A DNA stretch of 64,000 nucleotides from contig JBAXRP010000001.1 of the NCBI GenBank assembly GCA_037131145.1, positions 2,587 through 66,586 of the forward strand. The letters are read 5' to 3'. This DNA comes from Bacteroidota bacterium (lineage in GTDB: Bacteria > Bacteroidota > Bacteroidia > Bacteroidales > FEN-979). How positions within the stretch are numbered: position 1 is the first letter of the stretch; every line of letters begins with the position of its first letter. Below the pieces are notes generated by a model. It did no database searches. It was not told the DNA's origin and saw nothing but the letters and a program-made list of their open reading frames with translations. Of this stretch, positions 1 to 64,000 are shown piece after piece. A program made the position numbers and the translations under genes.

Positions 1-569
1 GGTCCCCATTGTAAAGCGCCGGATGGGCTTATCTTCTGCCTGATGATAACATCATCGGCTTGCCAGGCAACAACGATATTTCCGGCTGCCGTTGAAACTA
101 CTTTCGGGGCAACGTTGAAGGCTGTACTGTTCGACAGCATAATGCCGTTGGCGCCCCAAACAAAACCGCCGGAGGGAGAGATGCGGTAAGCTACAACGTT
201 GGTATTGCCGGTACGAATGTCGTTAAAAACGAGAATAGCGTGATTGGAGGCGTCGCACGTCATATCCCAATCGGTAAGCCAGGTCTCCTGAGGGTTTCCG
301 CTAATCAGAATCCCATTTGGCGCCCACAGGATATTCCCAAGCGCGTCCAAACGCTGAAGTCTGACGTCGTAATTCCCTGTTTCGCTGGAAAAAAAACCGA
401 TATAAGTATCGCCGTTTGAACAGGTGGCAATTTTGGGGATAACCTGTTCGCCGCTGAGGTTAGAGATTACATTGTTGACAGCCGGGTTGGTACTCCATTG
501 AGAAAAACATAAAATTGGCAGCATCAGCAGGGCGAAAAAAAGACCTTGTGACAGAATTTGCTTTTTCAT
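1..569 (-). CDS. secreted repeat protein, N-terminal part (partial; continues past the window edge)
   Basis: Not in the ORF track. Hand translation from ATG at 569..567 gives MKKQILSQGLFFALLMLPILCFSQWSTNP..., which looks like a signal peptide, and the frame stays open to position 1. Confidence 0.55.
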   Translation of the reverse strand, partial: MKKQILSQGLFFALLMLPILCFSQWSTNPAVNNVISNLSGEQVIPKIATCSNGDTYIGFFSSETGNYDVRLQRLDALGNILWAPNGILISGNPQETWLTDWDMTCDASNHAILVFNDIRTGNTNVVAYRISPSGGFVWGANGIMLSNSTAFNVAPKVVSTAAGNIVVAWQADDVIIRQKISPSGALQWG

Positions 570-1002
570 AGTAGGATTTGTATAGGATTAAGGTATTATG
601 AGCAGCGCTTGAAATAGATTCACAAACTTACATAAAAATATGGGGTATATTAACAATTATCCTACAAATTGAGGTAAATTGTGATATTCTGATAGCAAAT
701 TTCAGATTGTAAAATCACCAGATATTGTTGAATTTATAAAAGTACAAACCCGCATTATCCATTCCAAAAGGAAACAAAGCGGATGCTTTAGGAGGGCAGC
801 GCGTTTATTAACAATGCAAAAATGGATAAAACCTTTGTGTTTGGTCGGCGCTCGTTGCTGAACTGGAAATATATCCTGGTTCAGAATGGGAGGAAGAATT
901 ATTTCCTTGTGAAGGCGATCTGATATTCAAAAGCAGTAGTGAGAAATTAAAACCAGCTCAATTATTTCCGTAGTTTTGCTGAAGCATTAAAACTCATTAA
1001 TT

Positions 1003-1287
1003 ATGGTACTCTCAGCCTGTGGACTTATCTGCTCCGATTGCGAATTCTTCGAAAAAACATGCAATGGTTGTCACGCCGTGAAGGGACAAACTTTTTGGGC
1101 AGTTGAACACCTCCCTACCAAAGTGTGTCCCTTGTACGATTGCAGCGTAAACAAGCTAAAATACAAGGATTGTGGCGACTGTGCCGAACTTCCCTGCGCT
1201 ATGTTCCGTGAAATGAAAGACCCCGCCTCCACCGATGAACAACATCAGAAGGGGTTGATTGAGCGGGTGGAGAGGTTGCGAAAATGA
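1003..1287 (+). CDS. small Cys-rich protein (DUF3795-like)
   Basis: 94 aa with CGLICSDC...CNGC...CPLYDC...CGDCAELPC spacing. It ends 15 nt upstream of purH. Confidence 0.6.
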   Translation: MVLSACGLICSDCEFFEKTCNGCHAVKGQTFWAVEHLPTKVCPLYDCSVNKLKYKDCGDCAELPCAMFREMKDPASTDEQHQKGLIERVERLRK

Positions 1288-1302
1288 ATAAAACTATTCT
1301 CA

Positions 1303-2829
1303 ATGATCGACCAGCTAAAAATTAAATCAGCCCTCATCTCAGTCTATTCCAAAGATGGAATCGAAGAACTGGCGCGTACGCTTGAATCTTACGGGATCGC
1401 GATATTTTCAACGGGAGGCACCTTTGATTTTCTCACAGCCAAAGGAATTATGGCAACCTCAATTGAATCGGTCACCTCTTATCCCTCCATTCTTGGAGGA
1501 AGGGTGAAAACGCTTCACCCGAAAATATTTGGCGGTATCCTCTGGCGGCGCAATCAGTTAACTGATGTGGAAGATATCGAAAAATATGAAATTCCTTCAA
1601 TTGACCTGGTAATTGTTGATCTGTATCCATTTGAAAAAACAGTTGCCACCACAAACAATGATGAGGAGATCATTGAGAAAATTGACGTCGGCGGAGTATC
1701 TTTAATCAGGGCTGCCGCTAAGAATTTTGAGCATGTCGTAGTAGTTCCGTCAGCAGAATTGTATTCTTCGTTGCTTCAAACCTTAAAGAATAACCACGGA
1801 GCTACCAGCCTTGCCGACAGAAAGTTGTTTGCGGCTCATGCCTTCAATGTTTCATCGCATTACGACACACAGATTTTTAACTATTTCAACCGTGAGGAAC
1901 ATATCAATGTTTTCCGGCAGAGCATTCCTACTGCCACGCCTATGCGATACGGTGAAAATCCGCATCAGTCGGCTACCTTTTATGGTGATCTGAAGCGCGT
2001 TTTCACCCAGCTTCATGGCAAAGAACTCTCTTACAATAACCTGGTTGATATTGACGCCGCCATTCAGTTTATCAGCGAATTTACCGAGCCAACGGTCGCC
2101 ATTATCAAACATACAAATCCTTGTGGCGTTGCCAGCCGTTCAACTCTCCTCCTGGCATATCTTGACGCGCTTGCCTGCGATCCTGTTTCGGCATTCGGAG
2201 GTATCATTATTGCCAATGGAGTTATAAAAAAAGATATCGCCGAAGAAATCAACACCCTCTTTTTCGAAGTTTTAATTGCCGATAACTTTGAAATAGATGC
2301 GCTTGAAATCCTAAAGACAAAGAAAAATAGAATAATTTTGCAAAAAAATTCATTTACGTTCTCAAAAAGGCAGTTTAAATCGCTTCTGAATGGCGTTATC
2401 GATCAGAATAAAGATATGAAAACCGAACATATTTCTGAATTTAAGTACGTTACAGAAATAAAACCATCGGCTGAAGAAAGTGAGGCTTTGATTTTTGCAA
2501 ACAAAATAGTCAAACATCTGAAATCAAATACAATTGTTCTTATCAAAGAACGCCAACTAATTGGTTGTGGGATGGGGCAGACATCGCGTGTAGATGCACT
2601 CAGGCAGGCAATCATTAAAGCGCAGGCATTCGGGTTTTCAACAAAAGGATCGGTGATGGCTTCCGACGCTTTTTTCCCTTTTGCCGACTGTGTTGAACTT
2701 GCGAAGGAAGCCGGCGTTACAGCAGTTATTCAACCCGGCGGCTCTATCAGGGACGTTGATTCGATACGATACTGCAACGAGCACAATATGTCAATGGTTT
2801 TTACGGGCATAAGGCATTTTAAACATTAA
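1303..2829 (+). CDS. purH: bifunctional AICAR formyltransferase / IMP cyclohydrolase
   Basis: 508 aa. N-terminal MGS-like domain (SVYSKDG, KTLHPKIFGGIL) and a C-terminal AICARFT region (YGENPHQ, KHTNPCG). Confidence 0.93.
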   Translation: MIDQLKIKSALISVYSKDGIEELARTLESYGIAIFSTGGTFDFLTAKGIMATSIESVTSYPSILGGRVKTLHPKIFGGILWRRNQLTDVEDIEKYEIPSIDLVIVDLYPFEKTVATTNNDEEIIEKIDVGGVSLIRAAAKNFEHVVVVPSAELYSSLLQTLKNNHGATSLADRKLFAAHAFNVSSHYDTQIFNYFNREEHINVFRQSIPTATPMRYGENPHQSATFYGDLKRVFTQLHGKELSYNNLVDIDAAIQFISEFTEPTVAIIKHTNPCGVASRSTLLLAYLDALACDPVSAFGGIIIANGVIKKDIAEEINTLFFEVLIADNFEIDALEILKTKKNRIILQKNSFTFSKRQFKSLLNGVIDQNKDMKTEHISEFKYVTEIKPSAEESEALIFANKIVKHLKSNTIVLIKERQLIGCGMGQTSRVDALRQAIIKAQAFGFSTKGSVMASDAFFPFADCVELAKEAGVTAVIQPGGSIRDVDSIRYCNEHNMSMVFTGIRHFKH

Positions 2830-2840
2830 AGTTAAATTTC

Positions 2841-3854
2841 ATGGGATTATTTACGAAAGAGATCGCTATTGACCTGGGAACAGCCAATACAGTAATAATA
2901 TATAACGACAAAGTGGTGGTTGACGAACCTTCAATTGTCGCCATTGAAAGAAGTACCGGTAGAATTATTGCCGTAGGGAAAAAGGCTCAGATGATGCATG
3001 GCAAGACTCATGAGAACATCAGGACTGTGAGGCCTTTGCGTGGCGGTGTTATTGCCGATTTTCAGGCGGCCGAACACATGATAAGGGCAATGATAAAGAT
3101 GATAGACCTGAGAAAATCCTGGTTTCCGCCAGCTTTGAAAATGGTCATCTGTATTCCGTCGGGAATTACTGAAGTTGAAGAACGCGCAGTTAAAGATTCA
3201 GCCGAACAAGCTGGCGCCAAGGAGGTGAGGCTTATTCATGAACCTATGGCGGCGGCAATCGGCATCGGGATTGACGTGCTGGAACCTATCGGTAACATGG
3301 TGATTGATATCGGCGGAGGCACAAGCGAAATTGCCGTTATCGCCCTCGGCGGAATTGTAAACAGCAAATCTATCCGTATTGCAGGAGATGAGTTCAACGC
3401 GGATATCGAAGAATATATGCGTAAGCAGCATAATATCAACATTGGCGAACGGACTGCTGAAAGAATTAAAATTGAAGTCGGAGCTGCAATTTCCGATATC
3501 GAAAATCCTCCACCCGATTATGCCGTCCATGGCCGCGACCTGCTTACCGGTATCCCAAAGGAAGTTATTGTTAATCATGCCGAAATCGCCCATTGTCTCG
3601 ATAAATCGGTCGCAAAAATTGAAACAGCCGTATTAAACGCTCTTGAAATGACGCCGCCGGAACTTGCTTCCGACATCTTCGATACCGGGATTTATCTTAC
3701 TGGCGGCGGCGCCCTTTTGCGGGGGCTCGACAAACGGATTCATCTGAAAACCAAATTGCAGGTTCATGTAGCCGAAGACCCGCTTCGCGCCGTTGCCCGC
3801 GGTACAGGTATCGCGCTTAAAAACTTTGATAAGTTTACCTTCCTCATCAAGTAG
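2841..3854 (+). CDS. mreB: rod shape-determining protein MreB
   Basis: 337 aa actin-like ATPase with IAIDLGTANT, DIGGGTSE and GIYLTGGGALL motifs. Confidence 0.95.
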   Translation: MGLFTKEIAIDLGTANTVIIYNDKVVVDEPSIVAIERSTGRIIAVGKKAQMMHGKTHENIRTVRPLRGGVIADFQAAEHMIRAMIKMIDLRKSWFPPALKMVICIPSGITEVEERAVKDSAEQAGAKEVRLIHEPMAAAIGIGIDVLEPIGNMVIDIGGGTSEIAVIALGGIVNSKSIRIAGDEFNADIEEYMRKQHNINIGERTAERIKIEVGAAISDIENPPPDYAVHGRDLLTGIPKEVIVNHAEIAHCLDKSVAKIETAVLNALEMTPPELASDIFDTGIYLTGGGALLRGLDKRIHLKTKLQVHVAEDPLRAVARGTGIALKNFDKFTFLIK

Positions 3855-3862
3855 GAGGCGTC

Positions 3863-4693
3863 ATGCGGAATCTTTTTGTTTTTCTCAGGGAACGCTATTT
3901 CTATTTACTTTTCCTGGCGCTTGAGACAATTTCATTGGTTCTGCTTGTCAATAACAACGATTTCCAGAAAAGTTCCCTTTTTGTAGTTTCAAGTAACTTA
4001 TCCGGGAGTGTCAACAGCATTTTCAGCAATATTTCCGAATATTTTTCGCTCCGAAAAACGAACAGTGTTCTGATTGAGGAGTTGGCGCGACTCCATTCGC
4101 GAATCCCTGAAGCTTTTTATGTCGCCGATAAAAATGTTTTTTATAAGAAGGATTCAATCGTAAGGCTTGAATACAAATACATCAGCGCAAAGGTAATCAG
4201 CAATTCGACCAACAAAAGAAATAATTTTCTGATGATCAACAAAGGCTCACTCCATGGTATTGTAAATCACATGGGCGTTATAATCGGGAATAAAGTAGTT
4301 GGTCAGGTGGTTAGCGTTTCGCCCCATTTTAGCTGGATAATGTCGTTGCTTAACAAGGACAGCCGGGTTTCGGGGAAGTTTAAAAAAAATGAGCAACTGG
4401 TCAATATTGAATGGAATGGTATAAATTACCGAATCGGGCAGTTAAAGGAAATACCCAAGCATATACAAATGGTGAAAGGAGATACAATCATAAGCAGTGG
4501 AAATTCAGATATTTTTCCTCCAGGACTTATGATTGGCACCATCGCCGATTTTACGATTACACCGGATGAAAATTTTAATCGCGGACAAATCTTTTTTTCT
4601 ACCGATTTCAACAGTCTTGGCTACATCGAAGTAGTTGTAGATTTAATGCGTCAGGAAAAGGAAACATTGAAATCATCTTTTAAAACCCAATAA
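3863..4693 (+). CDS. mreC: rod shape-determining protein MreC
   Basis: 276 aa with an N-terminal TM segment. It sits between mreB and mreD and has a typical MreC beta-rich C-terminus. Confidence 0.8.
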   Translation: MRNLFVFLRERYFYLLFLALETISLVLLVNNNDFQKSSLFVVSSNLSGSVNSIFSNISEYFSLRKTNSVLIEELARLHSRIPEAFYVADKNVFYKKDSIVRLEYKYISAKVISNSTNKRNNFLMINKGSLHGIVNHMGVIIGNKVVGQVVSVSPHFSWIMSLLNKDSRVSGKFKKNEQLVNIEWNGINYRIGQLKEIPKHIQMVKGDTIISSGNSDIFPPGLMIGTIADFTITPDENFNRGQIFFSTDFNSLGYIEVVVDLMRQEKETLKSSFKTQ

Positions 4694-4714
4694 TCAGGAT
4701 AAAAACAAATACAC

Positions 4715-5230
4715 GTGACCTCAGGAACAGTCTTTTATAATATTATTCGGTTTTTTTTCCTGATTTCTTTCCAGGTCCTGATTTTGAATCATATTTATCT
4801 CGGCGGTTTTATCAACCCATATTTCTACATCTATTTCATTTTGTTATTGCCATTTGATACGCCGAAGTGGATGTTGCTTATTTCTGCTTTCGTTATTGGA
4901 ATTTGCATAGATATTTTCACTAATACAATCGGGTTAAATGCAGCCGCAAGTATTTTAATGGCCTTTTGCAGGCCATTTGTAATCATCGTTATCTCTTCGA
5001 GTCCCGAATCGCTTATCGGCGATACGCCGTCACTCAGGAACCAGGGCGTAAAGTGGTTCCTTTATTATGCAACTTCACTGGTGCTGATTCATCATTTTGC
5101 CCTTTTTTACCTTGAAATATTCAGGCTGAATGAGTTTTTTCTGACCTTTACCCGTTTGGTTCTCAGTTCCGTTTTTACCATGACGCTCGTTATGATAAGC
5201 GAGTATCTTTTATATATCCGGGGAAAATAA
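4715..5230 (+). CDS. mreD: rod shape-determining protein MreD
   Basis: 171 aa polytopic membrane protein with a GTG start, directly after mreC. Confidence 0.7.
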   Translation: MTSGTVFYNIIRFFFLISFQVLILNHIYLGGFINPYFYIYFILLLPFDTPKWMLLISAFVIGICIDIFTNTIGLNAAASILMAFCRPFVIIVISSSPESLIGDTPSLRNQGVKWFLYYATSLVLIHHFALFYLEIFRLNEFFLTFTRLVLSSVFTMTLVMISEYLLYIRGK

Positions 5231-5256
5231 AAAACCCGTTCCGAAATGAAACGGGT
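5224..5256 (-). terminator. rho-independent terminator after tRNA-Cys
   Basis: Stem ACCCGTT (5234-5240) pairs with AACGGGT (5250-5256). A T-run follows on the minus strand (plus-strand aaaataaaaa, 5224-5233). Confidence 0.6.
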
Positions 5257-5261
5257 GAGCG

Positions 5262-5332
5262 AGGTTTCGAGCGGAGTCGAACCGCTGTGGACGGTTTTGC
5301 AGACCGCTGCCTAGCCACTCGGCCACGAAACC
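5262..5332 (-). tRNA. tRNA-Cys (anticodon GCA)
   Basis: Hand-folded cloverleaf. Acceptor GGTTTCG/CGAAACC, anticodon arm GCGGT-CTGCAAA-ACCGT, T-arm AGCGG-TTCGACT-CCGCT. Ends are good to about 1-2 nt. Confidence 0.85.
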
Positions 5333-5378
5333 CTTATTTGTGGCGCAAAAGTACAAAATATTTTAATCTTTGCCAATT

Positions 5379-5735
5379 TCATTTATTCCATCGTATCAGA
5401 TAACTCACCTGGCGCATCTTTCCACCCATCGGCGGATTTATCTTTGAAATCTTCAGTTCAATGTCGTTAATGGTTGGAAACAAAAAACGCAATTGATCTA
5501 TAATTCGTTTTGCCAGATGCTCCAACAAATGTGATTTCTGTTCCATCTCTTTTTTAACACATTGGTATAATGCAACATAATCAACCGTGTCGCGCAAGTT
5601 GTCCGATATTTCGGGTTTTGTTGTATCAGTTTCAACATGAAGATCCACAATGAATTTTGTTCCGATGATCTGTTCTTCCCTGAAACACCCGTGAAATGCA
5701 AAAAACTCCATTCCTTCAAGCGCTATTTTTCCCAT
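5379..5735 (-). CDS. folB: dihydroneopterin aldolase
   Basis: 118 aa starting MGKIALEGMEFFAFHGCFREEQ..G..F.VDL, a typical FolB N-terminus and length. Confidence 0.85.
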   Translation of the reverse strand: MGKIALEGMEFFAFHGCFREEQIIGTKFIVDLHVETDTTKPEISDNLRDTVDYVALYQCVKKEMEQKSHLLEHLAKRIIDQLRFLFPTINDIELKISKINPPMGGKMRQVSYLIRWNK

Positions 5736-5804
5736 AATTCCGATTTTTCAATCGCCTAAATTATGAATTTGCCATGAACTGCCCGTAATTTTTTTAAATT
5801 GTAT

Positions 5805-5812
5805 TAAGTTTG
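5805..5812 (+). promoter_or_regulatory. Bacteroidota-type -7 promoter box (TAAGTTTG) upstream of glnS
   Basis: Matches TAnnTTTG and lies 57 nt upstream of the glnS ATG. Confidence 0.4.
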
Positions 5813-5868
5813 CAAAAGATCAGGCAGAAATATTAACAAACATCTGTTCAAGCTACAAAACTAATTTT

Positions 5869-7572
5869 ATGGATGAAAACAAACTCCCGGAAGAGGAAAA
5901 AAACACCAGATCACTCAATTTCATTGAAGAGATAATCGAAGAAGATAATCGTATCGGCGTATATGATGGGCAAGTACATACCCGTTTTCCGCCCGAACCA
6001 AATGGCTATTTGCATATCGGCCACGCGAAATCAATCTGCCTGAATTTTGGTCTGGGAAAGAAGTATAACGGCAAAACCAACCTACGATTCGATGATACAA
6101 ATCCTATAAAAGAGGATGCGGAATATGTTGATTCCATAATGGAAGATGTAAAATGGCTTGGTTTTGATTGGGAAGACCGTCTTTTTTATGCTTCCGATTA
6201 TTTTGATCAACTTTACGATTATGCTGTAATCCTTATCAGGAAAGGGAAAGCTTACGTTTGTGACATGACTGCCGGTGAAATCAGTGAAACTCGCGGCGCT
6301 CCCACACGCCCTGGCAGCGAAAGCATATACCGTAGTCGGTCGGTTGAAGAAAACATTGATCTTTTTACACGTATGCGTTCGGGAGAATTTCCTGATGGGG
6401 CAAAGGTGCTAAGGGCAAAAATAGATATGGCGTCGCCCAACATGCATATGCGCGACCCGGTTCTGTATCGAATCCTGCATGCCAATCATCATCGTACCGG
6501 CGATAAGTGGTGTATTTATCCTATGTATGATTTCGCCCACGGACAGTCTGATTCCATCGAACGGATTACACACTCAATTTGTACCCTTGAATTTGAAGTC
6601 CACCGCCCGCTTTATGATTGGTTTATCAGGGAGATTGGTATCTATGCTCCGAGACAAATCGAATTTGCCAGACTCAATGTAACGTACACTGTAATGAGCA
6701 AGCGCAAACTGCTCGAATTGGTCCGCGATGGCAACGTGAGCGGCTGGGACGACCCAAGGATGCCGACAATTTGTGGTTTGCGCCGACGTGGGTTTACTCC
6801 AGAATCAATCCGCAACTTTGCAGATACTATTGGTGTTGCAAAACGCGACAATGTAATTGACGTAAGTCTGCTCGAATTTTGCATTCGCGAAGATCTCAAC
6901 AAAAGCGCCAACCGGCTTATGGCTGTTCTAAATCCCGTCAGGGTGATTATTGATAACTATCCGGATGACCTTGTTGAAGAGATGGAATCAATAAACAATC
7001 CAGAGGATGAGTTGAAAGGGAAACGGAAATTGCCATTCTCAAAATCTCTTTTCATTGAGAGGGACGATTTCATGGAGGATCCTCCAAACAAATTTTTCCG
7101 CCTCGCTCCCGGTCGTGAAGTGCGTTTAAAGGCTGCCTATATTATCAGGTGTGAAAGCGTTGCGAAAGACCTTGAAACAGGTGAAATCACAGGGATTCAT
7201 TGTACTTATGATCCCCAAACCAAAAGCGGAATGCCCGAAAGCAACCGGAAAGTGAAAGGAACCCTTCACTGGGTATCTGAAAAACATGCTGTTAAAGTTG
7301 AAATAAGGCTCTACGACAGGCTGTTTACCAAAGAAAACCCCGATGATCCGGAGGAGGGAAAAACATATAAAGATTATCTGAACCCCAATTCTCTTAGGAT
7401 TATCACGGCAATGATTGAACCGGCAGTTAAAAATGCTGTGATTTTAGATAAGTATCAATTTGAACGAACCGGGTATTTCTCTGCGGATAAGGATTCAACC
7501 CCTGAAAACCTTGTTTTTAACCGGATCGTCCCTTTGAAAGATTCATGGGCAAAAGTTGAAAAAGTTAAATAA
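5869..7572 (+). CDS. glnS: glutamine--tRNA ligase
   Basis: 567 aa class I aaRS with the HIGH motif ([14 protein letters not shown]), a KMSKS-like VMSKR, and a GlnRS-type C-terminal anticodon-binding region. Confidence 0.93.
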
Positions 7573-7599
7573 AACTTGACCGTTTTGTAAAAATTGTAT

Positions 7600-7607
7600 T
7601 AATTTTG
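7600..7607 (+). promoter_or_regulatory. -7 promoter box (TAATTTTG) for tRNA-Gln
   Basis: Matches TAnnTTTG and ends 10 nt before the mature tRNA 5' end. Confidence 0.45.
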
Positions 7608-7616
7608 CACTCAGAT

Positions 7617-7689
7617 TGTCCGATGGTGTAACTGGCAACACAAATGATTCTGGATCATTAGAGTCTAGGTTCGACCCCTAGTCGGACAA
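7617..7689 (+). tRNA. tRNA-Gln (anticodon CTG)
   Basis: Hand-folded. Acceptor TGTCCGA/TCGGACA, D-stem GTGT/ACAC, anticodon arm AATGA-TTCTGGA-TCATT, T-arm CTAGG-TTCGACC-CCTAG. Confidence 0.9.
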
Positions 7690-7697
7690 CAATCGAA

Positions 7698-7741
7698 AAC
7701 CATAAAAAGCTGTAAACTAAGTGTTTATGGCTTTTTTTTTA
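7698..7741 (+). terminator. rho-independent terminator after tRNA-Gln
   Basis: Stem CCATAAA (7700-7706) pairs with TTTATGG (7724-7730), followed by a T10 run. Confidence 0.7.
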
Positions 7742-7928
7742 GTACTCCACTATTTCACACACTTTATTTTTTTTGAAGTTCTTTTTTCCATTGCATTGAT
7801 TACAAGATAACCCCGATATATTTTCCTTCTAAATAGCTCCATTAGTTATTCTGAAACCGGGATAATTGGTCGCATTTTTTAAGCCCCGAATTCCCCAAAA
7901 AAAGAAAAATGGTTCTCTCACAAGACTA

Positions 7929-7992
7929 AAATTCCAAATTCTAAACGCGGTACCGACACGCGTAAGGCGTTGGAGCTTGAATTTTGGAATTT
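7929..7992. repeat. inverted repeat of the AAATTCCAA / TTGGAATTT family with a nested GC hairpin
   Basis: Arm aaattccaaattc (7929-7941) pairs with gaattttggaattt (7979-7992) with one bulge. An inner ACGCG/CGCGT hairpin sits at 7945-7963. The core 9-mer recurs at about 28.86 kb and 39.6-39.7 kb. Confidence 0.6.
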
Positions 7993-8123
7993 ACGATCAA
8001 AATGTCACAATTTCGCACTTTTGCAGTCGAACTCACACCTTGTTTGGATTTTTCAATTTTAATTCGTAAAATATCTTAAACCATAGGGGATTTAGAAAAG
8101 ATTATCAGTATGCAAATTCGTTG

Positions 8124-9665
8124 CTATATGGCCAATTTCTTCAACTTCTCCAGCCCTATCCGAATCCTCTCCAAAAATTCAGCTTTCCCAAGCGCTTCGG
8201 CAATATCCATCATCCCCGGTCCTTGGTTGGAACCGACAATAAGCAATCTGACTGGATTCATCAGTTGTCCTGTTTTCATTCCCGATTGAGTTGTAAATTC
8301 CTGAACGAGAGTATGCAGAGTATCCTTGGTAAAAATGGTCATTTTTTCAACGTCAACCAAAAATTCCTGTATTGCAGCAGTCGTATTTGCCTGCCATATT
8401 TTTTTGTAAACCTGGTTGTCAAATATTGTTGGCCTTTGAAAGAAAAACCAGGAATTATTCCAAAGATCGGGAACGAGAAAAGCCCTGTCCTTTATCAGTG
8501 CGGTTACTTTTTCAAGGTAATCGGGATTAGGATAAACCTGGTGAATAGCCAATGCGGGATTCATCAAATCGGCAAGTTCACTTGCTGAACATTTCTGCAT
8601 ATATTGATGGTTGAACCATTTTGCCTTCTCCGGATCAAATTTTGAACCATGTTTACCTACCCTGTCAAGCGAAAAATGTTGAATCAGTTCATCCATCGAA
8701 AAGAGTTCTTGTTCATAACCTGGATTCCAGCCGAGATGAGCAAGAATGTTAATAACAGCTTCAGGTAGATAACCAGCTTCGCGGTAACCGGCATAAATCT
8801 CACCTGATTTCGGATCCTTCCATTCGATAGGAAAAACAGGAAATCCAAGCCGATCTCCGTCGCGTTTACTGAGTTTCCCATTTCCATCAGGTTTCAGAAT
8901 TAACGGTAGATGCGCAAACCGGGGCATGAAAGACTCCAATTCCAGAAACCGGTATAATAATACATGCAATGGGGCTGAAGGCAACCACTCTTCGCCGCGG
9001 ATTACATGAGTTATTTTCATCAGATAATCATCAACAACATTGGCAAGATGATAAGTGGGCAAACCGTCGGACTTAAACAATACCTTGTCATCAAGATTAG
9101 CAGTTTGCACTACCACTTCTCCGCGAATCATATCATGCACGATCACTGTTTCATCCTCGGGTATCCTGATACGAATTACATAATGAGCGCCGTCTGAAAG
9201 CAGCTTTCGTATTTCATCGGCTGGAAGCGCAAGGGAATTTTTTAACAGTTTTCGCGTTTCCTGATCATACTGGAAAATCTTACCGTCAAATGCTTTATAT
9301 TTTTCGCGAACGGCGTCAAGTTCAGCCTCAGTATCAAAGGCATAATAGGCGTGCCCGGTTGCAACCAACCGTTGAATATATTCAAGATAAATTGCCGAAC
9401 GTTCCGATTGACGATAAGGAGCATACGGGCCTCCTTTATCAGGACTCTCATCAAAGGTAAGCCCGCACCATTCTAGTGACTTTACGATATAATCCTCAGC
9501 GCCAGGAATAAATCGGTTTTGATCAGTATCTTCGATACGCAGAATCATTGCGCCACCAGATTGTTTGGCAATCAAATAATTGTATAATGCTGTCCGCACT
9601 CCTCCAATGTGAAGGGGGCCTGTTGGACTGGGTGCAAACCTAACGCGAATCTGTTTTTTTGTCAT
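8124..9665 (-). CDS. gltX: glutamate--tRNA ligase
   Basis: Motifs RFAPSPTGPLHIGG and KLSKR. I chose the start at internal Met41 of the 553-aa track ORF (ATG at 9665, MTKKQIRVRF). A TAATTTTG -7 box lies 22 nt upstream, inside the longer ORF. Confidence 0.9.
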   Translation of the reverse strand: MTKKQIRVRFAPSPTGPLHIGGVRTALYNYLIAKQSGGAMILRIEDTDQNRFIPGAEDYIVKSLEWCGLTFDESPDKGGPYAPYRQSERSAIYLEYIQRLVATGHAYYAFDTEAELDAVREKYKAFDGKIFQYDQETRKLLKNSLALPADEIRKLLSDGAHYVIRIRIPEDETVIVHDMIRGEVVVQTANLDDKVLFKSDGLPTYHLANVVDDYLMKITHVIRGEEWLPSAPLHVLLYRFLELESFMPRFAHLPLILKPDGNGKLSKRDGDRLGFPVFPIEWKDPKSGEIYAGYREAGYLPEAVINILAHLGWNPGYEQELFSMDELIQHFSLDRVGKHGSKFDPEKAKWFNHQYMQKCSASELADLMNPALAIHQVYPNPDYLEKVTALIKDRAFLVPDLWNNSWFFFQRPTIFDNQVYKKIWQANTTAAIQEFLVDVEKMTIFTKDTLHTLVQEFTTQSGMKTGQLMNPVRLLIVGSNQGPGMMDIAEALGKAEFLERIRIGLEKLKKLAI

Positions 9666-9686
9666 CTCATGATTATTTTCTTGCTG

Positions 9687-9694
9687 CAAAATTA
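9687..9694 (-). promoter_or_regulatory. -7 promoter box (TAATTTTG on the minus strand) for gltX
   Basis: The plus strand reads caaaatta; the reverse complement matches TAnnTTTG. Confidence 0.45.
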
Positions 9695-9820
9695 AGCTAT
9701 TCCGGCTGTTTGAATGAGATGTGGCTGCTATTTCGTAATTTTGTACCTGATACCATGAAGAATTCGATCTCTTTTTACTTTCCACAAAGTATAGTCAAAT
9801 TTGAAAAAGCCATCATATAA

Positions 9821-12800
9821 ATGAAGAATAAAAACCAGGAACTCATAGAAAAACTTGATTTGTTTATTAAAAAATACTACAAAAACCGACTGATCAGAGG
9901 TTTTTTATGGTCTGTGACTCTAACGACTGTATTATTTCTGGTGATCATCATGCTCGAAAATGTTTTCAATTTTGAACCGATTGTCCGTACAGGATTGTTT
10001 TTTACTTATTCTGCTCTCTTATTGTTTGTATTAACACGGTTAGTTTTTATTCCGTGCTTTCAGTTACTAAAAATTGGAAAACTTATTACTTATCAGCAAG
10101 CTGCTGAGATTGTCGGCAGCCATTTCAACGATATTCAAGATAAATTATTGAATACCTTACAGCTTATTGGGCAAAATAAAGAATCTGGCGAAAATTCAGA
10201 CCTTGTCATTGCAAGTATTGAACAGAAAACCAGGTCATTGAATCTTTTTAAGTTTACCCTTGCAATAGATTTCAGGAAAAATTTCAAGTATCTCAGATTT
10301 GCAGGTGTTCCGGTAATAATTATTTTGGTTCTTATATTACTTTCTCCTCGTACCATTTCAGATCCCACAAGTCGAATAATACGTTTCAACGAAACATTTA
10401 CAAAACCACTCCCCTACACTATTGAAATCCTAAATATAAAACTGGACGCTTTACAACAGGAAGATTTTGAATTACGCGTGAAAATCATTGGTGACGAAAT
10501 TCCTTCTGAAGTCTTTATTAAAACCGGTGATGTCATATATAAAATGCTGAGAACAAAAGATTTTAATTATACATTTAAATTCAAATCTTTGCAATCAAAC
10601 ATAAATTTCAAAATTGTTACTGGTGATTTACAATCAGCAACATATACAATTATTGTTCTTCCTAAACCAATAATTCTGAACTTTGATCTTTTAATTAATT
10701 ACCCGGAATATACCGGTAAAAAATGTGAAAAGTTTGAAAACCAAGGAGATGTTGTTGTACCTGAAGGAACCAAGATTACCTGGAATTTCTTTACAAAAGA
10801 TGTAGAGGAGATTTTAATGAGATTTTCCTCTGAAATTATTCTAAAGAAAACAAAATCAGCAAATAAATTCACTTTTTCTGGTTCGCCCATGACAAACTGC
10901 ACATATAGCATTAAACCTGTTAACTCCCGTGTTTTTTTTTCTGATTCATTACTTTATAGATTGATGGTAATTAATGACGGGTATCCCTCAATTTTCGTTG
11001 TTGAATCTACAGATTCAGTACTTTTTACAAAATTATTCTTCAATGGCACAATTAAAGATGATTACGGGTTTTCAAAGCTTACATTTAATTATAAAATTTA
11101 TAATCAAAAGGATACAACTGGTAATTATACGATAAGCGAAATTCCTGTCGAAAAAAAACTAAATAATCAGGTTTTTTATTATTCAATTGATCTCGTTTCA
11201 CTGTTAACGGATCCCGGAAAGAAAATTATCTACTATTTCGAAATAAGGGATAATGACCAAATACATGGACCAAAAGCTACACGTACTGAACCACATATAA
11301 TTGCAACTCCTACCTTGGAAGAAATTTCAACAAAAACCGAACAAAATGCTCAGTATATCAATGATGAACTTGAAAAAAGTATCTCTGGTTCAAAATCTAT
11401 AATAAAAACTTTAGACGAGTTAAATAAGCAATTGGTTGACCAAAATAGCATTTCATGGCAGGATAAGAAAAAAATGGAAGATTTGATAAAAAGCAGTGAA
11501 GCTATTCAAAAACGGATTGATGACATTAAGAAAAAGGCTTTAGAGAACATGAGCAGCGAGGAGAAATACCTTGAAACCAGTGACCGAATCATTGAAAAAC
11601 AAAAAATGCTGAATGAAATGATTGATCAGATTTTTCCTGAAGAATTAAAAAAAATGATTGAAGAGTTAAAAGGTCTAATGAATAAAGTAGATAAAGAGAA
11701 ACTTGGAAATCTTTTGGAAAAAATGAAAATGAGCAATAAAGAACTTGAAAATCAACTTGACAGGGACCTCGCTTTGATGAAGCAAATTGAGTTTGACAGA
11801 AATCTTGAAGAAACAATAAAAGAACTTAGAAAAACATCTGAAGAACTTGAAAAGCTTGCTGAAAAAGCTGAAACACCGGTTAATAACCTTGATAAATTAC
11901 TTGAAAAACAGAACGAGATTAATGAAAAATCAGATTCTCTATCGGCTAAAGTAGAACAACTTCAAAAAGACGCAAGGAATCTTGAAGAACCTGTTGAGCT
12001 TGGAAATACAGAGAAATTACAGGATAGCATTCGGAAAAATCTTTCGAAAAGTAAAAAAAGTCTTGAAGACAAAGACAAGAATAAAGCCGCCGGTTTACAA
12101 AAGAAAGCTGCCGGAAACATGAAAGAACTGGCACAGCAAATGGAATCGGCTAATGAAGAATCGGAAGAAGATCAACTTGAAGAGGATGCTCTGAATATTC
12201 GCATGATTCTACAAAATCTTGTACGGTTGTCTTTCAACCAGGAAGAACTTATCAGACAAACAAAACCAATTTCAAAGACTGATCCTCGATATCTTGAAAT
12301 TGTTGTCAAACAAAAAGAGTTCGGCGATAAAATGAAAATTGTGGAAGATTCTTTAAATGCAATAGCCAAACGTCAGTTAATGATTAAGCCGGTTATTACA
12401 AAAGAAATAATGTCAATAAACCAAAATATTGACTTGGCTCTTGAATCCTTTGAAGCAAGAAACATTGGCGCAGTAGTAACACGGCAACAGTTTGCGATGA
12501 CTTCCATAAACAATCTTGCATTATTGCTCAATGAATCATTGCAGAAGATGAATGAGAAGTTATCAAGCAGTATGAAGTCGAAAAGTGGCAATAAATCATG
12601 TTCAAATCCTTCATCAGGAAAAAGCGGAAAAAAATCAGCAAAGGAGATGAAAGATATTCAGGGAAAAATTGGTGATCAATTAAAAAAATTAAAAGAAGGA
12701 CTTGAAGGATCCAAGAAGCCAGGAAATTCCAATAAATCCGAACAACAGGGCATGAACCGGGAAATTGCAAAACTTGCCGCACAACAGGAGACCCTTAGAA

Positions 12801-13177
12801 ATGAAATGCAAAAGTATCAGGAAAAATTTGGCTCAAAAGGCATTACAGATCAGACCGGATTGAATGAAACCATACGTGATATGGAACAAATTGAAAAGGA
12901 TTTAATTAACAAAAAAATAACTCAAGAAACAATTCGAAGGCAGCAAAGCATTATTACGCGTTTACTTGAATCTGAAAAAGCCGAGCAAACCAGAGACAGA
13001 GAAGAAAAGAGGGAGTCGATTGAAGCAAAAGATCAAAAAATAAGTAACCTTAGTAAACCTTTTGAGTATAATATAAATAAAAGAGCCAGTCATGATCAAA
13101 TTGAATTAATACTGCCATCGTTACGCTCTTTTTATAAAAACAAAGTGAATAGCTACATTGTTAAAATAGAACAATAA
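9821..13177 (+). CDS. large membrane-anchored coiled-coil protein (DUF4175-like)
   Basis: 1118 aa. The N-terminus (KLDLFIKKYYKNRLIRGFLWS) is followed by TM helices. The C-terminal half is a long E/K/Q-rich heptad-like region. Confidence 0.6.
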   Translation: MKNKNQELIEKLDLFIKKYYKNRLIRGFLWSVTLTTVLFLVIIMLENVFNFEPIVRTGLFFTYSALLLFVLTRLVFIPCFQLLKIGKLITYQQAAEIVGSHFNDIQDKLLNTLQLIGQNKESGENSDLVIASIEQKTRSLNLFKFTLAIDFRKNFKYLRFAGVPVIIILVLILLSPRTISDPTSRIIRFNETFTKPLPYTIEILNIKLDALQQEDFELRVKIIGDEIPSEVFIKTGDVIYKMLRTKDFNYTFKFKSLQSNINFKIVTGDLQSATYTIIVLPKPIILNFDLLINYPEYTGKKCEKFENQGDVVVPEGTKITWNFFTKDVEEILMRFSSEIILKKTKSANKFTFSGSPMTNCTYSIKPVNSRVFFSDSLLYRLMVINDGYPSIFVVESTDSVLFTKLFFNGTIKDDYGFSKLTFNYKIYNQKDTTGNYTISEIPVEKKLNNQVFYYSIDLVSLLTDPGKKIIYYFEIRDNDQIHGPKATRTEPHIIATPTLEEISTKTEQNAQYINDELEKSISGSKSIIKTLDELNKQLVDQNSISWQDKKKMEDLIKSSEAIQKRIDDIKKKALENMSSEEKYLETSDRIIEKQKMLNEMIDQIFPEELKKMIEELKGLMNKVDKEKLGNLLEKMKMSNKELENQLDRDLALMKQIEFDRNLEETIKELRKTSEELEKLAEKAETPVNNLDKLLEKQNEINEKSDSLSAKVEQLQKDARNLEEPVELGNTEKLQDSIRKNLSKSKKSLEDKDKNKAAGLQKKAAGNMKELAQQMESANEESEEDQLEEDALNIRMILQNLVRLSFNQEELIRQTKPISKTDPRYLEIVVKQKEFGDKMKIVEDSLNAIAKRQLMIKPVITKEIMSINQNIDLALESFEARNIGAVVTRQQFAMTSINNLALLLNESLQKMNEKLSSSMKSKSGNKSCSNPSSGKSGKKSAKEMKDIQGKIGDQLKKLKEGLEGSKKPGNSNKSEQQGMNREIAKLAAQQETLRNEMQKYQEKFGSKGITDQTGLNETIRDMEQIEKDLINKKITQETIRRQQSIITRLLESEKAEQTRDREEKRESIEAKDQKISNLSKPFEYNINKRASHDQIELILPSLRSFYKNKVNSYIVKIEQ

Positions 13178-13178
13178 A

Positions 13179-13664
13179 ATGAAATATTCCCTTGAAAAGT
13201 TGTTAATTCACGGCAAAAAGGAAAGTTATCGTCTCGAAAGGTTTGTTGAAGAAATCTGTGATTTCCATAATATCACAAATGAATTCTTCGGAAATATTCA
13301 ACTTGCAACTTCTGAAGCTGCTGAAGTTCTATTTTCGATTGGTTCCGACGAGGTATCGGATTGTCTGAATGTTTTCTTTGAGAAAAGTCTCAAAGGTCTT
13401 ATATTCAAAATAAACCTGGTTGGATATAGAAATGATATCATTGTTGATGAGGATTTGCTTGACAGGGAAATACGGAAACACCAATTGGGACGGGAACTTT
13501 ATATTATTAAATCACTTACCGATGAGTTTAGGATAAATGCAGATGGAACGGGAATCCAACTGATTTTTTATGTATCAAGTATAAATTTTGAGAAATCATT
13601 GCAACGAATTCAACATTTAAAAACTTTCTGGGAAAAGGAAAAGAACGTAATGCACGAAAATTAA
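13179..13664 (+). CDS. hypothetical protein
   Basis: 161 aa. It starts 2 nt after the previous stop, and its stop overlaps the ybeY ATG (TAATG). No motif was recognised with confidence. Confidence 0.55.
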   Translation: MKYSLEKLLIHGKKESYRLERFVEEICDFHNITNEFFGNIQLATSEAAEVLFSIGSDEVSDCLNVFFEKSLKGLIFKINLVGYRNDIIVDEDLLDREIRKHQLGRELYIIKSLTDEFRINADGTGIQLIFYVSSINFEKSLQRIQHLKTFWEKEKNVMHEN

Positions 13665-14110
13665 TGATACAAATTCATTTTTTTACAGAAGATATTAAAT
13701 ATAGGACGCGGAACACAGTCCAACTGCGAAGATGGCTTTGCACTGCAGTGAAAATGGAAAGAAAAAAAGTTAAAAATGTCAATATAATCCTATGTTCAGA
13801 TGCTTTATTGCTCGAACTTAATAAGAAACATTTAAAACGTAATTCATTAACAGATATTCTTACTTTTCCTTTGTCCGAAATAGAAGGTTTTATTTCAGGT
13901 GATATTTTTATCAGTGTTGAAAGAGTTCGGGTTAACGGAATAATATTCAAACAAAAATTGGAAGTAGAATTACGAAGAGTTATTATTCATGGTATTTTGC
14001 ATCTGATTGGATACAATGATATTGACCATGATGATAAGGAAAAAATGAGAAACAAAGAAAATATTTACCTTAATTTATACGATGAAATATTTCCTATAAA
14101 GACTATCTGA
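13664..14110 (+). CDS. ybeY: rRNA maturation endoribonuclease YbeY
   Basis: 148 aa with the metal-binding motif HGILHLIGYNDIDH. Confidence 0.9.
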   Translation: MIQIHFFTEDIKYRTRNTVQLRRWLCTAVKMERKKVKNVNIILCSDALLLELNKKHLKRNSLTDILTFPLSEIEGFISGDIFISVERVRVNGIIFKQKLEVELRRVIIHGILHLIGYNDIDHDDKEKMRNKENIYLNLYDEIFPIKTI

Positions 14111-14133
14111 TAATTATATATTTCTTCGTAAAA

Positions 14134-14149
14134 TGTTTCACGTGAAACA
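14134..14149. other. parS (ParB-binding centromere-like site), perfect palindrome TGTTTCACGTGAAACA
   Basis: 16/16 match to the tGTTNCACGTGAAACa consensus. It lies in the ybeY-mnmG intergenic gap. Confidence 0.8.
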
Positions 14150-14156
14150 ATAGATT

Positions 14157-16028
14157 TTGAAAAATAGTTACGATGTAATTGTTGTTGGCGCTGGTCATGC
14201 AGGTTGTGAAGCAGCTTCTGCTGCTGCAACACTAGGATCCAAAGTTTTGTTGATTACCATGAATATGATGAACATGGCACAAATGTCATGCAATCCTTCT
14301 ATTGGAGGAATTGCCAAAGGACAGATTGTTCGGGAAATTGACGCATTAGGAGGATTTACTGGAATTGTTACAGACAGAACCATGATTCAATTCCGAATGC
14401 TGAACAAATCAAAGGGTCCAGCGATGTGGAGTCCCCGCTCCCAAAATGATCGGATAAAATTTTCACAGGAATGGAGGCGAATTTTGGAAACAAACTCTAA
14501 TGTAGATTTCTGGCAGGATTTTGTTTTCGATCTAATTCTTAAAAATGGAAAAATTATTGGAGTTAAAACAGGAATGGGACTCAAATTTGAATCCCGGTCA
14601 GTTGTTTTAGCAAACGGAACGTTTCTTAATGGCATGATATACATTGGGGAAAAGAAGTTTTCAGGGGGTAGAATCGGCGAACGATCATCAATGAATCTTT
14701 CTGATAATATATTAAAATCAGGTTTTGTCTCAAACAGAATGAAAACCGGAACACCTGCTCGGGTGGATGGAAGATCCCTGGATTTCTCTAAAATGGAAGA
14801 ACAACCTGGAGATGAAAACCCTGGTAAGTTTTCCTTTTCTGAAACCCCTCCATTAAAAACTCAGCGAAGTTGTTTTCTTACTTATACAAATGAGGAAGTA
14901 CACGACATTTTAAGAACCGGATTTGATCGCTCCCCTATGTATTCAGGAAGAATTATTGGTCGAGGTCCGAGATATTGTCCTTCCATTGAAGACAAAATTG
15001 ATCGGTTTGCTTCCCGAAACAGGCATCAGTTATTTATTGAACCGGAAGGCTGGAATACCGTTGAATTCTATGTTAATGGATTTTCTTCCTCCTTGCCTGA
15101 AGATATACAGTTTAAAGCCCTAATGAAAGTTAAAGGATTTGAAAAAGCAAAGTTTTTCCGTCCTGGTTATGCAATAGAATACGATTATTTTCCACCAGAA
15201 CAGTTATATTCAAATTTAGAAACAAAAATAATTGAAAACCTTTTTTTTGCAGGCCAAATTAATGGAACAACTGGTTATGAGGAGGCTTCTGCGCAAGGTC
15301 TAATTGCTGGCATAAATGCTCATTTGAAGGTTAATAATCAAAAGCCATTAGTTCTTAAACGTTCTGAAGCATATATTGGTGTACTAATAGATGATCTAAT
15401 TACAAAAGGTACCGAAGAACCATACAGAATGTTCACCTCCAGAGCGGAATACAGATTACTTCTTAGACAAGATAATGCCGACCAACGTTTAACCGGTATT
15501 GCTCATGAACTTGGTCTTGTTTCACATGACCGACTCAGAGGTGTTTCTGAAAAATACGAAAAAGTAAATCATTTGACCAGATTTCTTAAAAACCAGACTC
15601 TTAAACCAGAGGATATTAATTCTATTCTTCTTGAAAACAATTCTGCTCCAACTACACAGAAACAAAAAGCTGCGAATTTTCTTCTCAGACCTCATGTTTT
15701 CCTAAATGATTTGATTTCAAAAATTGATATACTAAAATCATATTTAGAAGAGCACTGCCTGGATAATTTCGAGATTATCAACGAGGCAGAATTAGTAATA
15801 AAATACGAAAGTTATATCGAAAAAGAACAAATGCTTGCTGACAAAATGGCTAATCTTGAAAATCTTTTCATCCCAAATAATTTTAATTTCAATAAAATTA
15901 CCTCATTATCCATCGAAGCCAGAGAAAAACTTACAAAGATTAAACCTTCTTCAATAGGACAGGCAACAAGGATTAGCGGTGTATCTCCTGCTGATATTTC
16001 GGTGCTTATTGTCTTCCTTGGAAGATAA
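14157..16028 (+). CDS. mnmG: tRNA uridine 5-carboxymethylaminomethyl modification enzyme MnmG (GidA)
   Basis: 623 aa with a TTG start, the FAD motif YDVIVVGAGHAGCEAA, and a conserved GidA body and C-terminal helical domain. Confidence 0.93.
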   Translation: MKNSYDVIVVGAGHAGCEAASAAATLGSKVLLITMNMMNMAQMSCNPSIGGIAKGQIVREIDALGGFTGIVTDRTMIQFRMLNKSKGPAMWSPRSQNDRIKFSQEWRRILETNSNVDFWQDFVFDLILKNGKIIGVKTGMGLKFESRSVVLANGTFLNGMIYIGEKKFSGGRIGERSSMNLSDNILKSGFVSNRMKTGTPARVDGRSLDFSKMEEQPGDENPGKFSFSETPPLKTQRSCFLTYTNEEVHDILRTGFDRSPMYSGRIIGRGPRYCPSIEDKIDRFASRNRHQLFIEPEGWNTVEFYVNGFSSSLPEDIQFKALMKVKGFEKAKFFRPGYAIEYDYFPPEQLYSNLETKIIENLFFAGQINGTTGYEEASAQGLIAGINAHLKVNNQKPLVLKRSEAYIGVLIDDLITKGTEEPYRMFTSRAEYRLLLRQDNADQRLTGIAHELGLVSHDRLRGVSEKYEKVNHLTRFLKNQTLKPEDINSILLENNSAPTTQKQKAANFLLRPHVFLNDLISKIDILKSYLEEHCLDNFEIINEAELVIKYESYIEKEQMLADKMANLENLFIPNNFNFNKITSLSIEAREKLTKIKPSSIGQATRISGVSPADISVLIVFLGR

Positions 16029-16044
16029 TGTTCCACGTGAAACA
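16029..16044. other. parS site TGTTCCACGTGAAACA
   Basis: Identical to the canonical Bacillus-type parS 16-mer. It begins immediately after the mnmG stop codon. Confidence 0.8.
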
Positions 16045-16051
16045 TTTTTTT

Positions 16052-16942
16052 ATGACTGAACTATTATCAATTTGCCCCATTTGCCAACTAACTAATTTTA
16101 ACCTTTTTCTTTCCATTAAAGATCATTTTCTTTCAAAGGAAATATTTCATATCATGCAATGTTCCTCCTGTGGGTTTAGGTTTGTAAATCCCAGACCTAA
16201 TACCTCTGATATGAAGCATTATTACCAATCTGAATCTTACATTTCTCATGATGCTTCAAAAAGTGATTTGCTTAGCCAAATTTATAAGCTTGCCAGAAAT
16301 ATTTCTCTTCGAAATAAATATTATCTTGTCCGACAGTATTGTGAAACAGGGCCAATCCTTGATTTTGGTTGTGGTACCGGTGAATTTCTTGCTTATTGCA
16401 AAAAAAAAAGACATCAGGTAGTAGGGATTGAACCCAATGATAAAGCGAGAGATTTTGCAATAAATCAACAAAAATTAGCCGTTTTTACCGATCTTAATTC
16501 TCTTGGAGTAAACTTGCGAACTTTTGATTGCATTACTTTGTGGCATGTTTTAGAACATGTTCATGACCTGGATCAAACACTTACTAAAATTAATACCCTA
16601 CTTTCTACTAAAGGAACTTTGATTATTGCAGTTCCAAATTGCAATTCCCCGGACGCACGCAAATATAAAACATTTTGGGCCGCTTATGATGTTCCTCGAC
16701 ACCTCTATCATTTTACAGTCGAATCATTTACCAGATTAGCTGCTCGTCATCATTTTATTGTGGAAAAAATTCTTCCACAAAAACTTGACGCTTATTATGT
16801 TTCAATGCTTAGTGAAAAATACCAAAATGGAAAAAACAAATATTTTTGTTCATTACTTAATGGGTTTCGCTCCAATTTCCTTGCAAAGAAAGACAATATG
16901 GGTTATTCCAGCCAGATTTTCATCCTCCACAGGATAACTTGA
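16052..16942 (+). CDS. class I SAM-dependent methyltransferase with an N-terminal Cys4 zinc-ribbon-like segment
   Basis: SAM motif I (ILDFGCGTGEFL) plus CPIC...CSSC. The track start at 16028 would place parS inside the coding sequence, so ATG 16052 (MTELLSICPIC) is preferred. The start remains uncertain. Confidence 0.75.
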   Translation: MTELLSICPICQLTNFNLFLSIKDHFLSKEIFHIMQCSSCGFRFVNPRPNTSDMKHYYQSESYISHDASKSDLLSQIYKLARNISLRNKYYLVRQYCETGPILDFGCGTGEFLAYCKKKRHQVVGIEPNDKARDFAINQQKLAVFTDLNSLGVNLRTFDCITLWHVLEHVHDLDQTLTKINTLLSTKGTLIIAVPNCNSPDARKYKTFWAAYDVPRHLYHFTVESFTRLAARHHFIVEKILPQKLDAYYVSMLSEKYQNGKNKYFCSLLNGFRSNFLAKKDNMGYSSQIFILHRIT

Positions 16943-17060
16943 CTATTTTAAGCCCCCTAATGCATTCTAAGTTCATTCTAAGCAAACCTGCCATCTTGTT
17001 TGAAATAAACGTTTATATGCAATCTTATACAGTGATAATATTTCTCAACCTATCTGAACA

Positions 17061-20000
17061 TTGACCAAATTTAAAATAGAAATATTTAGATTCCAAAAAT
17101 TTCAACCCCTTATAGTTGCCGGGATTATTTTTTTGATGATACCTTTTACAGATTGGTGTATCAACAGGATAAATATTCCAGAAAATATTTTATTGGTTTT
17201 CAACCAGAAAATTATTATTGAAGAGAAAGCTCTTACGGTTTTCGTCGAGACTATTTCAACAAACATTGACCCCAACACTCTATCCAATGCAACAGGAGAT
17301 TCTATTTACAAATTAATAAATCACGAAAAACCGAAAATATCCTTATTCATTTTCAGAAACGATTCTTTAATATTTTGGAACAGTAACAGGGAAATTTTTC
17401 CAACAGATTTAGTAAAATCATCAGAAACTGGTTTTCAGATACTCCACCTTCAAAATGGGTGGTATAGCGTTTACACAAAAACGATTGTATCCTGTAAGTT
17501 TATAGCCTTCGCCTTAATAAAGAATGAGTATCCGATCACCAATTCCTATTTGAAGAATTGCTTTTCTGAACAATTTTCATTGCCAGAAAATGTATCATTA
17601 TCTGTAAAAACAACAGCTTATCCGGTTTTTTCAGCTAATAATAAATATCTTGTCAGCTTGGTATTACCTCCTCAACTCTTTTATAAACTGCGTATTCCCG
17701 AATCTTTTCAACTCTCAAATAATTTTTCTATAGTTTGGTATTTTGTATTATTCCTTCTTGGAACCTGTTTTCTTCTACTATTTATCTACCGTATATTCCT
17801 GAGTTTAAACTACTTTAAAATTCGTAAAATTCAGTTTTTGCTTTCTATTTCGTCTATCGTACTCGTTTTACGCATTATTCAGTTCTATTTACAATTTCCC
17901 GAACATTTGTATCAAACCGAAATATTTAGTCCCGCTTTATACTCTTCTTCCTTTATTCTCCCATCCCTTGGCGATTTTTTTTTTAATTCACTGCTCATCT
18001 TTTATATAACCTGGATAATAGGCAAAGTAAATTCTGTTAATCAAAGTAAAACATTTGATACTAAAGTCATGTTTATCGAATACCAAGTCTTATTAGTTGT
18101 TTTATTTAGCCTTTTTGCTATTCTCGAATTTCTCATTACCGACCTAATTATCAATTCCTCATTTTCACTGAATTTCCAGAATATCTCAGATCTGACCCCG
18201 ATAAGCATATTCGGATTACTCATCCTCGCTTTGTTGTCGGGTGCCTTTTTGATTATTTCTAACCAATTATTGGACAAGATTTTCTCAATTTCCTCAAAAA
18301 TCGAATGGCTAATTTTCGGGTTGATTGTCTCTTCTATTCTATATGGAATTACATGCAAGGCTACATCTATTAAGATAAATTATGCTATAATTTTGTTTTT
18401 TTTTGTTAACGCTGTCTTTTATTGGTATTTAAAATCAATGCAAATTCCGAAGTATTCAATCCAACACATACTTTTCTTGTTATTATTTTATTCTATACTT
18501 GCAACGTTTCTTTTAAATCGGGCAAATACTCTCAAAGAAAACAACAAAGTGAACTTGCTCGCGCTTAACCTTATATCCAAACAAAATCCTGTTACTGAAG
18601 ACCGATATTATCAGATTGCGGGAAAACTAAGATCTGACTCGATATTGAAAAGGATGCTTCTTTCTGAAAACTCACATGAGTATTATTCTGATAGTCTTGA
18701 TATCTATTTAAAAACACGCTATTTTAAAGATTACTGGCGCATGTATAATATTCAGATCACTTTGTGCAAACCTAGGCAGGAACTTCGTGTGGAACCCAAG
18801 CAATACCTTATTGATTGCAACCTTTTTTTTCAAAATCTGATCATCAATTACGGTGAAACAACTTCGACGCCAGGTCTGTATTATCTTGATAATGGATATG
18901 GAAAAGAATACTACCTCGCATTTTTGAATTTTTTGGAATCAAACGCAATTACCAAAAATCAAGCACAGTTATATATCGAGTTTACGATAACTGGCACAAT
19001 CCCTGATCCAGGATACCCTGGATTATTGCTCGATAAGGGTCGCAAGGATCCCACTCTACGTTCAAATTACACTTATGCATTTTATCAGCAAGGTCGCTTG
19101 GTTCATGTTGTTGGTAACGCTAATTATTTGTTTGAATTAGCAACCTACCCGCACTATTCCAGCGTCAGTCCATATTTTTATGATAATGATCTCAAACATT
19201 TTCACTTCAAGATTAATGAGGATTGCGACTTGCTGATCAGCAAAACAAGGAATGGTTTTTTTTCGGAAATCACGCCTTTTTCTTACCTTTTCTTCCTCTA
19301 TTCCTTCATGGCGCTTATTATCACTGGGTTTAATATGGTGCAAAAAGGAATCTATTCCAAACCTGTTGACCTGCGTACTAAATTGCAAATATCTTTAACG
19401 AGCCTTCTTATTCTTACCATGGTCATCATTGGGATAGTACAGATTATATATATTATCAATATTAATGAAAAGAAAAACATTGATTTTTTACGAGAAAAAG
19501 CATTTTCAGTGCTAACTGAGTTTCAGCACAAATTCGGCGGGGCTGGGGTTGCTTCCGACGTTATCAACAGGAAAAATGAAAATTTTCTTATTAAGCTTTC
19601 AAATATTTTCTTTTGTGATATAAATTTTTATAATGTGCGGGGATTCTTAATTTCTTCTAGTCGCCATGAAATATTCCATGCAGGGCTGATCTCGGAACGA
19701 ATCAACCCTTTTGCCTATCAGAAAATGATCATTGAACACAATTCAATTCTTATCCAGGAGGAAGTAATCGGAAATATGAAATTCGGTTCTGTATATCTTC
19801 CTATGCACAACGATCAGGGTAATTTACTGGGATATATTAATTTGCCATATTTTTCTCGACTAGATGATTTAAAAAAGGAGATTTCCTCTTTTCTCGTAAC
19901 TTTTGTCAATATTTATATTCTTATAATTTTATCAGGCGCTCTGATTTCATTTTTACTTGCCAATTATATAACCTCCCCGTTGGCCTTACTTTCAACGAAA

Positions 20001-20837
20001 ATGTCGCTACTACGACTTGGAAAACCGAATGAGAAAATTTTATGGAAAAACAACGATGAAATAGGACGTTTGGTGGCTGATTACAACAGGATGGTTGATG
20101 CACTTGATAACAGTGCAAATCAATTAGCTCTAAAGGAACGAGAAAGCGCCTGGCGGGAAATGGCGAGACAAGTAGCTCACGAAATTAAAAATCCGTTAAC
20201 ACCCATGAAACTGAGCGCCCAGTATCTTCAGAAATCATGGATTGAACATGCGCCAGATATGGGGCAACGGATTGCTCGTTTTACCAAAACCCTTGTAGAA
20301 CAGATAGATACTCTTTCAACCATTGCCTCCGATTTTTCAGGTTTTGCTAAAATGACTCCCCCAATATTTGAGCGATTCGATATTGTTGAAGTTATTAACA
20401 CGGTATTAGCATTGTATCCCGAATCTACCAATATCAGATATGTTTTTGAATCAGAAAATAACGCCTCAGAAATTCTTTCTGATCGTTTTCAATTTATACG
20501 TGTTTTGACAAATCTAATCAACAATGCAGTTCAGGCAATTGGTTCCCGAAAGGATGGATTAATCCGAATAATTCTGCATGAAACCTCTTATCACCTAATT
20601 ATTAAGGTTTCAGATAATGGGATCGGCATTCCCGCCGACCGGGCATCAAATATATTTCAACCCGATTTTACTACAAAAACTGGAGGGATGGGATTGGGAC
20701 TTGCCATTGTAAAGGGTATAATCTTGGATCTGAGGGGTGAAATTTCTTTTACTTCCATTGAAAACACAGGCACGAATTTTACTATAAGCCTTCCTAAAAA
20801 TATAAAAAATAACGATGGCAAATCCATTCAGAACTAA
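17061..20837 (+). CDS. sensor histidine kinase with a very large polytopic N-terminal region (NtrY-like H-box)
   Basis: 1258 aa with a TTG start and many hydrophobic helices across the first ~950 aa. A HAMP-like linker is followed by the H-box HEIKNPLTPM and the HATPase N/G boxes (NLINNAVQA, DNGIGI, GGMGLGL). Confidence 0.85.
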   Translation: MTKFKIEIFRFQKFQPLIVAGIIFLMIPFTDWCINRINIPENILLVFNQKIIIEEKALTVFVETISTNIDPNTLSNATGDSIYKLINHEKPKISLFIFRNDSLIFWNSNREIFPTDLVKSSETGFQILHLQNGWYSVYTKTIVSCKFIAFALIKNEYPITNSYLKNCFSEQFSLPENVSLSVKTTAYPVFSANNKYLVSLVLPPQLFYKLRIPESFQLSNNFSIVWYFVLFLLGTCFLLLFIYRIFLSLNYFKIRKIQFLLSISSIVLVLRIIQFYLQFPEHLYQTEIFSPALYSSSFILPSLGDFFFNSLLIFYITWIIGKVNSVNQSKTFDTKVMFIEYQVLLVVLFSLFAILEFLITDLIINSSFSLNFQNISDLTPISIFGLLILALLSGAFLIISNQLLDKIFSISSKIEWLIFGLIVSSILYGITCKATSIKINYAIILFFFVNAVFYWYLKSMQIPKYSIQHILFLLLFYSILATFLLNRANTLKENNKVNLLALNLISKQNPVTEDRYYQIAGKLRSDSILKRMLLSENSHEYYSDSLDIYLKTRYFKDYWRMYNIQITLCKPRQELRVEPKQYLIDCNLFFQNLIINYGETTSTPGLYYLDNGYGKEYYLAFLNFLESNAITKNQAQLYIEFTITGTIPDPGYPGLLLDKGRKDPTLRSNYTYAFYQQGRLVHVVGNANYLFELATYPHYSSVSPYFYDNDLKHFHFKINEDCDLLISKTRNGFFSEITPFSYLFFLYSFMALIITGFNMVQKGIYSKPVDLRTKLQISLTSLLILTMVIIGIVQIIYIININEKKNIDFLREKAFSVLTEFQHKFGGAGVASDVINRKNENFLIKLSNIFFCDINFYNVRGFLISSSRHEIFHAGLISERINPFAYQKMIIEHNSILIQEEVIGNMKFGSVYLPMHNDQGNLLGYINLPYFSRLDDLKKEISSFLVTFVNIYILIILSGALISFLLANYITSPLALLSTKMSLLRLGKPNEKILWKNNDEIGRLVADYNRMVDALDNSANQLALKERESAWREMARQVAHEIKNPLTPMKLSAQYLQKSWIEHAPDMGQRIARFTKTLVEQIDTLSTIASDFSGFAKMTPPIFERFDIVEVINTVLALYPESTNIRYVFESENNASEILSDRFQFIRVLTNLINNAVQAIGSRKDGLIRIILHETSYHLIIKVSDNGIGIPADRASNIFQPDFTTKTGGMGLGLAIVKGIILDLRGEISFTSIENTGTNFTISLPKNIKNNDGKSIQN

Positions 20838-21303
20838 AAGAGTATTTATCTTTGTTTATATCTTATTTTTAATGCTTAACCAAGCTTGCATCCGGGAAAA
20901 ACCAACTGAATTATATCATAAATTTCCCGGAAACCAATGGGATAGATTTAACTTTTTGAGTTTTGAAATTCCGATTGAAAAATCAAATGAAACTTATGAC
21001 ATTCTTTTGCTATTCAGTTTCACACCCGAATATCCATACGAGACACTTTTTTTTAACATGGACTTGAAAACGCCATCGGGGGAGGAGCGAATCAATGAAT
21101 ATCAGTTGAAAATAAAAACTAAAGACGGAAAATTTCTTGGTGAAGTTAAGGGTGATTCCTGTCAGCTTTCCATTACCTTGAAGCGGTATTTAAAAATTAC
21201 AAAACCAGGCATTCTAAAGATTGAACTCGAAAATCTGATCCCACGTATGACAACACAAGGGATATCAGGAGTTGTAATCAGTATAATGCATTCAGGCAAG
21301 TAG
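20815..21303 (+). CDS. gldH: GldH-like gliding-motility lipoprotein
   Basis: 162 aa with a signal peptide and lipobox (LNQAC). The W..F.F, YDI....F..EYPYE.LFF and TPSGE pattern resembles GldH. It overlaps the kinase stop by 23 nt. Confidence 0.55.
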   Translation: MANPFRTKRVFIFVYILFLMLNQACIREKPTELYHKFPGNQWDRFNFLSFEIPIEKSNETYDILLLFSFTPEYPYETLFFNMDLKTPSGEERINEYQLKIKTKDGKFLGEVKGDSCQLSITLKRYLKITKPGILKIELENLIPRMTTQGISGVVISIMHSGK

Positions 21304-21744
21304 ATATAACGCCTTTCGTTTATCCTCACGAATTTGAAATGCGAGTTCATCAAGATTCTTGAACTTTATTTCGGCACGTATTCTGTCAATAAATTTAACG
21401 ACCAGGGTTTTTCCATATAGATCCTCGGAAAAATCGAATATATGAATTTCCACTCTCATTGTTTTTCCATCAACAGTTGGTCGAATTCCAGCGTTCGCAA
21501 TTCCTTTCAAAACACGCATTTCGACTACAGTATTAACAGCATAAACTCCATAAGGTGGTAAAAATAGATTGTTATCATCTAGTTCAAGATTGGCAGTTGG
21601 AAAACCCAACTTCCTACCCAAATGATTTCCATGAACCACGATACCTGTAATCGAATAAATATCTCCAGTAAGTTGAATAAATAGCCGCATGTTTCCCTCT
21701 GCAAGAGCGACTTTTGCTATCTCTGAAAACTTCTCAGGATTCAT
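21292..21744 (-). CDS. monofunctional riboflavin kinase (RibF C-terminal domain only)
   Basis: 150 aa with GRKLGFPTANL, YGVYAV and HIFDFSEDLYGK motifs. There is no FAD-synthetase domain. It starts 5 nt after the upstream gene. Confidence 0.85.
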   Translation of the reverse strand: MNPEKFSEIAKVALAEGNMRLFIQLTGDIYSITGIVVHGNHLGRKLGFPTANLELDDNNLFLPPYGVYAVNTVVEMRVLKGIANAGIRPTVDGKTMRVEIHIFDFSEDLYGKTLVVKFIDRIRAEIKFKNLDELAFQIREDKRKALYLLA

Positions 21745-21749
21745 CCACG

Positions 21750-22658
21750 TTAGAAAAGATTCTTATCTTTTTTACTAAGCCTTTTAATCATAATCAACTC
21801 ATAAACCGCATAAATATAATGAGCCCACACACCTAAAAGCATGACTATAAGTGTAATTATCATCCACATGGGAGCAATAGGAGTCCATAATTCCCGCGAA
21901 GGAACTTCCGCCTTGTAATATTGTTTTGGTACGCCCCAGTTTATAGTGTTTTTACCCTCCACAGCTCCATAAACGTCATGCTCTTCAATTCTCGCAATCA
22001 CAACAAGGTTTCCCAGAGTATCTCCAACAATCTCTTTTGGAAACTCAAGTGTTCCTGTTCCCGTTTCATCCAGCGAAATCTCGCCAATTTTAAGAAGGCT
22101 GAAAAGCCTTGGTACATATATAATAACAGTTTCTTTAGAAATCGGAATTACCTCTCTTTTCGCATTTTTCTGAGTTGCTGTAACTTTTAGTGTTTTAACA
22201 GAATCCTCGATGCTGAAAAAAAGCTTAAGACTAGCGGGTTTTGCGGTAAAAGAGGCCTCAGCGTCCTGATATCTATCGGTTCCGGTAAATTTTGCCAAGT
22301 ATGAAATCATTCCGTCTTTGTTTGTCGGTAAACCAGAATGCGAGAAAGTAAATTTGGCAATTCCCTCTTGATTTGTTTTAACTTTCCCAATTACCATGTT
22401 AGATGTTTCCCCAATCACAATAAATTCAATCTGAGCATCTTCGAGGGCAAGTGTAATGTCTCCACGTTTGATAAGCAGCGTAGCTGTGAGGTTCACTGAA
22501 TCCTGCGGACCACATAAATAGCCCAAAGTAAGCCGGGTTTCTATAGTCATATTTACAGAATCCGACTTTTCCTCTGCTTTCAGATAGTTTGGTTGCATCA
22601 TTGTGATGCACAAAACCAAAATGGTCATAAAAGAGTTATAATTTTTCATAATGATCAT
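21750..22658 (-). CDS. periplasmic beta-rich protein with a signal peptide and C-terminal TM anchor (function unknown)
   Basis: 302 aa. N-terminal hydrophobic leader and a C-terminal helix (MWMIITLIVMLLGVWAHYIYAVY). It is the last structural gene of the NrfCD/cytochrome operon. Confidence 0.65.
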   Translation of the reverse strand: MIIMKNYNSFMTILVLCITMMQPNYLKAEEKSDSVNMTIETRLTLGYLCGPQDSVNLTATLLIKRGDITLALEDAQIEFIVIGETSNMVIGKVKTNQEGIAKFTFSHSGLPTNKDGMISYLAKFTGTDRYQDAEASFTAKPASLKLFFSIEDSVKTLKVTATQKNAKREVIPISKETVIIYVPRLFSLLKIGEISLDETGTGTLEFPKEIVGDTLGNLVVIARIEEHDVYGAVEGKNTINWGVPKQYYKAEVPSRELWTPIAPMWMIITLIVMLLGVWAHYIYAVYELIMIKRLSKKDKNLF

Positions 22659-22675
22659 TTAATTTCAGTTTAGTT

Positions 22676-23995
22676 TCAAACCAATATATCATCCTTTTTT
22701 GCTTCTTCCCGCAAACCAGTTACTGGTACAATGGGTACAAACTTTGAGGCAAGCGTAAATAGAAGGCAGAACACGGCAACTCCCGCAGCATTCAAGCTCC
22801 ATTCCACCCAAGTAGCCGTATAATTTAACCACTCAGGCCTTGCATCCTGTATGGGGAGATACGGCGACTCAAGTGTAGGCACCACAATAATATAACGATT
22901 CAACCAAAGAGCTATAACGACAACAATTGAAGTAAGCGTGATATTAGTTATCGTTCTGAATTTTGGTATTCCTACCACGATCAGCGGTAACAGCACACCA
23001 ATATAATTGGAGATAATAAAGGGCCAGTAGAATTCTTTAAAAAGCAACTGAATAAGTAATTCGTCATTTTTTTCCGACCCATACCATTTCGTCAGGTAAT
23101 CGCTAAAAGTAAAATATCCAAAAAATGCGGCAAGCACAAGCATTATTACCCCAACAGCAACGAAGTGTTTTTTTGTAATGTATTCCTCAAGATGATAAAC
23201 CTTTCTAAAAATCCACATTGTGATTATCAGTACTGCGCTTCCCGAATATACAGCCGCAATTACAAAGTAAGGGCCAAAAATAGTACTGTGCCAACCAGGT
23301 TGCAGTGTAACGCTAAAAATCCACGCCAATACAGAATAAACGATAATAGCTATGGAAATTACCATCGCAGCCATAATATCTGTTGCACTGTTGAGACGCT
23401 GCTGTTGTTCCGGGGTGCCGGTATAACCCAATGCAAGGGCTTTATAAAGGCGTTTTCTCCACATAGGAAGTCGTAGGAAGTCATCATCACGAAGTGTTGC
23501 CAGATCGCGTAATAAGGCAAGATAAAGAAAAATGAAACACCCAAAAATATCGGTTGAAATGGCAATTACGTCCCATGTAATTGGTGATTGAATACGTCCA
23601 AAAATTACAAGATAATAAAGTTTATCAAGTCTTCCAATGCAAAGAAGAATAAAGCAAGGGCCGATTAAAAGTGAAATTACAGTGATAAATTCTGCCATTC
23701 TGATAACCGGTTTGCGCCAGGGTGTTTTGAATAAGTGGAGTGTGCCAGAAATCAAAGCGCCAGCGTAACTGATTCCCATAAAAAAAATGAAGTTGACGAT
23801 ATAAACACCCCAAACAACATTATCGCGCATACCTGTTACTTCATGTCCTTTTATAACCTGTTGTAGAAAAGCATAAATTCCAAGACCGATCACGGCAAGC
23901 AGGAATACAATCCAGGCATATCCTACAAAACTAGTTTGCTCAAGTTGCGGCGCAAATTCTCTTAATGGACTTTTTTTTTCGTTTTCCATATTCAC
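22676..23995 (-). CDS. NrfD/PsrC-family polytopic quinone-interacting membrane subunit
   Basis: 439 aa with about 10 TM helices. The N-terminal signature (GHEVTGMRDNVVWGVYIVNFIFFMGISYAG) is typical of NrfD. ATGA overlap with the upstream gene. Confidence 0.8.
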   Translation of the reverse strand: MNMENEKKSPLREFAPQLEQTSFVGYAWIVFLLAVIGLGIYAFLQQVIKGHEVTGMRDNVVWGVYIVNFIFFMGISYAGALISGTLHLFKTPWRKPVIRMAEFITVISLLIGPCFILLCIGRLDKLYYLVIFGRIQSPITWDVIAISTDIFGCFIFLYLALLRDLATLRDDDFLRLPMWRKRLYKALALGYTGTPEQQQRLNSATDIMAAMVISIAIIVYSVLAWIFSVTLQPGWHSTIFGPYFVIAAVYSGSAVLIITMWIFRKVYHLEEYITKKHFVAVGVIMLVLAAFFGYFTFSDYLTKWYGSEKNDELLIQLLFKEFYWPFIISNYIGVLLPLIVVGIPKFRTITNITLTSIVVVIALWLNRYIIVVPTLESPYLPIQDARPEWLNYTATWVEWSLNAAGVAVFCLLFTLASKFVPIVPVTGLREEAKKDDILV

Positions 23996-24954
23996 GGCTT
24001 ATTTTTTTTACTGTATGGTGTATCCTTATATCTGCTTTTTACCTCATCAGTCAAATCCGGAAAACCACGATCAACGGGAAACTGACGATCAACGGGTGGT
24101 AGGTAATAAACACAAGGCCTTGTACCAAGAGTTTCAAGGTATCTGTATCCAGCCCGGTCACGGATTAACTGGCTGAACTGATATGTTTCAGTTCCATTGG
24201 TTACAGTATCTTCATCCACATCCCCAAAATATATTACGCCCATCGGGCAGGCGGAAACGCAATATGGCACTTTGCCAACCCGTATCAGGTCGGGACAAAA
24301 ATCGCATTTAGAAACAGTGCCCTCCTTTCCAGGGCTGCTCGCTTCCGGTGAATAGGGCTCTTTATCTTCATCAAACTCGTGATAATGTTTCCATGCAAAA
24401 ACACGGGTTGAATATGGGCAACCTGTCATGCAGAATTTGCATCCAATGCAACGTTCATTATCGATCAATACAATTCCATCGCTTCGTTTATATGTGGCGC
24501 CAACCGGGCAAACACTCACGCACAAAGGGTTGTCGCAGTGAAAGCAGGGTTTTGGAAACCAGTACGGAGAAGTTTTTTCAGAATCCTGTAACAAGTACAC
24601 CTTCAAAAACTCCTGACTTTTTGGAAGATGATGCCCTTTCTGGCAGGCCTCTACGCATTTCCTGGCATTTTTGCATTTACCAAGATCAATAACCATGACA
24701 AATTTTCGTCCTGGAAGTCCTTTATGGGATTCTTCGCGTGATACCCTCGGCAGTTTAAGAAGGCCTCTATCCACTTCCATAATTTCTCCTTCAGTGGTGA
24801 GGACTTTTACCTTCTTTCCGGATTCGGTTGCATTCGCGTCAACGTATGCTGCAACCAATCCACTACCGGCTGCTATTCCGGCTCCAGCCAGTAGCCCTTT
24901 TTTCAAAAACTGTCTTCTGGTATTTTTTTTATTCTGATTAGTATGCTCTTCCAC
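23992..24954 (-). CDS. Tat-exported 4Fe-4S ferredoxin-type subunit (NrfC/PsrB/DmsB-like)
   Basis: 320 aa with the twin-arginine leader TRRQFLKKGLLAGAG. Four Cys clusters: CKNARKCVEAC, CFHCDNPLCVSVCP, CIGCKFCMTGCP, CDFC...CVSACP. Confidence 0.85.
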   Translation of the reverse strand: MEEHTNQNKKNTRRQFLKKGLLAGAGIAAGSGLVAAYVDANATESGKKVKVLTTEGEIMEVDRGLLKLPRVSREESHKGLPGRKFVMVIDLGKCKNARKCVEACQKGHHLPKSQEFLKVYLLQDSEKTSPYWFPKPCFHCDNPLCVSVCPVGATYKRSDGIVLIDNERCIGCKFCMTGCPYSTRVFAWKHYHEFDEDKEPYSPEASSPGKEGTVSKCDFCPDLIRVGKVPYCVSACPMGVIYFGDVDEDTVTNGTETYQFSQLIRDRAGYRYLETLGTRPCVYYLPPVDRQFPVDRGFPDLTDEVKSRYKDTPYSKKNKP

Positions 24955-24965
24955 GTTTCTGGGTT

Positions 24966-25589
24966 TTAATGTGACTCATGATAACCATTGATCATGCTTT
25001 TAAAATTACTTGTCGGATTTTTTCCGATAGTGCAAAAATATATGTGAACACACATGATTAGACTAATGCCAAAGCCAGAAATAATATGCACAAAATCGGT
25101 CAGATCCAATCCGCTGAAACCGAAAATACTGTTAACGGTGATTTCCGGATACAACAGACCGAATCCGGAAATAATTACAAATGGCACCAGAACATACATC
25201 AGAACAACATAGGTAACTTGTTGTAACGGATTAAATTTTTCTTCCTCATTAACCGGAAAAGGGGCTTGTTCATTTTTGAAAATTCCTATTGTATAAAAAT
25301 ATAGTTGTTTTTTCAGCCTGTCAAATGTATTTTTCAGCGGAATTACATAATGACCGCCGTTTTTCGTGAAAAGATTCCCGAAAAAGAAAACAATGTAACT
25401 TAATGAAAGCAGCATCCCCGCAATATTATGCAAAGTAACAGCCATATTAAATTTAACAATTGTTGAAGGATTTGAAAACTGGATACTTAAACCTGTAATA
25501 ATTAAAATCAAACAAAGTAGTGCATTTGTCAAGTGCCAAATCCTGATCCAAACAGGATACAAATAAAGGCGTTGGGAGCTATGATTCAT
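24966..25589 (-). CDS. membrane di-haem cytochrome b-like subunit (PhsC / Ni-Fe hydrogenase cytochrome b family-like)
   Basis: 207 aa with 4 predicted TM helices and conserved-looking His residues (WIRIWHLTNA, TLHNIAG, FVHIISG, CVHIYF). Confidence 0.6.
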   Translation of the reverse strand: MNHSSQRLYLYPVWIRIWHLTNALLCLILIITGLSIQFSNPSTIVKFNMAVTLHNIAGMLLSLSYIVFFFGNLFTKNGGHYVIPLKNTFDRLKKQLYFYTIGIFKNEQAPFPVNEEEKFNPLQQVTYVVLMYVLVPFVIISGFGLLYPEITVNSIFGFSGLDLTDFVHIISGFGISLIMCVHIYFCTIGKNPTSNFKSMINGYHESH

Positions 25590-26616
25590 GTGGATGATTA
25601 TTTTTAATGCGCAAAACTGCGTGGATAATTATTACGAGAATGGTTAGTCCAAAAATAATCAGACTAATTATATTTAAGGTGTTACTTTGATCTGGTCCAA
25701 TAGTGGTGGAATTTCCCATTAGCAAACCTTTAATAAAACCTTCTTTCTGAATTTGCGAACTCACCTGGTATTTATATAAGGAGGCGTAAAGAATAGAATT
25801 CTGTGAATGGCAGGATTCACACTTTCTGACCGCCAGGCTCTTAGGTACAACATGATGGGCAACAACCAAAGTATCCTCATTTTTGGCATGACATTCAATA
25901 CATCTAACATTTGTAAAATGAGAGGCCTGATTTGGCAGCCATTCATGTTTTTGAAGGATATTTGGATTTACTTTGTCGGTAAGTAACTGATAATTTTTTA
26001 TATCTGCATGACAGTTCAGGCATATAAGGTTATCATAAGTAATAGTTTCTTTAAGGATATTGGTATTACGCGCATTGATTTTGTAGGTATGTGCATCATG
26101 ACACATCCAGCATGTAAAATCTTCGCTATGTTTCTCGGAATGGACACTGGCCATAAAGCCTGTATCAATTTGTTCAAATTGAAATTTTGCGTATTTCTCA
26201 TCTCCACCATGACAGTCAATACAAGTGGCAATTGCTTCCATGCGAAGGTTGCCGTTATGGGGGAAAGTACCATAATCTTCGGAATGACAATCGGTACATT
26301 TAAACTCGCGGTGGTTGGACGAGTAAAAAAGTTCGCGGTTGATTATAACTTCTGAATACATCCGTTTGGAAACATTTCTATTTGCTTCTTTATTTTGATA
26401 TGTATATTTTGACTGACCGTGACATTTGAAGCAGTTTTCGTTTTCGATATAATTTTTAAATTTCGTAAAATCAGTCTTTGCCTGTTGTTCTTTTTCGGTT
26501 TGAGTTGTAATAATAGGCTTTGAATCAGATGTTTTTAAAAGGATAAGGGCAATGGCGCACAAAAGCAACATCATAAGAACGAGCCAGGCCGGGCGTAAAT
26601 TTGCTTTATAAATCAT
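25579..26616 (-). CDS. membrane-anchored heptahaem cytochrome c
   Basis: 345 aa with seven CxxCH motifs (CFKCH, CTDCH, CIDCH, CWMCH, CLNCH, CIECH, CESCH). It has both an N-terminal hydrophobic anchor and a C-terminal TM helix. Confidence 0.85.
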   Translation of the reverse strand: MIYKANLRPAWLVLMMLLLCAIALILLKTSDSKPIITTQTEKEQQAKTDFTKFKNYIENENCFKCHGQSKYTYQNKEANRNVSKRMYSEVIINRELFYSSNHREFKCTDCHSEDYGTFPHNGNLRMEAIATCIDCHGGDEKYAKFQFEQIDTGFMASVHSEKHSEDFTCWMCHDAHTYKINARNTNILKETITYDNLICLNCHADIKNYQLLTDKVNPNILQKHEWLPNQASHFTNVRCIECHAKNEDTLVVAHHVVPKSLAVRKCESCHSQNSILYASLYKYQVSSQIQKEGFIKGLLMGNSTTIGPDQSNTLNIISLIIFGLTILVIIIHAVLRIKNNHPHES

Positions 26617-26649
26617 AGTATCTTAAAAGTAAGTATGAGGGATTGCATT

Positions 26650-26697
26650 GCAAAACAAATGGGTGTAAACAGGAAATTATCTGTTTTACACCCATTT
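26650..26697 (-). terminator. terminator hairpin after the 138-aa cytochrome c gene
   Basis: A 16-17 bp stem with one bulge: aaatgggtgtaaacag (26657-26672) pairs with ctgttttacacccattt (26681-26697). A short U-rich tract follows on the minus strand. Confidence 0.6.
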
Positions 26698-26725
26698 GGT
26701 TAATCATATTAGAACCGGTATGCAG

Positions 26726-27142
26726 TTATTTCTTGAAAGTGCGCATGTAGGCAACCAACGACCAACGATCGTTTGCATCGGGAATTTTCTTTTCGTAGGC
26801 AGGCATTTCATCTCGGCCTTTATCAGTGCGGAAGAAAAGTTCGCCATCAGTGGATCCCTGGAAAGCTGCTGAAGAGAAATCTCCCGGAAAAGTTTTTAGG
26901 GAAGCGCCCTTTGGTCCATCACCCAACCCTTTGCTGCCATGGCACGATTTACAATGTTTTGCCCAAAGTTCCTTCCCGGTAGCTACATCAGCTTTTGCTG
27001 AGGCTTTCAGAGCCTTGTCTTTATCGGGAACAGGCCATGCCTTTGCTTTGGCTTGTTGTGCTGAAGCAGCCTGACCAAACAGAAAAACAACAGCAACGAT
27101 AGCTGTTACGATGATTGTTGCAATTTTTTGAGATGTTTTCAT
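26726..27142 (-). CDS. periplasmic monohaem class I cytochrome c
   Basis: 138 aa with a signal peptide ending ASA-QQ, a single CKSCHG motif and a distal Met (DEMPAY). Confidence 0.85.
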   Translation of the reverse strand: MKTSQKIATIIVTAIVAVVFLFGQAASAQQAKAKAWPVPDKDKALKASAKADVATGKELWAKHCKSCHGSKGLGDGPKGASLKTFPGDFSSAAFQGSTDGELFFRTDKGRDEMPAYEKKIPDANDRWSLVAYMRTFKK

Positions 27143-27186
27143 AATTTTTAATTGTTAGTTATTTGACATTTTGTTTTGGTTTTGGA

Positions 27187-28254
27187 TTAAAAGGTCCATA
27201 ACCGGGTTATATTAAATCCAAGAAGAATAGCGCCATTATATGGATTATTGTTATTATACATAACTGTTTCCTGGGGAAGAAGTCCATTTGCTGCTGTTAA
27301 AAAAATCTGGAAAGCATGGGTACTTGTTGAAATTTCCACGCCAAGACCAAAATTGGGCCACGGGGCAGTATTGACATAAGTAAATACAGGTTGAGAGTAA
27401 CTTAAAATGATTGAAGCCTGCGGACTTATCTTCACTTTTCCTATACCTGAGATATTGATATTATCGTTTTTCATTCCATTTACATGGTTATTGTCTGCTT
27501 CTGCTTGATCAACCAGATTATAATGTACCCATGAAATCCCCAATTGTGCTGAAAATTCTTTACAAAATCTACGTGCAAACATAAATTCAGCAAAATATGA
27601 AAACCTGTAAGAAGCTTTAAAGGTTTGGTCAAAAAGATTTCCCAGATCAGACTGATTAGCTCCATTTAATCCTGTTGCCTGGTTGTATGTAATATAGTTC
27701 AGTCCAGAGTTTGTATCATTTTCAATTATCTGATTTTGAATACTTCTCCGAAACGCTGTATCCTTAACTAAGGAATTGTAATCAAGATCAGATAGTAGTT
27801 TATTATTTCCAAGCGATGACTTGTTACTGGCATTGATCGCTACATTTCCGAAAAAACTAATGGTGACAGGAAAACCATCTTTTCTCTGGCGGGCAATTAC
27901 ATATTTAATGTTGAAATCCTGGAGCATTTTTAGCTTAGTGGTTCCAAACCCCACCTGTAGATTTTTTGTTATTGTAAAATTAAGCCCGAGACGGATGTTT
28001 GAAGCGCCCCAAATACCATACAGGTCAGACCAGTGTTGTTGTATCGTTCCAAAGTCATGCTGGATAACAGCTTCAAGGGTTCTTGCAGGGGGCAGAAAAA
28101 CTGTTCGGTCTGCCATAAAATAACCGCTTTCAAATGGAGCTTTTGCCAATGGTTTCTGGGTTGGTTGTTCAGGGATCGAATCCTGCGCAAAACCCATTCC
28201 AAGACCGCTCATCATGAAGATGAAACCCAGCGCTAATCGTTTCATTTTATCCAT
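27187..28254 (-). CDS. putative outer-membrane beta-barrel protein (DUF5777-like)
   Basis: 355 aa with a signal peptide (GMGFAQD), alternating hydrophobic beta-strand patterns and a C-terminal aromatic beta-signal (ITRLWTF). The family name is from memory and unverified. Confidence 0.55.
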   Translation of the reverse strand: MDKMKRLALGFIFMMSGLGMGFAQDSIPEQPTQKPLAKAPFESGYFMADRTVFLPPARTLEAVIQHDFGTIQQHWSDLYGIWGASNIRLGLNFTITKNLQVGFGTTKLKMLQDFNIKYVIARQRKDGFPVTISFFGNVAINASNKSSLGNNKLLSDLDYNSLVKDTAFRRSIQNQIIENDTNSGLNYITYNQATGLNGANQSDLGNLFDQTFKASYRFSYFAEFMFARRFCKEFSAQLGISWVHYNLVDQAEADNNHVNGMKNDNINISGIGKVKISPQASIILSYSQPVFTYVNTAPWPNFGLGVEISTSTHAFQIFLTAANGLLPQETVMYNNNNPYNGAILLGFNITRLWTF

Positions 28255-28300
28255 AAGATTTATGTATGTATTTCGATTAATATTAGTGTGAAAAAATCAA

Positions 28301-28693
28301 TTAATTATTTACCGCGCCCTCATTGATCCATTTTAAGACTGAATCGGCATTCGCTTTGTTACAATGCTGGCTCATCCCTCCCCCGGGAGCCATTTCGATA
28401 TAAAGGTCGCTGTTTTCCGGAACGGCTATGTCTATCATACCAGCCATATTCTTCAATGCCAGATAGGATTTTCCATCAATCAGAACTGGTGGATTCTGCC
28501 CAATACCATGACAACTAACGCATTTTTCATTAAAAATGGGTTGTATTTCCCCGGCATAGCTAATTTTACCTGGTACCGGAGGAGGAGGAGGAGGTGAAGG
28601 AGGATCAGGTACGATTAAATCCTTCGTACATGCAGAAAAGATAAAAAGCACGAAAAAGATCGTAATCAGTTTTTTCAACTTTTTGCTTTGCAT
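28301..28693 (-). CDS. monohaem c-type cytochrome lipoprotein with a poly-proline linker
   Basis: 130 aa with lipobox FSAC-TKD and linker PDPPSPPPPPPVPG, then IQPIFNEKCVSCHG (a PSCyt-like haem motif). Confidence 0.7.
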   Translation of the reverse strand: MQSKKLKKLITIFFVLFIFSACTKDLIVPDPPSPPPPPPVPGKISYAGEIQPIFNEKCVSCHGIGQNPPVLIDGKSYLALKNMAGMIDIAVPENSDLYIEMAPGGGMSQHCNKANADSVLKWINEGAVNN

Positions 28694-28774
28694 AATTATA
28701 TTTTTAGGTTAAACTATTAATAATTCGATAACAATTGGTTTTCTGAGGTACTTGAAATGTGATTTTTCATGTTT

Positions 28775-28804
28775 GTAAAAAAGCCTCAGGTTCTCTGAAG
28801 CCTT
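28775..28804 (-). terminator. terminator-like hairpin with T-run between the hexahaem gene and the downstream operon
   Basis: On the minus strand, AGGCTTCAG...CTGAGGCTT (two G-U pairs) is followed by TTTTTTAC. Confidence 0.45.
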
Positions 28805-28845
28805 TTTCGCAAATAATTATGACTTTATTACAGATTTGTCAATAT

Positions 28846-28900
28846 CCAGAGAAAACACAAATTCCAAAAATAAAATGTGATTTATTTCTGGAATCTGTGT
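28846..28900 (-). terminator. terminator hairpin after the hexahaem cytochrome gene; also contains the AAATTCCAA repeat core
   Basis: acacaaattccaaaaataaa (28855-28874) pairs with tttatttctggaatctgtgt (28881-28900), 18/20 complementary. A TTTT tract follows on the minus strand. Confidence 0.55.
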
Positions 28901-28915
28901 TGCAATAAAAAACAA

Positions 28916-30220
28916 TTATGGATGTGCAGTTACCCAATCAATCGAATTTTGTAAAAGCTGTAATGCATAAGGAGGATTATGAACGCCTAATGATAATTCA
29001 CTGTTGATATAGGCATAATTGTAAGCAGCTCCTAATTCTCCATATTTCCATACACGGCCTATTCTGTTAGCAAAATCGGTATCTTTTGCGTATTTCAGCA
29101 TATTGCCGTAAATCACCAGACCAGTTGTAGGGCTAACCGTATTGTTACTTGCACTGGTTGCATAAAGTTCTGAACTTGTAACAGTTTGGTACAGTTTTCC
29201 ATTAAAATCGTGGCTTGGCTGAGCGCTGTACGATACAACGCCGGAGGTACTTGTAGTTTTCTTGAAAACTTTTCTCGCAGTAAGGAGTTCGGCTAATTCA
29301 ATGCGTTTTGCATCAATAAGGGCTTGAACAGGTGTTATTTTATCGCCACCGTGGCAAGCAGTACATTCAGCTTTGTTAGCCCATAATGTATGACCACCAG
29401 TTGAGTCGGCTGGATTATATGTATTCATGTGGCAATCAGTACATGCAAAAGCAGAGTGTTTCCAAGTTCTTGTATAGGTTTTGCCTTGATATTCATAACC
29501 ATTAATACCTGAAAATAAATTTGACTGGTTTCCATCATGAACCGAGAAGCTTCTCCCTACACGGTATTGAACAGTATCAAGATCGTTTGTATTTACAAAA
29601 GGAAAGTATGGCAGTTGATCAAATGCCTTATTTATAACCTGAGGTCTGAGAGTAGTGTCGGAATAAACCAGAGAGGTATAGCCACGAATCTGGTGACAAC
29701 TAACACACAGATTATTAATTGCGCCAAAATCCGTCGCAGTAAGATTTTTGTTATAATTTAAATACACAGGGTTAATATTCGTTAAAATTTGAGAAACTGT
29801 GTCGCCTGTAAAATCAAATGAACTATGTTTATGGCACGTTGTGCAGTTAATTCTGTTAGCAGTTGGCATGTCGTTGGCTACAATAAATTTCCCACTACCG
29901 AGATTCTGCATAAATCCTTCACTTGTATGACATCCTGCGCAAAACTTGGTATTTCTTGCGCTTGTTGTACCAAGATAATGTTTTGAGAAATGATACTCAG
30001 CAATTTTAGTATCAAAATTAGCAATTGTGTGGCAAACAAGACAGGAAGCAGTTCCGTCTTTTCCATTTAAGCCATCAACACCGTTCACGCCATTAATTCC
30101 GTTTACTCCGTTTACTCCGGCAGTACCCTGCGGACCTTCTTTGGTGCAGGCAGTAAACATCAACATTGCAGCCGAAACCATCATTCCGGCAACAATAATA
30201 AATTTGTGTAATTTTTTCAT
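28916..30220 (-). CDS. hexahaem cytochrome c lipoprotein with a collagen-like G-X-Y linker
   Basis: Six CxxCH motifs (CLVCH, CAGCH, CTTCH, CVSCH, CTDCH, CTACH). I chose the start at ATG 30220 (MKKLHKFIIVAGMMVSAAMLMFTAC, a lipobox) rather than the track TTG at 30292. Nine G-X-Y triplets follow directly after the lipid-anchor Cys. Confidence 0.85.
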   Translation of the reverse strand: MKKLHKFIIVAGMMVSAAMLMFTACTKEGPQGTAGVNGVNGINGVNGVDGLNGKDGTASCLVCHTIANFDTKIAEYHFSKHYLGTTSARNTKFCAGCHTSEGFMQNLGSGKFIVANDMPTANRINCTTCHKHSSFDFTGDTVSQILTNINPVYLNYNKNLTATDFGAINNLCVSCHQIRGYTSLVYSDTTLRPQVINKAFDQLPYFPFVNTNDLDTVQYRVGRSFSVHDGNQSNLFSGINGYEYQGKTYTRTWKHSAFACTDCHMNTYNPADSTGGHTLWANKAECTACHGGDKITPVQALIDAKRIELAELLTARKVFKKTTSTSGVVSYSAQPSHDFNGKLYQTVTSSELYATSASNNTVSPTTGLVIYGNMLKYAKDTDFANRIGRVWKYGELGAAYNYAYINSELSLGVHNPPYALQLLQNSIDWVTAHP

Positions 30221-30373
30221 TTTTTTACAGATTTTGTTAATAAATACGTTTGAATTGCAGCAGACAACTTGTGCAAAAAGTTTCCGCGACAAAAGTATCT
30301 AAGAAAACAAGAGCCCCTCGTATGGTATTGGTGAGATTTGTTAATATAATAACTGACATTTCTCAACAGCCTG

Positions 30374-30387
30374 TTGATAAATATCAA
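30374..30387. promoter_or_regulatory. perfect FNR/CRP-family box TTGAT-AAAT-ATCAA upstream of the hexahaem cytochrome gene
   Basis: 10/10 match to TTGAT-N4-ATCAA. It lies 154 nt upstream of ATG 30220 and 14 nt downstream of the Crp/Fnr gene stop. A TACTTTTG -7 box sits at 30290-30297 on the minus strand. Confidence 0.7.
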
Positions 30388-30400
30388 TCATTATATATAA

Positions 30401-31096
30401 TCAGCCAGTTTCGCTGATCTGACGAAGTTGTTTTACATTAAGGATTTCCATTTTATTTCCTGCAACAGTTAATATACCCTCCTCCTTAAATTCTTTTAAA
30501 ATTCTTATGGCGCTTTCCTTTGACATGCCCGAAAGATCGGCCAGATCCTGCCGCGAAATGCTTAGTTCAAAAGGATTCTTGCAATAGATTTTTTCGGAAA
30601 GGTAAAAAATGACGTCGGCAATCCTACCGGGCATTTGCTTTTGAGTCAGACTAACGATTTGTTCAAAGTTAAAGATGGATTGCAGAGATACTCGTTTTAA
30701 AAAATCCTCGGCAAAATCGGGGTTTTCACGAATCAGTTTTTTAAAAACGGATGCATCAACAAGGCAGGCGGTACAGTCTTCAACGGCTGATGCTGAATAA
30801 TAGTGACGATTATCAACGTATATACCAGGTCCGAAGATGTAATCCACAGGTTTTACAAGCGCCAGAATAAGATTCTTGCCATAGCCCTCAATATAGATCT
30901 TTGCCAATCCGGATGTTATACAAACAAAGTATGGCGAAGGAGTGCCTTGTTTGAAAATGATTTCTCCACCTTTATAATCAACCTGAAATCGGCTGTTGTT
31001 GATCAGATCAAGCTCCGTCGAACCTAAATTTTTAAAAATCTGAGTTTTGCAGTTGCAATCATTACAATTGGATGCCTGATGATTTTTATTGATCAT
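30401..31096 (-). CDS. Crp/Fnr-family transcriptional regulator with an N-terminal Cys cluster
   Basis: cNMP-binding-like beta-roll followed by a C-terminal HTH (RQDLADLSGMSKESAIRILKEF). I chose the start at ATG 31096 (MINKNHQASNCNDCNC), because the 23 extra residues of the track ORF are implausibly hydrophobic. Confidence 0.85.
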   Translation of the reverse strand: MINKNHQASNCNDCNCKTQIFKNLGSTELDLINNSRFQVDYKGGEIIFKQGTPSPYFVCITSGLAKIYIEGYGKNLILALVKPVDYIFGPGIYVDNRHYYSASAVEDCTACLVDASVFKKLIRENPDFAEDFLKRVSLQSIFNFEQIVSLTQKQMPGRIADVIFYLSEKIYCKNPFELSISRQDLADLSGMSKESAIRILKEFKEEGILTVAGNKMEILNVKQLRQISETG

Positions 31097-31192
31097 TATA
31101 CTGCCTCTTAGACTTTGCTTTTTAGTATCGGACAAAATTAGTAATAAAATGATAAAAAGCAACAATTTTACTATTTTTCATCAACTAAGAGG

Positions 31193-31206
31193 TTGATAAA
31201 AATCAA
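31193..31206. promoter_or_regulatory. perfect FNR box TTGAT-AAAA-ATCAA upstream of the Crp/Fnr gene
   Basis: 10/10 half-site match, 97 nt upstream of ATG 31096. A TAATTTTG -7 box sits at 31133-31140 on the minus strand. Confidence 0.7.
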
Positions 31207-31290
31207 TTGACTGTTTTATTTTTAACAAGGTTTAGGATTTCAGGCTCCATGCTTTAAAATTCGACATTCGGTTTTTCAGTTTTTCAGTTT

Positions 31291-32280
31291 TCACATAAGT
31301 TCAGCATTTTCGAGATATTCGGCGATTTGAACAGCATTGGTGGCGGCGCCTTTGCGAAGGTTATCAGCAACGATAAATAAATTGAGGGAGGCAGGTTGGG
31401 ATTCATCCCGTCGGATACGACCGACAAAAACCGCATCCGACCCTTTTGCAATCAGAGGCATCGGATATATATTCTTTGCCGGATCATCCTGAATAACTAT
31501 TCCGGGAGTTCCTGATAATATCGCTTTTATATCAGGTAATGTGAAATCATGTTCAAATTCAACGTTTACCGCTTCTGAATGTCCGCCCAATACAGGAACC
31601 CTCACAATAGTTGAGGTGATCCTGATGGAATAATCGTTCAGAATTTTATGTGTTTCATTTCGAAGTTTCATCTCTTCCGTGGTATATCCGTTTTCGAGAA
31701 AATCGCCGCCATGAGGAAACAGGTTCAGGTCTATCTGGTGTGGATATGCCATCGCCCCTGAAACGCCATTGCGTTCATTTTCTAATTGTCGCACCGCTTT
31801 TGCTCCAGTTCCCGTTACCGATTGATAAGTAGAAACCACGATTCTTCTGATGCGGTATTTTTCATGCAGCGGCGCGAGCGCCATAACCAATTGAATTGTA
31901 GAACAGTTTGGATTAGCTATTATTTTATGCGCGCTAGTAAGGATTGAAGCGTTGATTTCAGGAACAATCAGCGGAACATCCGGATCCATACGCCATGCCG
32001 AAGAGTTATCAATTACCGTACATCCAGCCGATGCATATCGTTTAGCCCATTCCTTCGAAACTGTGGCGCCGGCAGAAAAGATGGCTAAATCCGGGTTATG
32101 CGTAATCGCAACAGTATTTGATTGAACAACGTGGGTTTGATTATTGAATATAACCGATGATCCTTCCGATTTTGCGGAAGCAACAGGAATCAACAAATCC
32201 GGGTGGAATTTGCGCTCTTCCAGAACCTTCAGTATTTCTCTGCCTACCAGTCCGGTAGCGCCTACAATTGCCAGTTTCAT
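31291..32280 (-). CDS. asd: aspartate-semialdehyde dehydrogenase
   Basis: 329 aa with the N-terminal Rossmann motif MKLAIVGATGLVG, the active-site region NPNCST, and an Asd-typical length. Confidence 0.92.
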   Translation of the reverse strand: MKLAIVGATGLVGREILKVLEERKFHPDLLIPVASAKSEGSSVIFNNQTHVVQSNTVAITHNPDLAIFSAGATVSKEWAKRYASAGCTVIDNSSAWRMDPDVPLIVPEINASILTSAHKIIANPNCSTIQLVMALAPLHEKYRIRRIVVSTYQSVTGTGAKAVRQLENERNGVSGAMAYPHQIDLNLFPHGGDFLENGYTTEEMKLRNETHKILNDYSIRITSTIVRVPVLGGHSEAVNVEFEHDFTLPDIKAILSGTPGIVIQDDPAKNIYPMPLIAKGSDAVFVGRIRRDESQPASLNLFIVADNLRKGAATNAVQIAEYLENAELM

Positions 32281-32396
32281 GCGGGGTCGAGTTTTGGCAA
32301 AGATACTGAAATGGCGAAATGACGAAATGGTAAAAAAAGTTATTAACAGTGGTTTTACTTTTGGGGTTTTTGGGGATTAAACAGAAAAATGAAATC

Positions 32397-34985
32397 ATGA
32401 AAAAAATATTTTTCTTTCTTTGCCTTGCTCCTATGATGGGGCTGGGGCAGGTTATTGATAATTTTTCGGATGGAAATTTTTCGGTCAATCCCGCGTGGAC
32501 AGGCGATACGGCGCAATTTGAGGTTAGTTTGGGCAATCAACTCCAGTTGCAATCATCCGGCGCCGACACTTCCGTTCTTCTTACTCCCAACAGTAGAACG
32601 CTAAATACCGAATGGAGTTTCTGGATGAAATTATCTTTCAATACCTCAGCAAATAATCACGCAAGGATTTATTTACTGTCCGATTCGGCAAATCTGAAAT
32701 GCGCCAACGCTATCTTTTTGCAGGTTGGAGGCTCCGATGATTCCATCGCGATAATTAAGCAGAATGGCATTGAGCTAACATCATTATACAGATTCAAATC
32801 ATATAAAACCGATAATTCTACAAATATCATGCGGTTCAGAATAATCAGAGACGACCGGGGCGACTGGGAAACAAATATTGATACAACCGGTGGTTTCAAT
32901 TATATTCCTGATGGCGGTTTTTCGGAAAATTCATTGTTTCAATCCAGATGGTTTGGAGTTTACTGCCGTTATACATCAAGCAATGCTACAAAATTATGGT
33001 TTGATGATTTCTATGTAGGAGCGATCATACATGATACTACTCCGCCACAAGTAATCTCACAGGAAATTATCTCTGAAAATATAATCAAAATTGCAATGTC
33101 GGAACCCATTCAGAAGCAGGAGGCGGAAAACCCCGAAAACTTCAGGCTTTTTTCAGGTGGTTATCCCGATTCGGCAAAACTGGAAGTAAACGATCCAACA
33201 GTTATTATTCTTAGTTTTCCCGGAATATTCCCCGAAGGTGTGATTGATACATTATCCGTTCATGGCATAAGCGACCTCAACGGAAACATAATTCTGGATA
33301 CCCTGGTTCCGGTTTTTTATTACAAGCCAAAGGCTTTTGACATTGTAATCGTCGAAATTCTTGCCGACCCTGAGCCGCCGGTTGAACTGCCTGTTGCAGA
33401 ATTTGTAGAATTATACAACCGCACCGTTTATCCGCTGAATCTGAAAGATTGGACATTTCAGTATGGAAGCTATTCAAAAATATTCCCAGATGTGACGATA
33501 CCTCCAAAAAACTATTTGATTATATCTAAAGATTCGGTTTTCCTCCATTTTGGTTTATGCACAACATTGTTCACGTCATCAAGTTCATTGTCAAATGAAG
33601 GTACAACATTGGCGCTAATGGATCAGAAAAAGCATGTAATTCATTCAGTTTCATATAGCCCTGAATGGTTTGGCGGTTCCTTCAAAGGGGATGGAGGATG
33701 GTCGCTCGAAATGTCCGACCCTGAAAATCCTTGCGGTTGTATGGAAAACTGGTGCGCCTCCACCGATTATTCCGGAGGAACTCCAGGAAGAATAAATTCG
33801 AATTTCAGGTCAAATCCAGATATTACCAAACCTCTCATTTCAAGGGCTTTTATCGCCGATTCATCTACGCTGAAAGTGAGTTTTTCGGAAGCCATGGATA
33901 GCCTTACTTTGCTTTCGCGTGAGAAATGGATTGTAAACCCTGAAGAGTTGGGACATCCCGAAAGTGTGGAACCTGAAGCGCCAAGGTTTGACGCGGTAAA
34001 ATTGCATTTTAACAATCCGTTTTCGAGAGGCGTTTTATATAATTTGGCAATCGCCGGCAAAATGAAAGATTGTGTCGGAAACCAGATTGATTCATCGCGG
34101 AATGTGCGGTTTGCAATTCCCGATTCCGTAGCGCTTCACGATATTGTAATCAATGAGTTTTTACCTGATCCCGCCACCGGCGGATCGAGATTTGCGGAAC
34201 TTTATAACCGTTCGGAAAAGATACTTGATCTGCAATCATTGGTCATCGCGGTTAGCGACAGCGCAAGCCTTCAGTCTGATGCAGAACCATTGACTGATAA
34301 TGGCTATTTGTTGTTTCCTGGCGATTATGTGGCGTTTACTTCCATTCCTGCTGATATTATTTCACGCTACCGACCACAGTTTCCAGAAGCGATTATGGGG
34401 ATGGAAAAATTCCCAACTTTGGGAAATGATTCGGGAACCGTTATCATTGCGCGAAAGGACAACTTTACCATTATTGACCGGGTTCGGTATGACGCAGCCA
34501 TGCATTATCCGATATTGGCGACAACCGAAGGCGTTTCACTTGAACGGGCAAGCCCTGAGTTACCATCCGACGACAGGAACAATTGGCATTCGGCGGCAGA
34601 AACCGTAGGATTTGCGACGCCGGGATACCTAAATTCGCACCGGCTTGATTCGCCAAACGATGGGTTGGATATATCGGTAACGCCGGAAGTTTTTTCACCG
34701 GATAACGACGGGTTTGACGATCTGCTGAATATCGCAATTCGTGAACCAAATCCTGGATTTTCAGTTAATATTTACATTTACGATTCGCATGGAAGAGCGA
34801 TAAAACAGTTGGCAAACCAGGTTTATGCAGGCAACGAGGGGGTTTTCTGCTGGGATGGAATGACTGGCGCAAACAGAAAAGCCGGAATCGGCATATATGT
34901 TTTGCTGATCGAATTAACAAGGCAGGATGGAACTGTAAAAAAAGTGAAGAAAACCACGGTACTTGGAGGAAAGTTATCACAATAA
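32397..34985 (+). CDS. secreted protein with two lamin-tail (LTD) domains and a gliding/T9SS-type C-terminal domain
   Basis: Start chosen at ATG 32397 (MKKIFFFLCLAPMMGLGQ, a signal peptide). LTD signatures IVIVEILADPEP..EFVELYNRT and IVINEFLPDPA..FAELYNRS. The C-terminus reads FSPDNDGFDD...GIYVLLIEL. Confidence 0.75.
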   Translation: MKKIFFFLCLAPMMGLGQVIDNFSDGNFSVNPAWTGDTAQFEVSLGNQLQLQSSGADTSVLLTPNSRTLNTEWSFWMKLSFNTSANNHARIYLLSDSANLKCANAIFLQVGGSDDSIAIIKQNGIELTSLYRFKSYKTDNSTNIMRFRIIRDDRGDWETNIDTTGGFNYIPDGGFSENSLFQSRWFGVYCRYTSSNATKLWFDDFYVGAIIHDTTPPQVISQEIISENIIKIAMSEPIQKQEAENPENFRLFSGGYPDSAKLEVNDPTVIILSFPGIFPEGVIDTLSVHGISDLNGNIILDTLVPVFYYKPKAFDIVIVEILADPEPPVELPVAEFVELYNRTVYPLNLKDWTFQYGSYSKIFPDVTIPPKNYLIISKDSVFLHFGLCTTLFTSSSSLSNEGTTLALMDQKKHVIHSVSYSPEWFGGSFKGDGGWSLEMSDPENPCGCMENWCASTDYSGGTPGRINSNFRSNPDITKPLISRAFIADSSTLKVSFSEAMDSLTLLSREKWIVNPEELGHPESVEPEAPRFDAVKLHFNNPFSRGVLYNLAIAGKMKDCVGNQIDSSRNVRFAIPDSVALHDIVINEFLPDPATGGSRFAELYNRSEKILDLQSLVIAVSDSASLQSDAEPLTDNGYLLFPGDYVAFTSIPADIISRYRPQFPEAIMGMEKFPTLGNDSGTVIIARKDNFTIIDRVRYDAAMHYPILATTEGVSLERASPELPSDDRNNWHSAAETVGFATPGYLNSHRLDSPNDGLDISVTPEVFSPDNDGFDDLLNIAIREPNPGFSVNIYIYDSHGRAIKQLANQVYAGNEGVFCWDGMTGANRKAGIGIYVLLIELTRQDGTVKKVKKTTVLGGKLSQ

Positions 34986-35666
34986 AGCGGTGGCAATACA
35001 AGCAATGCTGATCTTAACTTCTGGTATCAACTCTAATGCGTGAATGCAGGATTCGAGGGTGGCACCGGTTGTAACTACATCATCAACAAGCAATAGATGC
35101 TTTCCGCGCCATTGTTCAGGCTCTTTCACGAGGAATATCTCGCGAACATTCTGATACCTTCTGAAACGCGATTTGCGGGTTTGCGTTTCGGTGGCTTTTG
35201 TGCGTATAAGTAAATGCCGGTTCACCGGAATTTTCATTGCGGATGAGAGACCAATGCCAAACTGCTCGCTTTGGTTATAGCCTCGTTTCATGTATTTCTT
35301 TTTGTGCAAAGGAACCGGAATGATCAAATCGGCACAATTAAACAAGGGAGCATATTTCAGGGTTTGTCCGTAAAACGAGCCAAGAAAAATCCCGATATCC
35401 TTTCTTCCCTTGTATTTCAACTGATGTACCAATTGCTGAACTTTATTTCCTTTGTTGAAATAGAGAAAAGCCGCGCCAGAGAAGAGAGACGCCCTGCCCC
35501 AGAATATCCGCGCCACTGGATTATCCTCCGAAAAATGAAAATTGGTTTTCGGAAGATGAAATTCACAGGAATGGCAGATTACATCTTCGTGTTTCCACAA
35601 ACTGTTGCCACAGGCGGCGCAAATCCTTGGAAAGATAAGTGAAGTGAAGTCGCTTAACCATTTCAT
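34977..35666 (-). CDS. ComF-family phosphoribosyltransferase-domain protein
   Basis: 229 aa with an N-terminal Cys4 (CAAC...CHSC) and the PRTase motif LLLVDDVVTTGATL. Confidence 0.85.
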   Translation of the reverse strand: MKWLSDFTSLIFPRICAACGNSLWKHEDVICHSCEFHLPKTNFHFSEDNPVARIFWGRASLFSGAAFLYFNKGNKVQQLVHQLKYKGRKDIGIFLGSFYGQTLKYAPLFNCADLIIPVPLHKKKYMKRGYNQSEQFGIGLSSAMKIPVNRHLLIRTKATETQTRKSRFRRYQNVREIFLVKEPEQWRGKHLLLVDDVVTTGATLESCIHALELIPEVKISIACIATALL

Positions 35667-35760
35667 CGGTTTTTAATGGTTAATCGGTATTGATGGCAAA
35701 AGGTGAAACCGGTTTTAAAGATTTTTTATTTTTCAATCGTATATCGGCTAAAAAAACCAG

Positions 35761-35774
35761 TTGATCGCTATCAA
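35761..35774. promoter_or_regulatory. perfect FNR box TTGAT-CGCT-ATCAA
   Basis: 10/10 half-site match in the 186-bp gap upstream of the ComF-family gene, 95 nt from its ATG. Confidence 0.5.
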
Positions 35775-35852
35775 GTCTCATTGAAACTAAAGGAATTCAA
35801 ATTTTTGCCGGGTATGGGGTCGCGCCACCATTTTGATGGCATCATTCCACCC

Positions 35853-36629
35853 TCAGCGGCATACCCTGAATCCAACGTAGCCATACCTATATGTAGGATT
35901 AGCGCTTTCGCGGTCGGCGGTGCGCAAACCGGCTTGGTCGTAAAACCAGCTTCCACCTCGAATGACCCGGAAAATGCCTTCGGAGGGTCCGGTTGGATTG
36001 TTTTTTGGCGATATTTTGTACCAATTGGCATCATACCAGTCGGAGCACCATTCAAAAACATTTCCGGTCATATCGTAAATACCAAGTTCATTCGGTTTTT
36101 TCAGTCCTGTTTGATGAGTCATCATATTCGAGTTTCCGACTTTCCAGGCTACACTAATTTCTGCATTGCTTCCACTGTATTTATAACCTTTCGACAGTGC
36201 GCCGCCTCGTGCCGCATACTCCCATTCCGCTTCGGTGGGGAGGCGGTAATTCATTTTAGTTTTTTCGTTAAGTTTCTCAATATACTCCTGAACATTGTTC
36301 CAACTTACCCGCTCAACAGGACAACTGTCGCAGCCCATAAAATAGCGCTTACTGGTGTCCTGGTCCATAATTAGCTCCCATTGTTTCTGTGTAACTTCAT
36401 ATTTGCCGATATAAAAATCGTCCAAAATAACCTCATGAACCGGTTGCTCATCGGCGCCGCCTAATAAAGAACCCATTTTAAATTTTCCGCCCTGAATAAA
36501 AACCATTTCATGATTTTTCTCCTGAGCCATAATAAAATTAATGGAGAACAAGAAAATCAATGTGATACCGGAAATTTTAAGAAGTAAGTACATCATTTGA
36601 AAACTATTTATCCCATTCATCCGGGGCAA
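35853..36629 (-). CDS. formylglycine-generating enzyme family protein (SUMF1/EgtB/PvdO-like)
   Basis: 258 aa with a signal/TM leader and the motifs WEYAARGG, GIYDMTGNVFEWCSDWY and RVIRGGSW. Confidence 0.85.
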   Translation of the reverse strand: MPRMNGINSFQMMYLLLKISGITLIFLFSINFIMAQEKNHEMVFIQGGKFKMGSLLGGADEQPVHEVILDDFYIGKYEVTQKQWELIMDQDTSKRYFMGCDSCPVERVSWNNVQEYIEKLNEKTKMNYRLPTEAEWEYAARGGALSKGYKYSGSNAEISVAWKVGNSNMMTHQTGLKKPNELGIYDMTGNVFEWCSDWYDANWYKISPKNNPTGPSEGIFRVIRGGSWFYDQAGLRTADRESANPTYRYGYVGFRVCR

Positions 36630-36632
36630 TAA

Positions 36633-38693
36633 TTACCATATTTTCACTTTTAAACTATCCGGACGCCATAAGGCATCGCCTTGCTTAACTCCAAAAGCAG
36701 TATAAAATTCGGGCATATTAGCCAGCGGGCCTACAACGCGGAATCGGGCTGGCGAATGGACATCACTGCGAACCTGATTGGCGATTGCTTCCGGACGGGA
36801 ATTGATCATCCAGGCGAGGGCATATCCAAGAAAAAACCGTTGGTCGGGCGTTAACCCGGCAATGACTTCGTTTTTTTTATATTGAGCTGTCTTTTTAAAC
36901 GCTTCATAACCCATCACTATTCCGGCAAGATCGGCAATGTTTTCTCCCTGTGTCATATCGCCGTTTATGTGAAGACTGTCAACTGCCACGTAATCGTCAA
37001 ATTGATCAACAATCAATTTGGTTTTTGAATAAAACCTTATGCTGTCCTCAACTGTCCACCAGTTGTGCAGATTGCCGTTTTCATCGTATTTGCTCCCTTG
37101 ATCATCAAAACCATGCGTGATTTCATGACCGAAGGTTGATCCTCCGATGATGGAATAAAGCAGTGCGTCATCAGCCAGTTTACGCTCATAACCCGGAACC
37201 AGAATGTTGCATCCGGGCACAACAATTTCATTGTTTGAAGGACTGTAATAAGCGTTGTAATTCTGCGGTTGCATATTCCATTCAGTGCGATCAACGGGTT
37301 TGCCGTATTTGGAAGTTTGATAACCGAACCACCACTTATTGCTGTTCATGACATTGCGTAGGTAAGAAGACCTATCGATCGTAAGGTTACTCATATCCTT
37401 CCATTTATCGGGATAACCAACCTTGAAGATCACCGAATTGAGTTTAGCAAGAGCTTTTACCTTTGTTGTTTCGCTCATCCAGTCAAGTGATTTAATTCGT
37501 TCGGCATACACAACCTTTATAGCATTACCGATTTCCTGAAGTTTTTCTTTGGCGCCTTTCGGGAGGTATTCGTTCACGTAAATCTGTCCGATCAGTTCAC
37601 CCAAAGAACCATCGGTAGCCCCAACAACTCTTTTCCACCGGGGTTTGGGTTCCTTTACACCGCGGAGTGTAGTTGAATAAAAACTGAATGATTCCTTGTA
37701 CGTATTGTCATCAAGGGAACGGGCAAGTTCATTGATCAGATGATATTTCAGATAAAATTTCCAGTCTTCGGGCGGAAATGATTTAAGGAAACCGTTCACC
37801 GCGGAAATAAATTCCGGTTGCCCCACAATCACAGAATCCACCTTTTGCACTCCTACATTTTGAAAAAAGAGAGACCAATCAATGTTTGGCGAAATGGCAA
37901 TCAAATGGTCCAGCGGAAATTTGTTATAATTCTTCAAAGGGTCGCGTGTTTCCTCAAGTTTGCGCGACTTTGAAGCAATGGCTGTTTCAAGTTTCATCAC
38001 CCGGTCGGCTGCAAATTTGGCTACTTCATTGTTGTAACCCATAATCCTGAACATATTAAAAAGATGTTCAACAAATTTTCCGCGGATCATAACTGCGCGA
38101 GAATCCATATCAAAATAAAAGCTTCGGTCGGGAAGGCTTAACCCGTCCTGACTAATATATACAGCATTTTTGCTGCTGATTTTGTCATCCTGCCCAACAT
38201 AAAACCCAAATATCGGCGAACCTGAAACCGTATGAATATAGGCTGCCTCGCTAATAACACCTTTCATATCCGAAATGCGGTCAATCCTGTCAAAGTCGGG
38301 TTTGAGACCAGTTATCCCGCTTTTATTCCGGGAAACACTGTCCATGCCGGAAAAAAAGAAATCTCCGATCTTTTGTCTGGCGGTTCCTGCCGGGGCATTA
38401 TTTATTGTTGCTGAAGATTCACAGATATTCCGAATCTGACTGTTGATAGTATCTTGTATCAATTGCCAGAGCCCGTTGCTTTGCTCGGTTGCAGGGATCG
38501 GGTTTTCTTTGAACCATTTCCCATTTGCAAACAGGAAAAAGTCATCCCCGGCTTTTAGTGTGGAATCAATGTGTGATACCAAGGCGTCACGACCTTGTTC
38601 AGCGCTTTTTCCAACTCCGTTATTACAGGAAACAATAGCAGAAAGAATAATGATCCATAAAAGATGATGAAGTTTGTTGTTCATAAGAAGCAT
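36633..38693 (-). CDS. pepO: M13-family zinc metallopeptidase (PepO / endothelin-converting-enzyme-like)
   Basis: 686 aa with a signal leader, the HEITHGFDD zinc motif and a downstream ENIADLGG-like motif (GENIADLAG). Confidence 0.9.
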   Translation of the reverse strand: MLLMNNKLHHLLWIIILSAIVSCNNGVGKSAEQGRDALVSHIDSTLKAGDDFFLFANGKWFKENPIPATEQSNGLWQLIQDTINSQIRNICESSATINNAPAGTARQKIGDFFFSGMDSVSRNKSGITGLKPDFDRIDRISDMKGVISEAAYIHTVSGSPIFGFYVGQDDKISSKNAVYISQDGLSLPDRSFYFDMDSRAVMIRGKFVEHLFNMFRIMGYNNEVAKFAADRVMKLETAIASKSRKLEETRDPLKNYNKFPLDHLIAISPNIDWSLFFQNVGVQKVDSVIVGQPEFISAVNGFLKSFPPEDWKFYLKYHLINELARSLDDNTYKESFSFYSTTLRGVKEPKPRWKRVVGATDGSLGELIGQIYVNEYLPKGAKEKLQEIGNAIKVVYAERIKSLDWMSETTKVKALAKLNSVIFKVGYPDKWKDMSNLTIDRSSYLRNVMNSNKWWFGYQTSKYGKPVDRTEWNMQPQNYNAYYSPSNNEIVVPGCNILVPGYERKLADDALLYSIIGGSTFGHEITHGFDDQGSKYDENGNLHNWWTVEDSIRFYSKTKLIVDQFDDYVAVDSLHINGDMTQGENIADLAGIVMGYEAFKKTAQYKKNEVIAGLTPDQRFFLGYALAWMINSRPEAIANQVRSDVHSPARFRVVGPLANMPEFYTAFGVKQGDALWRPDSLKVKIW

Positions 38694-38833
38694 GATTATG
38701 TGTGAATAATTTCACTACAAAGATAAAGGTGATTTACAGACATATTATAACCGAGGCGTTGCATAATTTTTTTGATTACTTTCGTTTTTTCCTGGCGACA
38801 ACGATAAAAACTGGAGTAAATTCGGGTGTACGC

Positions 38834-38870
38834 TAAACAAAACAGGCTATAAACAATTAGTTTACAGCCT
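38834..38870 (-). terminator. rho-independent terminator after tRNA-Ala
   Basis: On the minus strand, CAGGCTGTAAAC...GTTTATAGCCTG (11/12) is followed by TTTTGTTT. Confidence 0.6.
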
Positions 38871-38884
38871 GATATGATTTGAAG

Positions 38885-38961
38885 TGGTGGAGAATAGGGG
38901 AGTCGAACCCCTGACCTTTAGACTGCCAGTCTAACGCTCTAGCCAACTGAGCTAATCCCCC
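38885..38961 (-). tRNA. tRNA-Ala (anticodon GGC), 3' CCA encoded
   Basis: Hand-folded. GGGGGAT acceptor with the G3:U70 pair, TAGCTCAGTTGG D-arm, anticodon loop CTGGCAG, T-loop TTCGACT, and terminal ACCA. Confidence 0.9.
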
Positions 38962-38994
38962 CAAAGCGGTTGCAAAAATAATACCTTTTTTCTT

Positions 38995-39564
38995 ATGAAA
39001 CGTCTTTTTGCTGCTTTAAAATTTAATCCTGACGCCGAATTTCTTTCGAGCTATCAGCGCTTGCAATCTGCCATGAAAGATCAGCAAATCAAATGGGTTG
39101 AAGAGCAAAACATTCATATTACCATCAAATTTTTTGGTGAAACAGAAGAACAGAAAATTCCTGCGATATCCTCAGCGATGCGAAAACGGGCTTCCATAAC
39201 CAGTACTTTTGTTTTTGGACTTTCGCAACTTGGTATTTTTGGCAGCAGCTATGCGCCAAAAGTAATCTGGGTTGGAATAGAACCTTATTTCGATCTTTTA
39301 ACCCTTATGAAAAATATTCAGGAAGATTTGAAACCGGCAGGATTTGAGCCTGATCGCCAGAATCTGATTCCTCATCTGACCCTCGGCAGAATCAGAGAGT
39401 TGAAAGATAAGGTTCTTTTTGATCGTACAATCGGGCAGTTTCGGAATATTGTTTCCGATTCGATGCAAATTGGAGAAATCATTCTTTATGAAAGCATTCT
39501 GCTCCGTGAAGGTCCGAAATATTTCATATTGGATAAATACCCTTTTCTGCTGCAAACAGTGTAA
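38995..39564 (+). CDS. thpR: RNA 2',3'-cyclic phosphodiesterase (2H family, ThpR/LigT)
   Basis: 189 aa with two HxT motifs (NIHITIKF and IPHLTLGR). Confidence 0.85.
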   Translation: MKRLFAALKFNPDAEFLSSYQRLQSAMKDQQIKWVEEQNIHITIKFFGETEEQKIPAISSAMRKRASITSTFVFGLSQLGIFGSSYAPKVIWVGIEPYFDLLTLMKNIQEDLKPAGFEPDRQNLIPHLTLGRIRELKDKVLFDRTIGQFRNIVSDSMQIGEIILYESILLREGPKYFILDKYPFLLQTV

Positions 39565-39582
39565 ATTGCGACATTCTGATCG

Positions 39583-39721
39583 CAAATTCCAAGACCCAAA
39601 TTCCAAGCCTCAAATTCCAAAGCTCAAATTCATAATTCATGCTTTCAAACCTTTTAAAACCATGCCTGACTCCCGGTGAACCCTTGGAATTTGGATCCTG
39701 GAATTTGTGGCTTGGAATTTT
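39583..39721. repeat. iterated inverted repeat: 3-4 direct copies of CAAATTCCAAG (14-bp period) facing 3 inverted copies CTTGGAATTTG
   Basis: Direct copies start at 39583, 39597 and 39611, with a degenerate fourth near 39625. Inverted copies are at 39683, 39697 and 39711. The units are complementary but the 3-nt spacers are not. Confidence 0.75.
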
Positions 39722-39757
39722 TTGATGCGCTGTTGTATCCAGGTTTTATTATAAAGC

Positions 39758-39803
39758 AAACTCCCCTGACGAATTGAACTTCATCAGGGGAGTTTATTAT
39801 TTT
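39758..39803. terminator. strong hairpin between convergent genes (probable terminator)
   Basis: A perfect 12-bp stem: aaactcccctga (39758-39769) pairs with tcaggggagttt (39784-39795). A T-rich tail follows on the plus strand. Confidence 0.6.
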
Positions 39804-39838
39804 CTCCACCCCACAAAAAGCGGGGAGAGGCATTTACG

Positions 39839-40156
39839 TTATCCTTCGAATTTTTTGGCAATCAGGTGATAAATAACCAAGCCAATCCCTCCGAAAAGCA
39901 ACACCATGGAGAATATTGCAAGCTCTTCATCGAGGTATGTGTTCATTGAAAGAATCTTACCTAAAAGAATCCCGATTCCGAGTCCTACCAGCACAAGCCC
40001 CAATTTTAATGAAGATGGCTGTTTTGAGGAATCAAAGATTGTTGCATTGGCGCCTTTCTGAATCAGCGTAAGGCGTTCCTTTAATCGTACCAACAGATAA
40101 ACGATGCCATAAAACATGGCAAAGAACGCGATCAGGATCAAAATTTCAATTTTCAT
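39839..40156 (-). CDS. small membrane protein (3 TM helices)
   Basis: 105 aa with hydrophobic helices at the N-terminus, middle and C-terminus. Confidence 0.6.
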   Translation of the reverse strand: MKIEILILIAFFAMFYGIVYLLVRLKERLTLIQKGANATIFDSSKQPSSLKLGLVLVGLGIGILLGKILSMNTYLDEELAIFSMVLLFGGIGLVIYHLIAKKFEG

Positions 40157-40239
40157 TTCCGTTTATTATATATTGTTTCCGTTTCTGATCCTTTTGACGC
40201 TGATTCAAAGCATTGGTTACATTCTTTCATTAACGGCGT

Positions 40240-43227
40240 TTATTGAACAACAACCTTTTCGCTGTAAGACCGGTCGTTAGCAGATAACCGGATAAAATAA
40301 ATACCTTTTGAGAATCCCGACATATCAAGTTTCTTCCTGAATTCACTTCCGGAAACATTCAGTTTTTCTGATAAAAGAACTTTCCCGTTCAGGTCGGTAA
40401 TAGTTAAATCGAGTGATTTTTCCTTACCGGCGATATTGATAGTCAGCTCTTCTTTTACCGGGTTAGGATAGATTTTTACAACCGATTCCAGATCTTTCTG
40501 TCCAATCCCTCCACAGTTATGAACTGATAGCGCTTTGGCAGATTCTGTACCAGAGCCACAATCATTAGTTCCTTTTATAGCGATATTTCCTGATTGCGCA
40601 GTACCGCTTATTGATAAGGTAACCACATTCGTTCCTTGTCCGGCAGTTATGGTAACACCCTGAGGAAGCGTCCATTCGTATCCGGTAGCGCCTGTAATGA
40701 CTGGAATGCTGAAAACATAGTTTCCTTCTCCCTGGCAAACAGTATCCTGACCCGCTATGACGCCAGCCGGTTCCGGGATTGTATTTACGGCAACCTGTTT
40801 TGAAACAGCCGGTCCGGTTCCGCAATCATTTGTAAGGAAAACTGCAACATCTCCAGCAATTATACCCCAGAGAACATTGATTGTTTCGGTTCCCTGACCA
40901 CTTTGGATAGTAGCGTCGGCGGGAACCGACCAATTGAATGTAACGCTTCCACCAGTATAGGATGTTGAGTAAGTACCTTGTGTGTTTGTGCAAAGAATAT
41001 CGGGACCACTTACCGCTGCCGGACTTACAGGAGGTATATTAACCAAAACCGGAAGAATGGAGGCGATTGGATTTGGGCCACAATCATTACTTACAGTAAC
41101 CTGAAGATCGCCGGAGGCGTTTCCCCATTTAACTGTAATTGCCGGAGTATTCTGACCTTGCAGAATCGTAGCCTCGGCAGGAACAATCCATGAGTAACTG
41201 ATTCCGCCAACCACTTCAACGACAGAATACTCAGCGGTATCTCCATTGCAAACGCTCTGCAATCCGGCAATTGGACCTGGCGCTTCCGGGGCGTGGTTTA
41301 CAGTTATCAGAACACTATCTGTAGCGGTATTGGAAGCATTATCGGAAACTGTGATGTGGTACATTGTGGTTGCAGTAGGAGTTGCAAAGGTTGTTGCGTT
41401 GTTTGGGTTTACAATGCCTGTAGTTGGCGTCCATGAAAATGTAAACGGAGGAGTTCCACCAAGAATGTTTACGCTTAATTCTGTCATCAAACCCTGACAG
41501 ATGGTTGTGGGGTTTGCGCTTGCTGTTGCTACGAATACGTTTCCCTGAAGCACCTTGATGGTCGCTGTGCGTTTATGCGCAGGTGTGCCATTGGGGCCGG
41601 TTGCAAAAAATGTAGCCATATAAGTTCCTATTGGAACATCGCCACTGAGCGATAATTTTACCGGTAAGGAAGCTGGATAACTGGTTATTGTGGTTCCGGA
41701 AGGAAATTCAAATGTAATAGAACCAGCGGTAGGCACAGGAGAAATTGATCCGGATAAAATAACAGAATCGGTATATAGTTTTACGGCAGGAATAGATACC
41801 TGGAATGTTGTATTATCAAATGGAGCATAAAGCGTATCCGATGCTTTATCAATAGCCATGGCATAGTCGGGAAAATATCCGGTCATACTCTGGAAGGTTC
41901 CTGCGCGAAAATCTGTCCAACCCAGCATGGAAACTTTTTTATTTGAAACCACCCCATTGTAGTCGCCTTCATAAGCCGGGGTTCCACCGCCGCCGCAGGT
42001 AGTACAGTTAATTTTCATCTTTTTATTGGAGATACGCTGATTTGCCACCCACGTCGCTCCACCGTCTGTTGAATAGGAAGCATAGATAAAAGCGCTGTCG
42101 TTTGTAGGCGTATCACGGGTATCCATCCACATGGCATACAATTTTCCGGTCTCCTTATCACACCAGATAGCGGGATGCCATTGCTGAAAGTTCTGGGTAT
42201 TTGGATCGTCGTTAATGCGAACGGATGAGCTCCAGGTAGCGCCGCCGTCGGATGAACTGCGACACCAAACATCGGACTTGGCGTTGGCGCCTGGAGGATC
42301 GTTGGAGGCGTAAACACAATAAAGTTTTCCGCGGTTGGCGCCATAACTGTTATCGGCGGCAATCATAGGATAAGGACGGGTACGCATGTTTGACACCGAA
42401 TTTCTGCCACCCACCTGCGATCCCACTGTATTTGACCATTGCTGAGAAGACTTTTGTACAAAAGTGGACCCGCCATTTGTTGAAAGATAAAATGTATAAA
42501 CTGAACTGAATGAACTGCCACTATTGGTTACCACATAAACAGAGCCTCCCTGAATATTACTTTGAGGACCAACGCACACCATCATACCGGGAAGCGACTG
42601 TGTAGTTGGCGCAAAAGTTGAAGTAAATGTTGCTCCGTTATCAATGCTTCTGGCAAAATTTCCAACGCCGTTGTTGGTCATTGTTGTATAAACATAATTG
42701 GCATAAGGACCTGAGGTTTGGTCGCAGGCAAGCCAGTTTTTATCATTTCCGGCAATTGCAGTAACCGACGTACCCCATGTTGCGCCGTTTGTAGTAGATT
42801 TTATTACTTTACAACCGGATATGCTTCCATACATGTTTTCATAAAAAAGATTTCCTATACTATCATAACCTACAACCGGGTCTCCCGCCATTGTAGCTCC
42901 GAAATTCGGATTGTTCTTCGCCCAGTCAATGCCATTTTCGGTATGATGAGTTTCATTGGTGTTGTATGCGGTAAAAAACCATGTAGGATGATTGGGATCT
43001 GTTGCCATGTTGTTTTCTGCAAAATCAACCCCAAGACTGTAATTATCCCAGTTATCAATAGTAACCACAGCCGAATTTGCAGTTGTTCCATCGCTTGTTG
43101 CCGAGCCTCTCTCGCGAAGGTACTGAGGAATTTGATCAAGATTGGGATTATCCCGCTTGAACTGTGCAAAACTCTGGTTTGCAAACAATAGGACAAAGAG
43201 CAAACCCACCAAAGTAAAGATTTTCAT
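40240..43227 (-). CDS. secreted BNR/Asp-box (sialidase-like beta-propeller) protein with repeated Ig/PKD-like modules and a T9SS C-terminal sorting domain
   Basis: 995 aa with a signal peptide and Asp-box repeats (STTNGATWG, SIDNGATF, STNGGSTF, SSDGGATWS, STDGGATWV). Four Cys-containing Ig-like repeats follow. The C-terminus reads KIYPNPVKEELTI...GIYFIRL. Confidence 0.8.
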   Translation of the reverse strand: MKIFTLVGLLFVLLFANQSFAQFKRDNPNLDQIPQYLRERGSATSDGTTANSAVVTIDNWDNYSLGVDFAENNMATDPNHPTWFFTAYNTNETHHTENGIDWAKNNPNFGATMAGDPVVGYDSIGNLFYENMYGSISGCKVIKSTTNGATWGTSVTAIAGNDKNWLACDQTSGPYANYVYTTMTNNGVGNFARSIDNGATFTSTFAPTTQSLPGMMVCVGPQSNIQGGSVYVVTNSGSSFSSVYTFYLSTNGGSTFVQKSSQQWSNTVGSQVGGRNSVSNMRTRPYPMIAADNSYGANRGKLYCVYASNDPPGANAKSDVWCRSSSDGGATWSSSVRINDDPNTQNFQQWHPAIWCDKETGKLYAMWMDTRDTPTNDSAFIYASYSTDGGATWVANQRISNKKMKINCTTCGGGGTPAYEGDYNGVVSNKKVSMLGWTDFRAGTFQSMTGYFPDYAMAIDKASDTLYAPFDNTTFQVSIPAVKLYTDSVILSGSISPVPTAGSITFEFPSGTTITSYPASLPVKLSLSGDVPIGTYMATFFATGPNGTPAHKRTATIKVLQGNVFVATASANPTTICQGLMTELSVNILGGTPPFTFSWTPTTGIVNPNNATTFATPTATTMYHITVSDNASNTATDSVLITVNHAPEAPGPIAGLQSVCNGDTAEYSVVEVVGGISYSWIVPAEATILQGQNTPAITVKWGNASGDLQVTVSNDCGPNPIASILPVLVNIPPVSPAAVSGPDILCTNTQGTYSTSYTGGSVTFNWSVPADATIQSGQGTETINVLWGIIAGDVAVFLTNDCGTGPAVSKQVAVNTIPEPAGVIAGQDTVCQGEGNYVFSIPVITGATGYEWTLPQGVTITAGQGTNVVTLSISGTAQSGNIAIKGTNDCGSGTESAKALSVHNCGGIGQKDLESVVKIYPNPVKEELTINIAGKEKSLDLTITDLNGKVLLSEKLNVSGSEFRKKLDMSGFSKGIYFIRLSANDRSYSEKVVVQ

Positions 43228-43379
43228 AAAATTTTGATTTTTAGTTTATAGATAAATTTTCTACCTACAAACTTACAAAAAACTTATTTATCAGCAACTT
43301 AATAACAAATAAATAAATGATGTTATCTTTGTGCTTCACGGTGTAACCTTTGTGCAACCCTGCCGTCAAAAAGTTCCGG

Positions 43380-43946
43380 ATGAAATACCTCGACGACAAC
43401 TATTACATTGATCGCGTACTCAGCGGCGATGTTAGCGCTTATGCACAACTGGTTGCCAAACACAAAAACCTGGTTTTTTCTATTGCTTTAAAAATACTGA
43501 ATAATCGGGAGGATGCCGAAGAGATTGCCCAGGATTGTTTTCTCAAAGTATTTCATTCGTTGAAAACATTTGAAAGAAAATCGAAATTTTCGACATGGTT
43601 ATACAGGATAGTTTACAACGCTGCAATTTCAAAAACCCGGAAAAAGAAACCCGATCTTGTTCCAATGGATGATTATGTAATCCATAACTATAGTGAAGAG
43701 AATGTTTCAGAAGGAATCTATGACATTGATCCCGATATTCAGAAAGCATTGATCGAAAAGGCAATGACGAAACTAAGCGATGACGAAAACCTCTTAATAA
43801 CACTATTTTACCACGGAGAAAACTCAATTGAAGATATCAGCGCTATCACAGGCCTTACCATGTCGAATGTGAAAGTGAGGCTACACAGAATACGAAAAAA
43901 ACTGCATGACGACCTCTCTGTGACGATGAAACAGGCGTTGGCATGA
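43380..43946 (+). CDS. ECF-type RNA polymerase sigma-70 family factor
   Basis: Region 2 (EDAEEIAQDCFLKVF, FSTWLYRIVYN) and a region 4 HTH (IEDISAITGLTMSNVKVRLHRIRKKL). The start is ambiguous (TTG 43350 or ATG 43380). A TATCTTTG -7 box sits at 43324-43331. Confidence 0.85.
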   Translation: MKYLDDNYYIDRVLSGDVSAYAQLVAKHKNLVFSIALKILNNREDAEEIAQDCFLKVFHSLKTFERKSKFSTWLYRIVYNAAISKTRKKKPDLVPMDDYVIHNYSEENVSEGIYDIDPDIQKALIEKAMTKLSDDENLLITLFYHGENSIEDISAITGLTMSNVKVRLHRIRKKLHDDLSVTMKQALA

Positions 43947-43971
43947 TTAAACTTTATAATATTGTACTACT

Positions 43972-44385
43972 ATGGAAAAAGAAGAAATAGAAAACGATGA
44001 TTATTTAAGCAGGTTGATATGGCAAATTCCGCTTGAAAGTCCTTCCGATGATTTTGTGGATCATGTAATTGCGGCAATTCAGGCGGAATCTGTGGTTGTT
44101 ACCGGGAAAAAATCCTTCTTTCCGGCTTTCAACTCAGTACTGCCCTACTTAGCGGTAATATTGTTTAGCATTTTGATTTTTGCTACTTCCGATCTGCCTT
44201 TCCTTAGCAGAATTCCTGCAAAAGGATACTTTATGAATGATATTCTTCCCTCCTTTGGCGCTCTTATCGCCGGTATGAAGGCTGCTTTTACTTCGAAATA
44301 TGTTACCTGGGGGTTGCTTGTTGGTTTAGCCGGTGGATTGCTTTTTTTTGTTGACCGTTTTCTCAGCAGGCGCAGCGCCATTTAA
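43972..44385 (+). CDS. membrane protein, possible anti-sigma factor partner
   Basis: 137 aa with a cytoplasmic N-terminus followed by 3 TM helices. It lies 25 nt downstream of the sigma factor gene. The function is inferred from position only. Confidence 0.5.
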   Translation: MEKEEIENDDYLSRLIWQIPLESPSDDFVDHVIAAIQAESVVVTGKKSFFPAFNSVLPYLAVILFSILIFATSDLPFLSRIPAKGYFMNDILPSFGALIAGMKAAFTSKYVTWGLLVGLAGGLLFFVDRFLSRRSAI

Positions 44386-45758
44386 ATATGGGTTTCTTTC
44401 CACTGTTCCTTAAAACTTTTTTGCGCTATTCTCGGTAAGGAACGACGATTTCCCCACATTTTTTTTCCAAACCTGCTAATCATTTTGTTTTTCAGACCCG
44501 ACTTTGGTTTATCAATCATCCATCGGTGAAGCATAACCGTTTTCCATCCGCTGACGATGACGCGCCAGGTAAACGAAACGTATTTCTTAACAACGGCTTC
44601 ATGCCTGTTGTGAAGCAGCAACTCATGAAGCGGTATTTTTACAGGGCATACTTCAGTGCATTTTCCGCAAAGCGAGGAGGCAAAACTCAGGTGATTATAC
44701 TCCTTCATTCCGAGGTAATGAGGCGATATAACGGAACCAATAGGACCGGAATATGTTGCATTATAGGTATATCCTCCAACGCTTTTATAAATAGGACAAC
44801 CGTTCAAACAGGCCCCGCAACGTATGCAGGAAAGGGCTCGGCGCTGTTCCCTGAATTTCAGCAGCTCGGTGCGACGATTATCCAGCAGTATTACATACAT
44901 CTCCTCCGGTCCATCAGGTTCAAACTCAGTTCCTGGTCCAAATACAATATTATTATAAACCGTGATATGCTGACCGGTGCCATGCTGTGCAAGTAACGGA
45001 AGAAATAAATCGAGATCTTCAAGCGAAGGTATCAGCTTTTCAATACCTACAATGACGATATGAATTTTTGGAAAAGCTATTGTGAGTAAACCATTTCCTT
45101 CATTCTCTGTTAGTGAAACAGCTCCAACATCGGCAATGAGAAAATTCCCGCCAGTAATTCCAACATCGGCTCTCAAAAACTCACCACGAAGTTTTTCACG
45201 TACAAATTGTGTGATCTGTTCAGGTTTGCTATGAGGTGGCAGATTAAATTTTTCATGAAACAACTGCGCTACATCTTCTTTTGATTTATGCATTGCAGGC
45301 GTCAGAATGTGGTATGGCTTTTCACCGGCAATCTGAACTATGTATTCTCCGAGGTCAGTTTCAAATACTTCCCGCTTATTTTTTTCCAGCGCTTCGTTCA
45401 ACTCCAATTCCTCAGAAACCATGGTCTTTTGCTTTACGATTACCTGTGACCTTGACTTTTTTATAATATGGAGAATTTCACGTACCGCATCCTTCTCATT
45501 CGAAGCCCACAGTACCTTACCACCTCTTTTACTGAAATTATTCTCAAATTCAACAAGATACTTATCGAGGTTGTTGCTTATTTTATGTTTGATATTGGCT
45601 GCGCGCCGTTTTGCCAGTTCCAGGTTTTTATATTGTCTTTCCCCCTTTTCAACCTGCTCATTGTACCTGCCAATATTATGATTAAGACGCTTACGATGCT
45701 CTTTATCGAATGATTTGAGTTCTGCGTCTTCCAGAAATTTATGATATATATGACTCAT
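44382..45758 (-). CDS. lutB: LutB/LldF-family iron-sulfur protein (LUD domain plus 4Fe-4S dicluster)
   Basis: Motifs CIRCGACLNGCP and CGKCTEVCP plus an LUD-type N-terminal region. I chose the start at Met26 (ATG 45758, MSHIYHKF), which removes the overlap with rpiB. Confidence 0.8.
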   Translation of the reverse strand: MSHIYHKFLEDAELKSFDKEHRKRLNHNIGRYNEQVEKGERQYKNLELAKRRAANIKHKISNNLDKYLVEFENNFSKRGGKVLWASNEKDAVREILHIIKKSRSQVIVKQKTMVSEELELNEALEKNKREVFETDLGEYIVQIAGEKPYHILTPAMHKSKEDVAQLFHEKFNLPPHSKPEQITQFVREKLRGEFLRADVGITGGNFLIADVGAVSLTENEGNGLLTIAFPKIHIVIVGIEKLIPSLEDLDLFLPLLAQHGTGQHITVYNNIVFGPGTEFEPDGPEEMYVILLDNRRTELLKFREQRRALSCIRCGACLNGCPIYKSVGGYTYNATYSGPIGSVISPHYLGMKEYNHLSFASSLCGKCTEVCPVKIPLHELLLHNRHEAVVKKYVSFTWRVIVSGWKTVMLHRWMIDKPKSGLKNKMISRFGKKMWGNRRSLPRIAQKSFKEQWKETHI

Positions 45759-45768
45759 TCTGTTTACA

Positions 45769-46206
45769 TTATAATATATTTGAAATTTTTTCAACTCGAT
45801 TTTGATGCCTGCCACCCTCAAAATTTGTATCAAGGAAGATCAATGAAAATTTTACCGCCTCATCAAGGCTTATGAATCGGGCAGGTAATGCAATGATATT
45901 GGCGTTATTGTGCTTTCTCGCCAAACTGGTTATTTCATCATTCCAGCATAAGGCAGCTCTAATTCCTTTATATTTGTTGGCAGTTATGGCTACACCGTTG
46001 CCACTGCCACAAATCAGTATTCCAAACTTATAAATTCCTGATTGAACATCATTTGCCAGTGGATGAGCGGTATCGGGGTAATCCATTGATATTTCAGAAT
46101 ATGTTCCATAATCCTGAAAAACATAACCCTGAGCGCTCAGATTGCTTATTATATACTCTTTCATGGTAAAACCCGCATGATCACTTCCGATAGCAATTTT
46201 CATCAC
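45769..46206 (-). CDS. rpiB: ribose-5-phosphate isomerase B
   Basis: 145 aa with MKIAIGSDHAGF, ILICGSGNG and ARKHNNANI motifs. Confidence 0.9.
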   Translation of the reverse strand: MMKIAIGSDHAGFTMKEYIISNLSAQGYVFQDYGTYSEISMDYPDTAHPLANDVQSGIYKFGILICGSGNGVAITANKYKGIRAALCWNDEITSLARKHNNANIIALPARFISLDEAVKFSLIFLDTNFEGGRHQNRVEKISNIL

Positions 46207-46682
46207 AAAACCAACCGTTGTTAATTAATTTTTTTACAAATGTACGCTAAACCCATCATTATGAATTAAAAAGAAATCTGCCTGTTTTATAGCATACTCA
46301 AAATCAAAATTTTATTTTTTTAACAGGCAATTGTTAACAACTCATTACTTTTGTGATTAAATGTTAATAAAAAATGAAAAATGTTAATAACTAATGCTGC
46401 CTGAAAATGTTTTTAGAAATTAGCAATATTTTATCAATAGTTTTCAACACAATCTTACCTGGCTGCAAAGCTGAGGTTATTAACAAGCCATCTTATTAAC
46501 AATTGTTAATACCAAATATAATTATTTATTATACAATAATTTAAAAAATATAACCTGTTAATAAAATGTTCATCAATTCATAAAATTTTAAAATCAAAGG
46601 TTTTTATTGAAAATTAATTAACAATATTAACAGCTATTAATATAAATACATATAAATATATTCTTTTTATTATTAAAAAAAA
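46207..46682. other. AT-rich divergent intergenic region with an array of TGTTAATAA / TTATTAACA 9-mers (candidate oriC or operator array)
   Basis: Exact 9-mers: forward at 46362, 46382 and 46556; reverse at 46477 and 46493. One-mismatch copies at 46219, 46504, 46615 and 46624. Palindromes TTGTTAACAA (46331-46340) and TTAACAATTGTTAA (46497-46510). An almost pure A/T tract runs 46641-46682. Confidence 0.5.
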
Positions 46683-47621
46683 ATGACTGAAAAAACAACC
46701 GCTAACCTGATTGAACGTATTCAACGCCTGAAAATGGAAAAAAATGCTGTAATATTAGCACATTATTATCAGGTTTCTGAAATACAAGATGTTGCAGATT
46801 TTGTTGGCGATAGTCTCGGCTTATCTCAGAATGCTTTAAATACAAATGCTTCAATTATCGTTTTTGCCGGAGTTCATTTTATGGCTGAGACTGCAAAAAT
46901 TCTAAACCCAAACAAAAAGGTTCTGATTCCAGATCTGATGGCAGGTTGTTCACTGGCTGATTCATGTCCTGCCGACAAATTTGCCAGCTTTAAGAAGATG
47001 AACCCGAATAACCTTGTAATATCTTACATCAATTGTTCTGCTGTGGTTAAAACCATGTCGGATGTGATTTGTACTTCAAGTAACGCAATAAAAATCGTTG
47101 AATCTTTTCCAAAAGAGCAAAAACTGATCTTTGCGCCTGATAAAAACCTTGGTGGATATATAAATGCAAAAACCGGAAGGAATATGCTACTTTGGGATGG
47201 TAGTTGCGAAGTGCATGACATGATCAAGGTTGAAGCGGTTATTAAAATGAAGGCAGATAACCCGGATGCATTGTTAATAGCTCATCCCGAATGCAAGGCA
47301 ATTATTCTTGAACTTGCCGATTATATTGGTTCCACAACCGGATTGCTTAATTTTACCGAAAAAAACAGCGCGACGAAATTCATTGTCGCAACGGAAACAG
47401 GTATTCTTCATCAGATGAAAAAAGCGTCGCCCGATAAAGAATTTTTAATTGTTCCTTCCGATTCTACCTGCTCATGCAACGATTGTCCTTATATGAAAAT
47501 GAATACACTTGAAAAACTTTACAACTGTCTGAAAACAGAAATACCAGAAATAACATTGCCGGAAGACGTTATTGAAAAGGCAAAAAAACCGATTTTGCGA
47601 ATGTTGGAATTATCTGTTTAA
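46683..47621 (+). CDS. nadA: quinolinate synthase
   Basis: 312 aa with ILAHYYQ, VHFMAETAKIL, INCSA and CPYMK motifs typical of NadA. Confidence 0.92.
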   Translation: MTEKTTANLIERIQRLKMEKNAVILAHYYQVSEIQDVADFVGDSLGLSQNALNTNASIIVFAGVHFMAETAKILNPNKKVLIPDLMAGCSLADSCPADKFASFKKMNPNNLVISYINCSAVVKTMSDVICTSSNAIKIVESFPKEQKLIFAPDKNLGGYINAKTGRNMLLWDGSCEVHDMIKVEAVIKMKADNPDALLIAHPECKAIILELADYIGSTTGLLNFTEKNSATKFIVATETGILHQMKKASPDKEFLIVPSDSTCSCNDCPYMKMNTLEKLYNCLKTEIPEITLPEDVIEKAKKPILRMLELSV

Positions 47622-47651
47622 TCTGCTTCCACAAACTCCACACGGTTTTAA

Positions 47652-49250
47652 ATGAAACGGTGGTGGTATATGATATTGTCTATGAAATCAATGCAAATAA
47701 TTTTTCATATTAAATTAATCCTTATCATCACAGGAATTCTGGTTTATTCAATTGGATTTTGTCAGGATACAATTCAAAAGGATGGTTATCAAAAATTTTA
47801 TTTTTCCGATGGCAAGGTTTCAAGCGAAGGTATCATTAAAAATAGAAAACCTGATGGTTACTGGAAATCTTACAATCAAAACGGAAAATTGAAATCAGAA
47901 GGAAACCGGAAAAATTTTGAACTCGACAGTCTATGGAAGTTTTATAATCAGGATGGGAAACTGCTACTTGAAATTAATTATCTTGCCGGCAAAAAGAATG
48001 GAATAAAATCTACTTATACTGAAAATGAGGTGGTAAGGGAAACTTTTAAAAATGATGTTAAAGATGGATATACCCGGATTTATTTCAATGATGGCAAAAT
48101 CAAACAGGAAATTCCGTTTATTAAAGGTCAGGAACAGGGGTTTGGAAAGGAGTATAATTCAAAGGGAGTCATTATAACTCTAACTGAGTACAAAAAAGGA
48201 TTTATTGTTGACCGGCTTAGAATAAACAGAATAGATGCTTCGGGTCGCAAGCAGGGCAGATGGTTTACATTTTATGAAACAGGTAATCTTCAGTCGGAAG
48301 CGGGTTACAAGGATAATCTCAAACATGGCTATTATAAGGAATATGCTGAGAATGGCGATCTGATTAGAATTCTGAAATATTCCGATGGCATTCTACAGCA
48401 GGAAGCTGCGGAAATTCAGAAACTCGACATTCAAAACGAATATTATTCCAACGGAAAAATTAAAATAAGCGCGATGTTTAGGAATGGGGTACCTGAAGGT
48501 ATTCTACGTCAATATGATTCGGCAGGTGTGGTTGAGAAAGCCTTTTTATATAAAAACGGGCAGGTTGTTGGTGAAGGAATTGTAAAAGATGACGGAAACA
48601 GAGACGGAGCATGGAAAGATTTTTATCCCGACGGATCTTTGAAATCTCAGGGTAATTATAATAGCGGCAAACAAACAGGCGAATGGAAATTCTATTATCC
48701 TGATGGAAAAGTTGAGCAAACCGGAAAATTCAACAAATCGGGAAAATTAGATGGCGTGTGGAAATGGTATTTCGATACCGGGCAACTCCAACTTGAGGAA
48801 AATTACAAGGCAGGGGTGAAGGATGGACTTTCAACTACATATAATGAGAGCGGAAAAGTTATTGAGGAAGGCGAATTCATTGACGGAAATGAGGATGGCG
48901 CCTGGTTCGAACAAACCGGCGATACATATATGAAAGGTTCATATCGCGACGGAATGCGAAATGGAATCTGGTCTTATTATTATCTGAATAACAATGAATC
49001 CGGCGCCGATAGCCTTTGCTATTTCCGGGGTAATTTTATTGAAGACAATCCCAATGGAAAACATATTTATTACTATGAAAACGGCAAAGTTAAAACCGAG
49101 GGTAGTTATGTGATGGGAAAAAAAGAAAAGGATTGGTATCTGTACAATGAGGATGGTACTTTATTTCTGATTATTACATACAGATCAGGAATAGAAATAA
49201 GATATGATGGAGTAAAAATTAAACCAGCGTATGAAAAGGAGGACGAGTAA
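47652..49250 (+). CDS. MORN-repeat (YwqK-like) protein with an N-terminal membrane anchor or signal
   Basis: 532 aa with about 20 iterations of the G.W..YY.NGK...EG.Y..G...G.W motif. Confidence 0.75.
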   Translation: MKRWWYMILSMKSMQIIFHIKLILIITGILVYSIGFCQDTIQKDGYQKFYFSDGKVSSEGIIKNRKPDGYWKSYNQNGKLKSEGNRKNFELDSLWKFYNQDGKLLLEINYLAGKKNGIKSTYTENEVVRETFKNDVKDGYTRIYFNDGKIKQEIPFIKGQEQGFGKEYNSKGVIITLTEYKKGFIVDRLRINRIDASGRKQGRWFTFYETGNLQSEAGYKDNLKHGYYKEYAENGDLIRILKYSDGILQQEAAEIQKLDIQNEYYSNGKIKISAMFRNGVPEGILRQYDSAGVVEKAFLYKNGQVVGEGIVKDDGNRDGAWKDFYPDGSLKSQGNYNSGKQTGEWKFYYPDGKVEQTGKFNKSGKLDGVWKWYFDTGQLQLEENYKAGVKDGLSTTYNESGKVIEEGEFIDGNEDGAWFEQTGDTYMKGSYRDGMRNGIWSYYYLNNNESGADSLCYFRGNFIEDNPNGKHIYYYENGKVKTEGSYVMGKKEKDWYLYNEDGTLFLIITYRSGIEIRYDGVKIKPAYEKEDE

Positions 49251-50345
49251 ATGAAACCGGAAAAACCCAAAATAATCCGTCGTAAACCGTTAGGTAATTC
49301 AAACGAAGAGCCAAAAATAGTTCGTCGTAAACCATTAAGTAATTCAAACGAAGAGCCAAAGATAGTTCGTCGTAAACCGGCAGGAAATGAAAGCGAAGAT
49401 CGTAAAATAGTTCGTCGTAAACCTATAAGTAATTCAAAAGAAGATCCTAAGATAATCCGTCGTAAATCGGCAGAAAATGAAAAAGAAGATCCGAAGATAG
49501 TCCGCCGTAAACCGATGGGGTATGAAAAAAAAGAGACAAAGGTAGTTCACCGTAAACCGATGGATTATGAAAAAGAAGAGACAAAAACAGTCCGCCGGAA
49601 AAAAATAAGCAATGATAATGACGACCTTCTCCGTTTGAATAAATATATTGCCAATTCGGGAATTTGTTCGCGACGGGAGGCTGATAGAATGATCGAAGCA
49701 GGCATGGTTTCGGTCAATGGTAAAATCGTGACCGAACTCGGCACAAAGGTGAGTTTAACCGATAAGGTGAAATATGCTGATGAAATCATCAATCGCGAAA
49801 AACCAAGATATTTGCTTTTGAATAAACCAAAGGGTTTCATTACTACAGTTGACGATCCTGAAAATCGAAAAACTGTAATGACTTTGGTTGCCGGCGCCTG
49901 TAAGGAGCGAATTTATCCTGTGGGCAGACTTGACCGGAATACAACAGGTTTATTGCTCTTCACAAACGATGGCAATATTGCCAAGAAACTAAGTCATCCG
50001 CGTTACGGAATTAAAAAGATTTATCATATTGAACTGGAAAAATCGTTAACGAAGTTTGATTATGACAAGATTTCGGAAGGATTTAAACTCGAAGATGATT
50101 TTGTAAAAGTTGACGCGATAGAATACATTGGCGACGGTAAGGATAAGAAACAGATTGGCATTGAGTTACATTCAGGAAAAAATCGCATTGTCAGACGTAT
50201 TTTTGAATTTTTGGCTTATGAAGTAGTTCGACTTGACCGGGTTTATTATGCCGGGCTCACAAAAAAGAACTTACCTCGCGGTACCTGGCGTTTTCTTGAA
50301 GAACAGGAGATAAACATGTTAAAAATGATCAGTTCAAAACCGTGA
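49251..50345 (+). CDS. RluB/RsuA-family pseudouridine synthase with an N-terminal basic 15-aa tandem-repeat extension
   Basis: S4 domain (RLNKYIANSGICSRREADRMI) and catalytic motif (GRLDRNTTGLLLFTNDG). These are preceded by eight PKIVRRKP-type repeats. Confidence 0.88.
   Translation: MKPEKPKIIRRKPLGNSNEEPKIVRRKPLSNSNEEPKIVRRKPAGNESEDRKIVRRKPISNSKEDPKIIRRKSAENEKEDPKIVRRKPMGYEKKETKVVHRKPMDYEKEETKTVRRKKISNDNDDLLRLNKYIANSGICSRREADRMIEAGMVSVNGKIVTELGTKVSLTDKVKYADEIINREKPRYLLLNKPKGFITTVDDPENRKTVMTLVAGACKERIYPVGRLDRNTTGLLLFTNDGNIAKKLSHPRYGIKKIYHIELEKSLTKFDYDKISEGFKLEDDFVKVDAIEYIGDGKDKKQIGIELHSGKNRIVRRIFEFLAYEVVRLDRVYYAGLTKKNLPRGTWRFLEEQEINMLKMISSKP
49266..49625 (+). repeat. 8 x 45-bp in-frame tandem repeat (encodes the PKI[IV]RRKPxxNxxEE units)
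   Basis: Read directly from the sequence. Units 1-3 are near-identical at the DNA level and later units diverge progressively. Confidence 0.85.
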
Positions 50346-50351
50346 AACAAG

Positions 50352-51176
50352 ATGAATCCTATTTCAATTTACATTGTTGAAGATGAATTATTGATAGCTG
50401 CAAGTTTAAAATCGCAGTTACAACAGTTTGGTTATGTTATCAGCGGCTCTTCAATCCGTGGTGAAACCTGTCTTGAAGAGATAGAAAAACTTTCAAAGCT
50501 GGGCAAAGAACCGGAGATTATTCTAATGGATATTCATTTGCGCGGCGAAATGGATGGAATAGAAACAGCGCAGAGAATCAATGAAAAATTCAATTGTGCA
50601 ATCATTTTTCTTACCGGGCAAAGTTCCAAGGAGATTTACAAACTTTCATTTAGAACTAAGCCCTTTGGGTATCTGCTTAAGCCAATTGAAATGGAACAGA
50701 TGAAAATGACCATTGAAATTGCGGCATATCAGCGTAATCTTGAAATCGAGAATAAGTTGAATCAGAAGGGACTCGAAACATTGCTGGAAAAACGCTCTCA
50801 GGAAAACTCCGACCTGATGACCTTATATCAGACCATCATTGACAATTCACTGATGGGTTTAACCATAATGCAGGATGAAAGATTTGTTTTTTCCAACAAT
50901 CGCACTGCTGAAATTTTCGGCTATCCGCTTGATGAATTTCAAACCTTTACTATCCGCGAAATTGTAGGAATGGTACATAATGACGACAGGGAAAAGGTGT
51001 TCGCTTTATTCCGTGAAGGATTGGATGGTACAGAGCCCCCATGTCATCATCAGATCAGAATAATAACCCGAACAGGACAGTTGAAATACCTCGATACTTA
51101 TATCAGTCCGGTGCAGTTTAAAGGTAAACCTGCGTTACATCAAACCTTTCTCGATATTTCAGCCTATCTGAGATGA
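50352..51176 (+). CDS. response regulator: receiver domain plus PAS domain, with no DNA-binding output
   Basis: 274 aa. Receiver motifs IYIVEDE and ILMDIHL (phospho-acceptor Asp), then a helical linker and a PAS-like C-terminus. Confidence 0.8.
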   Translation: MNPISIYIVEDELLIAASLKSQLQQFGYVISGSSIRGETCLEEIEKLSKLGKEPEIILMDIHLRGEMDGIETAQRINEKFNCAIIFLTGQSSKEIYKLSFRTKPFGYLLKPIEMEQMKMTIEIAAYQRNLEIENKLNQKGLETLLEKRSQENSDLMTLYQTIIDNSLMGLTIMQDERFVFSNNRTAEIFGYPLDEFQTFTIREIVGMVHNDDREKVFALFREGLDGTEPPCHHQIRIITRTGQLKYLDTYISPVQFKGKPALHQTFLDISAYLR

Positions 51177-51208
51177 AAACCGGCAGTTAAAAAAAAGGAG
51201 ATTTAAAT

Positions 51209-53164
51209 ATGACTCAAATCAAAAGCATGATGTTTATCTTGCTGGCGCTGATTTTTTCTTTAACGGGTTCAGCGCAAACAATCAATAATCTGATAACAAA
51301 AGCCGGAGATGAATCAACATATCCGGGATACGATCAGTTGGTTGTTTTCGACAGTACTGTTGTTGATGTTCAGGAAACAGGTCTGACTTTCGTGATCAAC
51401 CATACACTTACGAAAGTTTTAACAAGTCATGGCGCAATTGATCTCAGTGTTATCAAATATGGTTACGACCCACTTTCGGCTTGGGTTGAAATCAGGAGGG
51501 CTGTGATTTATAAAAAATCAGGAAAGGTTATTGAACTGGATTTGAAAAAAGTTATGGATTATCCCGCGCCGGCAAGAGCCATTTATTGGGGAGCCAGGGA
51601 AAAGGCGCTCGAAATTGGACGGCTGGAGCCCGGCGACGCTATTGAAATGACGATGTTCCGCAAAGGATTCACTTATGCATTGCTGATGGCTGATGACGAT
51701 GAAAAATATATTCCTCCAATGCGGGGACAGTTTTATGACATTGTGGAATTCTTTTATACACAACCGGTAAAAAATAAGGTTTATCAGGTCTCGGTTCCAA
51801 AAGATAAACCTCTTCAGTTTCAATTTTACAATGGCGAAGCTCAATCCTCCTGCTGGTTTACAAATGATAAGATCATTTATACATTCAGTAAAAAAGAGAT
51901 GACGCCGCTGAAAAGCGAGTCGAAGATGGTAGCAATGGTTGATGTGGCTCCCAAACTTCTTGTCTCCACCACCCCCGGCTGGAATGAAAAATCAACCTGG
52001 TTTTACAAGGTGAATGAAGATTTTGGAAGTTTTACCTCAACCCCGGAGATTCAACTTAAGGTTGATGAAATTCTTAAAGGAGCGATAAATGAGATGGATT
52101 CGATATCGCGACTAACTCATTGGGTTGCCGATGAAATCCGTTATTCAGGAATTTCAATGGGATGTGGCGAAGGTTTTACGCTACATAAGGGCGGAATGAC
52201 ATTCACCGATCGATGTGGCGTATGCAAAGATAAAGCAGGTATGTTGATAACTATGCTGAGGGCGGCAGGTTTCAAATCCTATCCTGCAATGACAATGGCA
52301 GGGCCGCGCATTGACTATATTGCCGCCGATCAATTCAACCATTGCGTTACGGTTGTAAAATTACGCGACGGTAAATACCACCTGCTCGATCCCACCTGGG
52401 TTCCGTTTGTCCGCGAATTGTGGTCGAGCGCCGAACAACAGCAGCAATACCTCATGGGAATTCCCGAAGGCGCCGACCTTGCAACAACTCCAATTTCTGA
52501 TCCTGAGAACCACTTTATAAAAATTGACGGCGCATCGCAACTCCTTGCCGATGGAACTCTCAAAGGGCGAATTACCATAACCGCCGAAGGGCAATCTGAC
52601 GCCTCTGTTCGTGGATTGTTCAAATATTCAAACAGAACGATGTGGTATCAAAATGTGGAAAGAGAACTTCTGAAGGTTTGGCCCCAGGCGAAGGTCAACC
52701 AGGTTAAATATACCGATCCGGGCGATTACCAGAATTACAATATCTGGGTAGCCATTGACTTCACCATACCTGAGTTTGCTATGGTTTCTGAGGGTACAAT
52801 GATGTTTGTTCCATTATCGGCGAGCGGAATTTTCAAATCATTTCAGCCACATCTTGCCTTTGAAACTACTTTGAAAGAGCGCAAATATCCGTTTCGCGAC
52901 CGTTGTTCACGAACTGTGGAAATCAATGAATCGGTTGTTTTGCCGGCTTATAAAAAAGTTCTCCGGCTTCCTGAAAGCGCCAATAACGATGGGGAAACGG
53001 TATCATTCAAAGCAAATTACCGGGCGTCATCTGAAGCCGTTATCTTTTCAGCAAAAGCTGTTTTTCCAAAACGCATGTACGAGGCTGGAGAATGGCCCGA
53101 ATTTAAGTCTGCCATTGAATTGCAGAATAGTTTTGCCGGGCAGTATGTTACCGTTGAATTGTAA
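51209..53164 (+). CDS. secreted DUF3857-like protein with an intact transglutaminase-like cysteine protease core
   Basis: 651 aa with a signal peptide and a Cys-His-Asp core: DRCGVCKDKAGMLITMLRAAGF, NHCVTVV, HLLDPT. Confidence 0.75.
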   Translation: MTQIKSMMFILLALIFSLTGSAQTINNLITKAGDESTYPGYDQLVVFDSTVVDVQETGLTFVINHTLTKVLTSHGAIDLSVIKYGYDPLSAWVEIRRAVIYKKSGKVIELDLKKVMDYPAPARAIYWGAREKALEIGRLEPGDAIEMTMFRKGFTYALLMADDDEKYIPPMRGQFYDIVEFFYTQPVKNKVYQVSVPKDKPLQFQFYNGEAQSSCWFTNDKIIYTFSKKEMTPLKSESKMVAMVDVAPKLLVSTTPGWNEKSTWFYKVNEDFGSFTSTPEIQLKVDEILKGAINEMDSISRLTHWVADEIRYSGISMGCGEGFTLHKGGMTFTDRCGVCKDKAGMLITMLRAAGFKSYPAMTMAGPRIDYIAADQFNHCVTVVKLRDGKYHLLDPTWVPFVRELWSSAEQQQQYLMGIPEGADLATTPISDPENHFIKIDGASQLLADGTLKGRITITAEGQSDASVRGLFKYSNRTMWYQNVERELLKVWPQAKVNQVKYTDPGDYQNYNIWVAIDFTIPEFAMVSEGTMMFVPLSASGIFKSFQPHLAFETTLKERKYPFRDRCSRTVEINESVVLPAYKKVLRLPESANNDGETVSFKANYRASSEAVIFSAKAVFPKRMYEAGEWPEFKSAIELQNSFAGQYVTVEL

Positions 53165-53221
53165 AGATGATTTTCATTTTTTAATCGAATAACCCTGTTT
53201 TTCAACATAATTAATCTCAAT

Positions 53222-55063
53222 ATGATAAATTATAACCCTGTTTGTTTTTTCATTGGGATGGTATTCATTATCTCCGGCTCCATTTCCGCTCAGAATGAAA
53301 AGTACGATGCAGTTTACGATAAACTGATCAAAGAATATACCCTGAATACCGACGGAAGCATGGACTACCGTTATATCAAACAATTGAAACTACAGTCTTA
53401 TCGAGCATTCCATAACCTTTACGGGGAAACTTTCATTGTTTATGACACCGTTAATCAGAAACTGAAAATCAATGAGGTCTTTACCGTCATGGCAGATGGC
53501 AAAAAAGTTATAACGCCTAAAAATGCCTTTAATGAAGTTCTTCCGGGTTTTGCCTCCAATGCGCCGGCTTACAATTTTCTGCGCGAGATGGTCATTACCC
53601 ACACTGGTCTGGAACGGAATGCAACTATCAATCTCGATTATCAGGTTCACAGCAAAAAAGGTTCTTTTCCTTTCCTGATGGGAAATGAGGTTCTCGCGGA
53701 AACGGAGCCGGTTAAATACCTTGAAGTCAGAGTTCGGATACCTGTCGGGTCTGAATTTTATTACAAGATATTCAACAGTAATGAAAAACCGGTAGAAACC
53801 CAGGAAGGCAATTTTCGGATATTTACCTGGAAACGCTCGGATGTTCCCGCCATTTCGGCTGATGAGGGACAACCTGTCGGACTTTCATCTTACCCTCGAT
53901 TGATTTTCAGCGTCTCTGATAAACCCGAAGAGGCTTACGCGTTTTTACTTAGTCAGCCTGCTTTTAGTTTCACCCTGAATGAAGAGATGAAAAACGAAAT
54001 TTCCAAACTCAGGAATAAATACATTGACAAATTTGAACTTGCTTTGAATATCCAGGAAATGATAGTGGACGATATACGGTTATATCCAATTCCATTCCGC
54101 GCGGCAATGTTTAAATGCCGCACCGCTGAGGAATCCTGGAACAGCTCTGGCGCCACAACGGTCGAAAAAGCCGTTTTGCTCGCCGCTATGCTTAAATCTG
54201 CCGGCTTTGACGCACAGGTAGCCGCCGTTGTAAGAACTGCTTTTTCCGACGATAAAATAGCCACTCTGAACGATATTGAGGATTTTACAGTCAGGGTTGA
54301 TTTCAAAGAGGAGGGAGCCTGGTATTTTTCGGTGACAGGTTTGAATTCCGTCAATCTGAAATACACGCTTCCTGGACGTTCATTTATCATCTTCGGCGCC
54401 GACGGAAAGATTACAAAGGAAAAGTCGGAGATACCCCGCTACATCATCAAGGTAATCGGAAATTTTATTGTTTCCTCCGACCCCAAACTGACCGGAGAAG
54501 TTTCGCTTTATTTCGGGGGAAGCGTATATCCGCAGGCAGGTTTATCGAGGGATAAGAAAAAAATGAGAAACGCGCTTACCGGTAATCTGATCAAAAACGA
54601 TAGCGCTAATTTGAAAAAGAACATCCTGAACAATGAAAACGGTTTTCAGACCTACATAGTTCAAAGCGACAAACCATTTAAAAAAGATTCCGATTTCTAT
54701 TTTTTCCAGTTACCGGTTGTGAATACGGGGATTGAAGGCTGGTACATCCGGACATTGTCGGAAAAACGTGAAACAGCTTATGAAATTCCGGCGTTGGCTG
54801 ATGAATCCTATTCCTATACCTTCATTATTCCCGCCACAATGACGTTGTTTACTCCGGTGAAGAAGCAAGCCATCAGCAACAAAGCCGGAACTTATTCCTG
54901 GGAAGTAACGAATGAAAAGGGTAAGGTTACCGTTAAGCGAAGCCTGAAATTCAATGATCTTGTGATTCCGGTTTCGATTTATCCCGAATTCAAAATCCTA
55001 ATGGATTACTGGAACAATCCCTGGTACAAGGAGCTTGTTTTTAAACAACTTACCGTTGAATAA
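53222..55063 (+). CDS. paralogous DUF3857/DUF3858-like protein with a degenerate transglutaminase-like core
   Basis: 613 aa with the same overall layout as its neighbour. The segment equivalent to the catalytic Cys reads SGATTVEKAVLLAAMLKSAGF, with no Cys. Confidence 0.65.
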   Translation: MINYNPVCFFIGMVFIISGSISAQNEKYDAVYDKLIKEYTLNTDGSMDYRYIKQLKLQSYRAFHNLYGETFIVYDTVNQKLKINEVFTVMADGKKVITPKNAFNEVLPGFASNAPAYNFLREMVITHTGLERNATINLDYQVHSKKGSFPFLMGNEVLAETEPVKYLEVRVRIPVGSEFYYKIFNSNEKPVETQEGNFRIFTWKRSDVPAISADEGQPVGLSSYPRLIFSVSDKPEEAYAFLLSQPAFSFTLNEEMKNEISKLRNKYIDKFELALNIQEMIVDDIRLYPIPFRAAMFKCRTAEESWNSSGATTVEKAVLLAAMLKSAGFDAQVAAVVRTAFSDDKIATLNDIEDFTVRVDFKEEGAWYFSVTGLNSVNLKYTLPGRSFIIFGADGKITKEKSEIPRYIIKVIGNFIVSSDPKLTGEVSLYFGGSVYPQAGLSRDKKKMRNALTGNLIKNDSANLKKNILNNENGFQTYIVQSDKPFKKDSDFYFFQLPVVNTGIEGWYIRTLSEKRETAYEIPALADESYSYTFIIPATMTLFTPVKKQAISNKAGTYSWEVTNEKGKVTVKRSLKFNDLVIPVSIYPEFKILMDYWNNPWYKELVFKQLTVE

Positions 55064-56996
55064 TCCTGCCGAGGCCATCGCGGTTGATATGTACGCTCTG
55101 GTTTTTCAATTTCACATAAGATTGCTGTAAGGCAAACTGCTCCTCTGAGGTTGTTGCGGTTTCAAGTTTTTTTCGGATTTCGGTCATCATTTTATCAAGT
55201 TTCCTTGCTTTGAAGGCATGTAGCGACAGGGTTACATGCATCAGCAGCCGCGTTTCCTCGGTAGTGATCATGATGTTGTTTTTAAGCCAGTTCGGGCTAA
55301 GTTCATAAGGAGTAAACACCAGGTTTATAGCTACGCCGGAAATCCCCGGATCGCTATTGGAAAGAAAGAAATCGCGGTCGGGCATTTCATCATTTTCAGC
55401 GCCTTTTACATATTCCCCGAAAATGGTTTTGTAAACCTCATTTTCAAAATCCATTTTATCGTTTATCAGGTCGTTAACCACATAATCGGCTACCTGAACC
55501 GGCGTTTCTTCATCTTCGGTTTTGGTGAGCTTCAGGTTAATGATCTCTTTACCGTAAAGAAGCAGTAGCCGGATGATCTCTTTTTCCTGATATTCGGGCG
55601 AATCGGGGTCAATCTCAAGCTGGGGTTCGGCGGGAATCAGTTCCGGCGGAATCTCCTCCATCGCTTTATCCGGTTCCGGCGAGCTTTTACGGAGTTTATT
55701 CCGCAGGATTTTGTTCAGTTCATTCTGAAGAACCTGTTCGGAAATGGTCATGATCGCCGAACACTCCCGCACATACAACGACCGTGAAATCGGATCCGGG
55801 ATAAGACCGATAGTATTCACAATCTCCTTAATCAGCGCTGCCTTTTTGATTGGATCGCCTTGTGTTTCACCGAGCAGCAGGCGGGTTTTGAACAGGATAA
55901 AATTGACGGCGTTATCTGAAATGAAGGAGGTAACTTCCGTTGGATGATGTTTCCGGGCGAATGAATCGGGATCCTCCCCGTCGGGAAACAGCACGATCTT
56001 CACATTCATGCCGTGTTCCACAATCATATCAATTCCTCTGAAGGAAGCCTTGATTCCGGCAGGATCGCCGTCGTACAGAATTGAAATATTCGGGGTAAAA
56101 CGCTGGATCATACGAATCTGATCCTGCGTGAGAGAGGTTCCCGACGACGCCACTACATTTTCGATTCCCGCCTGGTGCATTGAGATTACATCGGTGTAAC
56201 CTTCAACCAACAGACAATTATCCTTTGAAATGATAGCATTTTTGGCAAAATAGATTCCGTAGAGGGTTTTGCTTTTGCTATAAATCTCCGATTCAGGCGA
56301 GTTGACATATTTAGCAAATGATTTATCGTTTCCGAGAATTCGTCCGCCGAAGCCGATTACCCTGCCAGACGCGGTGTGAATCGGAAACATTACTCTGCCA
56401 TGAAACCGGTCGTACAGGCGGTTTTCTTTTTCGATGGAAAGCCCGGTTTTGAGAAGGTATTCCTTTTTATAGCCATGTTGGGTGGCATGGTCGGAAAAGG
56501 CGTCCCATTTACCTGGGCTGAAACCGAGTTGAAATTTTTTTACGAGGTCGTCGCGCATGCCGCGTTCCCGGAAGTAGGAGAGACCTATTGATTTTCCTTC
56601 CGAGGTTTCATTCAGGATTGTGGTAAAGTACTGGCGGGCAAAATCGGAAAGATTATAGAGGCTCTCTTTTTCATTGAGTTCCTGAATCTGCTCCGGGGTT
56701 TGTTCTTTTTCCTCAATTTCGATGTTGTATTTCCGGGCGAGGTATTTGAGCGCTTCGGGATAGGAGAAATGCTCATGCTCCATGATGAAATTCACCGAAT
56801 TTCCGGCTTTGCCGCAGCCGAAACATTTGTAAATCCCTTTGGCGGGCGAAACAGTAAAGGAGGGCGTTTTTTCGTTATGAAAAGGACACAATCCCAGAAG
56901 GTTAACACCGCGCCGGCGTAGGTTCACGAAATCGCCGATCACCTCCTCCACGCGGGCGGTCTGGATGATAGTGTCAATAGTGTCGCGGCTAATCAT
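55050..56996 (-). CDS. dnaG: DNA primase
   Basis: 648 aa with the zinc ribbon CPFHNEKTPSFTVSPAKGIYKCFGCG, a Toprim domain (LVEGYTDV, DGDPAG) and a C-terminal helicase-interaction region. Confidence 0.93.
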   Translation of the reverse strand: MISRDTIDTIIQTARVEEVIGDFVNLRRRGVNLLGLCPFHNEKTPSFTVSPAKGIYKCFGCGKAGNSVNFIMEHEHFSYPEALKYLARKYNIEIEEKEQTPEQIQELNEKESLYNLSDFARQYFTTILNETSEGKSIGLSYFRERGMRDDLVKKFQLGFSPGKWDAFSDHATQHGYKKEYLLKTGLSIEKENRLYDRFHGRVMFPIHTASGRVIGFGGRILGNDKSFAKYVNSPESEIYSKSKTLYGIYFAKNAIISKDNCLLVEGYTDVISMHQAGIENVVASSGTSLTQDQIRMIQRFTPNISILYDGDPAGIKASFRGIDMIVEHGMNVKIVLFPDGEDPDSFARKHHPTEVTSFISDNAVNFILFKTRLLLGETQGDPIKKAALIKEIVNTIGLIPDPISRSLYVRECSAIMTISEQVLQNELNKILRNKLRKSSPEPDKAMEEIPPELIPAEPQLEIDPDSPEYQEKEIIRLLLLYGKEIINLKLTKTEDEETPVQVADYVVNDLINDKMDFENEVYKTIFGEYVKGAENDEMPDRDFFLSNSDPGISGVAINLVFTPYELSPNWLKNNIMITTEETRLLMHVTLSLHAFKARKLDKMMTEIRKKLETATTSEEQFALQQSYVKLKNQSVHINRDGLGRIIQR

Positions 56997-57190
56997 AGTT
57001 TCAGAATGGTTCGGTCAATCAGTTATTCTCAAAACGGGGTAATAAGTTTTTTGTGGAGTATTGGAGTGCAAAGATACCGGTTTGAAATGCAGTTGAGGCG
57101 CTTTCGGGGGTTTACCGGTAATTTTATCCTGATTGCTTTATATATTAACTATTTATTTGTTACTTTTGCTTATCACATTAAGCAAAAAGC

Positions 57191-58384
57191 ATGGAATCGT
57201 TATATAATTATCAAAATCAACTTGTTGCTTCAACGGAATTTTCATTTCGCCGATCGCTGGTTGATAAAATTGAGTGGGGTGAACGTTTGGTGGGTTTGTT
57301 GGGCCCTCGCGGTGTAGGAAAGACAACTTGTCTTCTTCAGCATTTTACCGACCAGCCATTTCCTGATAAGTCGAGGTTATATGTTTCCATTGATAATCTG
57401 GTAAATCCGTATCCAACAATAATTTCATTAGCCGAAGCATTTTACCGGCAAGGAGGGAAAGAGCTCATTATTGATGAAATTCACAAATATCGCGGATGGG
57501 CGGCTGAAATTAAAAATATTTATGATCTTTTTACCGATTTGAGAGTAGTCTTTTCTGGTTCTTCCCTCCTTAAAATTATGGCTGAGGGGGTTGACCTTAG
57601 CCGTCGGGCGGTCATTTATCACCTTAACGGATTATCTTTCCGGGAGTTTTTGCAAATCCGCACCCAAAAAGAGTTTTCTCGCTTTGATCTGGTTGATATT
57701 CTTTCAAACCATGAAACCATTGCGTATTCAATTCTTCGGGAATTAAAGCCACTTCAATATTTTTCAGATTATCTCAAATGGGGATACTTCCCTTTTTTCC
57801 TGCAATCAACATCAACATATCATATAAAGTTACAGGCAGTCATCAACTTTATCCTTGAAAACGAAATACCTGCCATATTCAACATCGAATTCCGCAATAT
57901 TCAGAAAATGAAGCGGGCGTTACAGATCATTGCGGCAAATGTGCCTTACCAGCCTAATATCACAAAACTCGCAGAAGCGCTTGAACTGAACCGGAATACC
58001 TTGCTTCAATATCTGGGCATTCTGGAAAAAACCGGAATTATCAACACGCTGTTCAATTCGGGCGGTTTTTACGGCAAATTAACGAAGCCGGAGAAAATCC
58101 TGTTGAACCATCCGAATATTGCATACACCCTGGCAACCGGAGAAGTTGATCCCGGCAGCATCCGTGAAGGTTTTTTTGTGAACCAGCTCATGGCCGGCCA
58201 TAAAGTTGAACTGGCAGAAAAAGGAGATTTTCTGGTGGACGAAAAATACACTTTTGAAATAGGCGGCAAAGGAAAAACCCGCAAACAAATTTCAGGAATC
58301 CCATCCGGTTATGTTGTGTTGGACGATACGGAAACCGGATATGAAAATAAAATCCCGTTGTGGTTGTTTGGGTTTTTGGATTAA
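57191..58384 (+). CDS. AAA-family ATPase (AAA_14 / DUF4143-type)
   Basis: 397 aa with Walker A (GPRGVGKTT) and Walker B (LIIDEIH). A TACTTTTG -7 box at 57161-57168 lies 23 nt upstream. Confidence 0.8.
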   Translation: MESLYNYQNQLVASTEFSFRRSLVDKIEWGERLVGLLGPRGVGKTTCLLQHFTDQPFPDKSRLYVSIDNLVNPYPTIISLAEAFYRQGGKELIIDEIHKYRGWAAEIKNIYDLFTDLRVVFSGSSLLKIMAEGVDLSRRAVIYHLNGLSFREFLQIRTQKEFSRFDLVDILSNHETIAYSILRELKPLQYFSDYLKWGYFPFFLQSTSTYHIKLQAVINFILENEIPAIFNIEFRNIQKMKRALQIIAANVPYQPNITKLAEALELNRNTLLQYLGILEKTGIINTLFNSGGFYGKLTKPEKILLNHPNIAYTLATGEVDPGSIREGFFVNQLMAGHKVELAEKGDFLVDEKYTFEIGGKGKTRKQISGIPSGYVVLDDTETGYENKIPLWLFGFLD

Positions 58385-58411
58385 GCCAATTGTATTAATT
58401 GGCCCCTGCCC

Positions 58412-61400
58412 CTACTGCTTTATTACCTTAAACATCTCCATTCTCCCTTCATGCATCACGCTTACCATGTACATGCCTGATGTCATGTCTTCAAGGGAAA
58501 CTGTTGTTTTTCCGGTCATCAAAATGCGCTTGTTCATAACTTCAGCGCCCATCAGGTTATAAATCCGGACAAGGGCCGGTGATGATGTGAACCCGGTAGA
58601 AAACGCCAAATTAATGATCCCGGTTGTAGGATTTGGATATATTTTTACAAATGATGTTTCTGAGACCATTGACGTTGGTGTAACCTCAATTTCTTTTACA
58701 ACTGCCGGCATCGATGGCGTTTGGCAAAATGGGCCGGAAGGGGAAATAAAACCATGCATATAGCCCCCTGGTTGAACAATGGTATTCGGCAAACAGGTGA
58801 TCCTCTGCCCTGCTATCAGTGTGGCACTGCCCCCTTCCTGGATCACAAAAGAGGTCGCGCCTCCTGCTACCGTTATGGAATTGGTTGCATTGTAGCATTG
58901 GTTTTGAGGGTTGATAATGATACCGGCGACATTAGTATTGGCCGGGAGCACATTCACAACCATCACTATCGTATTTGAAGTTGCCGGATTGCCGGTGACA
59001 CAGGCAGCATTGGAGGTCATGACGCATTTGACCTGGTCGCCATTGCCCGGAGAATATGTGTAGGTCATATTGGTCGCTGCGGCTACATTTGATCCATTTA
59101 CGTTCCATTGGAAGAGGGGTCCCGGTCCTCCATTGGTTGGCGATGCTGAAAAAGTTACGGGAGTGGTCGTGTAAACCGGGTTTGAAGAGGCGGTGATAGA
59201 TACTGCCGGATTTAATATAGGATTCACTACCATGGCAATTTCGTTGGATGTAACCGTCGTACCGGCAGTACAGCTATAACTGGACGTTAACATGCATTTT
59301 ACCACATCATTGTTTGAAGGGGTGTAAGAGAAGGTCCCGCCGCCATCATTGCTATACAAACCAAGTATTTCCGTGGCTGAAAGCGACCGGTTATAAACGC
59401 GGACCTCATCAATGGAGCCATTGAACGGATGGCTTGAATTAATGGTCCGGTATCCGATATCAATAAATGAAGAATGTTGAATATACTGGCTGCCCGCAGT
59501 CGTTCCCCATTCCTGCCCATTGATAAAAAACTTTAGGATCCCGTTGGCCCGTGCAACTGCAATGTGGTACCAGGTATGGGTAACAAATGGGCAATAGTTT
59601 GACATGCCGGCTAATCCTCCCCCCAGGTACATCTGAATATATCCTCCCCCGTTTTGAAAATTCAACTGGAAATTATCTAATGAAACGTTATCTACCAGGA
59701 TCATTGGATAGTTAGACAATGACAAGGGGTGCACCCAGGCAGTTATGGTGAAATCACCGGTTCCGAGAGTTGGCCAGTTGACCTGGGGAACCCGGATGTA
59801 GTTTCCGTTGCCGTTGAAATAATATGCTTTGTCCGGGCTCCCGTTATGATCCTCGGTCAATACCGGGCCATTGACGATGCCATTGTTGTTGTTCCCGCTA
59901 AAGTCATTGGCGTTGCCGGTGAACGGATAATAGGACAAGAGGTTGGAAGTATTCCCGGAACCAGTTGACACCAATTGGTTATTTACATACCACTGGTACA
60001 GTGGATTGTTTCCGCCATTCAAAGGGGTTGCATTGTATTGAACCTGTTCTCCCTGGCAAACAGTGTTTGAGGAAGCTGATATTGAAACGCCTAAAGGAAG
60101 GATCGGCTCAACAGTCATGGCCAGTGCGTTTGAAATAACAGGATTGGCAGAAACACACGGGCCGCCAGGGGTTAATACACAAGTAACAACGTCATTGGAT
60201 TGCAGGACATTGGTTGTATAAACGGCATTTGTTGCACCAGTTACAACCAAATTATTCTTTCTCCATTGATATGCAGGAAATCCTCCATTTACCGGGGTCG
60301 CCGAAAAATTAACAGTTGCCCCAACGCATACAACAACCGAAGGCTGGGCAACAATTGTTACACTGGATGTTGCCGGGTTGATTCCGGTGATGCTGCCATT
60401 GATGTCTAACAGAGGATTCGGAAATCCTTCGTTCAACAGAAGTGAAGGCAATTGAAGACTTGGGCTTGAACCCAAAACAAATGCCGGTTTAAGCGTAAAC
60501 CTCAACTTAACCAGCACACCGGCTGCGCTGAACGAATTGACTCCGGAGCCCGCGAAGATCACCTGTCCAGCAGTAGGATTGGCCACATACGACCATCCCT
60601 GGGTCAAGGTCCCATTGCTGACCAATTCGGTGAATGTCAGGTAGGTTGAATTGTAGGTAACGGTAGCCTGAATCGAATTTACGTTCTCACCGGAAGGCAA
60701 TGCTTCAATTGTGATCGGATAATAGAATTCTCCTGCTGCCGGGCACGTTGCCGTATCAGGCATCCAGACCCGGGTATCATATACCAGCCAGTTTCCGGTT
60801 GTTGCCGATGCTCCTTGTGCATCCGTGGCCGAAACGGTTACATTCCCCCCTTTGATCGTTGACATCAATCCGGTTTGATTGATTGAAGCAACCAAAGAAT
60901 CACTGACATTCCAGGTGATGGGAGGTGTTCCTCCTCCTTCCAGGGTAAACTGTTTGGTTTGTCCGGCCACCAGGGTTCCGGAAGCGGGCGTAATGGACAA
61001 TGATGGCAGGCTGACCGTTGTAAACTGTCCATTGGTGAAATTGGGCATCAGATCCTCGTTGAACAATCCATTGATGAAAGTGAGCGTGGAGGTTCCCGTG
61101 GTGGTCGTCGAAACATGGAATTTTACATAGATCAGAACACCACTGCCCGACAAGGTAGTTGTCCCGGCAAAATTGAGCGTGAAGGTTCCCGGAACCGTGG
61201 CATTGTAAACCGGCACGGGATAAGATGCCAATAACGTCCCGGCCTGAACAATTCCCACCGGAGTGAGCAAATTCGGACTGTAGCTGAAACTGAATCCGCC
61301 GGAAAAGATTTCCAGTCCGCTCAGATCGGTGGTGTTGACCGGGATGTTGATATCCTGTCCCTGGAGCTGGCTCAGGTTGGCCGGGATGGAGAGCCGCATC

Positions 61401-62101
61401 GGCCGGATCTCGATAAAACTGTTGGTCGTATCGCGCAATCCCTGGTTATCCTTTACGATTACTTTGGTGAAACCGGACTGTGTTGCAGTCATGAGTCCGC
61501 TTGAGTTGACCGAAGAAACCGCTGTGTTGGTCACAAACCACTGATAGGGCGCCACGCCCCCTGAAACCGTGAATTGCATCGTCTCCCCTTTGGTAATCGA
61601 CCCGGAATTCGGACTGATCGTGATATAAGGTGGCGTGCCGATGATGAGATATCCATTGTCAAAAGTCATTGCAGGTGTCCCTTCGTTGAAGAAGTTGTAT
61701 TGAGCATTTGAAAAATTGACCGCAATCCCCGCTGGCTGCAAAGCCTTGAAACGAATAAAAATGAATTTCCCGATCCCGGTCAGCGGTGTTGTTCCGGCGC
61801 CTGCAATGGTCACCTGTCCAGGAACTGCGGTATTTAGCGTTGGGGCGCCAAATGCATTGCTGATGGCTCCTGTTGTGATAACCGAGATCAACTGCAGGTA
61901 ATTCTGGTTGAAGGTGATTTGCAGGGTGTAGGAAAAAATATTCTGACCGGTGAGGGTGTTGTCGGCGTAAACAGGCAAGTCGATGAAATTCCCTGAAAGT
62001 GTTGTAGTGTCAGGAATCCGCATTTGAATAGTTTGGGACTTTGCTGTTTGGGTTCCGGCAACCATCCACAAAAAACCTATGATGAACAATAATTTTTTCA
62101 T
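58412..62101 (-). CDS. giant T9SS-secreted protein: 3 cohesin-like modules alternating with Big_2-like domains, Cys-containing Ig repeats, a LamG/laminin-G-like domain and a C-terminal sorting domain
   Basis: 1229 aa with a signal peptide. Cohesin-like segments include GNFIDLPVYAD...YTLQITFNQNYLQL. LamG-like motifs are FTITAWVHP and GSIDEVRVYNRSL. The C-terminus reads KIYPNPTTGIINL...GMYMVSV. Confidence 0.75.
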   Translation of the reverse strand: MKKLLFIIGFLWMVAGTQTAKSQTIQMRIPDTTTLSGNFIDLPVYADNTLTGQNIFSYTLQITFNQNYLQLISVITTGAISNAFGAPTLNTAVPGQVTIAGAGTTPLTGIGKFIFIRFKALQPAGIAVNFSNAQYNFFNEGTPAMTFDNGYLIIGTPPYITISPNSGSITKGETMQFTVSGGVAPYQWFVTNTAVSSVNSSGLMTATQSGFTKVIVKDNQGLRDTTNSFIEIRPMRLSIPANLSQLQGQDINIPVNTTDLSGLEIFSGGFSFSYSPNLLTPVGIVQAGTLLASYPVPVYNATVPGTFTLNFAGTTTLSGSGVLIYVKFHVSTTTTGTSTLTFINGLFNEDLMPNFTNGQFTTVSLPSLSITPASGTLVAGQTKQFTLEGGGTPPITWNVSDSLVASINQTGLMSTIKGGNVTVSATDAQGASATTGNWLVYDTRVWMPDTATCPAAGEFYYPITIEALPSGENVNSIQATVTYNSTYLTFTELVSNGTLTQGWSYVANPTAGQVIFAGSGVNSFSAAGVLVKLRFTLKPAFVLGSSPSLQLPSLLLNEGFPNPLLDINGSITGINPATSSVTIVAQPSVVVCVGATVNFSATPVNGGFPAYQWRKNNLVVTGATNAVYTTNVLQSNDVVTCVLTPGGPCVSANPVISNALAMTVEPILPLGVSISASSNTVCQGEQVQYNATPLNGGNNPLYQWYVNNQLVSTGSGNTSNLLSYYPFTGNANDFSGNNNNGIVNGPVLTEDHNGSPDKAYYFNGNGNYIRVPQVNWPTLGTGDFTITAWVHPLSLSNYPMILVDNVSLDNFQLNFQNGGGYIQMYLGGGLAGMSNYCPFVTHTWYHIAVARANGILKFFINGQEWGTTAGSQYIQHSSFIDIGYRTINSSHPFNGSIDEVRVYNRSLSATEILGLYSNDGGGTFSYTPSNNDVVKCMLTSSYSCTAGTTVTSNEIAMVVNPILNPAVSITASSNPVYTTTPVTFSASPTNGGPGPLFQWNVNGSNVAAATNMTYTYSPGNGDQVKCVMTSNAACVTGNPATSNTIVMVVNVLPANTNVAGIIINPQNQCYNATNSITVAGGATSFVIQEGGSATLIAGQRITCLPNTIVQPGGYMHGFISPSGPFCQTPSMPAVVKEIEVTPTSMVSETSFVKIYPNPTTGIINLAFSTGFTSSPALVRIYNLMGAEVMNKRILMTGKTTVSLEDMTSGMYMVSVMHEGRMEMFKVIKQ

Positions 62102-62111
62102 ACTATTTCGT

Positions 62112-64000
62112 TTACCTCGTTAATTGCAGAATCTGTGTCTGAACAAAGCCATCCGCCATCATCCTGATCAGGTAGGTTCCGGGTTTAAGGTTCAAGGTTG
62201 TGGTGGAGATGGATACCGTATACTTGCCTGTGGACATCAATCCATCGGCAAGCGTGGCCATTTTTTGTCCCATCATGTTAAATATTTCTATTGTAACATG
62301 CTTATTGTCTCCGTTTAAAAACCAGGTAAGCATCGCGTTTCCGGTGGTTGGGTTCGGGAAAACCGGGAACATTTTGTCAGGCGCATCATCGTTCTTTCCC
62401 TGGATGCCGGTCAACAGGCCATGAATGGCAACGCTTCCGCTCAAAGCGTTGGCGGTCAGATCGGTTTCATTGGCCAGGAAAGTATTGACGGTTATTGGTG
62501 TTGTTACCGACTGGTATGGCTGACAACGAGCAACGAAAGCGACCATAGCCAGCGTTGTATCCATGCTTAACGGAATTGTGCCTGCCAGGGCCATGGTGAC
62601 AATGCCGTTGATGCTGTCGTTGCTGAAACTGAAATTCATCCCCTCGATAAGGTTGGCCACATTTTTAACTTCCAGGTAAGCCGGATCATATTTCAGGCAA
62701 ATATCGTCGGATACCATCCCGGAATCATTGATCACCCTGACAGGGACATTCACCTCCTCCCCGCTGGTTGCCGTGGCATTGCCCACCATGAGCTGAGGAT
62801 CGGATAAAATAGCGTTTGCCGCTTTAAGCAACTCCGCCGGGAAAAAGTTGATCAGCCCGACCGAGTATTGCAGGATGAGCGAAGCATCGTATGCGGTAAT
62901 CCCGGCAGTTCCGCTCGTATTGGCCACCAACTGCTGGGTACTGTTCAATGGGATCAGGCCAACCGCGTATTTCAACACCAATGAAGCATCATAAGCTGAA
63001 ACAGTGCCGTTGAGGCTCACATCGCCCATCAGCGGCGCCCCAGCGCCATTGGCTTTCCAGGGAGAGTAATCAACCATGTCGCTGACCACATCCCCGGTAC
63101 CTCCCGGATTTCCCGAATGGGTTGGCCCTGTGTTGCTTCCCCACCAGCAGTTTTCGGCGTTGATGTTGAAGGCGAGGCCGGCGTTTTGGATGCCATATAA
63201 TTCATTTCCATAGATATCGCAGTTGTTTACCAATGGATCGGATGCTCCATTGGCCAGGATTCCTATCTTGTTTTTATAAATGGACGTGTTCAGTATAGAA
63301 GGACTGGCGCTGTTCAGGGTAATCCCCGGATAGGGTCCTCCCCAATTTGAAGGATAATTGAAACCAGCATACCGGACAATACAGTGATGGAGTTTGCAAA
63401 GAGCGTCATTCGACTCGTTCTCAAACACCAATCCGGTCCAGGGATAGCGATATCCATAAACAGAGGAATAGTAAAACCCCGGCTGACTTAAGGTACTGTC
63501 AGAATTGGTATCACCACCATAGAAATCGTCGCGGATGTCGGTGAAAACAATGGTGCTGTCGGCAGTCGATCCGCCGATGGCCATCATGCCTTTCTTAATG
63601 TTGAGTCCCTTTTGATCATTAAATTTAAGAACTACACCAGGTTCGATCGTCATTACTGAACTTGTGCCGATTATAAAATTATCATGGAAATAGTAAGGAA
63701 TGTTCACCTGGCTGCCAAATGCCCGTTTTGGCAAAGTGATATTCTGCGCCATTGTTTCCGCCTTAACGCCAAGCGCTTTATAGGTTGTACCCGAGATGAT
63801 ATTTCCGGCAGTTGACGCCGGATATGATACGAGAGAAAACTCAAGAGGAGTGTAGGTCAGGTTGTGAAATGTGCAGGAATCAACCACCGGCTGGGAATTC
63901 CCGGCCATGTTTATCCCCCGGTTGTCCTTTTCAAACCGGCTGTTCCTGATGGTTGGCGAGGACTGCTGAATCATGATCGCATCATTCTGGTATTTAAAAA
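62112..64000 (-). CDS. T9SS-secreted right-handed beta-helix protein with a dockerin-like pair, a cohesin-like module and a C-terminal sorting domain (partial; N-terminus outside the window)
   Basis: The frame stays open from 63974 to the window edge (..FKYQNDAIMIQQ). It has PbH1-type repeats and two dockerin-like segments (GDVSLNGTVSAYDASLVLKYAVG, TSGTAGITAYDASLILQYSVG). The cohesin-like segment reads GEEVNVPVRV...CLKYDPAYLEV. The C-terminus reads VFPNPTTGNAML...GTYLIRM. Confidence 0.75.
   Translation of the reverse strand, partial: FKYQNDAIMIQQSSPTIRNSRFEKDNRGINMAGNSQPVVDSCTFHNLTYTPLEFSLVSYPASTAGNIISGTTYKALGVKAETMAQNITLPKRAFGSQVNIPYYFHDNFIIGTSSVMTIEPGVVLKFNDQKGLNIKKGMMAIGGSTADSTIVFTDIRDDFYGGDTNSDSTLSQPGFYYSSVYGYRYPWTGLVFENESNDALCKLHHCIVRYAGFNYPSNWGGPYPGITLNSASPSILNTSIYKNKIGILANGASDPLVNNCDIYGNELYGIQNAGLAFNINAENCWWGSNTGPTHSGNPGGTGDVVSDMVDYSPWKANGAGAPLMGDVSLNGTVSAYDASLVLKYAVGLIPLNSTQQLVANTSGTAGITAYDASLILQYSVGLINFFPAELLKAANAILSDPQLMVGNATATSGEEVNVPVRVINDSGMVSDDICLKYDPAYLEVKNVANLIEGMNFSFSNDSINGIVTMALAGTIPLSMDTTLAMVAFVARCQPYQSVTTPITVNTFLANETDLTANALSGSVAIHGLLTGIQGKNDDAPDKMFPVFPNPTTGNAMLTWFLNGDNKHVTIEIFNMMGQKMATLADGLMSTGKYTVSISTTTLNLKPGTYLIRMMADGFVQTQILQLTR

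Follow-up and report, generated by a model that had tools for sequence, protein, structure and literature searches.

Putative parS sites bracket mnmG in a Bacteroidota contig and recur beside mnmG across the phylum

The gene mnmG (gidA) in the DNA analyzed here is enclosed by two 16-bp elements that are, with a probability we place at roughly 80%, functional ParB-loading parS sites at which the partition complex of the chromosome (its centromere) would assemble. This reading derives from sequence comparison, within the 64 kb stretch under study (hereafter, the window, which is nearly the whole of a 65 kb metagenomic contig) and among mnmG loci of related genomes. As an element, parS is of a well-known kind. 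The bracketing of mnmG by parS-like sites is, judging from the loci we compared, widespread in the phylum and no peculiarity of one contig.

The initial annotation had recognized both 16-mers, describing the first as a perfect palindrome and the second as the classical parS of Bacillus subtilis, and had placed them against the two ends of mnmG. Each of these observations holds at the coordinates given in Table 1. The sequence of parS-1 is the fully palindromic consensus that has been applied in genome scans (PMC10197239), and that of parS-2 is identical to the parS found inside the B. subtilis parB gene (PMC4333373). Both fit the 16-bp inverted repeat tGTTNCACGTGAAACa perfectly; for genome-wide counting, the corresponding parS pattern is TGTTNCACGTGAAACA. 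Their position relative to the gene is firmly anchored: the TTG at 14157 is the only usable start of mnmG, an in-frame TAG lies at 14151-14153, and the gene ends with the TAA at 16026-16028. When the entire 64 kb was searched for parS-like 16-mers with at most 2 mismatches, these two sites alone were returned, which amounts to 4 strand-hits against 0.17 expected, a total that 0 of 100 shuffled sequences reached. Allowing 3 mismatches brought in two more matches from the window, both at chance level.

Table 1. Features of the window bearing on the putative parS pair
Feature	Coordinates	Strand	Description
ybeY	13664..14110	+	Conserved upstream neighbor of mnmG
parS-1	14134..14149	.	TGTTTCACGTGAAACA; perfect 16-bp palindrome within the 46 bp between ybeY and mnmG; 7 nt separate it from the TTG start of mnmG
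mnmG (gidA)	14157..16028	+	TIGR00136, 821 bits; Pfam GIDA, 524 bits; enclosed by both parS sites
parS-2	16029..16044	.	TGTTCCACGTGAAACA; directly follows the TAA stop of mnmG; 7 nt separate it from the methyltransferase ATG
Class I SAM methyltransferase	16052..16942	+	Start corrected (MTELLSICPIC...); Pfam Methyltransf_23; 3' of mnmG in most loci
Origin-type GC3-skew switch (approximate)	23000..28000	.	RSS minimum at 24-26 kb

Strong evidence that these sites are maintained comes from other genomes. We assembled 80 mnmG loci, flanks of up to 10 kb included, from species-representative genomes (75 Bacteroidota, 1 Chlorobiota and 4 from other phyla), and counted matches to TGTTYCACGTGRAACA with at most 1 mismatch, treating a site as being at an mnmG end if it fell within 150 bp. 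Among the Bacteroidota, parS-like sites are present upstream of mnmG in 53/73 loci, downstream in 51/74, and at one end or the other in 69/75. This recurrence at orthologous positions strongly backs the proposal, made from the window sequence, that canonical ParB-loading sites flank the gene. The remainder of the loci is poor in such sequences. There are 0 parS-like matches in a total of 139 kb of mnmG orthologues and 18 in 1.24 Mb of outer flanks; relative to those flanks, the mnmG ends of the 75 Bacteroidota loci are enriched approximately 300-fold. Placement is also tightly constrained. The downstream site usually starts 0-10 nt past the mnmG stop, and the upstream site mostly ends 5-35 nt before the mnmG start, with about one-fifth lying at 45-121 nt.

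The profile of the collected sites fits tGTTNCACGTGAAACa: no substitutions occur at positions 3, 4, 6 and 13 and hardly any at 7, 10, 11 and 14, and free variation is seen only at positions 5/12 (Y/R) and the outermost bases. The genes around them recur as well. A block consisting of gltX (minus strand), DUF4175, in some cases a hypothetical gene, ybeY, parS, mnmG, parS, the methyltransferase and, variably, a histidine kinase is found in loci labeled Bacteroidales, Flavobacteriales, Cytophagales and Chitinophagales. The arrangement has exceptions, as no parS adjoins mnmG in a few Bacteroidota loci (L007, L025, L054 and L062). Beyond the Bacteroidota, the single Chlorobiota locus carries two parS sites just 3' of mnmG; parS sites are absent from one Verrucomicrobiae, one Chlamydiae and one unclassified outgroup locus.

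These comparisons bear on whether the window sites could be chance palindromes or relics that serve no present function, as in a lineage that has lost ParAB. ParB is not seen on the contig, which would be in keeping with such a loss. Nevertheless, we consider this very unlikely. By hand calculation, a perfect match to the 15 specified bases is expected about 1e-4 times on the two strands of 64 kb, and both sites are perfect. Moreover, 16-mers that are not under selection would decay, whereas the closest relatives of the window keep the sites even as neighboring spacers diverge. In L002, whose MnmG is 89% identical, parS-1 is preserved at 16/16 positions next to a spacer that has diverged. The sites are thus conserved at orthologous positions under purifying selection, in agreement with their being parS.

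Palindromes may also act as hairpins in RNA or single-stranded DNA, and sites flush with both ends of a gene could in principle constitute a terminator, an attenuator or a processing signal. A 6-bp hairpin of -3.9 kcal/mol can be drawn for parS-1, and parS-2 is followed by a run of seven T residues in the window and in L002. However, the T-run is confined to these two and is absent from other relatives, the predicted fold of parS-2 has an energy of 0 kcal/mol, and the sites in their context fold no better than shuffled sequences (z -0.5 to -0.6). A terminator scan calls neither site, and Rfam yields no match. The pattern of substitution is similarly hard to reconcile with a stem: 47/124 sites are asymmetric at positions 5/12, and in 34 of those a C stands opposite an A, breaking the stem without compensation. 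With weak folds, no call by the scan, no Rfam match and a T-run that is not conserved, we rejected the sites as terminators or structured RNAs, and regard a hairpin function around mnmG as extremely unlikely.

A role in transcription deserves more weight. According to this alternative, the palindromes serve mainly as operators for mnmG and the methyltransferase gene, recognized either by ParB in a regulatory capacity or by a different CACGTG-binding protein, and are not partition sites. Their tight, conserved placement at the mnmG ends suggests a tie to the transcription unit, with parS-1 a mere 7 nt ahead of the mnmG start codon and parS-2 within the spacer between mnmG and the methyltransferase gene. 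Among relatives, an exact Bacteroidota -7 box (TAnnTTTG) ends no more than 80 nt ahead of the upstream parS in 21/55 loci, compared with a background of 4.3%, and often lies in the 3' end of ybeY, just 5' of the position of parS-1. In 17 of those 21 loci the box ends 12-31 nt upstream of parS, which would then be among the first stretches transcribed. No exact -7 box precedes parS-1 in the window, which contains only a one-mismatch version, TATATTTC, at 14117-14124. There is also precedent for regulation by the partition proteins: ParB is reported to work as a transcription regulator in Vibrio cholerae, and loss of ParA or ParB alters the transcriptome of Pseudomonas aeruginosa (PMC4010829, PMC3909081). 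Even so, all 16 bases fit the universal ParB site, well beyond the CACGTG core that a different protein might recognize, and regulation and partition are compatible, not exclusive. We know of no alternative protein that binds these palindromes. We therefore think it unlikely that the sites are primarily operators; an operator role may instead be an added function of parS.

If the two sites are parS, the genes that surround them are not those found beside parS in classical systems. The classical origin gene cluster has the form rnpA-rpmH-dnaA-dnaN ... gidA-gidB-parA-parB, and the initial annotation had called mnmG a classic origin-linked gene. That linkage is absent here. Using Soj, Spo0J, DnaA and RsmG as tblastn queries against the window and the 80 loci (the Spo0J query was validated by its match to PDB 6SDK, 407 bits), we obtained no match for parA, parB, dnaA or rsmG in the flanks (up to 10 kb) of any of the 75 Bacteroidota mnmG genes; mnmG accordingly adjoins none of them. 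Nor does the 64 kb window contain parA, parB, dnaA, dnaN or rsmG. Matches to Soj, DnaA and RsmG were restricted to the Firmicute outgroup L080. We infer that the classical gidA-gidB-parA-parB-dnaA cluster has dissolved in Bacteroidota, and that parS stayed with mnmG and not with parAB. The presence of dnaG in the window, which had also been offered as a hint of the origin, is irrelevant, as dnaG is no origin marker.

Comparison with other loci makes the difference plain. L080 (Anaerocolumna) has a Firmicute-type mnmG-rsmG-(noc)-soj-spo0J locus with three perfect parS sites within 5 kb of mnmG; these are found in the rsmG/soj region, 3.6-5 kb past mnmG, with dnaA about 5 kb upstream of the gene, whereas the Bacteroidota sites abut mnmG and have their partner genes elsewhere. 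In B. subtilis, soj-spo0J adjoin gidA-gidB and oriC, and most parS sites other than the one in parB are likewise intragenic. The site shared with the window is located inside the parB gene of that organism (PMC4333373), while here both sites lie between genes, flush with the ends of mnmG. The situation in P. aeruginosa is alike in that gidA belongs to the origin and partition neighborhood and a small parS cluster lies near the origin (PMC13438810). However, parS1-4 of P. aeruginosa, situated 10-20 kb away from parAB, do not enclose gidA in the way that the window sites enclose mnmG; furthermore, gidA is there co-transcribed with gidB-parAB and overlaps the DnaA-box region oriCII, neither of which applies here.

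That the sites are origin-proximal had been claimed from gidA and dnaG. Those reasons do not hold in that form, but the claim itself gains modest support from three independent lines of evidence. The first is compositional. Raw GC skew follows the coding strand and amino-acid composition, and we replaced it with models of third codon positions, in which the skew of each gene is the sum of a coding-strand term and a replication-strand term whose sign reverses at a change point (GC3 model). This model has a single clean optimum at 24-26 kb, lowering the weighted RSS from 99 to 66, whereas a model with a single replichore explains almost nothing (RSS 96.7). The polarity of the switch is that of an origin, the plus strand being rich in C to its left and in G to its right. 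Its permutation p value, which takes the change-point search into account, is 0.004 when all third positions are included; restricted to four-fold degenerate sites, the switch is borderline (p = 0.058). Taking the switch as a guide, we estimate that some 8-12 kb probably separate the parS pair from the replication origin; our overall reading puts the sites, again probably, within about 10 kb of it.

The weakness of this evidence lies in the sequence around the switch. The switch falls within a conserved NrfD/ferredoxin/cytochrome operon and not in an AT-rich spacer, and we found no recognizable oriC sequence, DnaA-box cluster or AT-rich oriC candidate across 23000-28000. The window as a whole contains neither a perfect DnaA box nor a cluster of boxes, with 24 one-mismatch matches against 19.6 expected. 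A recent inversion could also generate a skew switch; this is unlikely because L002 and L003 both retain synteny over the switch point, from mreC through to cytb. A separate spacer at 46206-46683 was considered as oriC in view of its GC content (down to 0.12), the divergent genes on either side and a nearby minimum of raw cumulative skew. It was rejected, as the strand-corrected GC3 model has no switch there and the repeats that the spacer carries, TGTTAATA, are not DnaA boxes.

The second line of evidence is a corresponding switch in the pooled relatives. Across the 75 Bacteroidota loci, with conserved syntenic genes left out, the replication term changes from -0.024 upstream of mnmG to +0.029 downstream, a difference of 0.053 (bootstrap 95% CI 0.015-0.086; P(diff<=0) = 0.005). 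The third consists of regions in relatives that resemble origins. Five Cytophagales loci possess an AT-rich spacer with 3-7 DnaA boxes located 2.6-3.4 kb 3' of mnmG, in all five between the same two genes; that of Flectobacillus has 7 boxes, 4 of them perfect, along with a TATATA tract. In the Flavobacteriales locus of Psychroflexus, five perfect DnaA boxes lie 8.3 kb downstream of mnmG. L007, however, has no parS beside mnmG despite an oriC-like region nearby.

Published work on 12 gut bacteria, including the Bacteroidota members Bacteroides caecimuris and Muribaculum intestinale, offers a point of reference (PMC10197239). These organisms encode ParABS homologues, and clusters of the same consensus as the window sites, with several parS in one 5-kb bin, coincide with ori as judged by skew, coverage and Hi-C, lying at the GC-skew switch and on the Hi-C secondary diagonal (PMC10197239). 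In the same set, ori is not always at dnaA (PMC10197239). Our skew and oriC-like findings in Bacteroidota agree with that study. It gives no genes flanking its sites; the link to mnmG and the conservation across the phylum come from the present analysis.

How the sites would work can be sketched from the ParABS literature. ParB dimers would recognize each palindrome through their helix-turn-helix domains, bind CTP, close into a clamp and slide outward from parS. Clamp loading and spreading of this type would be expected here; parS-2 equals, base for base, the parB site of the B. subtilis Spo0J(ParB)/parS system. Sliding from the two sites would be predicted to coat mnmG (1.9 kb) and several kb on either side, producing a partition complex that ParA would then segregate. 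We speculate that ParB occupancy at parS-1 may in addition influence mnmG transcription.

A broader and more tentative proposal is that parS-mnmG-parS is an ancestral centromere cassette shared throughout the phylum Bacteroidota and probably also by Chlorobiota. It would have been kept together after the gidA-gidB-parAB-dnaA cluster broke up, and would mark the origin better than dnaA does. Within such a cassette the upstream parS would sit on the mnmG promoter or 5' leader, and coupling between ParB loading and mnmG transcription is therefore possible. Taken in full, this scenario appears to us rather doubtful.

In the searchable literature we found no description of parS clamped on both ends of mnmG and uncoupled from parAB and dnaA; Livny et al. 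(2007) may tabulate such sites, and priority for this placement is uncertain. The putative pair could be put to practical use. Clamped on mnmG, it provides a simple way of locating the centromere, and the probable origin region, from sequence in Bacteroidota genomes and metagenome-assembled genomes, which should aid replication-rate (peak-to-trough) estimates, the interpretation of Hi-C data and the orientation of genomes. It likewise offers a defined target for a first ParB ChIP or mutagenesis experiment in Bacteroidota, and it raises the question of whether ParB occupancy affects mnmG expression.

For the window itself, the yield is one of routine annotation: it gains two predicted centromere sites, has its methyltransferase start corrected and loses two spurious open reading frames (ORFs). 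An exact match to its MnmG protein occurs on a single record, a 65,383-bp ENA metagenome contig. The genes of the window include purH, mreBC, glnS, gltX, the DUF4175 membrane/coiled-coil protein, ybeY, mnmG and the class I methyltransferase, together with a large histidine kinase, gldH, respiratory cytochrome genes, T9SS-tailed proteins and dnaG. CHU_C and Por_Secre_tail domains and GldH are Bacteroidota markers. The gene 3' of mnmG encodes a Methyltransf_23 enzyme and not a member of the GidB family; against PDB sequences it matches generic class I methyltransferases only. The mirror-image MFHV(K/E)H starts that appear on both strands at parS-2 were correctly recognized at the outset as products of the palindrome, and correspond to a plus-strand ORF at 16028-16942 (MFHVKH...) and a minus-strand ORF at 15812-16045 (MFHVEH...). 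Moving the methyltransferase start to 16052, as had been suggested, is likewise supported. L002, the closest relative, lacks an ATG overlapping the mnmG stop, and in the homologous methyltransferases every start is 3' of parS, with a conserved N-terminus of the form M-x-E-L-x-x-C-P-x-C.

The gene for a large DUF4175 protein is a constant neighbour of the predicted centromere sites that flank mnmG. It lies directly upstream of the ybeY-mnmG pair, a placement kept across Bacteroidota, and its product combines N-terminal membrane segments with a very long K/E-rich coiled-coil tail. G+C content is markedly lower throughout the conserved block around these parS sites, which runs from the DUF4175 gene to a histidine kinase (0.31-0.36 over 9800-21000, versus 0.37-0.50 elsewhere in the window).

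Downstream of mnmG, the window encodes a class I SAM methyltransferase (16052-16942) with a CPxC motif at its N-terminus. An enzyme of this type occupies the same slot in most of the Bacteroidota loci compared (L002-L079), whereas Firmicutes and Proteobacteria carry rsmG (gidB) there. The family match is to Methyltransf_23, not GidB, and we found no specific NCBIfam or PDB match for the window protein. The post-mnmG methyltransferase could be a functional analogue, acting in rRNA or xm5U tRNA modification.

Upstream of mnmG in one Bacteroidetes MAG (L035, 217-654), four perfect TGTTTCACGTGAAACA copies fall within ~530 bp and form a predicted expanded parS array.

Beyond the conserved block, a riboflavin kinase domain forms a stand-alone ORF. 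The ORF preceding it, located where the FAD-synthetase half of RibF is expected, has no Pfam or NCBIfam match; both are kept in the comparison loci L002-L004.

Several relatives carry oriC-like regions near mnmG. In Cytophagales these AT-rich spacers lie 2.6-3.4 kb downstream of the gene, flanked every time by two genes of ~550 and ~620 aa, and no dnaA is found close to the spacers of the Cytophagales or Psychroflexus loci. Within the Cytophagales group, the Flectobacillus locus (L007) contains 17 perfect TTATCCACA boxes over 21.8 kb, yet no parS adjoins its mnmG.

Features in the window and in comparison mnmG loci (L numbers)
Feature	Position	Remarks
DUF4175 protein	9821-13177	1118 aa
Riboflavin kinase ORF	21292-21744	- strand; 150 aa
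Preceding ORF	21750-22658	- strand; 302 aa
AT-rich spacer	46206-46683	between divergent rpiB(-) and nadA(+)
8-mer copy	5831	directly upstream of glnS
8-mer copies	30235, 30339	close to Crp-family regulator gene
8-mer copy	32341	directly upstream of gene at 32349
oriC-like AT-rich spacer, DnaA-box cluster	L007 14875-15364	Flectobacillus
oriC-like AT-rich spacer, DnaA-box cluster	L023 14619-15047	Cytophagales
oriC-like AT-rich spacer, DnaA-box cluster	L034 14369-14617	Cytophagales
oriC-like AT-rich spacer, DnaA-box cluster	L041 14410-14581	Cytophagales
oriC-like AT-rich spacer, DnaA-box cluster	L049 14453-14697	Cytophagales
DnaA-box cluster	L046 20144-20586	Psychroflexus; 8.3 kb downstream of mnmG

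Within the window, AT content is highest in the rpiB-nadA spacer (GC 0.12 at 46526-46675). We ruled out a DnaA-box cluster here, as the repeats are instead the 8-mer TGTTAATA/TATTAACA, and third-position skew analysis of the window places no GC3-skew switch at the spacer. Seven copies of the 8-mer lie inside it, counting the 18-bp perfect palindrome TATTAACAATTGTTAATA at 46494-46511, and the whole window holds 18, against 3.2 expected. The 8-mer is probably a binding motif of some regulator.

Follow-up and report, generated by a model that had tools for sequence, protein, structure and literature searches.

The window (the whole 64,000-nucleotide stretch of DNA that was analyzed) carries two adjacent genes on its minus strand. 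The first, cyt130 (28301..28693), encodes a predicted monohaem c-type cytochrome lipoprotein of 130 residues with a lipobox Cys, a Pro-rich linker and a single CxxCH, identified from its sequence, its conservation, a structural model and profile matches. The second (27187..28254) encodes a 355-residue DUF5777 outer-membrane β-barrel, recognized by PF19089, a structural model and Foldseek. An earlier note had described a lipoprotein of this make-up ending 46 nt before the barrel gene, and the ORF coordinates confirmed this: the TAA of cyt130 ends at 28301, the barrel ATG lies at 28254 and the spacer is 28255..28300. The spacer between orthologous gene pairs has a median of about 23 nt (72 loci, longest ORF). 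The NCBI model of an identical barrel protein starts three codons later, at Met4, giving 352 residues and a spacer of 55 nt. The two ORFs are in different frames and form two separate genes. Judged by their sequence relatives, both are genuine genes and not chance ORFs: for the barrel there are 1045 relatives in the database (E-values down to 1e-235) as well as its DUF5777 match, and for the cytochrome there are 33 close and 2494 profile-level relatives. A terminator-like 20-bp hairpin was predicted at 28855..28900 on the minus strand, just after the upstream multihaem gene, which suggests a separate transcript starting with cyt130 and the barrel gene. Another short hairpin, with a T-run after it, was spotted by eye at approximately 28775–28804.

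The surrounding genes, all on the minus strand, form a respiratory cluster. Their homologues were counted in GTDB loci, of which the best 80 of more than 571 hits were inspected; every count out of 80 given here refers to that set. Upstream of the pair are a Crp/Fnr-family regulator with an N-terminal Cys cluster (30401..31165; family matches; 58/80 loci) and a multihaem lipoprotein with six CxxCH motifs and a collagen-like G-x-y stalk (28916..30292; sequence and family searches; 56/80). The true start of the latter is likely to be Met25 (nt 30220), and the protein has sub-threshold similarity to MtrC/OmcA domains. Downstream lies a 138-residue class-I cytochrome c with a type-I signal peptide (26726..27142; Cytochrome_CBB3, 4.8e-12; Cytochrom_C, 1.9e-9; 68/80), a candidate periplasmic partner of the pair. 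It is followed by a membrane-anchored 7-haem cytochrome of 345 residues (25579..26616; sequence and family searches; 67/80) and a 207-residue dihaem-type cytochrome b of the PhsC/HydC family (24966..25589; PF01292, 1.4e-25), which also matches thiosulfate reductase cytochrome b at 3.8e-55, just under the cut-off. By sequence, these two proteins constitute a CbcL-like quinone module, and they are fused in locus L056. Next are a Tat-exported four-cluster Fe-S protein of 320 residues resembling DsrO/PsrB/NrfC (23992..24954; family searches; 51/80) and an NrfD/PsrC-type integral membrane quinone-interacting subunit of 439 residues (22676..23995; PF03916, 3.4e-31; 48/80). The last member, recognized by conservation, is a 302-residue protein with a C-terminal transmembrane helix (21750..22658; 46/80) that matched no family in Pfam and NCBIfam searches. 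Locus L050 adds a NapC/NirT-type cytochrome to the cluster and locus L058 adds a Tat-exported molybdoenzyme whose Fe-S subunit has a T9SS tail. The source genomes of these loci were recovered from peat, groundwater and anoxic lakes of ferruginous or humic character, among them Lac Pavin and boreal-shield lakes. The cytochrome-rich, quinone-linked setting makes an outer-membrane redox role for the pair reasonable.

The signal peptide of cyt130 ends in the lipobox FSAC, with Cys22 as the lipidated residue. A Pro-rich tether, PDPPSPPPPPPVPG (residues 29–42; 28568..28609, minus strand; from sequence), connects the lipid anchor to the haem domain. The only haem-attachment motif, CVSCH (residues 58–62; 28508..28522, minus strand; sequence and family alignment), is found in the context EIQPIFNEK-CVSCH. 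Both Cys and the His of this motif are invariant family-wide, with spacing that varies among orthologues, some of which have Cx1CH or Cx4CH. Also conserved are an invariant P69-x-L71 and G-x-M107, and from the alignment M107 is a candidate for the distal haem ligand. The lipidated Cys begins the motif C-T-K-D-x-I-V-P, conserved in the family as C-x-[YK]-[DA]-x-I-x-P, and the C-terminus, WINEGAVNN, conforms to a nearly invariant family ending, W[IV]xxGAxNN-stop. Across 72 orthologues, 29–70 residues (median 34) separate the lipobox Cys from the first haem Cys, and the tether is at least approximately 15 residues long in every orthologue. The family consists of unannotated lipoproteins of about 125 residues; the 120 best cytochrome relatives are all 107–168 residues long. 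The predicted model (mean pLDDT 78.6) has helices at residues 46–62 (ending at CxxCH), 76–81, 96–101 and 113–124; class I c-type cytochromes have CxxCH closing an N-terminal helix, N- and C-terminal helices that pack together, and a distal Met. Foldseek searches with this model returned cytochrome c domains alone, all of them weak (E ≥ 0.13). The Pfam Cytochrome_CBB3 match was sub-threshold (19.6 bits against a cut-off of 27), and NCBIfam gave a sub-threshold match to the Leptospira "LIC11213 family lipoprotein" and nothing else.

In Bacteroidota, the export signal of surface lipoproteins is K-(D/E)2 or Q-A-(D/E)2 directly after the lipidated Cys (PMC5080379). The full signal is absent from cyt130 (C-T-K-D-L) and from the multihaem lipoprotein (C-T-K-E-G), which carry the weak KD/KE form, and two acidic residues at +2 to +6 were found in 11 of 72 cyt130 orthologues. 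The weak KD signal favors the periplasmic face, where we infer that the haem of cyt130 is located. In the reference study, KD or KE alone gave just 30% and 16% surface-positive cells (PMC5080379); this 16–30% display in the test organism means that cyt130 could still be surface-exposed.

The cyt130 family is remotely related to PSCyt1, PccH and FoxE; for the haem domains of PccH and FoxE, profile comparison indicates remote homology and not orthology. When the family profile (A4) was compared with PDB sequences, it matched PccH (6.7e-6), the hydrazine synthase haem domain (9.9e-6) and FoxE (2.8e-5); a narrower cytochrome profile (A2) matched PccH at 1.3e-3. PccH of Geobacter sulfurreducens (PDB 4RLR), the best match among solved sequences, was also found by Foldseek, and 18 of 24 members of the cyt130 family have a weak Pfam PccH match. 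Like cyt130, PccH has about 130 residues and a single haem, and it takes part in electron exchange with partners outside the cell; it is periplasmic and required for electron uptake (PMC13591261). Unlike cyt130, it is soluble and has no barrel partner, and the alignment spans the N-terminal two thirds alone. FoxE of Rhodobacter ferrooxidans SW2 (PDB 5MAB) is a dihaem Fe(II) oxidoreductase that draws electrons from Fe(II) (PMC10654088). Both of its domains share with the cyt130 family an N-terminal F-x-x-x-[IV]-x-P-[IL]-F...CxxCH and a C-terminal W-I-x-x-G-A, and FoxE-like His/Met-type haem coordination is expected. FoxE differs in being a soluble, two-domain, periplasmic proteobacterial protein with neither a lipoprotein anchor nor a barrel of its own; FoxY and FoxZ are encoded alongside it, and neither the dihaem architecture nor the foxYZ partners are present here. 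The haem domain had previously been called PSCyt-like, a description that fits the family better than the window protein. PF07635 (PSCyt1, "Planctomycete cytochrome C") gave no match at E ≤ 1 in the window protein and 23 close homologues, whereas profile-level family members of 150–168 residues and multi-domain operon partners did match (1.7e-17 in L147). PSCyt1 shares a sequence signature with the cyt130 family, but the classical examples are large PSCyt1-PSCyt2/PSD1 proteins of Planctomycetota and Verrucomicrobiota, unlike the small cyt130.

The 355-residue protein matches Pfam DUF5777 (PF19089) at E = 3.6e-61 and 207 bits (cut-off 23.1) over model positions 1–247 of 247, and identical or near-identical proteins are named "DUF5777 family beta-barrel protein" by NCBI. 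As reported earlier, it has a signal peptide (type I, residues 1–23, ...GFA/QDS) and a C-terminal β-signal (...FNITRLWTF). Its AlphaFold model (mean pLDDT 72) contains 12 β strands, and Foldseek returned outer-membrane barrels alone (FapF, KdgM/NanC, OmpG, FadL and COG4313), bearing out its prior assignment as an outer-membrane barrel. The best target coverage was obtained with the 12-strand KdgM (TM 0.71 on target), NanC and FapF; FadL chains were among the top E-values but had low TM-scores (0.25–0.33). A profile search of PDB sequences found no solved relative even at E ≤ 10. In 24 family sequences, 66 columns are invariant, with invariant polar and charged residues on lumen-like strand faces. 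These faces carry R88, K117, R229 and K275 against D113, E223 and E307, mixed charges that give the lumen no obvious cation selectivity. A conserved N-terminal segment (residues 34–58) has low confidence in the AlphaFold model, and the stretch 24–58, in effect unmodelled, could plug the channel. Between strands 5 and 6 is a clade-specific helical insertion of about 75 residues (residues ~142–217; 27604..27831, minus strand; alignment and model), a block with pLDDT 85–92 that is absent from family members of about 300 residues; if standard outer-membrane-protein topology holds, the model makes it an extracellular loop domain.

By standard barrel geometry, 12 strands give a Cα radius of approximately 11 Å. 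On this reasoning, ions or small molecules could pass through the lumen, but a haem domain measuring about 28 Å could not be housed in it, and by a refuting condition that the earlier note itself had set this counts against the folded 85-residue haem domain plugging into the barrel. A lumen of this size would have room for a helix or for the tether in extended form. The barrel contains no CxxCH and no evident cofactor site. A bis-His haem b in the lumen was considered and set aside as a distant prospect: the three family-wide His lie on the lipid-like face, at strand ends.

A check of co-occurrence, which had been proposed for the pair, returned near-complete linkage. A cyt130 homologue lay immediately upstream of the barrel gene, on the same strand, in 79 of the best 80 loci of more than 571; the lone exception is truncated where its contig stops. 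A deeply divergent DUF5777 subfamily had one or more CxnCH genes upstream in 50 of 53 loci, and look-ups from the cytochrome side found PF19089 in the same operon in seven of seven cases. Co-evolution was assessed by correlating pairwise protein distances, with a partial r that corrects for the rest of the cluster. The distances of cyt130 and the barrel were correlated with r = 0.80 (partial r = 0.56), and partial r for cyt130 against the other cluster proteins ranged from −0.36 to 0.10. The positive control, the 7-haem protein and cytochrome b, gave r = 0.95 (partial r = 0.80). On these sequence comparisons, cyt130 and the barrel are a true functional pair that is almost inseparable across Bacteroidota, and they would be expected to form a physical complex.

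The earlier note had raised the possibility that the two genes represent a split Cyc2-like cytochrome-porin; Cyc2 serves as iron oxidase in Acidithiobacillus, Mariprofundus and others (PMC8406198). Its broader view of a cytochrome-porin stands in that the pair is real and functional, the partner is an outer-membrane barrel and a redox role is plausible; the Cyc2 identity does not. The two systems share one c-type haem with an outer-membrane barrel, a Sec signal, a single CxxCH and iron-rich habitats. Cyc2 joins its cytochrome domain to a 16-stranded porin in one polypeptide and has AxPxFAR[Q/K][T/Y] five residues upstream of CXXCH (PMC8406198). The present pair is encoded by two genes, its cytochrome carries a lipid anchor, a Pro-rich tether and a FoxE/PccH/PSCyt1-like haem domain, and its barrel has about 12 strands (model of moderate confidence, pLDDT 72) and belongs to DUF5777, showing no relation to OprO/OprP-like porins. 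The Cyc2 motif, searched as the regex P.FAR[QK][TY], had no match in the six frames of the window and all ORFs of L001–L160. No cytochrome-DUF5777 fusion was present among the 150 best barrel representatives, whose long members were LysM-barrel proteins, tandem barrels or proteins with unrelated N-terminal extensions, or among the 120 best cytochrome relatives, and no single ORF in L001–L160 matched both queries. A PxL follows CxxCH in both systems (in cyt130 P69-V-L71, six residues past His62; in Cyc2, four), but PxL is found in many cytochromes (PMC8406198) and thus is not Cyc2-specific. By these published features of Cyc2 (PMC8406198), the pair is not a split Cyc2.

Porin-cytochrome conduits such as MtrAB/MtoAB/PioAB and Geobacter Pcc/Ext resemble the locus in that a barrel gene lies beside c-type cytochrome genes, in a cluster with quinol-oxidizing inner-membrane cytochromes and outer multihaem lipoproteins. 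MtrB/PioB-type barrels, however, have 20–26 or more strands that sheathe a multihaem wire, as opposed to the 12 strands, 355 residues and one-haem partner found here. A Pfam scan (E ≤ 0.01) of the barrel gave DUF5777 alone, with no match to MtrB/PioB or another barrel family.

Our preferred reading, to which we assign a rough probability of 0.4, is a two-part outer-membrane redox module that would achieve Cyc2-like logic with unrelated parts, a channel and a tethered periplasmic haem. One part would be the narrow, approximately 12-stranded DUF5777 barrel, and the other the monohaem cytochrome, whose Pro-rich tether, about 20 residues long, would link it to a lipid anchor in the outer membrane. 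The folded holo-cytochrome would stay periplasmic, docked at the mouth of the barrel; in the published Cyc2 model, the haem likewise sits at the pore mouth on the periplasmic side (PMC8406198). The haem would exchange electrons with small soluble redox species crossing the channel, most plausibly Fe2+ or Fe3+ complexes, and also with the neighboring soluble cytochrome c. The latter would link it to two inner-membrane quinone-pool modules, the CbcL-like 7-haem/cytochrome b and the NrfCD-like Fe-S/NrfD. Both the substrate and the direction in which electrons would travel, whether out to Fe(III) or humics or in from Fe(II), are guesses.

A different arrangement, which we consider unlikely, is a trans-membrane conduit in which the tether or C-terminus threads the barrel, or the cytochrome caps it from outside in the manner of SusD on SusC. 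The haem would then be placed to relay electrons between the periplasmic cytochrome c and a surface cytochrome, for example the adjacent multihaem lipoprotein. There are precedents for threading: RcsF passes through OmpA/C/F, and a passenger linker sits inside the 12-strand autotransporter barrel. The conserved post-Cys motif and exact, near-invariant C-terminus of cyt130 are unusual for a passive tether and hint at a more intimate, possibly threaded, interaction. The tether, with its minimum of approximately 15 residues, is everywhere long enough to cross the membrane, and a 12-strand lumen accommodates an extended chain or helix (compare the Foldseek match to the polypeptide transporter FapF). 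The weak MtrC/OmcA similarity of the lipoprotein encoded next door fits a surface relay, as do the full K-D-E export signal on a PKD-cytochrome lipoprotein in L147 and the position of the L058 pair inside the operon of a T9SS-tagged molybdoenzyme, which would need extracellular electrons. However, electron tunnelling is limited to about 14 Å and the membrane is some 35–40 Å thick. One haem cannot span it, the barrel offers neither a CxxCH nor an evident cofactor site, and its three family-wide His are at strand ends on the lipid-like face. In addition, a folded holo-cytochrome cannot traverse a 12-strand pore to the surface, and the window proteins carry merely the weak KD/KE signal.

The barrel might instead lie outside the electron path, as a Slam-like assembly, anchoring or export factor, or a simple membrane dock, for cytochrome lipoproteins; we judge this improbable. 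The strict adjacency of the pair resembles that of Slam translocons and their lipoprotein substrates, several cytochrome lipoproteins accompany each barrel in a more widespread version of the module, and a polypeptide transporter is among the structural neighbors of the barrel. Against this, haem attachment takes place in the periplasm and the domain folds around the cofactor there, which makes transit of a 12-strand pore implausible. The barrel is also far more conserved than typical docks or porins, many of its 66 invariant columns being polar and lumen-facing, and in Bacteroidota a general, signal-dependent pathway handles the export of most surface lipoproteins (PMC5080379).

The more widespread version of the module has no respiratory neighbors, which suggests that the ancestral function may not be metal respiration. 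It accompanies YceI (PF04264) and a tRNA_anti-like OB-fold protein instead, found in the same operon in six of the seven look-ups and in L147 and L108; one such operon adds a small Rieske protein. Its cytochrome lipoproteins are both single-domain and multi-domain. This association raises the quite improbable alternative that the module acts on a redox molecule of lipophilic nature, such as a quinone or isoprenoid. In that case the barrel would serve as a hydrophobic channel like FadL, YceI would carry lipids in the periplasm and the cytochromes would oxidize or reduce the carrier-bound molecule, with the window cluster a derived version that has lost YceI. The high ranking of FadL chains by Foldseek E-value and the Rieske protein are in keeping with such a role. 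The FadL TM-scores are low, though, FadL has 14 strands and a hatch domain, and by gene order neither the window cluster nor any of the best 80 loci of more than 571 contains YceI. Finally, it is very improbable that the adjacency lacks mechanistic meaning and reflects no more than shared transcription of an ordinary small porin with an ordinary periplasmic cytochrome: neither protein has experimental characterization and DUF5777 yields no papers, but the pairing persists across two divergent subfamilies (~30–40% identity) and many neighborhoods, and the two proteins co-vary specifically.

The position of the pair inside a cytochrome-rich respiratory gene cluster makes it a good candidate for an undescribed form of surface electron transfer. 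Literature searches on DUF5777, YceI-cytochrome in Bacteroidetes and Prolixibacteraceae multihaem cytochromes returned no description of the module, nor did one on LIC11213, which gave a single vaccine-screen mention. Lakes, peat and groundwater that are anoxic and rich in iron and humics hold abundant Bacteroidota. Time and again, metagenomic surveys of such Bacteroidota have recorded "putative, non-homologous" genes for electron transfer with no defined system (PMC6344600). We tentatively suggest, at somewhat less than even odds, that DUF5777 barrels and PSCyt1/FoxE-like cytochrome lipoproteins form a phylum-wide, unrecognized outer-membrane redox machine, an extracellular electron route of the Bacteroidota's own that evolved independently of Cyc2/Mtr/Pcc. 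If so, the route would either oxidize Fe(II) or reduce Fe(III), humics or electrodes. The Bacteroidales, Prolixibacteraceae and Lentimicrobiaceae that live anaerobically in iron- and humic-rich waters would have it wired to CbcL/ImcH-like quinol oxidases and multihaem lipoproteins; the YceI-type version in aerobic Bacteroidota suggests a broader, unexplored envelope redox function. A strictly paired module would give DUF5777 and approximately 2500 unannotated cytochrome clusters a testable function, and surveys of iron and humic cycling would gain a pair of marker genes. It would also add, beside Cyc2 and Mtr/Pcc, a third and minimal outer-membrane redox architecture: a narrow barrel with a tethered monohaem lipoprotein.

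The pair consists of a 130-residue monohaem c-type cytochrome lipoprotein (cyt130; 28301–28693, minus strand) and, directly downstream, a 355-residue outer-membrane protein (the barrel; 27187–28254, minus strand). Both reading frames had been described accurately in the earlier note. The signal peptide of cyt130 ends in a …FSAC lipobox (Cys22); the linker PDPPSPPPPPPVPG spans residues 29–42, and the only haem motif is CVSCH (residues 58–62, nt 28508–28522). Its stop codon lies 46 nt before the barrel ATG at 28254. The barrel starts with a type-I signal peptide, lacks any haem motif and terminates in …FNITRLWTF; the NCBI model of an identical protein starts three codons later (352 aa). With 1045 relatives of the barrel (E-values down to 1e-235) and, for the cytochrome, 33 close and 2494 profile-level ones, both are, judged by conservation, real genes. 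The closest relatives are from metagenome-assembled Bacteroidota genomes, a Lac Pavin locus being 96% identical (L001). Between the upstream multihaem gene and cyt130 lies a terminator-like inverted repeat of 20 bp with a T-rich run behind it (28855–28900, minus strand). A second short hairpin with a T-run is found at about 28775–28842 (minus strand), together with a sigma-70-like TTGACA-18-AATTAT site; the scan does not cover Bacteroidota promoters. The pair probably starts its own transcript.

A GTDB scan with one genome per species returned at least 571 barrel relatives. Among the best 80 loci, which were inspected, 79 have a cyt130 homologue as the gene directly upstream, in the same orientation; in the one exception a contig end truncates the locus. 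These loci come from Bacteroidales, Prolixibacteraceae, Draconibacterium, Mariniphaga, Lentimicrobiaceae, Cyclobacteriaceae, Ohtaekwangia, Chryseolinea and Puia. Two of them, complete Bacteroidota-type clusters in records labelled 'Alphaproteobacteria bacterium' (L044) and 'Verrucomicrobiota bacterium' (L069), probably owe their labels to mis-binning or mislabelling and not to transfer. Metagenome contigs supplied a sample of a second DUF5777 subfamily that has diverged deeply ('ETGGHVFQ' type, 26–44% identity within). Where the upstream sequence was long enough (53 loci), 50 carry one or two CxnCH genes ahead of the barrel in the same orientation. Reverse look-up on long contigs placed PF19089 in the same operon for all seven cytochrome relatives looked up, so the two genes co-occur in other genomes from whichever side they are approached. 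In a 'mirror-tree' comparison of pairwise distances (56 loci), cyt130 and the barrel correlated at r = 0.80, and at a partial r of 0.56 once the signal averaged over three further proteins of the cluster had been removed. Partial r between cyt130 and the other cluster proteins was −0.36 to 0.10, and the positive control, a 7-haem protein and its cytochrome b, gave 0.80. The result is consistent with a specific partnership, by a method that cannot prove contact.

Pfam returned only sub-threshold matches for cyt130 (Cytochrome_CBB3, Cytochrom_C and PccH, around the haem motif) and none to PSCyt1. The predicted model (pLDDT 78.6) is laid out as class I, CxxCH closing an N-terminal helix and a further helix lying at the C-terminus; its fold matches are cytochrome c domains only, all weak (E ≥ 0.13). 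The solved sequences nearest to the family-wide profile are PccH of Geobacter (6.7e-6), the haem domain of hydrazine synthase alpha (9.9e-6) and FoxE (2.8e-5). PccH is a periplasmic monohaem cytochrome needed for electron uptake from electrodes (PMC13591261), and FoxE "extracts electrons from Fe(II)" (PMC10654088). Family and solved relatives have a common signature, F-x-x-x-[IV]-x-P-[IL]-F…CxxCH…W-I-x-x-G-A, present in both FoxE domains. The two Cys, the His, a Trp of the last helix and the terminal Asn are invariant across the family. The C-terminus is nearly always …GAxNN (…W[IV]xxGAxNN-stop; 28301–28327, minus strand), and the lipidated Cys begins a conserved C-[ET]-[YK]-[DA]-x-I-x-P (28607–28630, minus strand), with Ile at +6 in 54 of 72 sequences. 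The tether start and exact C-terminus, regions normally free to vary, are conserved family-wide and could be barrel contact points or a sorting signal. Haem motif length varies among clear orthologues: Cx2CH in 53, Cx4CH in 19 (e.g., CLGSLCH, CATAGCH), Cx3CH in one and Cx1CH in six (CTCH, CGCH), the variants falling among L016–L080 of the best loci. Cys, Cys and His persist in every orthologue whatever the length; we know of no natural CxCH haem c site, and these variants are putative haem sites. A few orthologues (L048, L050, L054) have another residue in place of the conserved Met, with a His close by, and ligation there may be bis-His.

The 355-residue protein is, as had been claimed, an outer-membrane barrel. 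It matches Pfam DUF5777 (PF19089), 'membrane bound beta barrel domain', over the full model length (E = 3.6e-61, 207 bits), an unambiguous membership; NCBIfam models gave no match. The AlphaFold model, from a 24-sequence alignment, has 12 strands (mean pLDDT 72), and Foldseek against the PDB returned outer-membrane barrels only, the best covered being the 12-strand KdgM (TM 0.71 on target), then NanC and FapF. A confident helical insertion (residues ~142–217, block pLDDT 85–92) is limited to the clade of the window; most family members have ~300 residues. Across 24 sequences sharing 62–83% identity, 66 columns are invariant, and the family is unusually conserved for an outer-membrane protein. 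An approximate strand-face analysis places invariant polar or charged residues on lumen-like faces (Q65, N86, R88, D113, K117, E223, R229, Q237, N265, K275, S281, E307, N348) and invariant His66, His244 and His313 on lipid-like faces at strand ends. Two barrels lie in tandem behind one cytochrome gene in a Cyclobacteriaceae locus (L068:5989-7751) and are fused in a 615-residue relative (P0198), which hints that DUF5777 barrels may act as dimers or oligomers; another relative is a LysM–DUF5777 fusion (P0292).

The pair sits in a minus-strand cluster (21750–31165) conserved as a whole among the best 80 loci. A Crp/Fnr regulator is followed by a 6-haem lipoprotein (28916–30292) that has a collagen-like stalk and resembles MtrC/OmcA below threshold, the terminator-like hairpin, cyt130 and the barrel, and a soluble class-I cytochrome c. 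Next come a membrane-anchored 7-haem cytochrome with a PhsC/HydC-type cytochrome b (24966–26616), a Tat-exported four-cluster Fe-S protein with an NrfD-type membrane subunit and, last, a conserved protein without an assigned family (21750–22658). The cluster contains no catalytic molybdopterin subunit. The Fe-S/NrfD pair corresponds to the usual NrfCD/PsrBC-type quinone module, and the arrangement of 7-haem protein and cytochrome b resembles Geobacter CbcL. In a Lentimicrobiaceae locus (L056:6916-8496) the latter two form one ORF, as in CbcL, which supports one quinone-linked complex in the window; the distance matrices of these two proteins show a correlation of r = 0.95. About nine collagen-like G-x-y triplets, GPQGTAGVNGVNGINGVNGVDGLNGKDG, right behind the lipobox of the 6-haem lipoprotein (30053–30139, minus strand) suggest a trimeric stalk between lipid anchor and haem domain. 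For this gene the listed TTG start probably lies too far 5'; a normal lipoprotein signal peptide follows Met25 (nt 30220). The last protein of the cluster (302 aa) combines a signal peptide with a beta-rich body and a transmembrane helix at its C-terminus, and matched nothing in Pfam or NCBIfam. In 46 of the 80 loci, minimal Cytophagales clusters included, it is encoded behind the Fe-S/NrfD pair, and it may be an undescribed subunit of that module. Housekeeping genes (asd, gidA, GlnS and GltX-type tRNA synthetases) flank the cluster, so there is no obvious mobile element. Three large T9SS cargo genes (32349–34985, LTD+CHU_C; 40240–43227, PKD_6+Por_Secre_tail; 58412–62101, cohesin+Big_2+LamG+Por_Secre_tail) confirm a T9SS-bearing Bacteroidota chromosome.

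Neighbourhoods vary elsewhere. Cytophagales loci are reduced to cytochrome, barrel, Fe-S, NrfD, the 302-residue-type protein and cytochrome c, and L050 has an extra NapC/NirT-type 6-haem protein. In a groundwater Bacteroidetes genome (L058:491-9584) the pair is embedded in an operon that encodes a 944-residue Tat-signal molybdopterin oxidoreductase, an Fe-S subunit with a T9SS Por_Secre_tail, a NarJ-like chaperone, a Crp regulator and an EB_dh haem-b protein, which suggests a respiratory molybdoenzyme exported to the cell surface; its cytochrome has an additional Cys-rich N-terminal domain. The distant subfamily (L081–L167; e.g., L147:1818-5898, L163:4692-8763, L164:4310-7338) belongs to a module very common in Bacteroidota: a multi-domain PSCyt1 cytochrome lipoprotein (236–442 aa), a ~125-residue cytochrome lipoprotein, a tRNA_anti-like OB-fold protein (PF12869), YceI (PF04264) and DUF5777, with respiratory neighbours absent. 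L163 adds a 138-residue Rieske protein in a single operon, and L147 a PKD-cytochrome lipoprotein whose surface-export signal is the full K-D-E.

Cytochrome-plus-barrel devices are already known, and the present pair differs from them in both components and architecture. Keffer et al. (PMC8406198) recognise Cyc2 by a signal peptide and a single CXXCH, by fusion to a 16-strand porin, and by two motifs around the haem site, the unique AxPxFAR[Q/K][T/Y] upstream and PxL downstream. Here there are two genes rather than one polypeptide, 12 strands rather than 16, and no AxPxFAR[Q/K][T/Y]; only generic features are common to both. Since fusion, strand number and signature motif all fail, the pair does not belong to the Cyc2 family, whether split or not. 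With its small barrel and one-haem partner, the pair is not an Mtr/Pcc-type conduit either. A search for 'DUF5777' found no paper in the literature library covered, and we found no published description of the pair.

For a 12-strand barrel, standard geometry predicts a C-alpha radius of ~11 Å and a lumen of ~10–12 Å. An extended chain or helix would fit such a pore, as would ions and small molecules, but a haem domain (~28 Å) is too big. Haem attachment is periplasmic, so a folded holo-cytochrome cannot traverse the pore, and with an electron tunnelling limit of ~14 Å one haem cannot bridge the membrane. In the window lipoproteins the Bacteroidota surface-export signal occurs only in its weak form, KD/KE (PMC5080379). 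On these grounds, the physically simplest model is one in which the channel would let small soluble redox species reach a haem tethered in the periplasm; the haem would exchange electrons with soluble cytochrome c and, through it, with the quinone modules.

A true conduit, with the cytochrome threaded into or capping the barrel, would suit the conserved tether motif and C-terminus and the extracellular-enzyme context of L058; the single haem speaks against it, and we consider it unlikely. The barrel as a dedicated assembly or anchoring factor is rather improbable, and a lipophilic-shuttle system involving YceI more improbable still. That the adjacency is without meaning is scarcely credible.

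We therefore return to the channel serving a tethered periplasmic haem, a Cyc2-like logic built from unrelated parts, with a putative substrate and direction of flow, and tentatively give it a probability of about 0.4. Localisation, haem binding and substrate are all inferred computationally. Relatedness to FoxE and PccH, the Fnr-type regulator and the ferruginous or humic anoxic source habitats point to iron or humic-type substrates.

Follow-up and report, generated by a model that had tools for sequence, protein, structure and literature searches.

Conserved TTGAT-N4-ATCAA boxes at the promoters of a Cys-rich Crp/Fnr regulator and an outer multihaem cytochrome gene suggest an FNR-type switch in uncultured freshwater Bacteroidales

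Judged from their conservation in sequence, two boxes of the TTGAT-N4-ATCAA type, one upstream of a multihaem cytochrome gene and one upstream of a Crp/Fnr-family regulator gene, are conserved regulatory elements. Together with their weaker phased neighbours, they are likely the operators of the adjacent 231-aa regulator, which we read as an Fe-S sensor that is active under anoxia. If true, the system would be an FNR-type switch for an outer cytochrome gene in uncultured freshwater Bacteroidales.

The window, i.e., the whole stretch of 64 kb that was analysed, contains exactly three perfect matches to TTGATNNNNATCAA in a motif scan and none elsewhere, as the first-pass annotation had claimed. 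Box 1 (30374-30387, TTGATAAATATCAA) is flanked by the stop codon of the regulator gene (30401) and the start codon of the cytochrome gene (30220), box 2 (31193-31206, TTGATAAAAATCAA) by the asd stop codon (31291) and the start codon of the regulator gene (31096), and box 3 (35761-35774, TTGATCGCTATCAA) precedes the comF start codon (35666) by approximately 100 nt, in agreement with the gene context described earlier. All three are intergenic, and intergenic DNA makes up 5,858 nt (9%) of the window. The presumed rarity of such sites was borne out as well: dinucleotide shuffles of the whole window gave a mean of 0.39 perfect sites, with at least three in 2 of 100 shuffles, and a first-order Markov model predicts 0.028 perfect sites for the intergenic DNA, with Poisson probabilities of 4e-4 for at least two and 3e-6 for at least three. 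Sites with up to two mismatches were not enriched across the whole window (75 observed vs. 79.6 expected); it is the perfect and near-perfect sites at two promoters that carry the signal. A position weight matrix (PWM) built from orthologous sites placed the four promoter sites within the top five matches of the window, its core columns being circular because the sites were picked by similarity to the consensus.

Conservation was followed across 67 orthologous loci of different species with regulators 66-99% identical; since these loci are mutually related, the counts given here are not independent events. All 36 perfect sites were found in the flanks of the regulator gene, 32.5 kb in total, and none in the remaining 716 kb. 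With one mismatch allowed, 156 of 198 sites fell into the flanking 32.5 kb and 42 into the other 716 kb, and the site density was 81-fold higher in the regulator flanks than in the remaining DNA. Such a site is present at 60 of the 67 regulator promoters and at 56 of 66 cytochrome promoters, and the operator-like boxes first noticed at these two promoters are thus conserved across about 67 species. Footprint column profiles display conserved boxes with unconserved DNA between them. Measured to the -7 box consensus TAnnTTTG of Bacteroidetes promoters (PMC7366714), the site centres lie at 15-16, 37, and 58-60 nt in the regulator promoter and at 61-62 and 82-84 nt in the cytochrome promoter, with neighbouring sites spaced 21-22 or 44 bp. 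Transcription start sites were inferred from the -7 boxes, not mapped, and all negative positions are given relative to these.

At the cytochrome promoter, box 1 is the distal site and the best PWM match of the window (20.4 bits). It is centred at about -95, with 83.5 nt between the centre and the first T of the downstream putative -7 box TACTTTTG (30290-30297, minus strand), which follows the Bacteroidetes consensus. In the 59 orthologous promoters that were scored for the cytochrome gene, the distance of 82-84 nt from TAnnTTTG was taken 54 times by a site with two mismatches or fewer. A second, degenerate site with three mismatches (TTGAGAAATGTCAG, 30353-30366, minus strand) is found 21 bp from box 1 at about -74 and is the third-best match in the window (11.9 bits); in most loci, the orthologous position reads TTGAGATATATCAG, centred 62 nt from the -7 box. 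Another 22 bp downstream, a nearly invariant element, TTAACAAATCTCAC (30331-30344, minus strand), may be a third phased site in very degenerate form or else belong to a different factor, and it is also present in promoter modules from metagenomes. The near-invariance of the AACAAATCTCAC element hints at a second factor, which counts against the preferred reading. No TTTG -33 element was found at the usual spacing in this promoter. The leader contains the element TTGCACAAGTTGTCTGCTGC (30257-30276, minus strand) with the palindrome ACAAgTTGT, which is single-copy in the window, kept only within a subgroup of loci, and without an Rfam match.

The regulator promoter carries an array of three sites. 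Box 2, the distal and perfect one (18.1 bits), is centred 59.5 nt upstream of the putative -7 box TAATTTTG (31133-31140, minus strand), i.e., at about -71, and a site at this position (58-60 nt) occurred 60 times among 66 loci. The initial estimates of roughly 70 and 95 nt for the box centres hold when counted from the inferred start sites (-71 and -95, or 59.5 and 83.5 nt from TAnnTTTG). The middle half-site TTGATGAAAAATAG (31171-31184, minus strand), 22 bp from each neighbouring site, is visible as a conserved TTGATAAAA block in the footprint column profile, and the loci of the L043-L050 subgroup have a full site here. The promoter-proximal site TTGCTTTTTATCAT (31149-31162, minus strand; 10.1 bits) overlaps with both the spacer and the -33 TTG and is centred at about -27, 15.5 nt before the -7 box; a site at 15-16 nt was found 51 times among the 66 loci.

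The box upstream of comF is conserved nowhere, and the system probably comprises two boxes rather than three; the earlier grouping of all three stood for boxes 1 and 2 and failed for box 3. From the comparisons, the comF box is probably a chance occurrence or a recent acquisition without a conserved role. In its favour, both half-sites match perfectly (10/10) in intergenic DNA with a chance expectation of 0.028, and one subgroup has conserved sites whose spacers are G+C-rich (e.g., TTGATCCGAATCAA), so that the spacer of box 3 need not prevent binding. Nevertheless, a functional, recently acquired regulon member in this strain seems unlikely: box 3 scores only 4.1 bits and sits in a lineage-specific indel of about 70 bp that is missing from the closest relative (ComF 96% identical). 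In addition, the same position carries no site in any of 50 further comF upstream regions, where the best matches have one to four mismatches and lie elsewhere, the box 3 sequence does not occur in any fetched locus, and neither a phased partner site nor a TAnnTTTG at the conserved distances accompanies it.

The gene behind box 1 (28916-30220, minus strand) encodes a lipoprotein cytochrome with a collagen-like linker, in which a lipoprotein signal and six CxxCH motifs were found, matching its first description as a hexahaem cytochrome. Its weak MtrC/MtrF domain match lies at the threshold (30.0 bits vs. a cut-off of 30), and the OmcA/MtrC NCBIfam model reached 38.6 bits vs. a cut-off of 209. 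Directly 3' of the stop codon, a hairpin with a 21-pair stem and a U-rich tract (28855-28900, minus strand; -25 kcal/mol, z-score -6.7) is likely a terminator, and a second hairpin with a T-run comes after it. The syntenic respiratory cluster downstream (21750-28693, minus strand) encodes a small c-type cytochrome, a DUF5777 beta-barrel, a cytochrome c, a seven-haem cytochrome, a cytochrome b561, a DsrO/NrfC-like Fe-S protein, an NrfD-like membrane protein, and a 302-aa protein of unknown function. The PWM scan of the window gave no box in front of any of these genes. With the terminator hairpins and no downstream boxes, direct control is supported for the cytochrome gene only, not for the whole cluster.

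The regulator (30401-31096, minus strand; 231 aa) has Crp/Fnr domains, the recognition helix KESAIR, and the N-terminus MINKNHQASNCNDCNC. Its N-terminal and two further Cys residues are conserved: Cys11, Cys14, Cys59, and Cys111 occur in 68 of 68 orthologues and Cys16 in 62. Among 131 wider-family representatives, Cys11 is kept in 110, Cys14 in 102, and Cys111 in 109, and the N-terminal Cys spacings include 2-5, 2-2, 2-3, 2-1, and C-x2-C alone. Aligned to Escherichia coli FNR (25% identity, E = 1e-15), Cys11, Cys14, and Cys111 match Cys20, Cys23, and Cys122, while FNR Cys29 aligns with Gln19 and is not kept; Cys16 or Cys59 are the candidates for replacing this fourth ligand. The best Foldseek match by E-value is holo-FNR of A. 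fischeri (E = 6e-15). The AlphaFold model of the regulator is of mediocre quality (pLDDT 70.7) and leaves residues 1-13 unstructured. The first-pass view of an FNR-like protein was thus supported with regards to the conserved N-terminal Cys residues, but the regulator is not a canonical FNR, as Cys29 and the helix Ser (Ser to Ile, E-x-x-I-R) are not kept and the NCBIfam FnrL and Fnr models give 55 bits, far below their cut-offs of 300 and 228.

On the model of FNR, the regulator would hold a Cys-ligated Fe-S cluster via Cys11, Cys14, Cys111, and either Cys16 or Cys59. With an intact cluster, under anoxic or reducing conditions, it would dimerise and bind TTGAT-N4-ATCAA. At the cytochrome promoter, with its good -7 box and no -33 element, dimers would sit on one helix face near -95, -74, and possibly -52, and these upstream dimers would activate the largely monocistronic gene for the surface-exposed six-haem lipoprotein. 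A literature search found no precedent for activation from sites as far upstream as -74/-95 at Bacteroidetes sigma-ABfr promoters. At the regulator promoter, the array would be centred near -71, -49, and -27; since the proximal site overlaps the -33 TTG, the regulator is expected to repress its own gene.

The same operators and regulator could also serve a signal other than oxygen, such as nitric oxide, the cellular or quinone-pool redox state via thiol-disulfide chemistry, iron or Fe-S availability, or a beta-roll ligand. The fourth FNR ligand position is not kept and its place shifts across the wider family, the related loci stem from metagenomes of uncultured organisms in anoxic lakes and peat, settings in which the redox state of iron or humic matter may outweigh oxygen, and Crp/Fnr relatives use many signals, the structures of DNR, CooA, and CprK being among the regulator's structural and sequence matches. 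We regard this as a possible but less probable reading, as three of the four FNR cluster ligands have exactly aligned, invariant counterparts, the top structural match in terms of E-value is holo-FNR, and a haem-binding or cNMP-binding signature was not identified in the regulator.

Changes in gene order bear on which protein binds the boxes. Four loci with tandem cytochrome genes have their own boxes and the full promoter module at each gene, the boxes remain with the cytochrome in three loci where an insertion splits it from the regulator, and in two loci with the regulator divergent from the inner cytochrome operon, the shared spacer contains two boxes. The boxes therefore follow multihaem cytochrome genes and not position. 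Two distant regulator homologues (39-42% identity) also adjoin multihaem cytochrome genes. In a metagenome scan for the tandem box pattern, in which gene content was not a selection criterion, 35 of 120 contigs had the regulator and/or cytochrome module beside the boxes, and in a further 10 the boxes adjoin a cytochrome gene with 5-8 haem motifs; on two contigs, the promoter module precedes a cytochrome gene without an adjacent regulator. A global Crp/Fnr paralogue encoded elsewhere might bind the boxes, with the adjacent regulator being just another target, as TTGAT-N4-ATCAA is recognised by many family members and 64 kb leave room for paralogues in the rest of the genome. This is quite improbable given that the boxes travel with the adjacent regulator through rearrangements down to 39-42% identity, that autoregulatory sites occur at 60 of 67 regulator promoters, and that Pfam found no other Crp/Fnr protein among 43 of the 45 window ORFs treated as genes (all except 55050-56996 and 57191-58384). 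Chance palindromes or structural elements such as a regulator-gene terminator deserve next to no credence for boxes 1 and 2, even though box 1 starts just 14 nt past the regulator stop codon and AT-rich intergenic DNA favours such words, as stop codon and box are 18 to 188 nt apart depending on the locus while the distance to the cytochrome -7 box is fixed, box 1 has no G+C-rich stem or T-run, and the site density at the two promoters is 81-fold higher in the 67 loci.

Operators of the adjacent regulator thus being the preferred reading, one of the closest known systems is E. coli FNR with its orthologues ANR, EtrA, FnrL, and A. fischeri FNR, which share the Crp/Fnr fold, the TTGAT-N4-ATCAA target, and Cys residues at the positions of FNR Cys20, Cys23, and Cys122, with holo-FNR as the best Foldseek match. 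The autoregulated fnr gene likewise has sites at its own promoter. In contrast to this group, our regulator is only 25% identical and far below the NCBIfam FNR/FnrL cut-offs, has C-x2-C-x-C instead of C-x2-C-x5-C and an extra invariant Cys59, reads E-x-x-I-R instead of E-x-x-S-R in its helix, and would act in the context of Bacteroidetes -33/-7 promoters; its regulon, as far as visible, is apparently small and local, whereas FNR is global. The closest solved structure is 2gau, a Crp/Fnr protein of Porphyromonas gingivalis from the same phylum (sequence E = 1.3e-17, TM-score 0.78), with an alignment starting at regulator residue 23, so that the N-terminal Cys motif lies outside the comparison; the PDB entry states no function or target motif.

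CRP, which recognises a TGTGA-type motif, offers a parallel at the level of the target genes. In Shewanella oneidensis, this Crp/Fnr-family activator binds directly upstream of the separate promoters of the outer-membrane multihaem cytochrome genes omcA and mtrC (PMC4417206); however, CRP is cAMP-dependent, global, and devoid of a Cys cluster, and the cytochromes are the decahaem MtrC/OmcA. The Shewanella FNR homologue EtrA is reported to only fine-tune anaerobic metabolism (PMC3078092). With the porin-cytochrome conduits MtrCAB and OmbB-OmaB-OmcB, the locus shares a surface lipoprotein cytochrome, an outer-membrane beta-barrel, here of the DUF5777 family, for which the literature search found no paper and no characterised member, periplasmic cytochromes, and an NrfCD/DsrOP-like quinone module. 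It differs in six haems instead of ten and in an MtrC/MtrF match only at threshold. Unassigned putative conduits of such kind have been described in freshwater Bacteroidetes genomes (PMC6344600).

A pattern search of the window returned exactly three perfect TTGATNNNNATCAA sites, at 30374-30387 in the cytochrome promoter (box 1), 31193-31206 in the regulator's own promoter (box 2) and 35761-35774 at comF (box 3), which are the same three, with no further copy, that the first-pass annotation had counted. For boxes 1 and 2, its reading as regulatory sites is borne out by comparison. One genome per species was scanned, giving 78 loci with relatives of the regulator, nearly all from uncultured Bacteroidales or Prolixibacteraceae-like organisms and many from stratified lakes, mires and groundwater. 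The window's gene order (comF, LTD protein, asd, regulator, multihaem cytochrome, small cytochrome, DUF5777, cytochrome c, seven-haem cytochrome, cytochrome b, Fe-S protein) is kept in about 66 of them. Within the 67 orthologous loci, the 32.5 kb of intergenic DNA flanking the regulator holds 36 perfect sites and 156 sites with at most one mismatch, versus zero and 42 in all remaining DNA (716 kb); eight of these 42 are cytochrome-promoter sites in rearranged loci. All perfect boxes in the loci of roughly 12 kb lie no more than 150 bp from the regulator gene. At least one site with up to one mismatch is found in 60 of 67 regulator promoters and in 56/66 cytochrome promoters, and ungapped column profiles display the boxes as islands of conservation within unconserved spacers. 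The FNR-group pattern TTGAT-N4-ATCAA is kept as predicted sites at the regulator's own promoter and the cytochrome promoter across the 67 loci.

ORFs and domain matches agreed with the earlier gene assignments. The minus strand encodes comF (34977-35666), asd (31291-32280), the 231-aa Crp/Fnr regulator with the N-terminus MINKNHQASNCNDCNC (30401-31096), the 434-aa lipoprotein with six CxxCH motifs (28916-30220) and a respiratory cluster (21750-28693) made up of a small c-type cytochrome, a DUF5777 beta-barrel, a cytochrome c, a seven-haem cytochrome, a cytochrome b561, a DsrO/NrfC-like Fe-S protein, an NrfD/DsrP-like membrane protein and an uncharacterised 302-aa secreted protein; the remainder of the window consists of housekeeping genes. 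The lipoprotein has six CxxCH motifs versus ten haems in the MtrC/OmcA decahaem group, reaches 38.6 bits with TIGR03507 (cut-off 209.3) and scores exactly at the 30-bit cut-off of PF22113. The respiratory cluster is syntenic in about 60 species and may serve as an electron conduit, for which there is no characterised counterpart. Only 5 nt past its last gene, a stand-alone riboflavin-kinase-domain protein of 150 aa is encoded (21292-21744, minus strand), and it could conceivably be tied to flavin cofactors or electron-transfer shuttles.

The sites come in arrays, not singly. Upstream of the regulator, most loci read TTGATATATCTCAA - 8 nt - TTGATAAAA.. - TTGTTTTATATCAA - 8 nt - TAnnTTTG, and upstream of the cytochrome TTGATATATATCAA - 7 nt - TTGAGATATATCAG - 7 nt - ATTAACAAATCTCAC - about 33 nt - TAnnTTTG, with adjacent sites spaced by 21-22 or 44 bp. 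For the primary sigma factor of Bacteroidetes, the published consensus is TAnnTTTG together with a TTTG around -33 (PMC7366714), and the former recurs at constant spacing from the sites in 66 regulator and 59 cytochrome promoters, while a -33 TTG at 19-nt spacing is present in the regulator promoter only. Measured 5' of the first T of TAnnTTTG, site centres fall at 15-16, sometimes 37, and 58-60 nt in the regulator promoter and at 61-62 and 82-84 nt in the cytochrome promoter. The window promoters match this plan exactly. In the regulator promoter, the putative -7 box TAATTTTG (31133-31140) is preceded by the proximal site TTGCTTTTTATCAT (31149-31162, 15.5 nt), a half-site (31171-31184) and box 2 (centre at 59.5 nt); in the cytochrome promoter, the putative -7 box TACTTTTG (30290-30297) is preceded by TTAACAAATCTCAC (30331-30344, minus strand, 40.5 nt), the second site TTGAGAAATGTCAG (30353-30366, 62.5 nt) and box 1 (centre at 83.5 nt). 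With a position weight matrix (PWM) made from orthologous sites, leaving out the near-identical locus of the closest relative, four window promoter sites were among the five best matches (20.4, 18.1, 11.9 and 10.1 bits). If transcription starts a few nucleotides past the -7 boxes, the centres would lie near -27, -49 and -71 in the regulator promoter and near -52, -74 and -95 in the cytochrome promoter. A sigma-70 promoter scan was uninformative in this Bacteroidetes genome. Box 1 was also considered as a terminator of the regulator gene, a reading rejected because its distance to the stop codon varies and both a stem and a T-run are absent.

Two further elements of the cytochrome promoter region deserve mention. 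The TTAACAAATCTCAC element (also AACAAATCTCAC or AAATCTCAC) is unique in the window, and its conservation exceeds that of the FNR-type boxes; it represents either a third site of the phased array, in highly degenerate form, or a binding site for a second factor. In the leader, 3' of the putative -7 box, the element TTGCACAAGTTGTCTGCTGC (30257-30276, minus strand) contains the palindrome ACAAgTTGT, is kept in one subgroup of loci only and could be a repressor operator. A search of the leader for known RNA elements gave a single Rfam match, below threshold.

The boxes travel with the cytochrome genes. Where cytochrome genes stand in tandem (L005, L010, L018 and L019, all fetched relatives' loci or contigs), each is preceded by its own boxes, and where extra DNA separates regulator and cytochrome (L028, L049, L056), the boxes stay on the cytochrome side. 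In L005 (6790-6950 and 8420-8590), the duplicated module comprises boxes, AAATCTCAC element, -7 box, leader and signal-peptide start; the duplication recurs in L010, L018 and L019, again with one copy for either gene of a tandem multihaem cytochrome pair. Genes behind the module share 26% to 94% identity with the window's cytochrome, as if cassettes had been exchanged while the promoter was conserved. In L062 and L063, the regulator gene points away from a seven-haem cytochrome/cytochrome b/Fe-S/NrfD operon, with two boxes, 22 bp apart, between them, and the homologues of L071 and L067 (39-42% identity) are likewise divergent neighbours of multihaem cytochrome genes. Scanning metagenome contigs for the tandem-box pattern, with no selection on gene content, yielded 120 contigs, of which 35 carry the regulator, the cytochrome module or both alongside the boxes and 10 more a gene with 5-8 haem motifs. 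Two loci (L082, L126) bear the module ahead of a cytochrome gene, itself located after NrfD and the uncharacterised protein of the cluster, with no regulator adjacent, which argues for control in trans. As a separate observation, an identical 36-nt element, TTGATATATGTCAAGCACTTTTTTGACTTTTTTCAA, occurs in L193 (7238-7273), within a 500-bp gap between a phospholipase-D-like and a DNA-alkylation-repair gene, and in about 17 other metagenome loci (e.g. L084, L096, L200); these contigs have 36-41% G+C, and the element is unrelated to cytochromes.

The regulator combines the beta-roll and Crp-type helix-turn-helix of the Crp/Fnr superfamily (PF00027, cNMP-binding-like, 4e-14; PF13545, 8.7e-15; both above cut-offs), and its Foldseek matches are almost all Crp/Fnr structures. 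The nearest NCBIfam models are FnrL (NF045989, 55.3 bits vs a cut-off of 300) and Fnr (NF008365, 54.7 bits vs 228), both scores thus remaining far below the family thresholds. By sequence, the nearest solved structure is the P. gingivalis Crp/Fnr protein 2gau, followed by A. fischeri FNR at about 7e-11. The AlphaFold model (pLDDT 70.7, N-terminus disordered) is too uncertain for cluster geometry; its top match is holo-FNR when ranked by E-value (6e-15, TM 0.68) and 2gau when ranked by TM-score (0.78). Searching the PDB with just the first 128 residues returned cNMP-domain proteins only and no FNR alignment. The FNR DNA-recognition motif is E-x-x-S-R (PMC3590769); the recognition helix reads KESAIR versus VETISR in FNR, with the Glu and Arg kept and Ile in place of Ser throughout the 37 aligned orthologues.

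BLASTP against RefSeq E. coli FNR (25% identity over residues 8-228) aligns Cys11, Cys14 and Cys111 with FNR Cys20, Cys23 and Cys122, and the position of FNR Cys29 is occupied by Gln19. The first-pass annotation had singled out the N-terminal cysteines, and their conservation is confirmed: Cys11, Cys14, Cys59 and Cys111 are invariant in 68/68 close orthologues, and Cys16 is present in 62 of the 68. Cys16 and Cys59 may be regarded as alternative cysteines for the fourth ligand. An exhaustive search of cluster representatives gave 198 clusters below 1e-30; among 131 full-length representatives, 110 have Cys11, 102 have Cys14 and 109 have Cys111. In this wider family, the third N-terminal cysteine stands at x5, x3, x2 or x1 spacing or is missing, and E-x-x-I-R is common. 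The group is a sizeable uncharacterised FNR-like family, in which three putative ligand positions are kept and the fourth moves. The homologues of L072 and L073 (Flavobacteriales, Salibacteraceae; 32-36% identity) have the canonical C-x2-C-x5/6-C plus a central Cys, and their neighbours, rhodanese and pyridine-nucleotide-disulfide oxidoreductase genes, suggest a different regulon. That the regulator answers to a different signal than oxygen is a rival to be weighed on these residues: Gln19 departs from the FNR ligand set, and the three aligned cysteines are shared with it.

That a paralogous binder reads the boxes is a further, unlikely rival; no second Crp/Fnr gene was found among 43 Pfam-scanned proteins of the window (of 45 ORFs treated as genes, all but 55050-56996 and 57191-58384). 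As for chance, the whole window has no enrichment when one or two mismatches are permitted (75 sites vs 79.6 expected), and the signal is carried by perfect and near-perfect sites only. For perfect sites, whole-window shuffles gave 0.39 expected and reached three in only 2 of 100 runs, and the intergenic DNA (5,858 nt, 9% of the window), with 0.028 expected from an analytic calculation under a first-order Markov model of that DNA, holds all three (P(≥3) = 3e-6).

Box 3 is a different matter. The first-pass annotation had included it in the set, a claim that did not survive: none of 50 orthologous comF upstream regions has a comparable site at the position of the box, and in the closest relative (L001; regulator 99% and ComF 96% identical) the alignment lacks the stretch of about 70 bp in which the box is located. 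We therefore rejected it as a conserved regulon member and regard it as having arisen by chance or been acquired recently. The box scores 4.1 bits with the PWM and has neither a phased partner nor a TAnnTTTG at the conserved distances; it may well be bound in vitro, because both half-sites are perfect. The indel itself (window 35775-35845 region, minus reading, vs L001 1331-1448) lies between an FGE-sulfatase-domain gene and comF, and no copy of the stretch was found elsewhere in the fetched loci.

For control by the regulator at its own and the cytochrome promoter, we propose that putative holo-regulator dimers occupy the phased arrays when conditions are anoxic or reducing. Bound dimers would activate transcription of the cytochrome gene, whose promoter has no -33 element. 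In the regulator's own promoter, the -33 TTG and spacer are overlapped by the proximal site, and occupancy there should repress, with the upstream sites adding cooperativity. Past the cytochrome gene, a hairpin with a U-rich tail (28855-28900, minus strand; -25 kcal/mol, z-score -6.7) and a second one with a T-run before the next gene (about 28775-28803, minus strand) suggest that the gene forms its own transcription unit. None of the downstream genes has a box ahead of it in the window, and for the small and seven-haem cytochrome genes the orthologous loci do not rise above background; together with the hairpins, this supports direct control for the surface cytochrome only.

Genomes of freshwater Bacteroidetes are already known to encode putative novel electron conduits and putative cytochromes for extracellular electron transfer (PMC6344600). 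We found no reports on their physiology or regulation, nor any literature on DUF5777 or on cytochrome control by an FNR-type regulator in Bacteroidetes, and a peat preprint from 2026 that deals with extracellular electron transfer includes neither Bacteroidota nor regulators. The conserved operator and the Cys-bearing FNR-like regulator predict when the cytochrome would be produced, namely under anoxic or reducing conditions, and the promoter module flags more regulon members in metagenomes. The compact regulator-promoter pair could serve work on Bacteroidota, in which activation at sigma-ABfr promoters is poorly understood, and the FNR field gains a natural variant in which the putative fourth ligand of the cluster lies elsewhere and Ile stands for the Ser of E-x-x-S-R, yet the predicted TTGAT target is unchanged. 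A bolder reading, which we hold to be rather unlikely, is a Bacteroidota-specific FNR-like branch (three-Cys core C-x2-C ... C, fourth ligand shifting) dedicated to interchangeable surface multihaem-cytochrome cassettes and not to global anaerobiosis, with each cassette behind a conserved promoter module and sigma-ABfr promoters activated by phased arrays at a long upstream distance; its signal might be iron or extracellular redox state, not oxygen.

Control of the cytochrome by the adjacent regulator is a solid comparative-genomics prediction, of an ordinary kind and unsurprising in principle. The system is likened to FNR by the shared motif, the fold and three of four ligand positions, whereas strict membership fails on the Cys29 position, the serine of E-x-x-S-R and the family score thresholds. 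A functional likeness exists with Shewanella, where CRP activates the omcA and mtrC promoters (PMC4417206).
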